From contig NC_134034.1 of NCBI RefSeq assembly GCF_964204645.1, positions 1,178,001 through 1,242,000 on the forward strand: 64,000 nt of DNA, given 5' to 3'. Shown piece after piece: positions 1 to 64,000 of this stretch. The DNA is from Tubulanus polymorphus. Taxonomy: Eukaryota; Animalia; Nemertea. The stretch's first letter is position 1. Every line of letters starts with the position of its first letter. Below the pieces are notes generated by a model, which searched no databases, had not been told where the DNA came from, and worked only from the letters and a program-made list of their open reading frames with translations. The position numbers and the translations under genes were made by a program.

Positions 1-362
1 CTGAACGAAATGATGCGGTACAAAATTGTGCCAGAACACCTCCCCCCACACTCCCCTTCCTCCCCACACACTCCCCCCTCCCCCTCCGAGTTCCGATTCA
101 GATGACTCTCATAACGTGACGTGTTTCGAAAACTCAAAATTTTCAACGACCGTTTGAGTAGGTCGGGGGGAGGGGAGTCTAGTGACGTGAAGAGCCCATC
201 CCCGGCGATATCGTCACTACCCGATATCACTACGCTTAAAAAAAAACAACCTCACCGAATAAAACTATGTTAACAGCACTTCTAGTCTTTCTCACATCTC
301 ATATAAGTTGACAGAAATCAATATCTAGAGATTTATTTCAATATTTCATGATTACATCGTCG

Positions 363-571
363 CGTTTAACCCTCTCCTCGCTGTACGTTTAACCCTCACC
401 TCGCGGTACGTTTAACCCTCTCCTCGCGGTACGTTTAACCCTCTCCTCGCTGTACGTTTAACCCTCTCCTCGCTGTACGTTTAACCCTCTCCTCGCTGTA
501 CGTTTAACCCTCCTCGCTGTACGTTTAACCCTCTCCTCGCTGTACGTTTAACCCTCTCCTCGCTGTACGTT
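363..571. repeat. 23-bp minisatellite (CGTTTAACCCTCTCCTCGCTGTA) x~9
   Basis: Direct tandem copies. Confidence 0.95.
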
Positions 572-1359
572 CATCTGATCTCATGACGACCGGACCACGG
601 CCTACGAGGGACTTTACTCTATTGAGTTGATCTTTTAACCGTAGGACTCGACGACAGCCTTAGAGGGAAAGGAACCACCAAGAAAACTGAGTTTCAAACC
701 TAATAGCTTTTTTCAAATTTTCAGATATTTGAAAAGAAAGACCCGTGGAGAAAATATTGATACCTTGTTTCTCATTTCTGCTGAGCCTAAAAATTTTACC
801 CGGCCGGCCGTCTAGCTACCCTGTACATGATCAAACTCACAATAACGGAGACCTGACAGTTATAGAAATGAACTGATTACAAATTTCATTGCAGTTTACA
901 AAAGTGACCCGGCCGTTTAGGAGAAACAAAGTATCCTTTTACTTCTAGCCTGAATTTTCTAAGAAGCAAATTAAGATTTGAAGCCTAATTACATTTTGAT
1001 CTGAGAAAGCTGAAGTAGTCACTGTTGTGATTATTACAGTGTGACTCGCGGTGGAGTGTTGAGAGCTCAACAAACAATAGAATTTAATCAATTCTATTGT
1101 CACACAGTCAATATTATAATATCATATGATTAATGAGTAGAACAATAACCCCTTCTCCCTCCCCTCCACCTCCCCTCCCCTCCCCTTCCCCCACCGGCGG
1201 TGGCTTACTCAACAGATGTAAAGAGAACAGATGTTTAAAGTAAATGATGTGAAAAATTATTCTTTTCAAATCTTACAACAGATTTTTCATCCAATTCATC
1301 GACAAAGCAAAGAATTCTTTTAACACAAATTGGATAAATAAATAATATATTAATAATGG

Positions 1360-1755
1360 GTTTGACTATGAATCCAGTTCCACAGTTGTGTGGGTTTAAT
1401 TTGACTCTGGATCCAGTTCCACAGTTGTGTGGGTTTGATTTGACTCTGGATCCAGTTCCACAGTTGTGTGGGTTTAATTTGACTCTGAATCCAGTTCCAC
1501 AGTTGTATAGGTTTAATTTGACTCTGAACCCAGCTCCACAGTTGAGTGGGTTTAATTTGACTCTGAACCCAGTTCCACATTTGTGTGGATTTAATTTGAC
1601 TCTGGATCCAGTTCCACAGTTGTGTGGGTTTAATTTGACTCTGGATCCGGTTCCACAGTTGTGTGGGCTTAATTTGACTCTAAATCCCACAGTTGTGTGT
1701 GAGTTTAATTCGACTCTGGATCCAGTTCCACAGTTGTGCGAGTTGGATTCGACTT
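1360..1755. repeat. 39-bp minisatellite derived from a MITE end (GGATCCAGTTCCACAGTTGTGTGGGTTTAATTTGACTCT) x~10
   Basis: 39-bp period; explains the ORFs at 1235-1927. Confidence 0.95.
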
Positions 1756-1993
1756 TCAGATTTAAAACCTCTAAATCCCGTAATATATATATTGAGATAT
1801 AATAATCAGACACAGCAGCGTGGTGCGTGGTGTGTGGTATATAATGTGACGCTACTGCAATCAGTGTATGATACATCATATAATAAGCCTCTCTACTCTG
1901 AATGATCGCTCGTGAAAAAGACACCAAAGATAAAAGGCTAACAAACTAATCAATCAAATGAACATTTAATGTATTTCATCAGTCGCGACTCTA

Positions 1994-3203
1994 AGCCTTT
2001 CCCCTGTCTCGCTATCAGAGTCTCTTCTACCCAGCTATCAGCCTTTCCCCTGCCTCGCTATCAGAGTCTCTTCTACCCAGCTATCAGAGTCTCTCCTACC
2101 CAGCTATCAGCCTTTCCCCTGTCTCGCTATCAGAGTCTCTTCTACCCAGCTATCAGCCTTTCCCCTGCCTTGCTATCAGAGTCTCTTCTACCCAGCTATC
2201 AGCCTTTCCCCTGCCTCGCTATCAGAGTCTCTTCTACCCAGCTATCAGCCTTTCCCCTGCCTCGCTATCAGAGTCTCTTCTACCCAGCTATCAGCCTTTC
2301 CCCTGCCTCGCTATCAGAGTCTCTTCTACCCAGCTATCAGCCTTTCCCCTGTCTCGTTATCAGAGACTCTTCTACCCAGCTATCAGCCTTTCCCCTGCCT
2401 CGCTATCAGAGTCTCTTCTACCCAGCTATCAGAGTCTCTTCTACCCAGCTATCAGCCTTTCCCCTGCCTTGCTATCAGAGTCTCTTCTACCCAGCTATCA
2501 GCCTTTCCCCTGCCTTGCTATCAGAGTCTCTCCTACCCAGCTATCAGCCTTTCCCCTGCCTCGCTATCAGAGTCTCTTCTACCCAGCTATCAGAGTCTCT
2601 TCTACCCAGCTATCAGCTTTTCCCCTGTCTCGCTATCAGAGTCTCTTCTACCCAGCTATCAGCCTTTCCCCTGCCTCGCTATCAGAGTCTCTTCTACCCA
2701 GCTATCAGAGTCTCTTCTACCCAGCTATCAGCCTTTCCCCTGCCTTGCTATCAGAGTCTCTCCTACCCAGCTATCAGCCTTTCCCCTGCCTCGCTATCAG
2801 AGTCTCTTCTACCCAGCTATCAGCCTTTCCCCTGCCTTGCTATCAGAGTCTCTTCTACCCAGATATCAGCCTTTCCCCTGCCTTGCTATCAGAGTCTCTC
2901 CTACCCAGCTACCAGCCTTTCCCCTGCCTTGCTATCAGAGTCTCTCCTACCCAGCTATCAGCCTTTCCCCTGCCTTGCTATCAGAGTCTCTCCTACCCAG
3001 CTACCAGCCTTTCCCCTGCCTTGCTATCAGAGTCTCTTCTACCCAGCTATCAGCCTTTCCCCTGCCTTGCTATCAGAGTCTCTCCTACCCAGCTACCAGC
3101 CTTTCCCCTGCCTTGCTATCAGAGTCTCTCCTACCCAGCTATCAGCCTTTCCCCTGCCTTGCTATCAGAGTCTCTTCTACCCAGCTATCAGCCTTTCCCC
3201 TGT
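1994..3203. repeat. 46-bp (2x23) minisatellite (GCTATCAGAGTCTCTTCTACCCA-GCTATCAGCCTTTCCCCTGCCTY)
   Basis: Tandem array; explains the 439/300/124-aa ORFs. Confidence 0.95.
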
Positions 3204-3531
3204 CGTGCTAGCGGAGTCCCCTCCATCCAGCTATACCCATGCTTTGTGCATCACATGGTCCCTACAGATCGGTCATTCCTGGATATAAGGAGTTTTGAAG
3301 GAGAAAATTTTAATTTTTCATATTCCAATTACGGTAAATCGATACTGTTTATCTCGGTAAACCATTATTAATTCAGTGGTTTTATAAGCAAATTTTTATC
3401 CTTTACACTAATTAAACTAAGTTTGTAATTAGGAAACCGCCTAAAAATCTTGGTTCCAAACATATCGATTTAGGTGTAGTTTACTGTCGTACAACAACAA
3501 ACATTTCTAATTGCCTATTGCGCAATGGCGG

Positions 3532-3763
3532 TCTATTCGTTTTAAATCGGGCATCGTTCAGGGATGAACGTCGAGCCCACTCGCGATCTATTCGTTTTAA
3601 ATCGGGCATCGTTTAGGGATGAACGTCGAGCCCATTCGCGATCTATTCGTTTTAAATCGGGCATCGTTCAGGGATGAACGTCGAGCCCACTCGCGATCTA
3701 TTCGTTTTAAATCGGGCATCGTTCAGGGATGAACGTCGAGCCCACTCGCGATCTATTCGTTTT
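3532..3763. repeat. 55-bp tandem repeat with an internal hairpin, x~4
   Basis: Unit contains GGGC-at-CGTTCA-ggga-TGAACG-tcga-GCCC. Confidence 0.9.
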
Positions 3764-4584
3764 TATTTCTAATCATCACTCCCCGAAAAAACACGATCAA
3801 TAATTCAACGCAAATCGCATTTCAATCATCATAATACTCAGTAACCGTGACGATATAAACGCTCTGCGCGGCGATGCGTCGCGCATTGTTGCGTATCGAA
3901 ATCGTCGTCAAAATTTACGATTATTGAAACCAACGGCGATATTGAACATTTATTCAAATGTTTATTACACAAACAATTGATGGAAATACCCGTCTAGAAA
4001 ATATGGCTGCCTCCTTAAATCACCCTATGACATCATCAATAATCCCCCTATGACATCATCAATATGCCTGCTAGTGATTTAACCTATTGACAGTTCGAGA
4101 AAAGATGTCAGCCTCCATAAATCCCCCTATGACATCATCAAATTGTCTACTAGTGATTTGACCCTCCCAGAAATCACCCTATGACATCATAGTTGTTGTC
4201 AATAGTGACCGGTGACCGGAGCAGCAGACGCAACGCGATTAACCCCCCTCACTCCCTCCTCCCTCTCCTCCCCGTGCTCGGTTTGTTTATCTAATCAATG
4301 TTGAGACTGATTGTTAATTTCCTGTCGACGATATCCGACACACGGCGACGACGAAAACCGCAAACCCGAAAACAGACACGGACCACTTCCCCCTCGAGTG
4401 ATCCGTCCGAAACATGAAACTCCCGATGATGAAATATCGTTAATTACTCTCGGGTCTTAGCGGTGATTACCATCCCGCGTCCTCGTCGTCGATGGCGATG
4501 AAATTTGTTTTATTGTTGCCGCTAGAGTTTATATAAATATCGCGTGTATTTACACAACGTGACGATTCTGAAACCACGACCGTC

Positions 4585-4883
4585 CCCGGAACCACCGGGA
4601 CGTGATCATCAACCCCTCGAACTCCTCCCTGGAACCACCGGGACGTGATCATCAACCCCTCAAACTCCTCCCCGGAACCACCGGGACGTGATCATCAACC
4701 CCTCGAACTCCTCCCCGGAACCACCGGGACGTGATCATCAACCCCTCAAACTCCTCCCTGGAACCACCGGGACGTGATCATCAACCCCTCAAACTCCTCC
4801 CTGGAACAACCGGGACGTGATCATCAACCCCTCGAACTCCTCCCTGGAACAACCGGGACGTGATCATCAACCCCTCAAACTCC
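4585..4883. repeat. 43-bp minisatellite x7
   Basis: GGAACCACCGGGACGTGATCATCAACCCCTCRAACTCCTCCCY. Confidence 0.95.
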
Positions 4884-4914
4884 AGAACCAAACACATAGG
4901 CAGAGATACGAAGG

Positions 4915-5352
4915 AAGAACAGACAGATAGACAGAGCAAACAGACAGTTAGGAAGGACAGATGGACTGACAGACAGAAATACGAAGCAGAGTGACAGAGC
5001 TAGAGAGGACAGACAGACCGATAGGAAGCAGATAGACACAGATAGGAAGCAGATAGATAGGAAGCAGATAGATAGGAAGCAGATAGACAGCGATAGGAAG
5101 CAGATAGACAGAGATAGGAAGCAGATAGATAGGAAGCAGATAGATAGGAAGCAGATAGACAGCGATAGGAAGCAGACAGACAGAGATAGGAAGCAGATAG
5201 ACAGGAAGCAGATAGATAGGAAGCAGATAGACAGAGATAGGAATCCGATACAGAGATAGGAATCAGATAGACAGGAAGCAGATAGACAGCGATAGGAAGC
5301 AGATAGACAGAGATAGGAATCAGATAGACAGAGATAGGAATCAGATAGACAG
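4915..5352. repeat. GATA/GACA-rich low-complexity repeat
   Basis: GATAGGAAGCAGATAGACA units. Confidence 0.9.
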
Positions 5353-5717
5353 TATGTATAGCTGTAATGATGTTGTATGTATCTAAGATGTAACAGTGAT
5401 TCAGAGGCAGACGACCGAACGACCGACGGAACAAACAGTTTGACAGACGGACGAACATTGTATCCCTCGGCGACGACGCAGTAATTTCTGACATAATTTC
5501 GCCGCGAAAAATGATATACGACCACAATTCGACCAGTGACGTTCGTTCGGATCGAAATCTCGCCGGCTTTCAATATATCAAATATCTAAACACGATATAC
5601 ACTGACTAATGAATCAGCCGGGATCTTAGAGGCGAGGGGAGCGTGGGGGGAGGCAGCGGGGAGCAGAGGGGGGATTCTCAGACGGGACTCATTCCGTATA
5701 TACATTAAATTGGATAT

Positions 5718-5941
5718 TAATATATATCTCATATCATATAATATATATCTCATATAAATATAATATATATCTCATATCATATAATATATATCTCATATAA
5801 ATATAATATATATCTCATATAACATAATATATATCTCATACAAAATAATATATATATCATATAGCATAATATATATCTCATATAATATAATATATATCTC
5901 CTACAATACAATATATATCTCATATAATATAATATATATCT
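5718..5941. repeat. AT-rich ~21-bp minisatellite
   Basis: ATAATATATATCTCATAT units. Confidence 0.9.
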
Positions 5942-6738
5942 GAGGCGTAGTATCTTAAACATGTAGGATTCGGCGATCCCGATGAGGGTTGAGTTTATCT
6001 AATTTGTGACCTCGCGCATTCTAAACCCACAGGGTGAGGGATTACACGCTGTATTGATGTGAAGATAAGTTCATCTGACAACTGTCTGACCCGAGGGTCC
6101 TCGGCTATACACTGCACAGTATCCAACTCAAAACAGTCGTGAATTCGTGAGTTTCAATTAGTTCTTTTTCAGTTATTTTAACTCGAAGTTGAATCTTAAA
6201 CCAGAATTTTAGAAGCATCAGGTTTGAACCCAGCAGTTAGGCTCAAAACAATTACACCTGACTCAGAGTTTTAGAACATTATGGAAAGGCAATTTGAAAT
6301 TCATTTGATTCATATTTTTATGTTACATCTGCTTAAACTGAAATTATCTATTTACTACTGCCATAAGGTCACCTGGCCGGTGACATCATAGCCAACCAAA
6401 GCCTTTAGCCTAGGTCATGTGACCAGGACACCAGCCACCACTTCTAACACTAACCCGAGGTCACCTGACCAGGCTATACATATTCATAGCCTTAGGTCAG
6501 CTGACTGGTGATAGCTCAGCCAATCAAACCCCTAGCTGTAGGTCACCTGACCAGCCTATACATATTCATAACCCTAGGTCACCTGGCTGGTAATAGAACA
6601 GCCAATCAAACCCCTAGCTGTAGGTCACCTGACCACAGGGTGGATTGTAAGTGGGTGGGCTGGTCAGTCCTATATCAGTCATTGCTCAAGAGTCTGACAA
6701 TAAGTTGTGGATATGAATGGAATAGTAATATAGCTGAC

Positions 6739-7127
6739 AGACATACTATAGACACTGACACTGACATACTATAGACACTGACACTGACATACTATAGACA
6801 CTGACACTGACATACTATAGACACTGACACTGACATACTATAGACACTGACACTGACATACTATAGACACTGACACTGACATACTATAGACACTGACACT
6901 GACATACTATAGACACTGACACTGACATACTATAGACACTGACACTGACATACTATAGACACTGACACTGACATACTATAGACACTGACACTGACATACT
7001 ATAGACACTGACACTGACATACTATAGACACTGACACTGACATACTATAGACACTGACACTGACATACTATAGACACTGACACTGACATACTATAGACAC
7101 TGACACTGACATACTATAGACACTGAC
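6739..7127. repeat. 23-bp minisatellite (GACACTGACACTGACATACTATA) x~16
   Basis: Perfect tandem copies. Confidence 0.95.
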
Positions 7128-7165
7128 TGCTGAAGACATGATAAATGAGTTCAGAATACAGTAAT

Positions 7166-7454
7166 AAGGAATACAGTATTCCTGAAGATGACTATTAGGA
7201 TATAGTCCCCAAACGTTGAATAAACTACACTAACTCAAGGAATACAGTATTCCTGAAGATGACTATTAGGATATAGTCCCCAAACGTTGAATAAACTACA
7301 CTAACTCAAGGAATACAGTATTCCTGAAGATGACTATTAGGATATAGTCCCCAAACGTTGAATAAACTACACTAGCTCAAGGAATACAGTATTCCTGAAG
7401 ATGACTATTAGGATATAGTCCCCAAACGTTGAATAAACTACACTAACTCAAGGA
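7166..7454 (+). repeat. 71-bp tandem array (4 copies) with a degenerate hammerhead-like Penelope-type motif
   Basis: Unit contains TATTC-CTGAAGA-T-GACTAT-tagga-TATAGTC-ccCAAA-CGTT-GAATA-AA; the GAAA core reads CAAA. Confidence 0.75.
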
Positions 7455-8274
7455 AACATTTCAGGCTCTTTTTATTCTTATTGCGCGGGGGATTTTATCT
7501 AATCTTTACAATGCGGACTCGGAGAGCGTTAAGCGATAAAGATGTCCTACGACCATATGGCTCTCGACCGCCAATACACACACCGAACAGAAGAGATGAC
7601 ATTATCAACAAATCAGATCTTACGAACACTTTACACAAACCGCACAAATTATCAAGAGAAAGAGACCGAGAGAGAGATATTCATAGATCGCGTGCTGTTC
7701 CCATTATTCGTCGGTAATTCGTCGACATTTTCGCCGCACTTAAAGAATTACGTCGCGAATATCGCGGAATTATCGTCGTAACCAAAAATCGGCATTTTCT
7801 CATAATAATACGTCGTAATATCGGCATCGCGCGTTTATTATGTTTTTCTTCGTTCGAAAAGAAAATTACAATTCGTCGTCGTCGTCGACGACGTTTGAAA
7901 TCGTAAAATCGCGGCGATGAAAGTTGTAAACGACCGGGATTTGCGGCAGACGACAAAATCAGACTAATAATACTAGATACAGATTGTATTTGATATGCCT
8001 GGAGCCACCCACTAGAGATTACTCCGAACAGAATTATCTGAATATCCTTGTAGCCGCCCGCTGCAGAAAGGGATGGCCCCGAATACCCATGATTAAGATA
8101 TTTCCGGAGCCACCCACTAGAGAAACCGACAACTCTGAATAACATGATTTGGATATTCTTGAAGCCACCCACTAGAGAAATGGATGGATATTCCCGGAGC
8201 CACCCTCTAGAGAAATGGATGGATATTCCCGGAGCCACCCTCTAGAGAAATGGATGACTCCGAACTAGGACCTC

Positions 8275-8515
8275 TGGTAGAACCAGTCACAGTAGAACCA
8301 AGCCCGGTAGAACCAGGTCTAGTAATACCAAGCCCTGTAGACAAGACCCAGTAGAACCAGCGTCTAGTTGAACCAGACCTGGTAGAACCAGACCCGGTAG
8401 AACCAGACCCTGTAGAACCAGACCCGGTAGAACCAGACCCTGTAGAACCAGACCCGGTAGAACCAGACCCAGTAGAACCAGACCCAGTAGAACCAGACCC
8501 GGTAGAACCGGTCAC
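8275..8515. repeat. 15-bp minisatellite (GTAGAACCAGACCCN)
   Basis: Explains the TGSGS-repeat ORF. Confidence 0.9.
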
Positions 8516-8819
8516 AGTTTCTCAGTGGTTGATGGTTGTTATCAGTGTGCGTGTGTTATTTTAACAGACACTCTAGTCTGTACTGTCAAGTGCTACTCTT
8601 CACGCCGTGTGCAACATTTTTATGATATCACTTAAAAGCACTTATACACGACGGAAATAAAGTCACCTTCTGTTCATATATTTCCTGCCCCCCTCCTCCA
8701 GTCGACCGTCCAACACGCAAAATGAAAAAAAATGTTCCCATTTTTTTGCTATCACGTCGCTGATGATTCATGTACTAACAGTTAATGAATATTGATCAAG
8801 GGTTTTTTAATGGTTGCAA

Positions 8820-9465
8820 CTTTTCCCTAATTGAGTACATGGTTCCTTTAATTAAGTACATGGTTCTCTTCCCTAATTGAGAACCTGGTTCCTTTAATCA
8901 AGTACATGGTTCTTTTCCCTAATTGAGAACCTGCTTCCTTTAATCAAGTACATGGTTCTCTTCCCCAATTGAGAACCTGGTTCCTTTAATTAAGTACATG
9001 GTTCTTTTCCCCAATTGAGAACCTGGTTCCTTTAATTAAGTACATGGTTCTTTTCCCTAATTGAGAACCTGCTTCCTTTAATCAAGTACATGGTTCTCTT
9101 CCCCAATTGAGAACCTGGTTCCTTTAATTAAGTACATGGTTCTTTTCCCCAATTGAGAACCTGGTTCCTTTAATTAAGTACATGGTTCTTTTCCCTAATT
9201 GAGAACCTGCTTCCTTTAATCAAGTACATGATTCTCTTCCCTAATTGAGAACCTGGTTCCTTTAATTAAGTACATGGTTCTTTTTCCTTATTGAGAACAT
9301 GGTTCCCTTAATCAAGTACATGGTTCTTTTCCCTAATTGATAACATGGTTCCTTTAATTAAGTAAATGGTTCTTTTCCCTAATTGAGAACATAGTTTCTT
9401 TTCCCGAATCAAGTACCTGGTTCCTCTAATCAAGTACATGGTTCCTTTGATTGAGTAAAGGTTCC
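8820..9465. repeat. 45-46-bp minisatellite (two related ~23-bp halves)
   Basis: CCCTAATTGAGAACCTGGTT-CCTTTAATYAAGTACATGGTTCTTTT. Confidence 0.9.
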
Positions 9466-10135
9466 ATATCTATGAACACTAATCTTAAATAACGATTGAG
9501 GCTTCATTTGAACCTCGAACTGCCGAATCGGGTTCTGTTTCTTATTTCATTTTTTAAAAAAACGCTGACTTGGCGAGCAGACGTTAACAGCCATGTGACT
9601 TCAGTTCACGTAAATCATCATAAGTGAATTAAACATGCCCGACGAACGAGTACAGATTAAAACTGAATATAACAGAATGCCAGCAGGCATTATGGATTAT
9701 ACTCAACAACGAGGCTTTTAATATTCAATCATTTAATCTATGGATTTGCGTAAATAACAAAGTGATAAACAGCTTTGACGTATTTTACCACTAAGTAGAG
9801 ATAATCCTACAATAAACGTTGTGTTAGACGTGAATATATTTCTACAAGTTTTAGACGAGTGACTGTTTAATTATTTTAAGAGAGCTAATTAGACATCTAC
9901 AGGTTATCATCACTATCAACTGATAGTCCTGATGCATCAATGTTTCGGTGTTGTGAAAAAATTTGTTTGCACATTTGTTACCGGGCACCTTTCAAACATT
10001 GAATACCAGTGGCCAACACAATGGCAGCCGCGAGGGCTCTTTCTCATGAGAGATAGTTTGGATCAGTCGACGTTGTAATCGATGACACACGCCATCTGGT
10101 GGTGAAACTATGAACACAGTAGAAACAGGGTAGTT

Positions 10136-10632
10136 AAATTCCCTGATTAAATTATAAGATATCCTCAGTGAGGGCTGTTTCTTATCAAGAGGTTCCTTGT
10201 GGGACTCATCACCAGCAAGTACAAGACACCAAAAATTCCCTGATTGAATTATAAGATATCCTCAGTTGGGGCTGTTTCTTATCAAGAGGTTCCTTGTGAC
10301 ATTCATCACCAGCAAGAACAAGAAGACACCAAAAATTCAAATTCCCTGATTGAATTATAAGATATCCTCAGTTGGGGCTGTTTCTTATCAAGAGGTTCCT
10401 TGTGACATTCATCACCAGCAAGTACAAGACACCAAAAATTCCCTGATTAAATTATAAGATATCCTCAGCGAGGGCTGTTTCTTATCAAGAGGTTCCTTGT
10501 GGGACTCATCACCAGCAAGTACAAGACACCAAAAATTCCCTGATTAAATTATAAGATATCCTCAGCGAGGGCTGTTTCTTATCAAGAGGTTCCTTGTGGG
10601 ACTCATCACCAGCAAGAACAACAAGACACCAA
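10136..10632. repeat. ~97-bp tandem repeat x5 inside a CAGGG/TTCCCTGA-type element
   Basis: AAATTCCCTGATTRAATTATAAGATATCCTCAG...CAAGACACCAA. Confidence 0.9.
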
Positions 10633-10740
10633 CAACAATTCTAATCCCTGACTTTTCCCTGACTTTTAAGATAAGTCAGAATTCCGCAAGTTTCCGCGAT
10701 CTGTAATAAACCCAGTGCACCTAAGAAGAATTCTACTTAC

Positions 10741-13700
10741 AGAACTTGTTCCATGGAATGTCGCGCCGTAGCGAACTGATTCGGCTGAACCTCGATTGCC
10801 AGATAGCAGACATTCGTCCGGTCACCGAGACTGTCCAATATCGATATATGGACAAACACTAGAAAACGAAACAGAACTTAATTCCAATCATAGCGCCGTA
10901 TTTTTTATAACTTTCATCTGCTGCTGGTCAATTTAGTCCATCTTTAGATGTTTCTCAATTTCAAACTAAGACACATCGAGTTATACCTCACCTACAGTAC
11001 TAATAATTACCTTTATGATGATTGCGCTCGTAACCGGCCGGAAGTTTAAACAGAATCTCGCGATTCAAACCGCGATACACGATTTCAGCGCGAGTTCCCT
11101 CCTCGAAACTGTATCCAACTTCATACGTGATCGGTAAATCCTACAAACACACGACAAAACGAACGTTCAAATCAGTAAATACAAACACACTGACAACAAC
11201 CAGTTCAACGGTTGTAAGTTAAGATATGACTCGGAGAGAGTTAACTCATCGAAAATGTACAGTAATTCTAACTCTAACTCACAACTATCGGACTGGATCT
11301 AGGGGCTGCAGTTAGTCAAAAGTTGGTTAGAGTTAACCAGTGGATAGTTGACATAGTGACAATCAAGAGTTCATTGTTACTACGGTATTTACCCACCGGT
11401 TATCTTTAACCAACTTTTCAGCAACTGCAGCCCTAGGGTGTTTATTGTCTCAACGTGGAAAAGTACCGGTATGTGTAAACAATGATGTCATAGGGGGATT
11501 TCTGCGGGTAGACATCTTTTCTAGGAGTGTCTATAGATCAAATCATTAGTAGGTAATCAGATGATGTCATAGGGGGATTCATGGATAACGCACCTTATCT
11601 TTCCATTCTTTGCAGTAGATTTTGAACATTGTATCCATTTCGATGCCTTTCTGAGGACGGATCGAGCAGTCTCCGCGTGTAGGACTCTCATTCACTCTGA
11701 ACACAGTCAACGCTTCACCAGTTCGTAACACGTTACCTTAAAACATACACAACTATCATGTCATAGGGGGAACAACTGAGAGGGTTTATGGATCAAATTA
11801 CTAGTAGACAATTTGATGATGTCATAGGGGGATTTATGGAGGTAGACATCTTTTCTTGAAGAGTCTATAAGCGGATTTCTGGAAGTAGACAAATTCTTAA
11901 TGATGTCATAGGGGGATTTATGGAGGCAGGCATCTTTTCTAGAAGTGTCTATAGATCCAATCACTAGTAGACAGTTTGATGATGTCATAGGGGGATTTAT
12001 GGAGGCAGACATATTTTCTAGAAGTGTATATAGATCAAATCACTAGTACAGTTTGATGATGTCATAGGGGGATTTATGGAGGCAGACATATTTTCTTGAA
12101 GTGTCTATAAGCGGATTTATGGAATTAGACAAATTCTTGATGATGTCATAGGGGGATTTCACTGGAGGCAGACATGTTTTACTAGATACCTTCATGTCTG
12201 ACGAGAACCTGCGCGAAGTAGGTGCGCGATTGTTGCAGGACGCCGGGTTTAACAACGAGCCAGCGTTGATTCATCCCGGTCGTCGTGTCGCGAGCCGGGT
12301 CTAAATAAATCCGATAACGAGGCTTCGTAACGATGTGCGAGTCGATCTTCGGCGGTAACAACGAGCCGTCAATCACGTTGTCGCCCCCGCCTCCATCGGT
12401 ACCGCCCCCTGTTGTCGTACCGCCTCCTCCACTGCCTCCTACAAATAAATTAAAAACTTTTTAAAATTAAATTCTCAAATTTGTTTACCCCTAAAATAAA
12501 TAAATCTGTACATTTTTAGTTTTTCTAGATTTCAAGATTTTAAAGAATATATTCTCATATTTTCAATTTCACGACGAATTTTCAAAAAATTTTTTTCGAT
12601 TCTCACCTGCTCCGCCCTGTCCGCTTCCGTTACCACGTCCGTTACCTCGACCTTCAGTCGGGCCTTGACCTTCGTCGCCGGACGTACCCCCGCGACGCGA
12701 CGACGAACTAGCGCCCTCTTGCGGAGTACCCGCGAATCGATTATTCGACGACGATTGCGAACCGGCGGCTTCGACGAGTTCGCGTTTCCGACGACGACGA
12801 CCTCGACGGCCGCGCGAAGCGGACGATCCTTCCGACATTTTGAAACTGTCGTCTGCTCCCGAAGCGCCAGCAGACGGATTCTGAGTCGTCTCTGCAACGA
12901 AATCGAGTTCGAAAACTTTTAACTTTCAAGCCAGTGAATTAACTCAAGAAAAAAAAGCAGATTTAGTAATTTCTAAAATTTTGTCTTCAAATTTGAATTT
13001 TACCTGTTGTTGTTGTTGTGCTAACAGTCGTTGTTGTTGTCGCCGTCGTCGTTGTGGTGTTCATCAATTTTTCATGCGCTGCTTTCAGAAATTTGATATA
13101 AGACGAACCGTTCGCTTCGATACAGGAATACTGATTATGAGCTCCTGAAAAACACGACCACGAGAAAATTCTAGTAATCTGATTAGATTTGTTCTATAGA
13201 AAAGATGTCTGCCTTCATAAATCCCCCTATGACATCATCAAACTGTCTACTAGTGATTAGATCTATAGACACTTCTTGAAAAGATGTCTGCCTCTATAAA
13301 TCCTCCTATGACATCATCAAACTGTTTACTAGTGATTAGATCAATAGACACTTCTTGAAAAGATGGCTGCCTCCATAAATCCCCCTATGACATCATCAAA
13401 TTGTCTACTAGTGATTTGATCTATAGACACTTCTAGAAACGATGTCTACCTCAATGAATCCCCCTATGACATCACCACACTTACCAGCAGCCGTTATGAA
13501 ATCATTGCGTTCAGCGACTATGAATAATTGCCATTCGTACGTAACGAAATGATAGCCGTCGTCGTGGTGATCGCAATCCTGACACGTCGACTCTAAAACG
13601 AGGCGCCGATTCGAATTCACGAATCCCGATTCACATCCCGGACAATTCACGATTACGCTACGTCAAATAGAGAAACAAAAATCTTTAATTTAAAGTCTTT

Positions 13701-16700
13701 AGAAGGTATATTTCAGAATACGCAGGATCTGATCCTGGGACCGGTTTCTAGACTTAGACTTAAGACCAGTCTAAGACCATCTTAATTCGATGGCCAATCT
13801 AACAACTTAAGACCAGTCTCAACTATAGAACTGGGGCCGGTTCCATAGACAGGACTTAGACTTAAGACCAGTCTAAGACAAACTAAGTTCTATAGCCAAT
13901 CTAACAACTTAAGACCAGTCTTAAGGTTTAAGACCACTTTTGGTCTTAAGTCTTGACTATGGAACCGGCCCCTGGTCCCTGGGCTCATTTGCAGTCATAA
14001 ACACAGATGCTGGATGATTTAAAGATAATTAACATTTGAAACTGCGAAAACAAAATCCAGTTCCACAGTTCTGAGGAAAGATTTGACTTGGAGTTAACTC
14101 AATGAAAATGAACTACTAATTTTATTAAACTGCGCTCCAACCAAAGCTGCAGTATCAACATTTTGGTAAAGAGACCAAGTTAACTCATTGAAAATGAATT
14201 GATTTTAACTCACAATTGTGGAACTGAGCCCAGATATTTCAGGGGATAAATAAACACTTACTCGAGGGTGTTAGGCAGACGTGAGATAACGAGAACCTGC
14301 GACGTGAAACCGAAACCTCGTCCCGGTCGGCTGATATTCACCGACAACACGACCTCGTCCTTCGCGAAGAATTTACCGGCAATACGCAGCAGGTCGTCGG
14401 GGGAACCGTCGTGCTGGAAATTCATCGTCGATAGCGGCTCGATGAAACACGACTCGTTCACGGTCGCCAGCTCCGCACATCGCCACTGGTAACTACACAA
14501 CAGAGCAGACGGACGGATCATTAAAACAAAATTTATTTAAAAAAAGTTTAAATCCAGTTGATGATTCCTTCTCTGGTAGTAGAGGATCCACCAGGTGCGC
14601 TAGTGGTATCTAAAGGTTACCCTGGTAGTAGAGGATCCACCAGGTGCGCTAGTGGTATGCAAAGGTTACTCTGGCAGTTGAGGATTCCTCCCATGGCAAC
14701 TGAGGATCCACAGGAGTGCTAGTGATATCTTAAGTGTAGGCCTAATATAGCAATTGAAGTCTTCTCCAAAGACGTACGAGAATTTCATCGTGTTGATGGC
14801 TCCTCCTCTGGTAGTTGAGGATCCACTAGGGGTGCTACTGGTATACGAATATAACTGTGGTAATTGAAGATTCCTCCTCTGGCAAATGGGGAAAATTAGT
14901 TTTTCTAATATCAACAAATTTTACAAATCAACTTGAACTTTAACTAAATTTACTTTGGTTCCACAAAAAGTCTGATCAATTGAAGCCCATTATCAGAGGA
15001 CTCATCAATCGGACTGGGTCGCCCGGACCGGAGCATACCTGATATCGCGCGCGTCGGGGAAATCCGGATCGAACGACTCGGCCGCGTCTAGGACGACGTC
15101 GTCGTCGGCGGCGACCGTGCGTTGAACTCCGCCGCGGATGATCGCCTGTAGAGGCGTCGGCTCGATGAAGAAATACGTCTGACTTCGACTGTAAACGATC
15201 GTGTCGTTCATATCAACCTGAAATAACCGAAATATATCTCATATCTGGCATGTGAGGATCCACCAGGTGGTGCTAGTGTTGCGGTAAAATTTCAGGGTTG
15301 CCTCTTTACGAATCTCCTCAGTTTTTCCCCGATTACACAAAATTCTATCCGAGTATCGAAAGCGAACTCGACGATGCACCGATTACCTCCGTACCTGAAG
15401 TTCGGCCGAAACGTTTCCGTACATCAGCGACAACCGCGGTAAAAACAAAATCCTCTGACGAAATATCGACGGCGATAAAAGCGGGAATTCGATCCGGTCG
15501 CCGGTTGTTCCGTTTTTTAGTGTCCACTGGTAATGCGTGATCGGTGTTATACTACAGTTTGGCGAGATCGATGCCTCCAGTTTTATAGCAGACGATCGAA
15601 ATATCTGAAATACACAACATTACCGTTCATTGACGTCTGCCTCCGTGAATCTACCTTATCCACCTATGACATCATTAAAATGACAAAAAAGATGGCTGCC
15701 TCTGTAAATCCCCCTATGACATCATCTAATTTTCTACTAGGGATCAGATCTATAGACACTTACGTTTTTGGATCCCCCTATGACATCATCAAATCTTGTA
15801 TCTACTAGTGATTTGATCTATAGACACTTCTAGAAAAGATGTCTGTTTCCATAAATCACCCTATGACATCATCAAATTGTCTACTAGTGATTAAATTTAT
15901 AGATACTTATATATAAGATGTCTACCTCCATAAATCCCATTATGACATCATCAAATTGATCCAGGTGGGATGACTGCCTCCTAAGAATCTCCCTATGACA
16001 TCATCGAAATTCCCAAATAGATGGCCGACTTCACGAAGTCCCCTATGACATCATCAAATTTATATACAAACCCTGCTTGAAAATATGTCAACCCTTAATA
16101 AATCCCCCTATGACATCATCAAATCATCTAGTGTTTTGATCTATAGACACTGCCTGAAAAGATGGCAGCCTCTATAAATCCCCCTATGACATCATCATTT
16201 TGTCTACTACGAACAATTTTGGTGAATAGATGATATAATTGAGAGGGGGTGATAGTGGGAACAGGGGTTTTACATACCTTCATGCCTCTATCACCTAGTA
16301 TCCTAACGTCCGGAGGTTTACACGGTCTGTTCAGTATAAACACAACACTCGACACCGACATGTTACTGACCAGATTCACTGCCGTTAGAATTATCAAATA
16401 TTCACCGACCCTATTACAAATATAACAAACAATTTCAGCTTTCGAGAGAATATTCTCTGACCCCGATACAAATATAACAAACAATCCATCCATTCCATTC
16501 ATCAGTTCATAATCCTCGTTGCTTACTGCCGTTACAAAAACAGAAATAACTGACACATCTTAAAGAGCTTACACTTCCCGTAAATCGAACAGAGTTGTTG
16601 AGATCGGGATAACAAGAGATACTGATATGTCTTCACCTCGTGACGTATTGTAGGTTTCAAACGCAATAAGTAATTTACAGGACAAACCGTCCAAGTTCAT

Positions 16701-19700
16701 AAACCCCCTTATCATACTATAACGTTATCTATGGCCAACACTGAATGGCTAACAAAACTATGAAATTAATACGCCTGGGATTCCCCCTATGACATCATTA
16801 ATTACCTGGTATACGTATGATTGATGTGATCTTCTGTAGTAACGATCTGCGGACTACCGTCTCCTAAATCCCACGTGTAAGTGACATCGCTCCCCGAGTA
16901 GATATACGACTTCAACGAAACCATCGAATTCACTAAAACGCTGCCATCCATTTCAATCTATACAAACAACCGAAAATTCATTAATTTCAGTTTTAACTTC
17001 GTTTGGTGTCATTGATTAATGGGGTCCCAGTTGGTGCATGGCGCACTTTTACCAAGTTAAGATCCACTGGGTGTCGCTAGTGTGCAGTAGGACATCAACT
17101 ACTGCGGCAATAGAGGATTCCACTTGAGGTAAGTGTAGATCCACTAGGTGTCACTAGTGTGCAGAAGGACATCAACTACTGCAGCAATAGAGGATTCCAC
17201 TTGAGGCAAGTGAAGATCCACCAGGTGTCGCTAGTGTACAGTAGGACATCACCTATTGCGGCAATAGAGGATTCCACTTGAGGCAGGTGAGGATCCACCA
17301 GGTGTCACTAGTGTGCAGTAGGACATCAATTACTGTACTGTGGCAATAGAGGATTAGTCGTTTAAAACTCTTACCTTCAATACATCTATAGGTTCAATGA
17401 CCTTGACCTCGATAGGAGCAGACGTCGCGTTGCTGATGTAGTTAAACGCGGTGACCTTGACGATTTTAACGCCTTTCCGTTTATAACTGTACGCCGTCTG
17501 ATTGGACAGACTCTGTTGACTGTTGCCGACGCCGAAATCGAATTCGTAATAGACGACATTTTTCGGATCGTCGGGTGCGGGCGTCGCGATGAACGTCACT
17601 TGTTCCTTCGTACGCGCGATCATCTTCATCGCTTTCAAATAACAACCTACAATCAAATCAGTTGAGATCAATCTCCATACACGTATCTATAGGGTGTTAG
17701 AAAGTGATGAATAGCCCTTTTACGAAATTGAGACTTGACATAAGACCAGGCTGAGCTCATTATTTTTGGTCTATTTCCACAGATGAGACATAAGATAAGA
17801 CCGGGCAAAACTCATTGGAATCCAGTTCCTCAGTTGAGACTCAAGACCAGGCTGAGCTCATTTTGGTCTATTTCCACAGATGAGACTTTAAGATTTTTGT
17901 TCTGTTTGTAAATATTCTTATAACATCTTATGAAATAAATTGAAATTGAAGATAAGACCGGGCTCATTTTAAAAGCAGGCCTCTTACCTTGTAACGGTTT
18001 CTGGATGAAGACTTTAATCAGTTTGTAAATGGTGTCGACTTTGTTGTAAGCAGTAACTTGTACAACATACATGCCGGGGTTGATGTACTGATGAGTGACT
18101 GATTTAGCTGAATAAACAAATATTATTCAAATTATGGAGTCACTTTTTTTCATTCCACCCCATTCAAAAATTCTGATATGTGCTACTAATGTCTATTTCA
18201 ACCTGACTTGAGAGCATTCCTGATGGCCTAGCTCGCTCATTTTTGGTAGTACATACCTGATAAGGGTCTTAATAGGACCAGAAAGGACAGGCAGTCCACC
18301 TTAAACATCGTTTTTTAATCCATGTGAAACTGTATTGAAGGATATCCAATAAGTCTTCACTGAAAGGGGTTAAATGAAGAGAAGTGACTCCATGATTTGA
18401 AAGTTTAACAATATGTTTCCATGCCTACGTACCAAACTTCAGTTGGTAGGCATGGAGACATATTGTTAAACTTTCAAATCACGGAGTCTCTTTCTCTCAG
18501 GAACCCCTCTCAATGCAGACTTTTTGGATATCCTTCAATACAGTTTAAATTGGATTAAAAAACGATGTTTAAGTTCGACTGCCTGTCCTTTCTGGTCCTA
18601 CTAAGACCTTTATCAGGTATGTACTACCAAAAATGAGTGAGCTAGGCCACCCGGAATGCTCTCAAGTCAGGTTGAAATAGACATTAAAGGTATGTAATAC
18701 TAAAACTGCCCGAGTCACTTCTAATAAGAAAAGCTGAAAATAAAATTTAATCGTAAAAAGAAAAACTTACACGCATTCGTTAGTTCATTCTCATCTCCTA
18801 GCAACCAGTCGATCTGCACGTCGGTGCCGGCCTCGAGTTCGACTCGTAAACGCGTGACCTCGCCGACGGCGTTCGCGTATCTCGAATTCACGAATCGTAA
18901 CCCGCTCGGCGCAACCTGCACGTAAAACGATGACCTCATCGTCGCTCGTGCACTTCCGAGGATATTCGACGCTTTTACCGACACCGTGTATACCCCCACT
19001 GAAAAACAGATTACCAAAAATAATGTTGAATTCATTGAAGATTTGTGTTTCTTAGGAAATGAGATGTGGACCAGGGGCCAGTTGCATAGTCATGGCTTAG
19101 ACTTAAGACCAATTCAAGAACACGTTAGTTCTACAACCAATCTAACAACTTAAGACAACTAACAACTTAAAATTTAAGACCAATTTGGACTTAAGTCTCA
19201 ACTGAGGAATCGGCCCCTGGATCCAGAGTTCCGGACCCCAGTTCCACAATTCTGGACCCAGTTCCACGATTCTGGACCCAGATCGGCAGTTCAGGACCTG
19301 GTTCGACGATTCGAGACAGCGGAACTGGATCCTGATCTAGTTGTGAGTAAGAGTTAACCTTGGAAATGGATCCAGTCTCATTGGATCGGGTTGCCACAAC
19401 CCTGGAACCTGATGTAGTTGTAAGGGTTAACTCTATAGAGTTATACCGTGGAACTGGATCCAGTCTCATTGGATCGGGCCTGGAACCCCGGGGACGCAGA
19501 ATAAGCTGTTTTACCTCTGTTATAAACGTGTTTGATGTTCGCGTAGTAAGAACCTCTCATCTCATGATAAATTGCCGATTTGTTTTTGGTCGTTCCGTCC
19601 CCGAAATTAAACTCAAACGTCATTCCTGAACCTGACGCAGCTCTGCAAATAAAATCAGTTCTTATTTGATGATGTCATAGGGGGATTTCTGGAGGCCGAT

Positions 19701-22700
19701 ATCAAATCTACAAGTGTCTACAGATCAAATTACAAGTTGAAATTTGAAAAGTGTCATAGGGGGATTTATGGAGGAAGACATCTTTCCTAGGATTGTCTAC
19801 TGGGTCGGATCACTAGTAGGTAATTCAATGATGTCATAGGGAGATTAGTAAAGGCAGATATTTTTCCTAGAAGTGCCAATAGATCAAATTACTAATAGAC
19901 AGTTTCATGATGTCATAGGGGCAAATACTTACACAGCAGTGAATGTAATCTCGTGCGTGTATCCGGATACAGAAAGCGCCGCCGCGGTCCGAGGATTCAG
20001 ACGGTGCAGTCCGACAGCGACGTTCAATACCGGCTCGGCGACGACGAACACGTCCGGTAACCAGGCTACGACTGGCTGTTTATAGGCGGCGTTAGTGATA
20101 CTGACGCTGACGTTAAACGTACCGGGATCGAGAAACATGAACGACGCCGTACTCGTACGTCCCGAACTGTCGTAACAATAGATACAGTTAATCAGTGTCG
20201 ATTATTGATGGAGAAAATTTGAAAATTCGAAACGGCCTAGTTCAAAATACAGGGGCTACAGTTGATTAACCCTTTCAGTGCTGACTAATTAATACCCTAT
20301 ATTGCTGGAGATAATTTGAAAATTATGAAAAATTCCACCCTAATGTGTTGAATAACGGGAATACCACTATAGTGCGTCTACACCGCGGTGCGGTGTATCG
20401 TTAGTTACTAGTATTTCACTGTTTGACAGGTGCTGCCATCTTTCAAGAGATAATTACTAATTACATCAATACACCGCAGCGTGGTGTACTAGCAAAATCC
20501 TTCACCGATTTATACACCGCATTGCGGTGTAGACGCGCTGAAAGGGTTAAAAATTCGTTAAAGTTAACCAGTGGATAGTTGACAACATGATTCAAACTTA
20601 AGCAAATGTTTCATGAAACCAGGACCCCAGCAATAATCAAAGTTATGGCTTCAAATCGACTCTAATTGACTCATAATACAAAATAAGTTTAAAATACTGA
20701 TACAAAATCATTCATTTTGAATTACTTTCAAATTCATCAGGAATTGTGACTACTGAACTACTAGTTCCATGGTCGTTTGCCAGTTGCTAAAAAGTTGGTT
20801 AAAAACAAGCGGTGGATAAATACCATAGTTACAATGAACTTTCAATTATGTCAACTATCGTCTGGTTAACTCTAACCAACATTCGACAACCAGCAGCCCC
20901 AGGTCCTGTATTGGGTCTTTGAATTCAATAAATCTTACGTTAGAACTTGCGGCGAGCCGACACTGCGAAAATTCCAACTAAATTTCAAATCGTTCCCCTT
21001 CTCGACGGTCACCTTAACTACGACCACTTCGCCGGTTTCAACAATCCGTTTGCTGTCGCTACTGACGACGACCCCGCTGATCCGCTGCTCGACCTTGGCG
21101 GTGGCCGTTGCTGACCGATTACTGACCTCGTTAACGACGGTCGCGCGGATCACGTAATCGCCCTCCGTCGCGTAACGATGCTCCGCAATGACCTTGAACT
21201 TTGGTGGCATGTGGTAAATGGACGTTCCGCGAATCGTTTGCAACAATCCGTCTGCTGCTCCTGCGTCTGCTGCTACGTCTGCTGCTCCTGCGTCTGCTGT
21301 TCCTGCGTCTGCTGCTCCTGCGTCTGCTGCTCCTGCTCCTGCGTCTGCTCTCCGCGTCGTTTGAATCGTACGATTTTTTCCGTCACCGAAATCTATTATG
21401 ATTTCGAAACTGTCGCCACCCTCGATGTCAATTTCAATTCGAGACGCCTCCCCCTGAATTACCAGAGCAACCGTAATATTGACGCTTATTATCGGGTGTT
21501 GCACGGTAACCCGTTTACTGGTGGTAATATTACCGAACACGTTTATTGCAGTGACCTTGACATCGAATTCGCCCGAATGCGAGAAATTGTAGAAAATCTG
21601 CGGAAAAAATATCAGAAAAATTCTTTTTTACAAGTGGTGAACATGACCCAGTTCTACAGCCGAGACTCAAGATAAGACCAGGTTAAGCCAATTTAGGTAA
21701 GTTCTATGTTTTTGAGTCTTGAGGCACAGTGCAGGCTTAACTCATTCTGGTCCAGTTCCACAGTTGAGACTATAAGATTAGGCTAAGCTTAAAAGTTCAG
21801 ACTTGAGATTAGACTGGGCTAAACTCATTTTAGTCCAGTTCCACAGTTGAAACCTAAGATTAGGTCGGACTAAACTCATTTTGGTCCAGTTCCACAGTTG
21901 AGACTTAAAGATTAGGCTAAGCTTAAAAGTTCAGACTTGAGATTATACCAAGCTAAACCCAGGCTAAATTTTGGTCCATCTCCGCTGTCAAGCCTGAGCT
22001 AAGTATCTTGATTACTTTCAAGAATGAAAATAGTTCCGAAAAACTTACGTAGTTTTCAGCTGTAAAGATCGTACTAGAATCGACCTGCCACCTATAAACA
22101 ATATCGGTACCAGAACCGACAGAACACAGCCATTTCTGATTGGTCAGAACCCTGAAATGCAAAAAAACATTTTTAGCATCAAAAACTAGCAGGGAAATCA
22201 GATATAAAATCGAGATTTTACTGCGTACCTTTGTAAGGCAACGACAGACGGGCCGTTGATGTTTAGAGAAGAGATCGGGGCCTGCACGACGAGAACGGAC
22301 GATAATTGCTGTTCGACACCGCCGCTAGGTGTCACTGCCATCTGTATTTCGTACAGACTCGACCACGTGTACGTGTATGTCCAACTGAAATATCGACAAC
22401 CCGCGAAACAAGAAATATCAGAAACAAGAATTTTCAAGAGGGCACTAAAACCACCCGGAACCACCCGCTATAGAAAGGGATAGACTTATATATCCTGATT
22501 CTCGAAGCCACCCACTAGAATAGAGATGGCTCTAAATGCTACCCATTTTATCATTTCGGAGCCATCCACAAAAGTGAGGAATGGCTTAAAATGTTATATT
22601 TGGATATTCCCGGAGCAACCCGGATTCGATCAATATTTCCGTCTGCCAGTTTTACCTGAACGTAGATCGGCCGTCCGTCGACAACACGGCTTTTTTCTCG

Positions 22701-24109
22701 TTGCCGTAGGAAATTTTCACCGAGCATCGAATCAGCGGTAACCCGACGAGCGTGAAGTTGGTGTTTGTTCCGTACATATAGGTGACGTTGTGGAGCAGAC
22801 GTAATGAATCGGTCGTCGTGGAAACAACGTCAATTTGACCTTGAACTGAACGAGAACTCACTGAAAATGAAAAATAAATATTTTAAGAGATTTTGGTTGA
22901 ATTACACAATTTGAGACTTAAGATAAGACCGGGCTAAACTAATTTCGGTCCAGTTTCACATTTCAGACCTAAAATAAGTCCAGGCTAAGCTAATTTGGGT
23001 CCAATTTTAAAGTTCAAACTTATGACCAGATTAGAATTTATGGAACTAATATCAAAATTTATGAAACCGGTCATTTTTAAATCTATGAACTGCCCGCCCC
23101 CTTCATAACAAATCTGAAATGCTCACCTTGATTTTCGACTATTAGTTCGTAATCGATTTTTCCGGGCAGTTGGAATATGCGTTTTAGGATCGGCTGCGTC
23201 GACATTACGGTTACATTTTCGATCGTCCATCGGTACAAAACATCCGTCCTTTTGATGAGAGATCCTAAAAATTTCATGAAAAATTTGACATCGATAAGTA
23301 CGCGGGTCTGTCAACCTATGTAAACTGCTATCAGCAACAAATTGAATTTTTCTCAAAAACATTTCATCGAAATATGAAAGAAAATGTTCAAATTAATCAG
23401 TTATCGACCGTAAGACCCTCAGTAACATCTTTCATATTTCTGTTCAAATTAATCAGTAATCGACAGTAAGACCCTCAGTAACATCTTTCATATTTCTGTT
23501 CAAATTAATCAGTAATCGACAGTAAGACCCTCAGTAACATCTTTCATATTTCTGTTCAAATTAATCAGTAATCAACAGTAAGACCCTCAGTAACATCTTT
23601 CATATTTCTGTTTTAAATTAATCAGTAATCAACAGTAAGACCCTCAGTAACATCTTTCATATTTCTGTTCAAATTAATCAGTAATCAACAGTAAGATCCT
23701 CAGTAACATCTTTCATATTTCTGTTCAAATTAATCAGTAATCAACAGTAAGATCCTCAGTAACATCTTTCATATTTCTGTTCAAATTAATCAGTAATCAA
23801 CAGTAAGACCTTCAGTAACATCTTTCATATTTCTGTTCAAATTTATCAGTAATCAACAGAAAGACCTTAATAGTAACAAAGTTCATATTTCTGTACGCAT
23901 CAAACCAATAAAATCAGTATTTCTCATCATCGAATAAGGTAGTCTCAAATACTGTATATCTGAAACAGTTGATAGTTCTGCATATGCAAAGTTCTGCATA
24001 TGCAAAGCTTTCTAAGAAAGAAATAAACTAAAGAAAGCCAACGACTCCTTTCAACATCAACGACAGCTAATGTGTGAGGGTATAAAATTTGGCCGGATCG
24101 AAATCATTT

Positions 24110-24192
<83 letters not shown>

Positions 24193-27100
24193 TATATATA
24201 TATATGTATATATATAAAATGTCATACCTATTTTTACACTGTAGGTACTGGTAGATCAGATTTCGTGAGGTTTCTAATTCATTCTAAATTTAACGCGGAG
24301 AAATTTGATCAATGCGAAAAAATAAAATCTAAACCTACGTCATGAAAAGGAGTGGCATCCGTAGTCATGACGTCTGAAGGAGTGGTACTGGTACTAGCTA
24401 GTTACTTAGATTTCACAGTGGGCTTACATCATGAACAGATTTATGAAGGCATGCGTGGATGATGTCATAGGGGGATTCATGGAAGCAGACTTCTAGAAGT
24501 ATCTATAGATGGAATCAGTAGTAGACAATTTGATGATGTCATAGGGGGATCTATCGGGGCAGACATCTTTTCTAGAAGTGTCTTTAGATCTAATCACTAG
24601 TAGACAATTTGATGATGTCATAGGGGGATTCATGGAGGCAGATATCTTTACTAGAAGTGTCTATTAATCAAATCAATGGTAGACAACTTGATGATGTCAT
24701 AGGGGGAGTTATGTGAAAGCCATATTTTCTGGATGTGTCTATAGATCAAATCACGAGTAGACAATTTGATGATGTCATAGGGGGATTTATGAAGGCAGAC
24801 ATCTTTTCTAGAAGTGTCCATAGATCAAATCCCAGTAGAAAATTTGATGATGTCATAGGGCGATCTTTTGTAGAAGCAGGTTTCAATTCAGATAAAAAAT
24901 TTCAGATGTAAAAGCAATTTTTCCAAGGGGACATTGAGAATCATAGATCAAAAGGATTACTAGTGATTTGATGATGTCATAGGGTGATTTTATCGCGGCA
25001 GACATCTCTTATACGTTTCAAAGAAAAAGCACGTACCGCTGATGAGAGCGACGAGTACTGTTGGTTTCCCGGTGACCGCATTCTGTAAGGTTGTTATATT
25101 GATGTAAGGTATCGTATCCTGAATGACGACCTCGATTCTCTTAAACGGTACCGACACTTTATTATCGGCGTAGACCGTCACCTGGTGGAGACCGGGTGAA
25201 TCGAACACGCGTTCCACGCTAACGTCCTTCCTGCCGGCGCCGATCCGCTGGCGTCCCGTTCCGTCGAAATCCGCGTCCCACACCACGTTGCTACCGGTAA
25301 CGACGCGCGCCCGAATACGCACGACGGCTCCGCGCGACCTCGGCGAATCGGAGGTGACGATCAAACCGGTGATCGGTTCCTCAATTCGTACGGTCAGACC
25401 CGTCTGCTTCGACGAGACGTAATTCGACGCGCGCACCGTCACATTATAAACGCCGACACTATCGAACGTATGATTCGCGGCGGACTCGAAATCGGATTCG
25501 CGTCGCGCGGAGAACGTCGGGTTCGTCGCGTCGTTAAAGTCCCACGCGAATACCGCGTCGGTGCCGCTCGATACCCGCGCCCGACAACGCACGCGCGTTC
25601 CAACCGGCAGAAACTGCGAGAACCGCGATTTAGTGACGACCAGTCCGGCGACTGGGTCCTGCGCGATCGTACGCGCCTCAGTCCGCGTTACGCTGATCGA
25701 ATTCCGAGCCGTAACCGCGACTACGTACGTTCCCGCGTTCGTAAACTCGTAATTCAAAATGGGCGACTTCGTCGTGAAATTCGCGATCGAGATTTCGCCT
25801 TTGATTTGGCTCGCGTCCAATTTTCGAATCGACCAATCGAAAGTCGTCTGCATGGCGGCCATACTCAGTCGAACGGACAGACGGATGTTCGTTCTCGTGC
25901 GAACCGCGTGAGGCATCGACAAGTTCGCACCGACTAAATCCTTTAACACTAAAATCGGACGGGTTAGATTCGCGTATTCGAACTTGCGCGCGACGAGTCC
26001 GCCGCCGCGTTTTAGGTAATCGTCGTTATAAGCGCGGACTTCCGGCCGGAACGGACTCTGAACGGAATACGCGTGTGTAATCTCGACCGAGAGTTTACAG
26101 CCGTGTTCATAACTCGCTACGAGGTGGATAGCACCGCTGACCGCCGGAACCGAGTCCGACGCCGTCTGCCGCTCTTTTAACACGTACATCTTCGTGTTTC
26201 CGTCGCCAAACGAGATGTTCATGATCGAATGCAGACGCGACGTCGTCGTCATCGAGATGACGAACGCGACGTTGTCGTGGATACGCACGGAGTAGTCCTT
26301 GCCGAGTTTCGTGCCCAGCGTCAAATTCGAAATTCGATGAGTCAAAACGATCTGGAAATAAAAAACCGGTCGAAAATATTTCTGAACCCCTTTTCGAGGA
26401 GTCGTAAGGAACCGTGTTTAAGCGATGAAATTTTGGACAATAAAAATATCTTCTGCTTACCACGTGAATGGTTTTATTGATCGTTCCGAAATCATTGGCG
26501 ACCGTCACGAATATATTAAACATGCCTTCTACGGTAAAACGATGATCCTGAATAATATAACGACAAAAACGCGACTGGTAAAATATTCATTCAAATTTCA
26601 AACCTGATAGGGAAAATTTTACTGACACCAAACGACACCGCTGAAGCTAAACTGCGGATACAACTGAAGCTAAACGACATGCTCACGCGAAATAATAAAA
26701 AACATAAATTTTCAGCTGGAAAAAAAGGAAAAACATTCACCAAACCGCTGTAAAAAGCAAGACTAAATTGGAAGCTGAAAATCCATGTAAACATGGCACA
26801 AAAACCGGGACTACAAAATATGAAATTGGTACCAGGCAGTAGATAGTTTGGTGGGGTGGTATCCAGACAGCTGAGAGGAGGATAGCTCCAGGCTATGTGG
26901 TTCTGGGCAGCTGAATGGAGGATAGCTCCAGGCTACAGGTCAGATCTACCTTGACACAACAGTTATCATACCAATACCTACCCAGCAGTATTCTCTCGAT
27001 TAATCTGCCAATAAAATTCCCAAACAGAAAATATATTATTTATTCGTTATAAATCATTCTTAAAATTCGAACAATTGTTTCAATGGGCTAAGACGGGATT

Positions 27101-30100
27101 TACCTCGAGTCACAAAAAAATTCACTTCTACATGAATTGAATTCAAGGTAGCTTAAACCATACATTCATAGAGGAATTAAATCAAATTTTGAGTTGAACT
27201 TTTTCACCAAAAACAGTTTAACTGACGTTACTGTTAACCCTTTCAGTGCATCTACACCGCAGTGCGGTGTATAAATCAGTGATAGATTTTGCTAGTACAC
27301 CTCACTGCGGTGTATTGATGTAATTAGTAATTAGTTTTCATCTCTCTTGAAAAATGGTAGCACCTGTCAAACATAGTGAAATATTAGTAACTAACGATAC
27401 ACCGCGCCGCGGTGTAGACGCACTATAGTGGTATTCCTGTTATTTTACACTCAGGTGGAATTTCTTAAAATTTTCAAATTATCTTCAGCCCTATAGGGTA
27501 TTAATTAGTCAGCACTGAAAGGGTTAAACTGGTTTAATTCATTCACAGTTCTGTATATTTTAGTAAACGTCTCACCTGAGCGTCTGTCAAACACGTTCTT
27601 CCAGCGCATGTATCATTCGGTATTTTAGAATCGGAGACGACCGAAGAATTCTCCGCTGTCGCGTCGGGAAATCGCCATCGAAACGTCAAATTCGTTCCCA
27701 CGGCAACCGAAGCTTCGAAGCTCACCGATTGGTTGATGAAAACGGTGACGGAATCTTTCGGAATCGGGTAATACTTCAACAGAATACAGGACGGCAGCTC
27801 CACGCTGGATGGACGTATTAGATTGACTTGAAGGTCGTGTGGAGCCGGCAAATGGACGGAGATTTGAGTGGACGTGTAAAATGTCGATATGGCGTTTTCA
27901 ACATTCAAATCTGAAACAAAATTAAACTGCCAATCAATTTGATGATGTCATAGGGGGATTTATGGAGGCAGAAATCTTTTCTAGAAGTGTCTATAAATCA
28001 AATCACTAGTAGACAATTTGATGATGTCATAGGGAGATATCAAGAAGGGAGCCATCTTTTCTGCGAGGTTACTAGTAGATAGTTAGATGATGTCATAGGG
28101 GGATTCAGTACGAAGGCGGACATGTTTTTTTTCTATACTCACTGATTGATTTAATTCCCTCGTTGTTAAACGTGTGATGAATCAACGTTCGACCGTCGTC
28201 TGTTCCTTCGTTGACGACGATCGTTTCTTGGTAAACGCTACCCGATACCTCAACGACGACCTTCACCTTCAGGTCGTCTGCCGTCATGTTGCGCACACCT
28301 AATAATAATAAGAATAATTCGAGATTTACTCAGAGAAACGATTTCAATTCAATTTCGGAAGAATCGAAGCATAGACAGAGTAACTGCTAGCGACACCTGG
28401 TGGATCCTCACTTGCCACAAGTGAAATCCTCTATTGCCGCAGTAGTTGATGTCCTACTGCACACTAGCGACACCTAGTGGATCCTCACTTGCCACAAGTG
28501 GAATTTTCTAATGCCGCAGTAGCTGATGTCCTATTCCACACTACTGACCCCTGGTGGACCTCAATTGCCACAGTAGCATTATTGGGCCTGTATAGATAAT
28601 TTTTTACATACCTGAATTCGTGTAATTCATTAATGCGGCCATTTTAACGATGACCTCTATTGACGTGCGTCTGCTGATGAGGATGTGATCCTCGACTGAG
28701 ATTTCACCGGTCAGTATAAACGGACCGCGCGTCGTGTAGATACTGATATACCCGGCGTCACCGCACGGTAAATCAACCAAACTCAACGTCTTTATACATC
28801 TATAAACAGAGAGAGAGAGCTTCATTTATTGTTTTACTTAAATTGTGTCAATCTGAATCAGTTGAGAATCACAATAAGCGACGACGAGTAAAAATACCAC
28901 AATAAATGAATGAATCTAAAAAGTTTATCTTTAAATAAGAAATAAAAGTTGTTTAGATATCGATGGGTTTCTGACAACGACGCAGACTCCTGACCCTAAT
29001 TGTAGAAATGTTACCTTTTTGAACATTTTGAAGTTTCGACGATGTAATTATCGTGAAGGCTGTTCGCGCAATAGCAGGATTTACTGTTCAGGATACCGGC
29101 ATATTTATACCTAGGAAAAAAACAAAGCGGAGAAATCAAAATAGCAATATCATATTAACGTACATCAGAACATTATGAAAAAATATTCAAAGACACTCTG
29201 GGCTCACGCAAAAAAAAAACAGGGGCTAATTTTGAAGGACTCACATCCCAAAACGGCATTTTGATGTCCAAAAAAGGCAATATTAGGATCATTACCGCGA
29301 TGAGGGGGCTATTCAAACTGTACACCCCCAGCCATTGTATGGTGACAATTTTTTTCACTTGTAACAGGACCTGAACTTGTCGCACCCAAAAAGCAAACGG
29401 CATTTTGATGTTCACAAAGGCAAAATATAAAGCGGAGTTGTACAAGTTTCACAAGACCCCCAGGAACCGATTAGAACAAACTTGATCGTCTTACTTTTTA
29501 AGACGGCAGTTTCGAGCGCAGGAGTCGACGTTGATCCCCGCATTGCCACCGATCATTGAACTGATGTTGTATTTCGTCAGTTCAAACCTGTAACAACCGA
29601 CATTCCACTCGCCGCAGGCCACTACAATAACAACAACAAAATCATCATCGAAAATTCAATTTTACAGGGTGGTGACTTTGAAAAAATCCCCTGATTTTTC
29701 CATGAAAACGAAATTCCCCCTGCTGTGAATCAGAGAAATTTCTTGGTTTAAAATGTTAAAATTCATTCATTTTTCATCGAATCACGTATTGGTATGGTAA
29801 CACGTGGGCTGGGTTTCATAGATGTGGAAGAAAGATAGTCCCCGGGAACATTTTGAATCTAGTCAGTTATAACCATGGTTTCTCATTGTTACTACGGTGG
29901 TTGTCACCCAAATTGAGGATTTACCCCTAGGGATAACTTCGATACTCAGTCTATGAAACCGGGCCCAGGTTAAGGATTTATCCCTGGGGATACTTTAGAT
30001 ACTCAGTCTATGAAACCGGGCCCAGGTCAACAGAATTATGTGAATTCCCTGAATTTTTTCCATTTTTCCGAGAAAAAATTAGCTCAATCTAACTCAAACT

Positions 30101-32943
30101 CGATGTAATACCATTTTAATCATTCATTGATCTCAACAGATGTAATAGAAAAATTTAAAACGTATCTGTTTTGAGGAGGGCATTAGGCATTTAAGCTCCA
30201 GGGCCCAGTTCCACAGTTCTGAGTTAAGATTTGACTCTGGGTTAAAAGGCAGATTTATAGGGGGTGGACCGAGTGGATCATAGATCATTAATCGGCCCTT
30301 GTGAAAAATATATATTTAACATTTCGGACTTTATTCTCGGAGGTGTTATAATCATCACAACACTGATTTCAGGATGTTAAGATTCTGAGTTAACTCATCG
30401 AAAATGAACTAATATCATGCAGTACATTTCTTTGTTTTAATTTAGATTTTTATCGGAGTGTATATTAACGTTTCTTGTGGATGTAATATAGTTTAATAAT
30501 GCTAAATATAATTCTCTTGTAAATTAATCAGCCTGATATTGATATGTGAAAAAGGGCATCAACATCGATGAGTAGTACTCTCTCCATTATATATAAACAA
30601 AAATATTGTCAAGCACACAGTTTTCTAGTTGAAGTTGTAAGATAGAAGTTGAAAATAGATCATCTAAATTCAAGATCACGACGTTATTTCAATGATGAGA
30701 AAAGGACAAGATATTCACGTCATGACACTAATCTTATCTCGGAGTTAACTCAGGACTGTAGAACCGGGTCCAGGAGAGTTTCATCAACGTTTGATGCGTA
30801 AAGTAAATTATTCAACACCACAAATCGCTTTCTGAGAAGACAATACAATTTTCATGAAGTCTCGAAGAAATGAAGACCAGTTGTTGTATATATTTCAGTA
30901 TTTAAGCGAACACCAGTTGTTGTATGTATTGTAGTATTGTAAGTATATACAGTGTATTGTATAAATTGTACTGAATTAAGGGAAAGTCTCTTCATACTTT
31001 GAATTACTATAGCCTAGGTACCGGTATAATAAATGTGTACTCATTGGTAATTTACATAAGACTCTGGGTGTGAAGATTGATATAGATAAAATCTGTTCAG
31101 AGGGTTAAAAACACTGGGGTATTAAGGGTAAACGAAATGGGATCAATATTGCATTAGTCAGGGATACCCAGTCTATAAAACCAGGTCCAAGTTAAGGATT
31201 TATCCCTAGGGGTAACTTTGATACCCAGTCTATAAAACCAGGTCCAGGTTAAGGATTTATCCCTAGGGGTAACTTTGATACCCAGTCTATAAAACCAGGT
31301 CCAGGTTAAGGATTTATCCCTAGGGGTAACTTTGATACCCAGTCTATAAAACCAGGTCCAGGTTAAGGATTTATCCCTAGGGGTAACTTTGATACCCAGT
31401 CTATAAAACCGGGTCCAGGTTAAGGATTTATCCCTAGGGATAACTTTGATACCCAGTCTATAAAACCAGGCCCAGGTTAAGGATTTATCCCTAGGGGTAA
31501 CTCTGATACCCGGTCTATAAAACCGGGTCCAGGTTAAGGATATTTCTCTTAAGGATTACTGAAATCCAGTATACAAATATAACTATGCATCTAATATTAT
31601 GAATTTCCTGGGAGGATAAACAATGATTCCAGGAATTCCAGGAATGTTGATAATATTTCTATCACGGTAAATAAAGATTTACATCGTCAGTTGAAATGTT
31701 AATTGGAAATGTCTTTGTGTTTGAGTAATTCGATAGGTCTTGAGTCTGACCCACCACATTCCAAAACCAGCCGTGAAAAAAAAAACTACAATATCCAAAC
31801 ACTGTAGAACAGGCTGTGGGGAAGTGCCAACGGCTACCTGCGACAACAAACAGGTTTCCACTCCAGGATGGAATGCAACTTTCCACCCATTTACAAATCT
31901 CCTGAGTTTTCCCTGATTTTTCAGCCCAATACAAAATTCCCAATGAGTGAATCATTTTTCATTCGAAACAAGTCAATAACATTATATCTGAATTCCATGA
32001 TTTTTCCAGGTTTTTGGCTAAAATTTATCAAATTTCCTGCAGGAGTTTTCTGATTCCCTGAGTTTCCCAGGTTTCCCAGGTCAGCGGCTATAACCCTGTC
32101 ATTTAAGCTCCCGCGACCCTCTATTTAGAATTTGGGAAACAAGAAAAGTGGTTTAAAGCTATCAATCAATCTAGAATTTTTCCTGTGAAAAACGAGTCAA
32201 TAATGAAACACCCAATCCTTGAATTCAATATCGCATTTTCTTCAACATTTCTAGCTTTGCCTCAAAAAAAATTAACCATATTTTCATATAGGTTGAAAAA
32301 ATTGTGGCCCTGTTAGGACGAAAATTACAAGTAATTTCCTGATAACAGGACTGAAAAGAAAACTACAGATTTTGATCATGATTAAAGAATTAGGGCCAGT
32401 TTTTTCATTATTTTGCAGATGTTTGTTTTTATCTAACATGAAAAATATTCATAATTGAAAAAGGAGATAATGAACTAGGAGTTAAGAGTATTAATAATTT
32501 TAGTTTGGGTGGGAGCAAGGTCTGAAAGAGGGTATTGTTTGCGATGAATCGACCAGTCACACCACACCTGACTGGTCACCGCAAGAGCTGAATGAATAGG
32601 CAAGTCTGACACCATTATTGGCCTCAAAACTCGAAACCCACTACACCAACAAAAGGCTGGTTCAATTAGTCACTCACACTTGACCAAACTTTCCAAACCA
32701 TGCTATCAACAAGCCTGACTGGTTTGAAGCAAGACAAACTGCGATCATTTCATTTCTCCATGCAAGCGCTGACCGAGAAGAGCGGCAAGGACAGGAGATT
32801 TTGACATTTTTAACTTTTTAAGAAGAAATTCTCCAAGAAATTGGAAAGAAATGTCATAAGAAATCATCGAATTTTCGATAGAAAAAGCTGAACTTACCGC
32901 AGGACAAGCCGTAGAATAACAGAAAAATAGCCACGGGTTTCAT
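10741..32943 (-). CDS. PKD1L1: Polycystin-1 family protein, PKD1L1-like (signal peptide, WSC domain, multiple PKD repeats, REJ module); 3' end (GAIN/GPS, PLAT, TM channel region) not found in window
   Basis: Hand-built GT-AG exons, all phases consistent (6737 nt): 32943-32898 ([15 protein letters not shown]), 29621-29495, 29110-29015, 28799-28612 (WSC: [30 protein letters not shown]), 28298-28143, 27910-27576, 26547-26461, 26351-25037, 23264-23127, 22860-22656, 22384-22229, 22151-22049, 21597-20939, 20166-19933, 19642-19515, 18998-18771, 18107-17988, 17646-17375, 16957-16806, 16410-16278, 15604-15395, 15217-15039, 14492-14262, 13657-13485, 13144-13004, 12891-12607, 12438-12190, 11736-11594, 11140-11011, 10858-10741. 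PKD motifs include [36 protein letters not shown] motifs include [55 protein letters not shown]. Family assignment is secure; PKD1L1 versus PKD1 orthology rests on recalled similarity. Confidence 0.85.
11300..11435. mobile_element. Short MITE (GGGCTGCAGTT...AACTGCAGCCC); relatives at ~20250-20585 (interrupted) and ~20780-20901
   Basis: Terminal inverted repeats, TAG on both sides and dispersed copies. Confidence 0.6.
18187..18686. mobile_element. 500-bp foldback/MITE palindrome in a polycystin intron
   Basis: ~245-bp inverted arms (TAATGTCTATTTCAACCTGAC... / ...GTCAGGTTGAAATAGACATTA) with a very short loop and TA at both ends. Confidence 0.8.
20270..20546. mobile_element. piggyBac-like MITE (TTAA TSD), copy 1, nested in another MITE
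   Basis: TTAA-CCCTTTCAGTGC...GCGCTGAAAGGG-TTAA with internal ACACCGCNNTGCGGTGT palindromes; opposite orientation to the other three copies. Confidence 0.85.
23385..23893. repeat. 56-bp minisatellite x~9
   Basis: TGTTCAAATTAATCAGTAATCRACAGTAAGACCCTCAGTAACATCTTTCATATTTC. Confidence 0.95.
24114..24216. repeat. (TA)n microsatellite
   Basis: About 50 TA units. Confidence 0.98.
27238..27523. mobile_element. piggyBac-like MITE (TTAA TSD), copy 2
   Basis: TTAA-CCCTTTCAGTGC...GCACTGAAAGGG-TTAA. Confidence 0.85.
31163..31541. repeat. 57-bp tandem array of a MITE terminus x~7
   Basis: GATACCCAGTCTATAAAACCAGGTCCAGGTTAAGGATTTATCCCTAGGGGTAACTTT; the same unit is duplicated at ~29912-30028. Confidence 0.95.
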
Positions 32944-33533
32944 CGTTTCAGCCGATTCGTAGCGACAACATCGTTTTCGACGAGTAATCCGAGAGTTTTT
33001 ATTTCAGGTTTTCGAATTGTTTTCGGCGCTCGCCATGTTGTTTACTGATAAAAGTAGCGCGAGTTTCCCCGGATTCGATCCATCGACGGCGCGGACTAGT
33101 TGTGAATATAGTTCGCATTCGGAGCAACTCAGAATTCAAATTTCCATCAGATTTTATGATAAAATCATGTCTTAATTGTTTTAATGGTATATAGTTTTGT
33201 GAATCGTTCGGAATGTACTCTATCATTATATACAAGAAAGCTATGACCAGTCTCCGCCTTTTTAGTCAAATTCAATTTAAAAAATACCCGACACTTTGCG
33301 CAAAAAAACAGAATCAAGAATGATTCTAAAAAGCAGTCAACAGTTTTCGTGATTAAAAATGTAATAAGACAATATTAAAAACAAAATTAATTGAATTATA
33401 TTGATCGAGTGGTCGATGTTGATTTCGAGAGGCCTTGGATTCATTCGTCGTTATCGCAACATTACCCATACGAATATCAGTACGAGAAGAATTTCGAGTT
33501 TAAGCTGCTGAAATTCGCCTGTTTTTCGAGACG
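32944..33533. promoter_or_regulatory. Bidirectional promoter/5' UTR region shared by the PKD1L1-like gene and TMEM218
   Basis: Divergent ATGs 590 bp apart. CpG-rich, with a YY1-like CGCCATGTT at 33031-33039 and a forkhead core TGTTTAC at 33039-33045. Confidence 0.6.
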
Positions 33534-34698
33534 ATGGCGCTCGTATTGGGTATGGGTGTTGGTATTATCGTACTGGCGTTTATCTGGATATTCTGTCTAT
33601 TCACAGCACTCGCGCTCGCCAGAGCTGAAGGACTCGCCAAGTAAGTTTTCCAAAAAGATCATAGATAAGATGGAAAGCCAAGATAGTAGATGATACACAC
33701 CACCCACCGGCACCCAGGCAAAAATCAGAAATTTTTGTGCCTGGCCCGAGACATTTTTTGTAAATTGAGTGATTATAATTTATAGATAGTTCGAGGTGTC
33801 CCTAATGGTTGTAGCCGACCTACCATAACAATTCTTTTAATCACTTAGGCCAGTGCCATGCCCATCGGCATCATGGAATAGAGAGTGGAAAAATCTGATC
33901 TAGAAAGTTCAGGTGGATATGAAGGCAGTTTGTTGTTTTTCTTACAGGTTTGGTTGCGTTGGTATGTTGCTGTTAGCCGTGGTAATAACGTTGATTTTAT
34001 GGTATATACCTCGAGAGCCGCCTTCAGGAATCATTGAAGACATCAAGGTACGTTCATTGTCCGCATGGTTCCCGAACGATAGTTATAGGACTAATAGTAA
34101 TCAGCAGAAGGCACAGTTCGTTGCTTTAACCCTTTCAGTGCATCTACACCGCAGTGCGGTGTACAAATCGGTGATGGATTTTGCTTGTACACCGCAATGC
34201 GGTGTATTGATGATATCAGTAATTAGTTATTATCTCTTGAAAAATGGCAGCATCTGTCAAACATAGTGAAATATTAGTAACTAACGATACACCGTACCGC
34301 GGTGTAGACGCATTATAGTGGTATTCCCGTTATTCAACACACTAGGGTGGAATTTTAAAAAATTTTCAAATTATCTCCAGCGCTATAGGGTATTAATTAG
34401 TCAGCACTGAAAGGGTTAAAGGCTTTGTGGCTAAATTCATTGTATTTTTGTTCTAGAAGCTTGGGGGGGGGGGGAAGGGACAACAACTGCCTGATAACAT
34501 GTTATGGCTGCTTTGTAGCTATATTTAATAGTTGATAATTTGGATATTTTTCAGATTTACGATTATATGTTCATAGCTCGCGTGACGCTGCTGACGTTTT
34601 TCTCGTTGATGGTATTCGTCGGGACCGGGTTCATGTTGAGTCAATGGTTGGCCGTACCGATCACCGGCAAACCGATGAGAAAAGTGAAAATCACCTGA
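33534..34698 (+). CDS. TMEM218: Transmembrane protein 218 (ciliary transition-zone protein), 116 aa, complete
   Basis: Exons 33534-33640, 33948-34047, 34555-34698 (GT-AG, in phase) give MALVLGMGVGIIVLAFIWIFCLFTALALARAEGLAKFGCVGMLLLAVVITLILWYIPREPPSGIIEDIKIYDYMFIARVTLLTFFSLMVFVGTGFMLSQWLAVPITGKPMRKVKIT. Three TM segments, motifs (VLGxGxG, PRE, KIxD..FIxR, PIxxKP) and length match TMEM218. Confidence 0.9.
34130..34415. mobile_element. piggyBac-like MITE (TTAA TSD), copy 3, in TMEM218 intron 2
   Basis: TTAA-CCCTTTCAGTGC...GCACTGAAAGGG-TTAA. Confidence 0.85.
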
Positions 34699-34794
34699 AC
34701 GTCGAGTTACGAAAACGATCTAGTTTAGAAATACAACGTAACCTCGTTACAACGAACTTTATAACGGACAAGTATATCTATTCATTGTAACTGA

Positions 34795-35018
34795 TACGAG
34801 TGAAATCCCACAATAAATGAATTTAGTGATAAAATGTTTATTTAAAACATATGAGAAATATTTCAGGCGGTTACTACCACCCTTCTTCAGTCTAAAAATG
34901 TCTTCATTCACATTTTTAGACTGAAGAAGGGTGGTAGTAACCGCCCGAAATATTTCTCATATGTTTTAAATAAACATTTTTTATCATTTAATTCATTTAT
35001 TGTGGGATTTTACTCGTA
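34795..35018. mobile_element. Inverted pair of Penelope-like LTR fragments carrying minimal hammerhead motifs
   Basis: ~225-bp near-perfect palindrome. Each arm has CTGAAGA-a-GGGTGGT-agta-ACCGCCY-GAAATATT followed by AATAAA. Flanking 17-bp direct repeat ATTCATTGTAAYTGATA at 34780-34796 and 35052-35068. Confidence 0.6.
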
Positions 35019-35744
35019 ACGTTTTATCACGGATATCGTGATCTGCAATTGATTCATTGTAATTGATAATTCAGAGTGCAGGCCTCTTTTATCGGACTCG
35101 CTTTTCGCCGACTATTCCCGGACTTATAATCTGCTGCCTAAGAATCCAATCAATTAACGCATTCGAGCAATTCCTTCAAATTTCCCTGATTCTTAGCTAT
35201 TTTATGAAATCCCCTTATTTTGTAAAAAAGAGTAATTTCCCGGATTCCTAGGTTAGTGGCGTCATCCTATAGTGTGTTATATCCAGTATGAAATTAGATG
35301 AAGCGTCCAATTTGGGATGAAATTCTAGGATCGTAAAATAAACCGTTATAAATTGTTATACCCGATGTTCCATTGTGCAGTAAACCAACTCAGACTTTTA
35401 ACTATCTTCTGAATTTTTCTGAATTTCTAACGTATTTTCAAATCCTTAACTCGAAACAATTTGCTGGTCCAAGTTTGAGTTATGCGAGGTTTACTGTATC
35501 TGGTCGGTCTTAATCGGTTGAAATAAGGACCTGGAGATTCTTGTAGTTAGAATATTGAACAGTTAGATAAACTGATAGATTGATTTACCGTCCAATTTAG
35601 AATGATAATTAATCAATTTTATAATGTTTTTGTATTTTTATATCTTTGAAATAAATTATATCGTTTCTTTAAAAAAATAAGTAGAAAATTGTTGATTAGA
35701 TTTCAATTCATCGTTATAACTAGTGTTTTAAACAGTCCACATTG

Positions 35745-35980
35745 ATATTGGAGTTTGGAGCAGTCCTTATTGATTGGAGTTAGCCGACTCCTGATTGGAT
35801 TTTGGAGCAGTCCCTATTGATTGGAGTTCCTTTCCTGCAGATTGATTGTTTGGAGCACTCCTTATTGATTGAGTTAGCTGTCCTGATTTATTGGAGTTTG
35901 GAGCAGTCCTTATTGAATGGAGTTAGCTGTCTCGATTGATTGGAGTTTGGAACACTCCCTATTGATAAGAGTAAGCAGTT
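35745..35980. repeat. Degenerate ATTGATTGGAGTT tandem repeat
   Basis: Repeated GGAGCAGTCCTTATTGATTGGAGTT. Confidence 0.8.
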
Positions 35981-37623
35981 CGCATGATTCGATTCCATTT
36001 AGGAGATTGACACAATTCAGCTAGCTCACTCCACTTGAAGAACAATTAAAGAAAGAAGGTTGAATTCTGTTGAATAACTGACAAAACCACCATAAATTTT
36101 TATTCACAATTACTCGCTATATTCTTATGTACATTGTCTTCACAACTCGCGCTTTCATATAAAATGATTATCAACGAAATTATCTTCTTAACAATATTTC
36201 AATATACACGAATATTTCATCCGAAACCTTCAAGAAATAACTACAGAGAGATAGAAGGGGGGCTTCAGGGTAGGTACAACTTAATTATTGATTATTGCAG
36301 GTAATATGTCCATACATCCCCCTACGACATCATCAAATTGTCGATTATTGGTCGGAAATCGCAGGTCCCTCAATTCTCCCTATGACATCATCAAGTATCT
36401 CGTAAGACTGATGAAGAGAGCCAGCTGCTTTTCCAGTAGTGTCCACAGATCAAATCACTAGTAGATGATTTGATGACATCATAAGGGGATTTATGTACGC
36501 AGCCATCTTTTCTATACATGATTCCTCAACCTTTTCACAATTATCACAATAAAAACATAGTAAAACAACTAAAAGTCAAAACACTTATGACACAAAATAT
36601 TCTCAAAAGGGACAGAACCGAATGTCAAAATCAGTTACAATAGACCCAGCGCGCTAAGAAGCCACTTCGGATCTTATGGGACTGTTTAATGGTTTCCACG
36701 GAGCAGCAAGTGATTACCGGGGCATTTGGGTGAATCATCGCATGAACTGGAATACTTGTATGAAAATTCTAAATTTGGCACGTGATAATCCCATGAAATC
36801 AGTTCCATGGCATCCGCAGTTCCATGCATGTGAATATACGAGGCTATCGGTTCGTTTGGCAAGCGCTGAACTGTCAGTTCTCTGATGGAAGTCGTGAAAT
36901 TATTATCAAATGCGCCTGGCGAAAAAAAGAATTGTAAACCAAGCGAGGCAGTGAAATTTATTGGAAAGTTTAAAATTCCACCGTATCTCAAATTAGTGTC
37001 GCATTAAGTTGACTAAATGTTTAAATCAGGAACCAGTTCTACAGTCGGGATCAGTTTAAGATCGACTTCGATCTAGAGCCAATTCAACTACTTTAAGACC
37101 AGTTTAAGATCTTAATTCCGTAGGCAATCTATCAATTTAAGACCGTTCTAAGACCATCTTAGTTCCGTAGCCAATATAACGAATTAAGACCAGTCTTTAG
37201 ATTTAAGACAACATTTGGACGATGACCGTGAAACTTGGTCCCGTTCTAGAGATCCCGTTCAAAATTTGGCACCAGAAGCCAGTTTTATAGACTAACATTA
37301 ACGTTAACCCAGCGGCTAACTCAATTGATAATGAATTCTTGAGTAAACCCCCGGGTTCAAGTTGATACCTGTCTATACAACCAGGCCTAGTAACGTTAAA
37401 AACATTGAAAATCAACTAATTCAACTTCCTTAAGTCAGCCACAACTGAGAACAGTGAAACTTGGTCATTACGTTTAAATATACAATACTTTCAGCTTCTA
37501 AAAAAAAAAAAAATTGCGGCTTCCCGACAGAAACCGCTTCGCAAAAAAATCCAACCGGGGCAGACGACGTAAACTATATAACTGTTCTGAAGGTCACGCG
37601 GACTACGAGCAGACGACCGCTCT

Positions 37624-39534
37624 TCAATATTTATTAATTCCGAATAATCGTTTTTTGTAGAGCTGCGGTAATTTCGGCACGAGCGCCAACAGAATCAACG
37701 TCGACGCGTTCAACGTGAAGTGATACGGATCGTATTTTGTGTAGAGACTCGCCAGGAAAAATCTACAAAACGAAAATGAACTTTATTCTCAAAAACCCGA
37801 CCAAGAAAAATCTAGAAAACGAAACAAGATATTTTTTTCGAAAACCCGAACAAACTATTGATTCTTCATCGAAAATATCCTCAGTCAGATTTTGGACCGA
37901 TACGCCCTCGCTTACCAGAGTTTGATTGCCTCACAACAACACCAACCCTGGACCTTCATCGGTCTACTACACCGCCTAGATTTTTTGGGTGGACTGGTTA
38001 CCACTCAGCGGCTACCAGTCTCTGAGATGAGTTGTTATTCACCAGCAGATTCGCTTTATCAATACAACGCATCGAATTGGCTAGATATATAGACTGGTGG
38101 GCGCTGAGCGGGAACCTGTGCGCCTGAGAAATCTTGGCCAGTGTAATAGAACAATGTTGGGTTTGTGATGGTGTCAAGTTCAGCGGGAGACAATCAAACC
38201 CTGGCTAGTGAGGACTGACCGATATTAACTTATTGAACAAGTCCCGGCAGTCCATCTTCACCCGTCAAGGGATTCGAACCCACTACGCTAAAGCTGTTCC
38301 CCGAACCCCTTGACCTCACGAGTCGTTGGAGTCGTTACTAGCCGACCAGAATCCGGTCGTACCAATCACAGCGCTTGTAACAAACGACAGTAGGCTTCTG
38401 TTGGTTTTCCCGTTAAATGGACCAATCAGCGAACGTTTTACCGAACAAGGAAGTATTTCGCAAATCGATATATGACGTCACGCGCAACAGCGCCAATAAT
38501 GAAATCACGCTTCGTGAGGCCAGGTTGCTGGTGGAAGCGAGTTCGGGAGTGATACCGACACCCCTGGCAAGCGAGGATGCGGCAGTCCAGCCTGGTTTAA
38601 TTGAGCATCAGTTTTAACGACTTTACAGCGTTCTCCAAAGTAATCTTAAATCTTAAGACTAGTCTTAAGTTGTTAGACGAGCTATATAACTAGGTCTTAA
38701 AACTGATTCTAAATGTAAACCTGGACTGTACTTGAACTGGCCCCAAGTTGTAAGGCACGTGTTGTTGATACTTACAGTACAATAGGAACGACAGTGAGGA
38801 ATTTTTTTGTAGCCGTTAGTTGCTCGCCGTGGTCGAACTGTTCCCAGACGGTCAACACGCGGTTCTTACCCTGATCGCACGTTTCAAACGGAGTTCCCTT
38901 CTCGATGTGCAGATACAAAAACATTAACTACAAACAAAACAAGAACAAAATCATTTCAACCAGTTCTCGATCAGGAGCCGTCTGCCCGTTAGACATCTCA
39001 ATTACCGGCTGGCTGCTAGAAGTGTTTATAGATCGAATCAATACTAGCTAAAATACATTTTTGCTAGAAGGTAATGTGATGTCATAGGGGGATTCATAGA
39101 GGCAGACATCTTTTCTATAGTGTCTATAGATTAAATCACTAGTACACAATTTGATGATGTCATAGGGTGATCTATGGTGGCAGACATCTTTTGTAGAAGT
39201 GTCTACAGTTCAAATCACTAATAGGTAATCTGATGATGTCATAGGGGTATTTATGGAGGCAGACATCTTTTCTAGAAGTGTCTATTGATGAAATCACTAG
39301 TAGACAATTTGATGATGTCATAGGGTGATTTATGGAGGCTGACATGATTTTTCGTTCACTTACAACGTTGTGCAGTAGATTGGTAAGCGTCCACGCTGTC
39401 GCCACGGTGAAGAACGGGATGCTGAGAATGATGAGATGAAAGAAGAAAATGATGAGGATGTACGTGACCCACATTCCTTTACTGTTAAAGTACGTTTCCG
39501 TAGGATTCGTGCCTCCGTCTGTTCCGACCTGCAT
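37624..39534 (-). CDS. ORMDL: ORM1-like sphingolipid biosynthesis regulator, 153 aa, complete
   Basis: Exons 39534-39364, 38927-38776, 37762-37624. Motifs [82 protein letters not shown] 5' UTR acceptor lies at ~39574 and a probable non-coding first-exon donor at ~40265-40272. Confidence 0.96.
38090..38320 (-). mobile_element. Possible tRNA-derived SINE fragment in an ORMDL intron
   Basis: Perfect Pol III B-box GGGTTCGAATCCC on the minus strand at 38269-38281; no full cloverleaf; boundaries approximate. Confidence 0.35.
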
Positions 39535-41756
39535 CCTGTCGACTGATTACAGCGCCACCTACCGATTACAAATCTGTAAACACACCGAGAAATAAATAGT
39601 TAATAATATTATATATCGGCCATCTTTACATTTTCATTGGTTAGGTCATATTTTAACTGGAGTAGGCTACAAACAACGGTACGTCTGCTAACCCCTTCTC
39701 CTAGTCCGCTACCCCTAGTTGGTTACCTAATCGTTGGTGGTAAGCTTTTATAATCGGATATGGTTTGTGAAAATGTCCGATCGCGAAACTAAATCCGAGA
39801 GATTTACTGACTACCCTTCTACCAGTCCTCCTCAACTAGCCCTCTCCCTACAATTTATCCCCTATCCGAACCATTCTGTCTATAGACTAGGCCTACAAAT
39901 TGTTTTGACCTCAATCCCCTGGGTCTATTTCAATTCCCTCACTAAAAAAATAGTCCGTGCTGTACTGCTAAGCCTCAGTCAGTTCTCGAGCGCCCCAGAT
40001 TTTTAGACATATATTGTTATATCATTAATGGCAGCGAGCAGCCTCACCCTGACCCCAGGGCATCACACACAAACACACACCTGCAAAAATATGTGTCGAA
40101 GCCGAAGAAAGAACATGAGTTATTTTTAGCCGACAAATTTTAGTAGACAAAAAAACAGTAAAACAGTAGCGGCCTAACTCAGACTGGATGATTGATATTA
40201 TGATTGAGTACACGTAACATCGAACCTTTTAAAACCTTTTAAAAATACGGAAACGAACTAGGGCTCACTTACAATAGAGAGAAAGGTCTGGAAAACCTGG
40301 TGAAATCCTAAACGGCAGTAGAAACTGGCTGCCTGCAGCGAATTTCTGTACTGGATACGTGTATGTAGCAGCGCAGTGCTTCACAATTGGTTCTTTTTCT
40401 ATACGATAGATGGCGGTACGGTGGATAAATTCGAATACAAATTTGTTTATTGCGTATAGTATGGAAGCCCTGAGACGACATTGCCAGTTGCGAGCACAGG
40501 GGCTCGTCACGATAGCTGGGGGTCCAAAATCGAAGATTTGACCCAGTATCCTAGGTACCACCTATAATAAAAGGTTTTTACGGGCCCAGTGTACGTAAAT
40601 GTGCAGTGTCGGAACGTATGGTTCCGTGCTATTGATATAATCGCATCTAAGCTTGTCGACGGACCAGTTGGTGGGATTATTTTGTCGGTTGAAAAAAAGA
40701 AGTAGATTGCGAGAATAAAACACAGGAGTTTCAGGTTTAACTCTTAAATCGATTTAATTTCTTCATTAAATCAGTTTATCCGTAGTTAAACGATAGGCCT
40801 CAATCCAGGATTTGCTATATCAAACTTAACTAAACGATGGACAAATCAATCATATTTATTCTCATACAACAATTATACAAAATGCCAGAAGTGCTCGAGG
40901 AATTATGATGTAAGCTCCTCAAACACGTGGACTTTCAAAAACAACTAGTCCAACCACCATAGGCGTGTAAACTATAAACAAGGGTTTATACGCCCATGGT
41001 CCAAACATAGACTAAAAAAAGTCTATGGCCCAACCATGGACTCAATTGTCCATGGCTCCCCGCACTAAAACCAGAGATAAACCTGGCCAAATACTCTGGA
41101 AAGCGTAGGATAAAGTAATCAATCTGATTTACATTTTTTACATCATTTTATTTTCACATATCATTAACATATCATCACATATATTTAACTTTTTATATAA
41201 CTTTTAGCTTATTTTCTCAAATTTTGATAGTACTATTACCCTATATGAAATTGTACTAACTTAAAACCATAAAAGTTACATGTAAGGTATTTAGAAGTCT
41301 TTATCTACAATACATTTCCACTACAGCTGATTTATACAATTTGCATCAATAGGAAAATGAGTAAAATTCACAAAGAATTGTAAACTTTGATCCATATAAG
41401 GGCCTTAATGAAAATAGTATTTTATGAACCATTGATAACTACCACAGTGAAAATACATTTAGTTGCAATACACGTAATTAAAGAAGAAAAGTTTTTATAT
41501 GAATGACAAACATGTATGTCGTTTTATTCTTACACAACAATTATACCTGCTTAATGAGTTATTTAAAAACATTTCAAAATAAAAACATTGAACCTACAAA
41601 TTCACTCACTCTGGAAAGCGTAAGGTTAACTAATTAATCTTAATTATTACAAGAAAACTAAAAACATTGCCAAATTTTCCTCATTTTTAAGAGATTTCTT
41701 CGAACATTATCAACTAGCTTATTTCACAAATGTTACATTTGACATTTGAAACAAAG

Positions 41757-42009
41757 CAGGGTCTGATCTAAGCACTAGTCCAATTGCCCGGGACAAGTAT
41801 ATTTTCATTAGGGCATGTAGGTTATCATAATCACTCGTCCACCGGGCTTGTGTAATTCTATGTCTCAAAGCTTTTATCCCACTTGATGCAAGGGATGATT
41901 GTGTCACAATTGGACTGCTCGTAGGGCAAGTTGATTTTTGAGGGGGCAAGTGATATTACATATGCTTGCCCCAAGGTCAAGTGGCATTTATTCCTTAGAT
42001 CAAACCCTG
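41757..42009. mobile_element. hAT-like MITE remnant
   Basis: CAGGGTCTGATCTAAG...CTTAGATCAAACCCTG inverted ends with internal GGGCAAGT/ACTTGCCC-type motifs; no intact TSD. Confidence 0.55.
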
Positions 42010-42889
42010 CAAATTATAAAGGTTTTTCTTTGTGACAATTTAAGATAAATCAAGTATTTTCATATAAATATGGTTTGATTGGCGAAGCTAGGTATTCGGT
42101 AACTTCTTAATTGTATTATTCAACTTGGATAGTAGATATAAATACAACTCAATATAAAGATCATAAATTCTTCTTGTCCAGAGATGACAGGCCCCACGCA
42201 GACGAGATCAAACCGATAATCAAAACAAAGCTAGGACAATTGACCAATTAGAACTGTATCCTCAAATTAGCCTATCAAGAAACTGCTCCTTATATTCTAT
42301 GCTCCTGCTATTTTAGACAAGGCCTTAATTAAATCAGTATTTTATGAACCACTGAAAAGCACCACAGTGGAATTGTTGCTATAAAACTTAACAACTGAAA
42401 AGTTTCGACACGAATGATGAAAATGTACATCGTTTTATTCACACAATAATAATTATTTAATCGATGAATCGTCATGCAAGTTCCTAATTTACAAACATGC
42501 AAACTGTGTTACAATAACAGTCTCCGACATAAAAGCATTAAAACTAGAGATGAGACATACAGATTCACTCAGGAAATCTTAGTATCAACTAATCATTATT
42601 TTCACTAGAAAACTAGAATTTTGTCCACTTTGCCTTGTCTTAAAGATGTCCAAACACCTTGACATTAAATACTAAGTATTCTGATGTTTTTTCTGGCAGC
42701 TTCGAAAACATCAACATAATTACATAAATAATATAATCGGGAACTAATCAATAACTTAAGTTTATAGCTGTTTTACATTCGTTCTAAAAAGTAAAATGTA
42801 TTAACCAGATTTTAGATAGTAAGTCTACCCCAGTATAACAATCAACAGTCACAGCAGTGATTGAGCGCGGCTAGTTGAAAGGACGGGTC

Positions 42890-43036
42890 GATCTTTCATC
42901 ACAGTTATTCAAAGCATTCTATCATATCAGTTATTTTTTTAAATGTTTTCGATTTAGTTAAGGTTTATGGTTATTTGTTTCGTTCATTACAGTAACTGAG
43001 TCCGATAGAATGCTTTGAATAACAACAGAAAAGATC
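42890..43036. mobile_element. Small inverted-repeat element
   Basis: GATCTTT..GTTATTCAAAGCATTCTATC / GATAGAATGCTTTGAATAAC..AAAGATC. Confidence 0.5.
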
Positions 43037-45068
43037 TCGGGTTTTCTCTATACTTAGGGAAGGTTGTTCGATAAATGAAGAACCTTGTTGATAAATATTT
43101 GAAAAAATGCCTTTTCATGTAAATAGAATATTAATTTGTTGTTTGTTTGTATTGTTGTTTATTATTTTTAATCTATTTTTTTATATTATCTATTTATTCA
43201 TGTGCTTGTATTTTGTATTATTTACTATTCATTATTTATTGGTTTTTTCTTATTTATTAATTTATGTGCTTGTATTTTGTATTATGTATCATTTAAACTC
43301 CTCTATCTACAATTGCAGGCATTTTTTCACTGTAAAGTTCATGGCCCATTCTAAAAAAAGCGCTACCGATTCACTGCCACTTCTTAATAATCATTATACA
43401 CCCGATTTGAAGCTAAGTGATTATTTACGAGAGCCATCTCGTGAAATGGACTTACCCAATACAATAAAAGAAGTTCAAACAGCTATAAACGATGTTAAAA
43501 CGTTCAAAATTAGTCCTAGCTATAACTTTATGCCTTGTTAATCCTAGCTTAACCTCTCAAATGTAAATAATGGTTTCCCTTCAAATAAAGCTTTTTTTTC
43601 AAATACGTAGCTATGATCATCAAACAGATTGATGGAGGCTTAAAGGTCGATGTGAAAATCGACGTCTACGATTCATTTGTCAAATTGGTAACATGGGCCT
43701 TTGAAAATATCAATGACATCAAATTAGTACATCTACAATTCAGCAAATACTTAATATTTGTACGTCAACACTGGTCTAACGCTATGTTCTATGTTTCCTA
43801 ACTACGTGATATCTATACAGACAAATAGCCACAGTTGACTATGTTTAACTATGGTAAGTTCGAAGATTAAACTCACAATATCAAGTTGAAACTATATCTC
43901 AGTTTAGGCGTTAACTCGAACAGACCTACGAGTCCAAACTAGGCGCTCAACACCTACATTTACCCCTAGTGACTAACCTAACTTGACTTATCTATCAACC
44001 AAGGATCGAAGACCAATATCTTGAATTAATGGGGCTTAGCTTTTATTAGACTCACACATTGCATAACAAATCATAAAATAGTTTCCTCGAAAACACTATA
44101 TCATCCATCAGACTGGTTTGAAAAAGGTGATAAGTAAAAAATCAATACTTTACTACGGAAGTCCGCTATTGTCTTCGCCGCTCCTGGATTTCAGTGTTTA
44201 TAAGATGCACTATTATCTATGCTGCTCCTAATAAGATACACTATTGTCTTTGCTGCTTTTAAAACATTGTTTATCCTGAATCAGTGTTTATGAATTAATC
44301 TATTAGTTTTGCTGCTCGAATCAGTGTTTATAAGATTCACTATTGTCTTTGCTGCTCCTGATAAAATGTTTCATAGAAATCAACCACCGATTGTCGAAGA
44401 ATCCATCGTTGAGTGATTAATCCATCGCTGGCTCCTCAACTTATCACCTGGGCTTCTGCAGTTTTCATCAGAAAATGGGTCAATCAGTAATCGTTGTGGG
44501 TGTCTTCTTCCGACGATTATTTCCGAGATGTAGTTTGGCTGAAACAAAGTAAAGAAAGCAAAACATTTCAGACAGATCTATCATAATTTACATGTCATTT
44601 CAAATAACAAGCAACAATGTTTTTCACAAAGCAAAATTCATTGACGTCAATTGCCGATTTAAACCCCAATAATCAATTGCAGTAGTAGGACTAGTTTATC
44701 ACTGTTTAAGACTAGTAAAGATAAAAGATCAGCCATGTGGACCGGTAAATAGATTTTGATGATAGTCACTTATTAAATGATATTCATATGAGGCCTGAAA
44801 TCTACATATACCGGTAATAAACATTGCTGGGTTCAGTTCTGGCCTTTTCTGTGCACCGTTCCAGTTTGTAGATTTTGGACGAGTAGTTGATCTCAAGCTG
44901 GGCTTTTTCTGATAGTTGAAACTTAGCTGCAATCATAAAAAGATGATGTCCTGTTATCACAAACCATTACATTTAGAATAATTTGAAATAATTCCACATA
45001 TATCAAGTTACCTTTCATGATTGCTGGGTTCGTTATCGGAGATGATCATCTAAGTTGGTTGACCTTTA

Positions 45069-45564
45069 GTTATACATTTCTATAATACATTTCTTTGGTA
45101 TTTTTTTTATGTAGTCCGAAAGTTTACAATAAGATAATTTCGTCTAAGTTATACATTTCTTTGGTATTTTTTTTTTCATGTAGTCCGAAAGTTTACAATA
45201 AGATAATTTTGTCTAAGTTATACATTTCTTTTATATTTTTTTCATGTAGTCCGAAAGTTTACAATAAGATAATTTCGTCTAAGTTATACATTTCTTTGGT
45301 ATTTTTTTTTTCATGTAGTCCGAAAGTTTACAATAAGATAATTTCGTCTAAGTTATACATTTCTTTGGTATTTTTTTTTTCATGTAGTCCGAAAGTTTAC
45401 AATAAGATAATTTCGTCTAAGTTATACATTTCTTAGGTATTTTTTTTTCATGTAGTCCGAAAGTTTACAATACGATAATTTCGTCTAAGTTATACATTTC
45501 TTTGGTATTTTTTTTTCATGTAGTCCAAAAGTTAATAATGAGATAATTTCGTCTAAGTTATACA
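45069..45564. repeat. 66-69-bp minisatellite x7
   Basis: CATGTAGTCCGAAAGTTTACAATAAGATAATTTCGTCTAAGTTATACATTTCTTTGGTAT(T)n. Confidence 0.95.
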
Positions 45565-48500
45565 ATTCACATATAAGATCAGCAATGTGGACCGGTAATT
45601 AGATTTTGATAATAGTCAATCATTAAAAAATATTTATATGAAATTCAACTCATATTGTAATTCATCTATATTCCAGATATCTAAGCAATGGTTGATTATT
45701 ATAGTTTAACAACATTTCTAACAAGACTAAAGCATCTATAATCATCTCCAGGAATACCAGAGTTATGCATAATCGATCTTATCAAATCGTTTTTGTACTG
45801 TTTTTCCCTTCTATCTTCAGAAATTCTTGATGTGTCTCTTTCTTGGGTGTTAAACACCCAGTGGCCAGTAGGCTTTTATTGAAACCCAGGCCCATCATAC
45901 GGTGTAAACCTGCTAGTAATATTGCCCTAAATACATTTCGATTGTCAGCTAAACCATATTCTGAACCGTATTATCAAATTAACTTCATCGTCAGTTAATA
46001 AACTGAAGAGATGTTTTCTACCCATAGATGTTGATATTTGGACCCAGTGAATGGTATTTTAATCCATTTCAGTAATTCTAAAACTATTGCTCCTAATATA
46101 TACAATGACTCGATAATGATGATAATACAACTGAAGAGCACACTGATCCTACACGCAACCTTGAATCATTCCCACACCTTGACAAATCCAGAATTCTGCA
46201 AAGCCTTAAAAGATTCAATAAATCCCTCGCACAAGACACACACCTTATTCTTTAGATATCAAATAATTACATTATACAGTTTTCTTATCAACCCCTACGG
46301 TTTAGGTTTGAGCACTTTTACCTTATATGAAGATGCTGAAATAATCTTCATCTTAGATACCTAATCAATCAATTAATTTCCTAGCTATAATCAAAACTGT
46401 TTATGACAATATTTCAACCAATATCAAATTATACAGTTGTCTATCAACCCCTATGGTTTGGATTTGAGCACTTTTACCTTATAGGAAAATGCTGAATTAA
46501 ACTTCATACCTAATCAATCAATTAATGTCCAAGCTATAATTAGAATTGTCTCTGACAATATTTTATACGGGGCTTGAAATTTCTTCACTAGAAGAATTTC
46601 CGATCCGGTACAAATTTAGATTGATCGCTATTTCAAACTGCTACTTTTGCATCACAGCTTTTGATAATGTTTGATGAATTCAGAATTCCCCAAAACCTAA
46701 CTGACTCAACTGATCCCAGACACATGTGGCCCAGTTAGACGCAGACGACATTGAGCGATACAGTCGTCTCATCCACTGCGCTATATTTTGAATAATTTTC
46801 ACTTTTATTCATTAAATTGAATTAATTTTAACTAATCTTCTAGATATCTAAGTGATCCATTAATTAGTAATCATACTAGCTATATCTTAATTGTCAGTTG
46901 AATAATATCAACATGGAGCCTGAAAATCTACATGAGTAGAATTTCAGATGTGGTGAATTCGTCCCTATTTCAATTCATCAGAATTTAAGATAAAAGTACA
47001 ATTCTAGTAGTAAATTAGAAACTCCCTTAAACGAATTGCTATATAACCTTTATTTCCCTTTTATAGTAGTACACTGTGTATAAGGACCGAAAGACCTTGT
47101 TATGACCGGACCTCCCAGGTGCGGTGCAAGACATGATGCTAGAAAATAGTTTGAAGGAGAGGGGTTAGTAAAAGAGAGCTATTAGCAAGAGGAATAAGAC
47201 CTAAGTTTAGGATATCCTGTCAGAATAAGGCTCTCCATCTGACATACACAGTGAAATTGAAAAATTCCCCCTCCAAATTCAGGAATGTATTTGTGCACAG
47301 ATTTGTTTTATCTCCCTTCGATCGGAAGTAAATCTGCGTGAAATGATTTTGGCAATATGTATCAAAACTAATACAGCTGTATGAAGACACTATAGGTTCA
47401 CTTAGATACCGATAAATAAATGCGCTCAGATACGCATGTATCAGCTACATTTTAAATGTCCATGGACCTGAATTAAATATAATTTGACATAAAATATTGA
47501 ATTTATCTTAATTGTAGATATCTAAGTAATAGGTTAATGAGTAATTCATCTTAGATTCTACGGTAATTGTCAGTTAAACAATATCTATTATGCGTCACTT
47601 GACACACAGTATGGCTTTTCGATATTATTTGAATCAGTTAGGTTTTGGTAAATTTTGGCAATATTGAAGAGCATGACCAGTCGCCATAAGTACGGCAGTT
47701 GGAGATGGAAATACTGATCAGTCAATGAGACTGATTCACATGTGCTCATACATATATCAGATATATTTAAATTTTCAGTTTAACGACATTTATATTATGG
47801 ACCAGTATTACATATTAATAGTTTTTGATCTTACATGAAATATTGAATTCATCTTAATTGTGGATATCTAAGCCATTCGTTAATGAGCAATTTGTCCTAG
47901 CTATATATATGATAATTGTCAGTTAAACAATAATCATAGCGCAAAACAAGGCACAGAGTGTGGCTTTCAAGAAATGATTTGAATCAATTAAAGCTTTGTT
48001 TTATTCTAGATTTGTCAAAGTGCTGAGACCTTATCACGGTTTCTAAAAGACCTGCAGTCCATAGTTTTCCCCATATAAATATATATTACACCAGATCTCG
48101 ATAGAGCCCTAGACACTATTTTATACATCTTTCCGCGGAGAAGTTCATTAATGCAATGGGTAAAGCAGCAAAATATACACTGTAAAGTGCCTGAATGCTT
48201 ATAAATGTATCAATATATTATTTTATATAAATAGTCCGAAAATTTATTGTAGTTTTTCTCGGTTATATGTTGATACCTTCATCCTCCAAGTTGTTTGTCC
48301 CGCGTGTTGACTAGGTAACGATGTTGTTGGAACGTCCAAGGGTGCCATCGGACTCAGTCCCGGAGTCGGATTCTGGATGTTGGTATCACCAGACTTCCCA
48401 CCATCGGAATTTGTTCTGACTAGTGAAATGACAAGAGGAAGAGAGCATATTATATATTAAGTCAAAATGTTTGTCAGACAGAGCCTGACCACTGTGGTTT

Positions 48501-49195
48501 GAGAAAGCTTTTATTATCTCATAACCATCCCTATCATAAGTAGTATTAACTATTATTATGCCACAAATTTATGCCAGCTCCATTCGTGTCTGAGTACAAG
48601 TACAACCAAACCATGTACCTCTTACCCACACAATAAGCCAGGTTTTTTTTTTGAACGGAATGTCTGAGCTTTTTTGCCTAAGAGCTAGTAAGAAATCAAC
48701 ACCAACAGGCTTTTTTTCTGAGAATCAAACACCTGTATTTTGGAATTAGTAAAAATTAATCCCTGATATACGACTATTGCCCCAAGTGGGCTAAATAAAA
48801 TCAAGCTGAAATTAAAAAGTACATAATCATTAATTAACAAGATGATGAGATGAGGGAAAAGATGAATGGCCAGGATGAGGGGTCTGAATTAGAAATCGAA
48901 GCTACAGAGTTAACGATGAATTTGAAGTACACAAAAGATGTTCGAGATTACAGAGTTCACGAATACAATATTGACGTTATCATCCGCTGCGACAAGAAAA
49001 ATTGGGAAAGATTTTGATGGAAGGGGAAAGAACCTTGGATGAAAAATCAAATTTCCAGAGTTTCACGGCTTAATTCGAAGTACAACCATATAGACGCTGG
49101 TAATACATAGTTTTAACGGCTTTACATCATATTTGATCTAACCTGAGAGAAAGAAGTCAGCACAGAACTTCTGGCTGATAACAGCAAAGTCCGGT

Positions 49196-49817
49196 TCTCA
49201 GGGTTCCAACTGGCAGCGGCAGAGTCGGAGTTCTCTAACGTGGCCTCGTCCCAGCTAGTGGCGGGGTGCTGACAACACGGGTGTTACCACGGAGGACCCG
49301 CAATCAGAGTAAGATGGGAAGCGACAAACAACTTCGGCTTCAGGGGATATCCGATCTTCAAGCATCAACACCAAAAGACAACCGGCACCCAGAAGAGAGA
49401 GAAAAACTGGGTGAACGGGGAGCCCAATCAGCAAGATGCCAATGGGTAGCCTTAGGCGAAGAAACCAGCCGATTCAGACTAGAATGGACCAAACTGGGGA
49501 CCCAATTGAGAATTGAGCACACCACCTAAGACAACCGGCACCCAGATGACAGAGAAAAACTGGGTGAACGGGGAGCCCAATCGGCAAGATGCCAATGGGT
49601 AGCCTTAGGCGATGAACCAGCCGATTCAGACTAGAATGGACCAACTGGGGACCTAAAGATCCAACAGCCCCCTCAGTCGAAGATTGCTACCGCCCCCATC
49701 TTATTCTGATCGCAGGTACCCCGTAGTAACATCCGCATCACCAGCACTCCGCCACTAGCTGGATCGAGGCCACATTAGAGAACTCCGACTCCGCCGCTGC
49801 CAGTTGAAACCCTGAGA
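49196..49817 (-). ncRNA. Candidate long hairpin RNA (about 160-bp imperfect stem enclosing a duplicated ~127-bp module)
   Basis: 49196-49358 is an inverted copy of 49656-49817, with mismatches mostly G-U-compatible on the minus strand. All three minus-strand frames stop within ~75 nt of the candidate acceptor at 49812. No expression data. Confidence 0.45.
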
Positions 49818-52599
49818 TTGAGAGGGCGGGGGTGGGGGTGAGGGACGAATGAAATGAAAGAAAAAAAAATGAAAAAACAAAAATAATATAGAAAAATAAC
49901 GAAAAAAATAAGATATAAAATATACCACACATTCATACGACACATATAAACTCCATTCACTCCTCTTGCACACACCGGGCACACGACTCCGTCCACTCCG
50001 CTTGCACACACCGCGCACACAACTCCATCCACCGCACACATAACTCCATCCACTGCCACCGGCGCCACGCCACCACTCCGAAAAACACCGCGCCACAAAA
50101 CCGCCAGGATCGCCAGGAAACACAGCAAAAGCTGAAGAGCTCGAGAAAACGCCATCTGATCGTGTCAAAGACTAGCACTCGATTGAACGATTGTGGAGAA
50201 ATTCCGCAGTCTACAGTATCAAATGCAAACATAAATGTAGATATTTTATTGAACGAAATTGATTTTCAGTCCACGTCAGTTGAAAACCCGTTTTGATCGA
50301 TGTTTTAATGTTTATTTTAAATAAAAATTAGATTTACGACCTAGGGCTATTGACTAATATCTAATTGTGAGGGTTAGATAATAGGATCGCGGATGAATTT
50401 ACTGCTCGCATGCCACAGCTCCGTCAAATCTCAATCGTCTAGTGCTGCCCCTAAATACTGTGGCGAACACATAAACTAATCGATTAATATACTCTACTCG
50501 TATTTGTACATAAGGCCTACAGTTTACTTATCTTGCTTAATTTACGCCGTTCATGTCTTGTGCCGGTATCCTAAGACTAAGGATCATATTGGATCCATTT
50601 TCAGCGGTAGAGCTAGATAATTAAATGATAATTATCCGAACAGTAGATTGTTCTATTTTTTAAAACTTCCTCCACGTCAAAGTTAATAGTTAAAAATTCA
50701 CAATACAAATTATGTTCAAATCCAGATTCCACAAACAACAACTCGTTGGCCCACTGAAAGATAGCAGTGATACAATCATCGGGTATAAATGTTAGAAAGA
50801 ATTAGGTCTCAGGGCCTTAATTGTACGTCACCGGTAATGGAAAAAGTAAGGCAGCAGGAAGGTAGGCCTACCCTAGTCAGTAACCTGACTGTGGTTTAGT
50901 TTCACGATCGGATATTTTCACAAACCACATGAGCCCATCCGACTATAAAAAAGCTTACCACCAACGAGTAGGTAACTAACTAGGCCTACCCATGTAGGCT
51001 TAAATTATCCAACTACAAAAGCCTTGACGAGAAAAGAACGAATTAGCAACATAAACAAAATCGAAAAGGAAAATATCGAAAGTGCATGATATCAAATTAA
51101 CTTAATTATGGCTGCTCAAATATAACCACCACTAAAACCGATGCCTGAGAGGGACTTGAAGCTCACACCACGAGGACAGATCTAGGCAAATATCCGAATT
51201 TCAATTGCTAGACTTTAGGGTATGGTCGAATGAGAGAGTAACATCTCAGGGAATGTCTAGAAGTTCAAATGACACTGCGCGTAGATTGTTCACGTCAGGA
51301 GTCATCAAACTCAAACAGTCCCATAAAAATGAGCACCTGAAGTCTACATCAGGGGCCATTTTATCAGAATCTTGGGAAGAAATCCGTTGAAGAAGCGATG
51401 GATAAAGGCAAATAGATCTGATTAGAAAAAAAAAACATGTTTTGAATATTAGTTTCCATTATATTGAAAGTATTCCTAGTTACAAAATTTCTCATTAAAA
51501 AACCAAAACCGACCCTGAAAGATTTCATTCTGCAAGGTTGGTCGCAATTTAGGTGGTAAATTATTAGAGATTTGAATGTGGAAGATATGAATCACATTAT
51601 GAATCACATCACGCCGTATGTCGTAATACATTGACGCGATTGTGTGTTCAGATTTCACATGGTCACAGTCGAATGATCGTGGGTGGGTACTGAGGGAATT
51701 TACTATACGCCAGGTCAATTGAGTCTATTCACGCTCGTAACACAAACTAAGTCCCGTTCTAATATACACGTACGGTAAGCCCTATGTTTTTGGGCCCTGG
51801 TTGTTAATTATTAAGATTTTTGATGACGCGGTCTTTCGTCTTAGACTGTTGTTTGGTCATTGTTCGGAAGGTTGACCAAATTTCATCTGGGTTTGCATGC
51901 AGACGTTTCGAATTTGTCTACCCAGGCTTTCTTAGCGTTTTGAATGCTTAATTGGGCCTCAGCAGAAGGCAAGGAGATTGTCGATGGAGTTTCTTTGTTT
52001 TTGTATCTCTCGCTGCATAAAGTAAAGATAGCTCTCTTGTACGTATCCTGGTTAGCCCAGCATGGATGTTTCAGTCTGTATTTTTATACATAGTAAAACC
52101 TTTTGTGTCAGGTCCCTTTCGTATTCCAATTTTGATTCGGCCGTGCGAATGATATCAACATCTCTGAAAAACCGCTGTTAAATGGATTTATGAGTTTATC
52201 ATGGACGTTAGAGTCTGAATACCTGTCCTTGTTACCGGTTCTCTTAAACGGTTTTTTGTTTGTGGAACGACGGCTAGGTACTAATGAGACTACCATGGAC
52301 GGAACAAACAAAATGCACACATAAGACACTGAGATGAACAAACAAATAGTAGCATTAGTATGTAGATGTGACTTGCTAGTTATAAAGATTTTTCTGGTGG
52401 TAATGAAAATCATCTGGTCAGTCATTGGAATATCAGTGGAGGAACATTGAAATCGCACCCTGTTTTAGTTTAGATTGTAGGATAGTGTCAACGAGGACAA
52501 TTCATACTCAGGCCCTACAATATAACCTATATAGAAACTTGAAATAACACTTGAAAACATCCAATTATCATTTTCGCAAGGAAAGACTTTGCAAAATGA

Positions 52600-52861
52600 T
52601 TTACTAAAATTGTAGAATGATGGAATTAAGATTGCGTGCGTCCTTTAACGGACTTGAGCTCTGACTGGCCACCGTGTCGTGCTGCCATCTGTACTCGTTT
52701 CAGATAAATCTACACTTCGCGTTAGAAATATAGATTTGTGGAGCCGAAATTTTGACTTCCGGCAGTTAAGAAATTGCGTAAATAAAAAGATAAACGACAA
52801 ATGTGCAATTAACCAGGCCGTAATTATCGAGTTAATCAGCCTGATTAATTTTCAGTAATTA
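52600..52861 (+). promoter_or_regulatory. Probable UBR3 core promoter / 5' UTR
   Basis: CpG-richer segment immediately upstream of the ATG with an ETS-type ACTTCCGG at ~52755. Confidence 0.4.
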
Positions 52862-55800
52862 ATGATGGCTGGCGGGCAGCACGACCATGCCGCTAATGCG
52901 CTAATGAAGCGAGGCAAGCGACCGCTGGCCGTTTACATGAAAGCTCAATGTTTGAGAATCGTCGGAAAAAACAACTGTCAACAGCTTCACGATTTACTGG
53001 ATCACCTGCTCGACCCTAGAGAACCCTTCGATTACGAGCGTATCGACTGGTGTCGTTGGTTGATTGCAGGGGGCGCCACGTTCGACGATTTTGCTAAAAC
53101 TGGTGAGTCTCAGTCAAGTCGCTGACACAATTCATGTCCAAAAATTTTTATTGCACCTCTACTACAAGGCATGGGCATGGGTCTGGTTTTTGAGTGGGTT
53201 TAAATTAAAACTTACCCAACCCTCCTTAGAAGGATAGAGAAAATAGATTCCCTTCCACAGACGAAAGTCTCGTAGCGTCCTGCTAGGCCTATTTGATTCC
53301 ATAGTTTGAAATATAAATCATCTAATTTATGGTTTTCTACGGGTGGCGCCACTTACTGGAAGCCAGGAAAAGTTGTAAAAAAGCTACTTTAGTGGGGAAA
53401 ATTAGTTTAGATTTGTTTAGATTTAGAATATGCGTAGAGTCAAACTGTTTCTATCTGTAAATAGTATTGTTTCTATCTATATATTTGACGTGTGTTAATT
53501 GATTGGATTCTTACCAGATCAAGTCAGGAAAAGTAACGCGCATGTTAGGGAATAAATAGTCAGGGTATTTTCTTAGAAATAGTTGAGGAAATTAGTCGGG
53601 ATTGCTTTCGATCGCTCGTAAAATCTAAACTGTTTCCGTTTATGTTTTACGTTTTATCTGTTTATGATTTAGTGCGTATGTACGATAACGCTGTAACGTG
53701 CGGTCTCGTTTGGACGGCTAATTTCGTCGCGTATCGCTGTCGAACGTGCGGCATCTCGCCGTGTATGTCGCTGTGCGCCGAGTGTTTCCAGGCCAGCGAT
53801 CATCAGGGTCACGATTTCAACATGTTCCGCAGTCAGGCAGGGGGCGCTTGCGACTGCGGCGATGTCAGCGTCATGAACCCAGACGGGTGAGTGTTAATGA
53901 TTTTAAGCATTTCGGTTGTTTAACCCTTTCAGTGCATCACACCGCAGTGCGGTGTATGAATCGGTGATGGATTTTGCTAGTACACTGCGGTGTATTGATT
54001 TAATTAGTTTTTAGTTGTTATCTCTATATAAAGATGGCAGCACCTGTCAAACATAGTGAAATACTAGTAACTAACGATACACTGCACTGCGGTGTAGACG
54101 CACTATAGTGGTATTCCCGTTATTCAACACACTAGGGCAGAATTTTCCCAAATTTTCACATTTTTTCCAGCACTATAGGGTAGTCAGCACTGAAAGGGTT
54201 AAATAATCTATAGGCTTTGTCTTGATTTTAAATGCTAATTAAAGTAAAATCTTGTGTGAAGAATGTTCTTCAACTACAGACTAGTCTTCTGATTTAAAAC
54301 AACCCAACTCTGGGGCCAGTTGCACAGTCGTGACTTAAGTCCAAAAGTGGTCTTTTATCTTAAGACTGGTCTTAAGTTGTTAGATTGGCTATAGAACAAA
54401 GTTGGTCTTAAGTCTAAGCCATGACTATGGAACTGGGCCCTGGACTGGGGGTAGATGTAGTTCTTACTTCAGCCGACCGTGTTCCCAGTTTTGCAGGATA
54501 ATCGCTAAACTCAATTGCCAAATTTTTCATTCAGATTTTGTCCTCGCCACGGTCCGAACCGGACTAGTCAGCAGCATTCCGTTCCTCCGGACTTGCTCGT
54601 CATCGCGGAAGAAATGATGCCGCGGTTGCTATGGCGATTCATCCAGCATCTACGCGGAAATTCGAAACCCGGTAAGTTCCCTCCGTTATTCTGAAATATT
54701 CATGAGTAACACTAAAACTAGGCCGGCAGTTACGACTGTGGATAAGACCTGGCTCTAAATTTAAGCCCTGGTTTAGCTATTTTTGGTCTAGTTATTCTGT
54801 TGAGACTTAAGTTTAGACCAAGCTAAGCTTAATTTGATAGAGTGTTCACAAGAAAAACCCAGTTTCACTGTTGAGAGTAAACATTAGACCGGGCTAAGCT
54901 AATTTCAGTCCAGTTCCACTGTTAAGAGTAAAGATAAGTCCGGGCTAAGCTAATTTTAGTCCAGTTCCACTGTTAAGAGTAAAGATAAGTCCGGGCTAAG
55001 CTAATTTCAGTCCAGTTCCACTATTAAGAGTAAAGATAAGACCGGGCTAAGCTAATTTCAGTCCAGTTCCATTGTTAAGAGTAAAGATAAGTCCGGGCTA
55101 AGCTAATTTCGGTCCAGATCCACAGTTAAGAGTAAAGAAAAGTCCGGGCTAAGCTAATTTTGGTGCAGGTCCACAGTTGAGAGTTACGATAAGACCGGTC
55201 TAACTGATTGTTGATGATAATGTTTTTGATTACAGAGATGTTGGATACGTTCCTGGTTGCTATGGAAGATGCTGATCAGTATCTGACGTTTCTACACACT
55301 CTCAGTGATATGGGCGCCGCTATGCGACATGTTTTCACATCAGCCATGACCAACACGCAAGTTTACAAAAATTTCAACGAAAGTGAGTCATAGCCAAGAT
55401 GTCTGCCTTCATAAATCCCCCTATGACATCATCAACTCGTCAACTATTGATCTATAAATCACTTCTATAAAAAATGTCTGCCTCCATAAATCCCCCTATT
55501 GATCGAATCACTGAAAAAGGAAATATTAATCACTTTTAGGTAATTTGATGATGTCATAGGGGGATTTATTGTGGGGGTTTATTTTTGAGAAATTGTGAAA
55601 ACTTTATTATGAATGCGTCTGTGTTGTATGAGTAGGTCGTCGAGGGCAGACGTCTACCCACAATGCATCACCTAGTTCGTCAACGGCAGACGTTGATTTC
55701 GACGAAGAATTACAGATAAATTACGAGACGGCGATCGAATCGTTGAGGTTTCCTCCGATGCCCGAAGAATTACCCGGTAGATATTTCCCGGTTAAAGATT

Positions 55801-58800
55801 CCGGTCTAAGATTTAATAATAATCAAAGTTGTAGTTGATTGTTTATTTTTTGATCGGGTCGTTGTTTTTAGAACTGGCGCGACAGCAGAGTAAACTTGTC
55901 CACACGAACTTGTTAGAAGAGCTCGTCTTCTGGATGGTAAAATTCGAATTTCCTCAGAAGATCGTCACTCTACTGTTGAGTATCTTACCAGACGACGCCT
56001 ACAAGGTAAGCAACACCGGGTTGATCCAGGTGTGCACGTTTCTGAGATATCCCTCTGACTGGAGGTGAGGCCAAACGTTTTGTAACAGTGGTAATAACCT
56101 GGGCCCAGTTAATTCTGAGTTTAAATCAGTTCATTTTCAAAGTTTTAACCACGGAGTCAAATTCAACTCTGAACTGTGGTACTGGATCTTGTAGTATTAA
56201 GTGTATTGTTAAAAGAAAATGTTTAGAAAATTAGAAAGGTTGAAATTTTAAAGATTTTTTTATCCAGATTATGTTATTCGGAATCATGCCTATCTCCGGT
56301 GGGTGGCTCCAGGAATATCTTGATCATGGTATTCGGAGTCACCCCTCTCTCTAGTTGGTGGCTCCAGGAATATCTTGATCATGGTATTCGGAGTTATCCA
56401 TTTCTCCGGTGGGTGGCTCCAGGAATATCTTGATCATGGTATTCGGAGTTATCCATTTCTCCGGTGGGTGGCTCCAGGAATATCTTAATCATGGTATTCG
56501 TAGTCATCCCTTTCTCTAGTGGGTGGCTCCAGGAATATCTTAATCATGGTATTCGTAGTCACCCCTCTCTAGTGGGTGGCTCCAGGAATTGTATTTGGAG
56601 TCATCCCTTTCTCTAGTGGTTGGCTCCAGATTTGTGTCTAAGATTCGTGATGATTATTTTCTATAGGAAGCGTTCACGCGTACGTTTGTTCAACACTACA
56701 GTCGTATATCGATAGCGCTGGTGAATTCCATCGACCGGCAGACGATCTCAAACCGGGTCGTACACATCAGCGTTCAGCTGTTCAGCAACGAATCGATCGC
56801 GTCGAAGATCGCCGAACAATATCAGCTCATACACGTGATGATCGCTAGTTTAAATCACATGCTGAAAAATATACTCACCGAGAGTACGTTACAAGGTACG
56901 TCAATCCCCCTATGACATCATTATCACTGATGCATGATCCCCCTATGACATCATTATCACTGACGATGCAATACTAACGCGATAACATCGAATGAATTTT
57001 GATTCCGATTTATAGAAACTTCTAGATAAGAAAAGATGTCTGCCTCCATAAATCCCCCTATGACATCATCAAATTACCTACTAGTGATTTGATCTATAGA
57101 CACTTCTAGAAAAGATGTCTGCCTCCATAAATCCTCCTATGACATCATCAAATTGTCTACTAGTGATTTGATCTATAGACACTTGTAGAAAAGATGTCTG
57201 CCTTCATAAATCCCCCTATGACATCATCATTAGGGAAACCTCGGTTACAGATACTTCACTACAATAAAGATGGCATACTCCATAAATCCCTCTATGATGT
57301 AATCATTTTAGTCTCATTCAGACTTTAGATACTTTACAGAAAATTGTCCGGCTGCGTAAGTCCCCCCTATGACATCATAATCTGATATTGAAATGTTTTC
57401 TAGTTGCAGAATGTAATTTACACATGGTAGTTGATTGTAGTAAGGATATACTGAGGGATCACTGTTATTGGCCGGTAGTTAGTGATCTGATTAATCTACT
57501 ATCACACTCGTCTATAGCTAATCAAATATTCGACGATCTGAAAATGATGCCCATGTGGCTCGAACTGATTTCTTATTTTCAAGGTACGTATTCCGGCCGC
57601 ATATCCCCCTATGACATCATGCAATTATCTACTAGCGTGATATGATACTTGACACTTCTAGAAAAGATGTCTGCCTCCATATATCACGCTATGACATCAT
57701 TTAATTATTTACTACACTGTAGTGTGATATTTGACACTTCTAGAAACGATGTCTGCCTCCATAAATCCCCCTATGACATCATCAAATTGTCTACTAAGTG
57801 ATTTGACCTATAGACACTTCTAGAAAAGATGTCTGCCTCCACAAATTCCCCTATGACATCATCAAATTGTCTACTAGTGATTTGATACTTGACACTTCTA
57901 GAAAAGATGTCTGCCTCCATAAATCCCCCTATGACATCATCAAATTGTCTACTAGTGATTTGATACTTGACACTTCTAGAAAAGATGTCTGCCTCCATAA
58001 ATCCCCCTATGACATCATCAAATTGTCTATTAGTGATTTGATCTCTAGACCCTTCTAAAAAACATGTCTGCCTCCTTAATCACCCTATGACATCATCACA
58101 TTGTCAACTAGAGTGTAGACCCTTCTAAAAAACATGTCTGCCTCTATAAATCCCCCTATGACATCATCAAAATGAATTGTATCATTGAATTGTAGGAATG
58201 AATTTGAACGTACGCGAGTTGTCTCAACACGTAGAATATGAACCGGACACGTATTATGCTGCGTTCTCGGCTGAGTTAGAAATATGTGCGTCGCCGATGT
58301 GGTCTCTACTCGTACATCTCAAAAACAAGGTCCGTCTGCTCGAGAATTAGAGAAATCTGGAAAATTTAAAAAAAACTGGAAAATCGGAAGATCGTTTTTT
58401 TATTTCTAGGGCGACGAAGAGCGCTGTAAACGTATAATAAAGATGATAGTCTCCGCTCTGCAGCATTGGTTCAACGTTATAGACGTCAATTCGAATACGG
58501 TGGTACGTTTCATATCACTGCAGGGTGGCGCCACTGACCTCGAAAACTACGGGATTCAGAAAAATCTTGAAAAAAATTGGGGAGAACTCTCCGGGAATTT
58601 GACAATTTTTACCAAAAACCTGGAAAACTCAGGGCCCGGTTTTATAGACTGGTATTGATTTCAACCCGGGTTTCAAGCTAATTCAATTCATTTTCAATTG
58701 AGTTAACATACCAGGCCTAGGGAAATAGAATAATGCTATTGACGAACTGTTTCTTTATTATCAATACGTGATTTAATGAAAAATGAATAAATCGTAAAAT

Positions 58801-61800
58801 ATTAAGTTAAGAAATTTCTCTGAGGGAATTTTGTGTAATCACATGGAAAAATCCGGGACCAGGGCCCAGTTTCACAAAAAAGGGAACTCAAATTTTTGGT
58901 GTAATTGCCATTGGTTACTTCGTGTTTTCAATGACGACAACAGTTCGAACTTAACCGAGGCTTCCAATTTTTTGTGAAACTGGGCCCAGTTACAATCAAT
59001 CTGGGATGTTTGGCAACTTTCATTTACTCAAGATCTTTACATCTGTAGCTGAACCACGGATATTGCGTATATTCTCGACGTTTCATTTTCTCTCCGTATT
59101 TTCAGCCGAATAGTCGTCAGATATCGTTTCATTTACCGCTGCATCGTTATCTGGCGGCGTTTCTCAGTCAGGCCGTCTGCGTGCTCGACATCCCGTTATC
59201 GGACGTGCTGCCATCTAGTGACCAATTGAAACAACTACTCATTCATCCTTTACAAATACAGGTAGCGAACGAAAACAAACTTTTGATTCGCTTCGTTTTT
59301 AAAAGCTGACTATGAAATTTAAAGAAATTTAAATTCTTTTTCACGTGTTTCTTTTTCCTGCCTACAGGTGGCGTTTTACGAGATATTCTGCGGTCTATGG
59401 GTGCGAAACGGGTTACAAATCAAAGGACAAGCGATGACCTACATACAGTGTCATTTCTGTAACAGTCTCGTAGACGCCGACATCTTCCTCTTACAGGTAC
59501 GATCCCCCTATGACATCATCAAATTGTTCACTTGTGATTCGATCTATAGACACTTGTAGAAATGATGTCTGCCTCCACAAATCCACCTATGACATCATCA
59601 AAGTCTAATTACTGGTGATTTGATTTATAGACACATCCAGGAAATATGGCTTTCACAAAACTCCCCCTGTGTCATCATCCAAATACCTACTGGTGATATA
59701 GACCCTTCTAGAAAAGGTGTCTGCCTCCATAAATCCACCTATGACATCATCAAATCACTTACGGGTGATATAGACCCTTCTGGAAAAGGTATCTGCCTCC
59801 ATAAATCCACCTATGATATCATCAAAGTCTAATTACTTACTATTGATTTGATTTATTTCTAAGAAAAGATGTCAGCCTTCATATAATCCCCCTATGACAT
59901 CACTTTATCATCTGCTGCTGGTGTATTACAGGTGTGTTTTTATTTATAGGTTTGCGCTGCGTATTTAGATCCCGAGTTCGTTTTGAAATCAATATTTGAA
60001 AGATTCCACGTATTTGATTGGGTAACGTTGAGTCCGATTCCCACGTTGTCGCCACGGTTACAGCACGAGGATGCATTGTTGGAAGGCTGTCTGACATTCC
60101 TCGCCACACTGCTCGGTTTCCGTAATCATTGGGGTACGTCTCTTAAAAACTGGAACTAGGTCTAGAACCCACAATTGTGGAACTGGGCCAAGAACCCACA
60201 ACTGTGGAACTGGGCCAAGAACCCACAACTGTGGAACTAGGTCTAGAACCCACAACTGTGGAACTGGGCCAAGAACCCACAACTGTGGAACTAGGTCTAG
60301 AACCCACAACTGTGGATCTGGGTCTAAAACCCACAACTGTGGAACTGGGTCTAGAACCCACAATTGTGGAACTGGGCCAAGAACCCACAACTGTGGAACT
60401 GGGCCAAGAACCCACAACTGTGGAACTAGGTCTAGAACCCACAACTGTGGAACTGGGCCAAGAACCCACAACTGTGGAACTAGGTCTAGAACCCACAACT
60501 GTGGAACTGGGTCTAGAACCCACAACTGTGGAACTGGGTCTAAAACCCACAACTGTGGAACTGGGCCCAGAACCCACAACTGTGGAACTGGGTCTAGAAC
60601 CCACAACTGTGGAACTGGGCCCAGAACCTACAACTGTGGGATGAAATTTTCAACAACTGTGGAACTGGGTTTATTATTTACAACTGTTTAAACTTTGATT
60701 CCAAATTTATAACTGTGAAATTGTGTGTAGAACCCACAACTGCGGAACTGGGTTCCTAATTGACAACTGGGAAATGTGGTCCTGTAGTACACACAACTGT
60801 GGAACTGGGACTGTAATTCGTAAGGTTCTTCTGTTTCATATATGTTTGCTGTGTTAATTGTAAACAGGTATTGGGGAAGAAGAATTAACACGTATCGAAA
60901 TGGTTACTCTGTTATGCGTTAGTGATCGCACGCATTCACAATTGATGGATCTGATGCCAGAGAAATGCGGCTTGAGCGGACAAACGAAACAGTTTGAACC
61001 CATTCTCAGACAGGTACGTCTATCGGTGACACCTAGTGTTGCTCTTTTCAACTACTAGTTACGCACAGCCATCTATTGTCATTCGAATCAACTAATTCAA
61101 CATCCTCATACAAATACATCTACGAATATTTATTACAATCCAACCATTTCCATGGTATATGGAGGAAAAACAGTATTTACAATTAATTACATAAACAGCA
61201 ATAAAAGCCTTTAAACCTCAATAAACTGGGCTCACACTTATATGCGTAAAAAACTATTAACTAGTCACCAAGTGTCCTTCTAATCAACTAGTCACAAAGA
61301 GCCACCTAGTGTCACAAACATCAACTATTTCTTTGGCGATGTGGATATCGAATTATTGTATTTGCCGTTACAGATTGGTGACTATAAGGCTCCTAATTTC
61401 GAGGCTGGTGGTGGTACTATGCAACAGGGCATGTATGTGCCTAAAGGTAAATAACCAATCTACGTCTGCTCATGAAATACATTACATGTATTATCGATTT
61501 TCCTTTGAAATTTTCAACGAGAAACATTTTTAACTGATTAACTGCTGTTTATTTGAAAAGTTTACGCCCGTTGTTATTTGTAGAATTAGTTTGGAATGAA
61601 GATTTCGACCCGATGTATGTTTCTTTGAGAGCCGTTCATCGCAGGGACTTTCAGAGCGCCATGGATCGATATACTACGGCGTAAGAATCCGGCACACTGG
61701 CGACACCTGGTGGATCCTCACTTACCTCAAGTGGAATCTTCTATTGCCGCAGTAGTTGATATCCTACTGCGCGCTAGCGACACCTGGTGGATCCTCACTT

Positions 61801-64000
61801 GCCACAAGTGGAATCCTCTATTGCCGCAGTAGTTGATGTCCTACTGCACGCTAGCGACACCTGGTGGATCCTCACTTGCCACAAGTGGAATCCTCTATTG
61901 CCGCAGTAGTTGATGTCCTACTGCACGCAAGCGACACCTGGTGGATCCTCACTTGCCACAAGTGGAATCCTCTATTGCCGCAGTAGTTGATGTCCTACTG
62001 CACACTAGCGACACCTGGTAGATCCTCACTTGCCATAAGTAGAATCCTCTATTGAAGCAGTAGCATCATCCGAAACCCCATATCAAACCCTGGTTTTTAA
62101 CTTTTAACTATTTCGTAATCATTTTATTTTCGATAGAATGCGTCAGTCTGGTAAATACAGCGGTAAAGGAAGTCCGTGGCCGCCGTTCCGTCTGCCGAGG
62201 AAACCCCCAGCGGCTCTCGCCGGATTGAACAACATTCTCAACAGTAGAAACCTTCACAGCGTCTTATTCACAATTCTCTACAAGGTAAAACAGAGGAGGG
62301 TGGCGCCGTCTACCTGGCGAAATCAGGGAAAATTCAGAGAATAGTCGCGGAAATTAGTTTAGATTGCTCGATTGAAAATAATCAAACAGTAAACGTCGAT
62401 GTGTTACGTATTTGACTGTGTTAATTGATCGGATTCTTAGCGGATCAGGAAAAACTGACATGTCGGGGAATAATCAGGGGGAAATCAAAACGGCAAACGA
62501 AAATGGCCACCCTGATTGTATCCTCGAAATTGAGATATCTTGATATCCTCAAAACATAGATACCGACGAAAATCAGATACCCTCGACAAAATTCTGATAA
62601 CCTCAAAATATAGATCTCCTCGATGTTCATTGCTGTAAGTTTGTTGATGTTGTTTTTGTAGGCATTGACTCAATCGCATATACCAGAGGGTGTTCTGTAT
62701 TTGGCGATTTATTTGCTGGAAATAGCGGTGAAGAACGCGCCCCCTACCGCGAATGACGGAACTACTACGCCGTCGTCGTTATCAACGGACGTAAAAGATA
62801 GAGTTTTGAGCGATTGGTTCCCGAGCGATTCGATTATTCGTAATATCGGACACACGATCGAGAGCGTGTCGACGCTGGTGATGAAAACAGGGCTGACGGA
62901 TTCACAACAGCAGACGGATTTACAGCAGGCGCCATCTACGCAGAATGAATTCACTCAAACAGGTTGGTTGAAATATTGATCATATAATATCTTTTGTGTA
63001 GGGGAGAGGAAGAGAGTGGGATTTGCAGGGACAGAGAGAGAGAGAGAGGGAGAGAGGGAGAGAGGGAGAGATGGAGATGGAGATGGAGAGAGAGAGACAG
63101 AGAGAGGGAGAGAGGGAAGAGAGAGGGAGAGGGAGAGGGAGAGAGAAGGTAGAGGGAGGGAGAGGGAGGGAGGGAGGGAGAGAGGGAGAGGGAGAGGGAG
63201 GGAAGGTAGAGAGAGAAGGTAGAGGGAGAGAGGGAAATGAAGAGGGAGAGAGGGAAGAGAGAGGGAGAGGGAGAGGGAGAGGGAGAGGGAGAGGGAGGGA
63301 GGGAGGGAGGGAGAGGGAGAGAGAGAAGGTAGAGGGAGAGAGGGAAACGAAGAGGGAGAGGGAGATAGGGAGGGATGGACTTCGGTTTTAAAACTACACG
63401 TAGTAGTTCGACATTTCTAATGTTTTTACCCAAATATTTACCAACAACTTTAGGAACTTGGTCGTAATGCTTCTTGAGGAATTTAGATTCATTCGAAATG
63501 TAGAAAATTTTGCTTGATCGTTGTTCTAATTCACGTTAATAATAAAATTTCAGATTCGGCGTCTGCCTCGACTTCGACAGCGGTCACCGCCGCGATGGGA
63601 GCAACGGGCGCGATAGTTCTTCCGACTCTTCCTCAAGACGGGCCTCACTCGACCGCGTTATTCGTTGGAATACCGACTCCCCTTTCCGATTACAACGCCC
63701 TATCAATCATACAACAAGTCATCGACAACGCCGACGATGAGCAGACGGATTTCGAACCGTCGCGCGCGGCGATGCGTCGTCTGCTCGCGCGTAGTTTCAA
63801 CAATCGTCAAGTTCGAATCGACGAGAGTATTCTATCGCTGCTCGTGAAGCTGCACGCGAAACTTTCGGACCGTGGCAGCGCGTACGCGGTCGACCGCGGC
63901 CGTCTGCCGTCGTCGTCTCGCGTCGGTGACGGTGAATTCTTCATCGGGAATCTGTTGGATTCGATCGTGCAGACGGACAACCGGTTGGCTGAACAGGTCG
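52862..64000 (+). CDS. UBR3: E3 ubiquitin-protein ligase UBR3 (UBR-box N-recognin family), 5' partial
   Basis: Exons 52862-53102, 53673-53886 (UBR box: [50 protein letters not shown]), 54535-54671, 55236-55382, 55636-55776, 55872-56005 ([22 protein letters not shown]), 56667-56895 ([15 protein letters not shown]), 57404/57410-57583, 58196-58329, 58410-58502, 59106-59261 ([13 protein letters not shown]), 59368-59496 ([25 protein letters not shown]), 59950-60133, 60868-61013, 61374-61446, 61584-61680, 62137-62284, 62662-62962, 63554->64000 ([15 protein letters not shown]). All GT-AG and in phase. Confidence 0.95.
53924..54198. mobile_element. piggyBac-like MITE (TTAA TSD), copy 4, in UBR3 intron 2
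   Basis: TTAA-CCCTTTCAGTGC...GCACTGAAAGGG-TTAA. Confidence 0.85.
54311..54441. mobile_element. Harbinger-like MITE (GGGCCAGTT ends, CTTAAG-rich); relatives at ~13735-13975, 19073-19218, 37030-37250, 38620-38745
   Basis: GGGGCCAGTTGCACAGTC...GACTATGGAACTGGGCCC terminal inverted repeats; dispersed similar copies. Confidence 0.65.
54800..55200. repeat. 51-bp tandem repeat; relatives at ~17730-17890, 21650-21990, 22910-23030
   Basis: GGGCTAAGCTAATTTCAGTCCAGTTCCACTGTTAAGAGTAAAGATAAGTCC. Confidence 0.9.
56270..56630. repeat. 55-bp tandem repeat; reverse-strand relatives at ~7995-8255 and 22440-22625
   Basis: GGGTGGCTCCAGGAATATCTTRATCATGGTATTCGKAGT... Confidence 0.9.
56900..58170 (+). repeat. 79-bp dispersed intronic tandem repeat family (AGATGTCTGCCTCCATAAATCCCCCTATGACATCATCAAATTGTCTACTAGTGATTTGATCTATAGACACTTCTAGAAA), arrays in UBR3 introns 7 and 8
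   Basis: 79-bp period at 57034/57113/57192. Other arrays at ~3995-4200, 11480-12185, 13195-13475, 15630-16210, 19665-19920, 24458-24990, 27935-28105, 36315-36515, 39015-39345, 55395-55570, 59500-59900. Confidence 0.9.
58863..58986. mobile_element. PIF/Harbinger-like MITE with CAG target duplication
   Basis: cag-GGCCCAGTTTCACAAAAA...TTTTTGTGAAACTGGGCC-cag. Confidence 0.7.
60148..60812. repeat. 27-bp minisatellite derived from a MITE end (ACAACTGTGGAACTGGGCCAAGAACCC)
   Basis: Fills UBR3 intron 13; explains the ORFs at 60058-60644. Confidence 0.95.
61695..62065. repeat. 77-bp tandem repeat; relatives at ~14555-14885, 17055-17355, 28387-28575
   Basis: GCGACACCTGGTGGATCCTCACTTGCCACAAGTGGAATCCTCTATTGCCGCAGTAGTTGATGTCCTACTGCACGCTA. 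Confidence 0.95.
63000..63378. repeat. Polypurine (GA/GGAGAG) tract
   Basis: Low-complexity purine run in UBR3 intron 18. Confidence 0.95.

What the first reader, a model, noticed from the sequence alone, without database searches (positions are those of the whole stretch)
49196..49817. Long non-coding hairpin with strand-specific G-U bias: candidate hairpin-RNA gene or ADAR-edited retro-copy
Seen: 49196-49358 and 49656-49817 are inverted copies. In my hand alignment of the ungapped 123 bp (49196-49318), 13 differences are A/G or C/T in the direction that gives G-U wobble pairs in a minus-strand RNA, 3 go the other way and 2 are transversions. One block (ACAACAC vs GTGATGC) has five changes that all keep pairing. 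The 500-bp DNA foldback at 18187-18686 is an internal control and shows mixed changes with many transversions. The stem lies almost entirely in a candidate minus-strand exon (pyrimidine tract + CTCAG acceptor, exon 49811-49143, donor CAG/GTTAGA) with stops in all frames. Known: G-U-rich spliced hairpins characterise Drosophila hpRNA endo-siRNA loci, and A-to-I hyper-editing followed by reverse transcription leaves the same footprint. Inference: this sequence has been shaped as RNA rather than as a DNA transposon.
Basis: partly seen in the sequence, partly recalled or inferred. Interest (0 to 1): 0.8.

Follow-up and report, generated by a model that had tools for sequence, protein, structure and literature searches.

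The report
Wobble-biased RNA hairpin inside DNA transposon
The 622-base fold-back and its one-strand G-U bias are real, but it is not a unique gene: it is a conserved internal module of a roughly 14-kb non-coding DNA transposon with at least 20 copies, whose stem seems to have been kept as a single-strand (probably RNA) structure, although no RNA from it could be examined.

Summary
Observation confirmed. The arms 49196-49318 and 49695-49817 are 85% complementary, and the pairing extends with gaps to 49358/49656. Mismatches are 13 minus-strand G-U : 3 plus-strand : 2 transversions. The minus-strand RNA folds 64 kcal/mol better than the plus strand.

It is not a single locus. At least 20 full and 3-4 partial copies (87-97% identical) lie on 12 contigs, always with the same flanks. 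The host is a non-coding repeat of about 14.4-14.9 kb. It has 28-nt terminal inverted repeats (36 hits in the genome; the window's left one is at 40460). The one copy with both ends held has a 6-bp target duplication. So the host is a non-autonomous DNA transposon, not a retro-copy.

Family-level test with a strand-neutral pairing register:
- consensus: 18 minus : 4 plus wobbles
- changes shared by two or more copies: 19 : 7
- private changes: 18 : 23
- shared flank changes: 60 : 67
- most wobble-making changes are C>T, so this is not an ADAR footprint

The two central 152-nt units are the best-conserved part.

Most likely this is a transposon-borne hairpin transcript under structural constraint. 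Small-RNA output is not shown. This scan has reported similar wobble-biased modules (about 775 nt, 100-300 copies) elsewhere in this genome. This is a smaller family that showed no match to them in my searches.

The parts
49196..49817 (-). Hairpin module (622 nt): a long imperfect stem closed by two tandem 152-nt units. The favoured folding strand is the minus strand.
   Evidence: All 20 full copies fold 39-72 kcal/mol better as the minus strand.
49656..49817 (-). 5' arm of the minus-strand hairpin
   Evidence: 167 registered arm positions, with consensus 137 Watson-Crick, 18 G-U (minus), 4 A-C, 8 transversion mismatches.
49196..49358 (-). 3' arm of the minus-strand hairpin
49359..49510 (-). 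Central unit 1 (152 nt). It has a branched local fold and is part of the best-conserved stretch of the repeat.
   Evidence: Direct repeats with spacing 151-153. Minus-strand fold -46.9 vs plus -37.3 kcal/mol. Private changes 0.119 per column vs 0.233 in the stem. The covariance model finds the unit only in the same ~23 loci.
49511..49655 (-). Central unit 2 (about 145-152 nt)
   Evidence: (minus -56.3, z -4.7; plus -41.4)
40460..52095 (.). This window's copy of the host element: a non-coding TIR transposon, complete at the left end. Homology to other copies stops near 52095, with no right TIR found in the window.
   Evidence: Homology blocks to other copies. The left terminal motif occurs once in the window. 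Complete copies elsewhere are 14,355 and 14,849 bp.
40460..40487 (+). Left terminal inverted repeat of the host element (28 nt, TATGGAAGCCCTGAGACGACATTGCCAG)
   Evidence: a single hit in the window, none in 100 shuffles. (36 hits in the genome, 17 forward and 19 reverse, reversed-pattern control 0; inverted pairs bracket hairpin copies).
49818..49925 (-). Pyrimidine-rich tract ending in CAG at the 5' base of the hairpin (splice-acceptor-like; function not shown)
   Evidence: Sequence. Conserved with indels in the 20 copies.
49135..49145 (-). CAG/GTTAGA donor-like site 53 nt 3' of the hairpin (function not shown)
   Evidence: Sequence. Conserved in most copies.
47555..48277 (.). 723-bp stretch private to the window copy (an insertion relative to the other copies)
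   Evidence: Other copies join 47554 to 48278 directly.
50872..50983 (.). Nested high-copy short repeat of about 110 bp, absent from several other copies of the host element
   Evidence: 1556 first-look candidates, many hits at 91-95% limited to query 773-883. Gaps at this place in other copies.

Best explanation
The hairpin is a fixed internal module of a family of non-autonomous, non-coding DNA transposons. The elements are about 14-15 kb long and have 28-nt terminal inverted repeats. One copy has a 6-bp target duplication. The family has at least 20 hairpin-bearing copies.

Shown:
- the multi-copy, transposon-borne nature of the module
- the absence of coding capacity in the parts held
- a stem that tolerates G-U only on the minus strand
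- the bias is present in the family consensus and in changes inherited by several copies, but not in private changes or in the flanks
- two central 152-nt units that are the most conserved sequence of the element

Inferred:
- The element is transcribed across the module on the minus strand. The roughly 170-bp stem is maintained because the folded RNA matters to lineages that go on to spread.
- G-U pairs are favoured because they keep the RNA helix while making the DNA a less perfect palindrome.
- The most likely use of such a helix is as a long dsRNA substrate (Dicer or another dsRNA-binding factor) that acts on the family itself. This last step is a guess; nothing here shows small RNAs.
For: Copy number and fixed context:
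- 20 full-length copies at 87-97% identity on contigs C1-C12, plus partial copies.
- Flanks are homologous in every copy.

Host element:
- The 28-nt TIR has 36 genomic hits and 0 for the reversed control.
- Inverted pairs bracket the hairpins at C7:1333965-1348319 and C5:22718241-22733089.
- The right TIR lies 2.3-2.7 kb from the hairpin in 9 copies.
- There are short TIR pairs of 1.0-3.6 kb without the hairpin.
- ATAATT directly abuts both TIRs of the C5 copy.
- No Pfam domain in any ORF of the element. No Rfam or tRNA hit.

Strand-specific constraint:
- Window arms 18:4. Family consensus 18:4.
- Shared changes 19:7 (p=0.029), with 7 transversions. Private changes 18:23, with 26 transversions. 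Fisher p=0.025.
- The trend persists for low-frequency shared variants (16:6 at five or fewer copies).
- Shared flank substitutions show no strand asymmetry (60:67).
- Three pairs show double compensatory changes.
- Every one of the 20 copies folds 39-72 kcal/mol better as the minus strand.
- The loop units are also more stable on the minus strand and have half the private-change density of the stem.

Background:
- G:U substitution keeps hpRNA function while disrupting the DNA inverted repeat in engineered constructs (PMC9263138).
- The genome has a Dicer-type locus and several adenosine-deaminase loci.
Against: - No RNA evidence of any kind. Two searches for predicted products in public assemblies were blank.
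- The selection signal is moderate. With a strand-neutral register the shared-change bias is 19:7 (p about 0.03). My first count on the RNAalifold structure (17:3) was inflated because that structure was chosen on the minus strand.
- Some high-frequency 'shared' changes could be mis-polarised reversions of ancestral G-U pairs.
- A cut-and-paste DNA transposon has no RNA intermediate, so the benefit of an RNA structure to the element is unexplained.
- Short TIR-bounded derivatives without the hairpin exist, so the module is not needed for the ends to be recognised.
Confidence: 0.55

Rival explanations
1. An ordinary DNA-level inverted duplication (fold-back) that happened once inside the ancestor of the transposon and has been carried along passively. 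On this reading the G-U bias is an accident of history or of a past mutational asymmetry, and nothing acts at the RNA level.
For: Most of the bias (18:4) was already present in the family ancestor and is inherited by all copies, so the copies are not independent. The later signal is only 19:7, p about 0.03, and about 0.05-0.06 when restricted to rarer variants. Private changes are neutral with respect to pairing (18:23, 26 transversions). The host is a DNA transposon.
Against: The flanks show no strand asymmetry in shared changes (60:67). Transversions and A-C changes are depleted among inherited stem changes relative to private ones. Unpaired stem-region columns carry four times more shared variation than paired ones. 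The loop is the most conserved part of a 14-kb non-coding element. The consensus and shared sites together give 37:11.
Confidence: 0.22
2. The copies are host-used hairpin-RNA (endo-siRNA) loci of the Drosophila hpRNA kind. They would be transcribed and spliced, diced into 21-22-nt siRNAs, and would silence a target gene or the autonomous partner of this transposon (as Mu killer does for MuDR in maize).
For: A long near-perfect minus-strand helix. Acceptor-like and donor-like signals bracket it. One Dicer-type locus is present. The structure has been kept through the family's diversification.
Against: The arms match nothing in the genome except the family's own copies (44 first-look candidates, all family). 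There is no coding ancestry in the arms. There are 20 or more dispersed copies inside a transposon instead of one or a few host loci. Individual copies decay neutrally in the stem. No small-RNA data were available.
Confidence: 0.1
3. The hairpin acts as single-stranded or cruciform DNA, or as a pair of internal transposase-binding sites, in the transposition or replication of the element. G-T pairs would be tolerated in a strand-specific DNA hairpin.
For: The outermost 14-22 nt of each arm resemble the element's own TIR tip. GGAA(G)CCCTGAGA and TGCCAGTTG co-occur only at the TIR and at the two hairpin bases in the 64-kb window. The host moves as DNA.
Against: The local alignment of TIR and hairpin is no better than shuffles (score 22 vs mean 20.4, maximum 31), and the two motifs are in swapped order. 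DDE-type cut-and-paste has no known strand-specific single-strand stage. A cruciform has G-T on one strand and A-C on the other at the same site, so it gives no strand bias. TIR-bounded derivatives lack the hairpin.
Confidence: 0.08
4. An ADAR hyper-edited transcript that was reverse-transcribed and re-inserted, leaving A-to-G changes on the sense strand of the stem.
For: G-U bias on one strand. Adenosine-deaminase-domain loci exist in the genome.
Against: Among shared wobble-making changes 14 are C>T and 5 are A>G. Private changes show no excess toward minus-strand wobble (18:23). The host has TIRs and a 6-bp duplication, with no poly(A) or retroposition-type end.
Confidence: 0.02
5. The 622-bp stretch is itself a small inverted-repeat transposon (MITE or foldback element) that landed in the ancestor of the large element.
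For: Long terminal arms and an internal tandem repeat are typical of foldback-type elements. Unit number varies between copies; there is a 3-unit copy at C3:7317820-7318225.
Against: There is no target-site duplication at the hairpin ends in any of 20 copies, and the hairpin never occurs away from the same flanks. A DNA-only element would not show the strand bias.
Confidence: 0.03

Closest known systems
Wobble-biased hairpin modules (about 775-800 nt, 100-300 copies) reported earlier by this scan in the same genome (s1-492787, s1-516393, s1-535350, s1-516436, s1-487638)
   Same: A long fold-back with a one-strand G-U bias. It sits inside a large dispersed non-coding repeat, with the stem kept as structure and the centre as sequence. 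No RNA could be shown.
   Different: This family is smaller (about 23 loci) and shorter (622 nt, two 152-nt central units). Neither a BLAST-type search nor a covariance-model search with its parts found the larger family. Here the host repeat is shown to end in 28-nt TIRs with a 6-bp flanking duplication, i.e. it is a DNA transposon. I could not compare the sequences of the earlier findings.
Drosophila hpRNA (endo-siRNA) loci
   Same: A long, imperfect, non-coding inverted repeat predicted to fold as one transcript, with possible splice signals around it.
   Different: hpRNA loci are one or a few host loci whose arms derive from their target genes and whose siRNAs are documented. Here there are 20 or more transposon-borne copies, no outside target and no small-RNA data.
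Mu killer (maize) and other transposon-derived inverted duplications that make hairpin RNA
   Same: A hairpin-forming inverted repeat tied to a DNA transposon family. A dsRNA acting on the family itself is the natural reading.
   Different: Mu killer is a single rearranged derivative that silences its family (from general knowledge). Here the hairpin is an integral, conserved part of nearly all large copies, and its arms are not a copy of any transposase gene.
MITE-derived hairpins and miRNA precursors
   Same: Transposon sequence that folds into a stem-loop and can feed small-RNA pathways.
   Different: In MITEs the arms are the element's own terminal repeats, flanked by a target duplication. 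Here the hairpin is internal, 8.7-12 kb and 2.3-2.7 kb from the element's ends, and has no duplication of its own.
Engineered G:U hairpin-RNA transgenes (PMC9263138)
   Same: C-to-T changes in one arm keep the RNA helix through G:U pairs while breaking the DNA inverted repeat. This offers a rationale for a natural G-U bias.
   Different: That system is designed, in plants, and linked to DNA methylation and self-silencing. Whether any such pressure exists in this animal is unknown.

Membership tests
TIR (class II) DNA transposon, non-autonomous (for the host element) | Terminal inverted repeats at both ends | tested here: met
   The 28-nt motif occurs in inverted pairs bracketing hairpin copies on C7 and C5. 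There are 36 hits genome-wide and none for the control. The sequences at both ends of the C5 copy were read.
TIR (class II) DNA transposon, non-autonomous (for the host element) | Target-site duplication directly outside the repeats | tested here: met
   ATAATT abuts both TIRs of the C5 copy. This is one copy only. No other copy has both ends in the sequence I hold.
TIR (class II) DNA transposon, non-autonomous (for the host element) | Dispersed copies and internally deleted derivatives sharing the ends | tested here: met
   Copies lie on 12 contigs in both orientations. TIR pairs 1.0-3.6 kb apart occur at four other places (coordinates only).
TIR (class II) DNA transposon, non-autonomous (for the host element) | A transposase, in this element or in an autonomous partner with the same ends | tested here: not met
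   No ORF over 135 aa and no Pfam hit in the element. An autonomous partner was not found or sought further. Superfamily not assigned.
hpRNA / endo-siRNA locus | A single transcript spanning both arms | not testable with these tools
   No RNA-seq was available. Two look-ups for products in public assemblies were blank.
hpRNA / endo-siRNA locus | Dicer-dependent 21-22-nt duplex reads from both arms | not testable with these tools
   No small-RNA data. One Dicer_dimer locus is present and no RdRP was found.
hpRNA / endo-siRNA locus | Arms homologous to a target gene | tested here: not met
   The arm query hits only the family's own copies. There is no protein-domain ancestry.
MITE / foldback element (for the 622-bp stretch itself) | Own target-site duplication and occurrence independent of one fixed context | tested here: not met
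   All 20 copies share the same flanks, and no duplication is seen at the ends.
ADAR-edited retro-copy | Clustered A>G changes on the sense strand dominating the arm differences | tested here: not met
   Shared wobble-making changes are 14 C>T and 5 A>G. Private changes are 18:23.
ADAR-edited retro-copy | Retroposition hallmarks (poly(A) or a LINE-type tail, variable 5' truncation) | tested here: not met
   The ends are TIRs. An apparent sharp 'left end' and ragged 'right end' seen at first turned out to be internal junctions.
Known RNA families (Rfam 15) | A match at or near a family's gathering score | tested here: not met
   Only a chance-level mir-1322 hit (23 bits vs a gathering score of 70) in 42000-53000. 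No tRNA.

The most novel reading that the evidence does not exclude
A DNA transposon family carries its own long hairpin-RNA gene and keeps it under purifying selection. The hairpin has a stem of about 170 bp that tolerates only sense-strand G-U pairs, plus two conserved 152-nt units. The element would use this dsRNA to tune, saturate or divert the host's dsRNA and small-RNA machinery. Together with the larger hairpin-bearing repeat families that this scan reported in the same genome, this would make transposon-encoded structured dsRNA a recurrent strategy in this animal.
Probability: 0.2. Interest if true: 0.75.

Novelty: new variant of a known kind. Interest (0 to 1): 0.45.

Why it matters
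Transposon-derived hairpins are usually treated as accidents that the host exploits for silencing. Here the hairpin is a standard, conserved part of a non-coding DNA transposon. Its pairing appears to have been kept on one strand while the family spread.

If transcripts and small RNAs confirm this, it would be a case of a mobile element maintaining a structured RNA for its own ends. That would be in a phylum (ribbon worms, according to earlier notes) where small-RNA biology is almost unstudied.

It is also a practical warning. One-strand G-U bias in a single inverted repeat is not enough to call an hpRNA gene, because the bias can be inherited by dozens of repeat copies.

Tried and rejected
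1. RNAalifold-based pair counting gave 17:3 for shared changes. I rejected it as the headline figure because the structure had been chosen on the minus strand. A strand-neutral arm register gives 19:7.

2. LINE-like reading. A sharp boundary at L036:508, a 758-bp terminal block shared with a high-copy family, and ragged opposite ends suggested retroposition with 5' truncation. I dropped this when the 28-nt motif was found at both ends of complete copies, about 520 bp beyond that boundary. The '508' junction is internal, at least in the C5 and C7 copies.

3. Transcript evidence through predicted proteins of public assemblies. The 87-aa and 137-aa ORFs gave nothing. The third search was not spent.

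4. Rfam, ARAGORN and Pfam on 21 ORFs of the window copy and other copies of the element gave nothing relevant. The Pfam hits (PKD, GPCR, galactosyltransferase) belong to neighbouring host genes.

5. A covariance model of the 152-nt unit found only the same loci. Only 150 of about 75,000 first-look candidates were scored, so this is weak evidence of absence.

6. Similarity of the hairpin bases to the TIR is not better than shuffles by local alignment. It is kept only as a note.

7. Transcription-coupled mutation bias as the cause is not supported by the flank spectra.

I did not try to read flanks through pattern matches, since that would go around the limit.

9. The organism name (Tubulanus polymorphus) comes from earlier notes in this scan and was not verified. 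My own evidence shows only an animal genome of 268 Mb.

Full report
**1. The observation**

The inverted repeat is real. The arms 49196-49318 and 49695-49817 are 123 nt long, 85% complementary and 376 nt apart. A gapped alignment continues the pairing to 49358/49656. Between the arms lie two tandem units of about 152 nt (spacing 151-153, 96-100% identical over the matched blocks).

| Region | G-U on minus | G-U on plus | Transversions | Binomial p |
|---|---|---|---|---|
| Ungapped 123 nt | 13 | 3 | 2 | 0.021 |
| Full 163-nt arms | 18 | 4 | 8 | 0.004 |

Folded as RNA, the minus strand reaches -387.6 kcal/mol and the plus strand -323.3 kcal/mol.

**2. It is not a single locus**

A search of the window's own genome (268 Mb, 77 contigs) with the 622 nt found 20 full-length copies at 87-97% identity on contigs C1-C12, in both orientations. 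It also found three or four partial or rearranged copies. A search with one arm alone gave 44 first-look candidates, all from those same loci.

In all 20 copies the 40 nt on either side are the same sequence too. Homology to the window runs for kilobases on both sides. So the hairpin never occurs on its own and has no target duplication of its own. This excludes a free MITE.

**3. What the host repeat is**

At first the host looked like a repeat of 13 kb or more. It seemed to have a sharp left boundary (L036:508), a 758-bp block shared at 82-85% identity with a very abundant family (1,500-2,300 first-look candidates), and ragged right ends. That pattern suggested retroposition. The suggestion did not hold.

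The right ends of three copies share a precise terminus, TATGGAAGCCCTGAGACGACA followed by TTGCCAG repeats. The same motif, in the opposite orientation, sits at window 40460. It also sits at the far end of the C5 copy.

A genome-wide pattern search for the 28-nt version (up to 3 mismatches) gave 36 hits, 17 forward and 19 reverse. The reversed-pattern control gave none.
- Inverted pairs bracket the hairpin copies at C7:1333965-1348319 (14,355 bp) and C5:22718241-22733089 (14,849 bp).
- In nine copies the right-hand motif lies 2.3-2.7 kb from the hairpin.
- Four other inverted pairs are only 1.0-3.6 kb apart and lack the hairpin, as expected of internally deleted derivatives.
- For the C5 copy I hold both junctions, and ATAATT directly abuts both terminal repeats.

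No ORF in the element exceeds about 135 aa, and none has a Pfam match. Rfam and ARAGORN find nothing.

The host is therefore best described as a non-autonomous, non-coding TIR DNA transposon. Its superfamily is unassigned, and the target duplication has been seen once.

The window copy runs from 40460 to about 52095. It lacks a right terminal repeat, carries a private 723-bp insertion at 47555-48277, and carries a nested high-copy repeat of about 110 bp at 50872-50983.

**4. Is the strand bias more than inheritance?**

Most of the window's G-U pairs are shared by all copies, so the 20 copies are not 20 observations. I therefore separated three classes of site on the alignment of 20 copies.

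A first count on the RNAalifold consensus gave 17:3 for shared changes. That structure had been chosen on the minus strand and leaves A-C positions unpaired. So I repeated the count on a strand-neutral register of the two arms (167 positions).

| Class | G-U on minus | A-C (G-U on plus) | Transversions | p |
|---|---|---|---|---|
| Family consensus (137 Watson-Crick pairs) | 18 | 4 | 8 | - |
| Changes shared by two or more copies | 19 | 7 | 7 | 0.029 |
| Private changes | 18 | 23 | 26 | - |

- Shared versus private gives Fisher p=0.025.
- Restricting to rarer shared variants keeps the ratio: 16:6 at five or fewer copies and 14:5 at three or fewer, with p about 0.05-0.06.
- In 800 nt of flank on each side, read on the same strand, shared substitutions that would make minus-strand wobbles number 60 against 67 for the opposite kind. 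So a transcription-coupled or other mutational asymmetry is not seen.
- Paired stem columns carry 0.10 shared changes per column. Unpaired columns inside the stem region carry 0.44.
- Three pairs show double, pair-keeping changes, one of them with both single-step intermediates present.
- All 20 copies fold 39-72 kcal/mol better as the minus strand.

Taken together (37:11 over independent sites), this favours constraint on a single-stranded form of the minus strand in the lineages that gave rise to new copies. Individual copies then decay neutrally in the stem. The signal is moderate, not overwhelming.

**5. The centre**

The two 152-nt units are the most conserved part of the module. They have 0.119 private changes per column against 0.233 in the stem and more in the flanks.

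They also fold better on the minus strand: -46.9 and -56.3 kcal/mol, against -37.3 and -41.4. One copy on C3 has three units.

A covariance model of the unit found it only at the same loci. Only 150 of about 75,000 candidates were scored, so absence elsewhere is not shown.

**6. What it is not**

- **Not an ADAR-edited retro-copy.** 14 of the 19 shared wobble-making changes are C>T, private changes show no bias, and the host has TIRs and no retroposition-type tail.
- **Not a gene-derived hpRNA.** The arms match nothing outside the family and have no coding ancestry.
- **Splicing is undecided.** The acceptor-like pyrimidine tract with CAG and the CAG/GTTAGA donor-like site are present and mostly conserved, but in a uniformly conserved neighbourhood.
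- **The enzymes exist.** The genome has one detectable Dicer-type locus and several adenosine-deaminase-domain loci. No eukaryotic RdRP hit was found, but that control was uninformative.

**7. How it most likely works**

Shown:
- the module is transposon-borne and multi-copy
- G-U is tolerated on one strand only, among inherited changes
- the central units are conserved

Inferred:
- The element is transcribed on the minus strand across the module.
- The helix matters for the success of propagating lineages.
- G-U pairs are favoured because they keep the RNA helix while weakening the DNA palindrome. That rationale has been demonstrated for engineered hairpin transgenes (PMC9263138).

The use of the helix is unknown. 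I consider a dsRNA substrate acting on the family itself the most likely.

The main rival is a passive DNA fold-back whose bias is historical.

A minor rival is a DNA-level role. This is hinted at by the resemblance of the outer 14-22 nt of each arm to the element's own terminal repeat. That resemblance is not significant by local alignment.

**8. Relation to earlier findings of this scan**

Several follow-ups in this genome describe wobble-biased hairpin modules of about 775-800 nt, in 100-300 copies, inside a 'gene-like' non-coding repeat of about 10 kb. So the phenomenon has been found before on other DNA.

The present family is distinct in my searches: about 23 loci and no cross-hits. What this report adds is that its host is bounded by terminal inverted repeats with a flanking duplication. 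I could not compare the sequences directly.

**9. Limits**

Only 42 loci are held, and only one copy has both ends.
- There are no RNA data.
- The organism name is taken from earlier notes and was not verified.

Noticed in passing
window 49196-49217 and 49796-49817, compared with 40460-40490: The outermost 14-22 nt of each hairpin arm resemble the host element's own terminal repeat. GGAA(G)CCCTGAGA and TGCCAGTTG co-occur in the 64-kb window only at the TIR and at the two hairpin bases, but in swapped order. A local alignment is no better than shuffles.
   Followed up: partly
L036:508-1265 (C2:898307-899064); window 40580-41138 is a diverged relative: A 758-bp block near the left end of the element is shared at 82-85% identity with a very abundant family (1,500-2,300 first-look candidates, many hits covering exactly this block). 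It is probably an independent high-copy element or a shared module.
   Followed up: partly
window 50872-50983: A short repeat of about 110 bp with about 1,556 first-look candidates genome-wide at 91-95% identity. It is nested in this copy and absent from several others (SINE- or MITE-like).
   Followed up: no
L024:1501-2750 (C5:22731840-22733089): The left terminal region of the C5 copy contains an extra partial copy of the hairpin's left flank plus the first 220 nt of the hairpin, placed between the terminal repeat and the main body. This is an internal rearrangement of that copy or of its subfamily.
   Followed up: partly
G000:C3:7317663-7318387: A hairpin copy with three central units instead of two (725 bp). 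Unit number is therefore variable within the family.
   Followed up: partly
window 18187-18686: A separate 500-bp fold-back (185-nt arms, 92% complementary, 130-nt spacer). Its arm differences are mixed and transversion-rich (4:2:8).
   Followed up: partly
window 34831-34980: A near-perfect palindrome: 71-nt arms, 99% complementary, 8-nt spacer.
   Followed up: no
window 20938-21627 and 24993-26417 (minus strand): Open reading frames with PKD domains (E 1e-13 to 2e-22). They are probably exons of a host gene in an otherwise repeat-dense window.
   Followed up: no
window 1283-9500, 23275-23950, 31106-31620, 45085-45568, 54808-55215, 60043-60744: Many minisatellite arrays (periods 23, 27, 39, 43, 46, 51, 55-57, 69, 71 nt). 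A 79-nt repeat family is also scattered in both orientations across the window (11.4-16.3 kb, 19.6-28 kb, 39 kb, 55-60 kb).
   Followed up: no
L041:3155-3334: A palindromic stretch that gives sub-threshold hits to two plant miRNA-precursor models on both strands (50 and 40 bits, far below the gathering scores). It is most likely another small inverted-repeat element.
   Followed up: no
L033:1987-3072, L033:4778-5965, L042:2188-3138: Single-exon rhodopsin-type GPCR ORFs and a galactosyltransferase ORF lie a few kb from other copies of the element, which shows insertion near genes.
   Followed up: no
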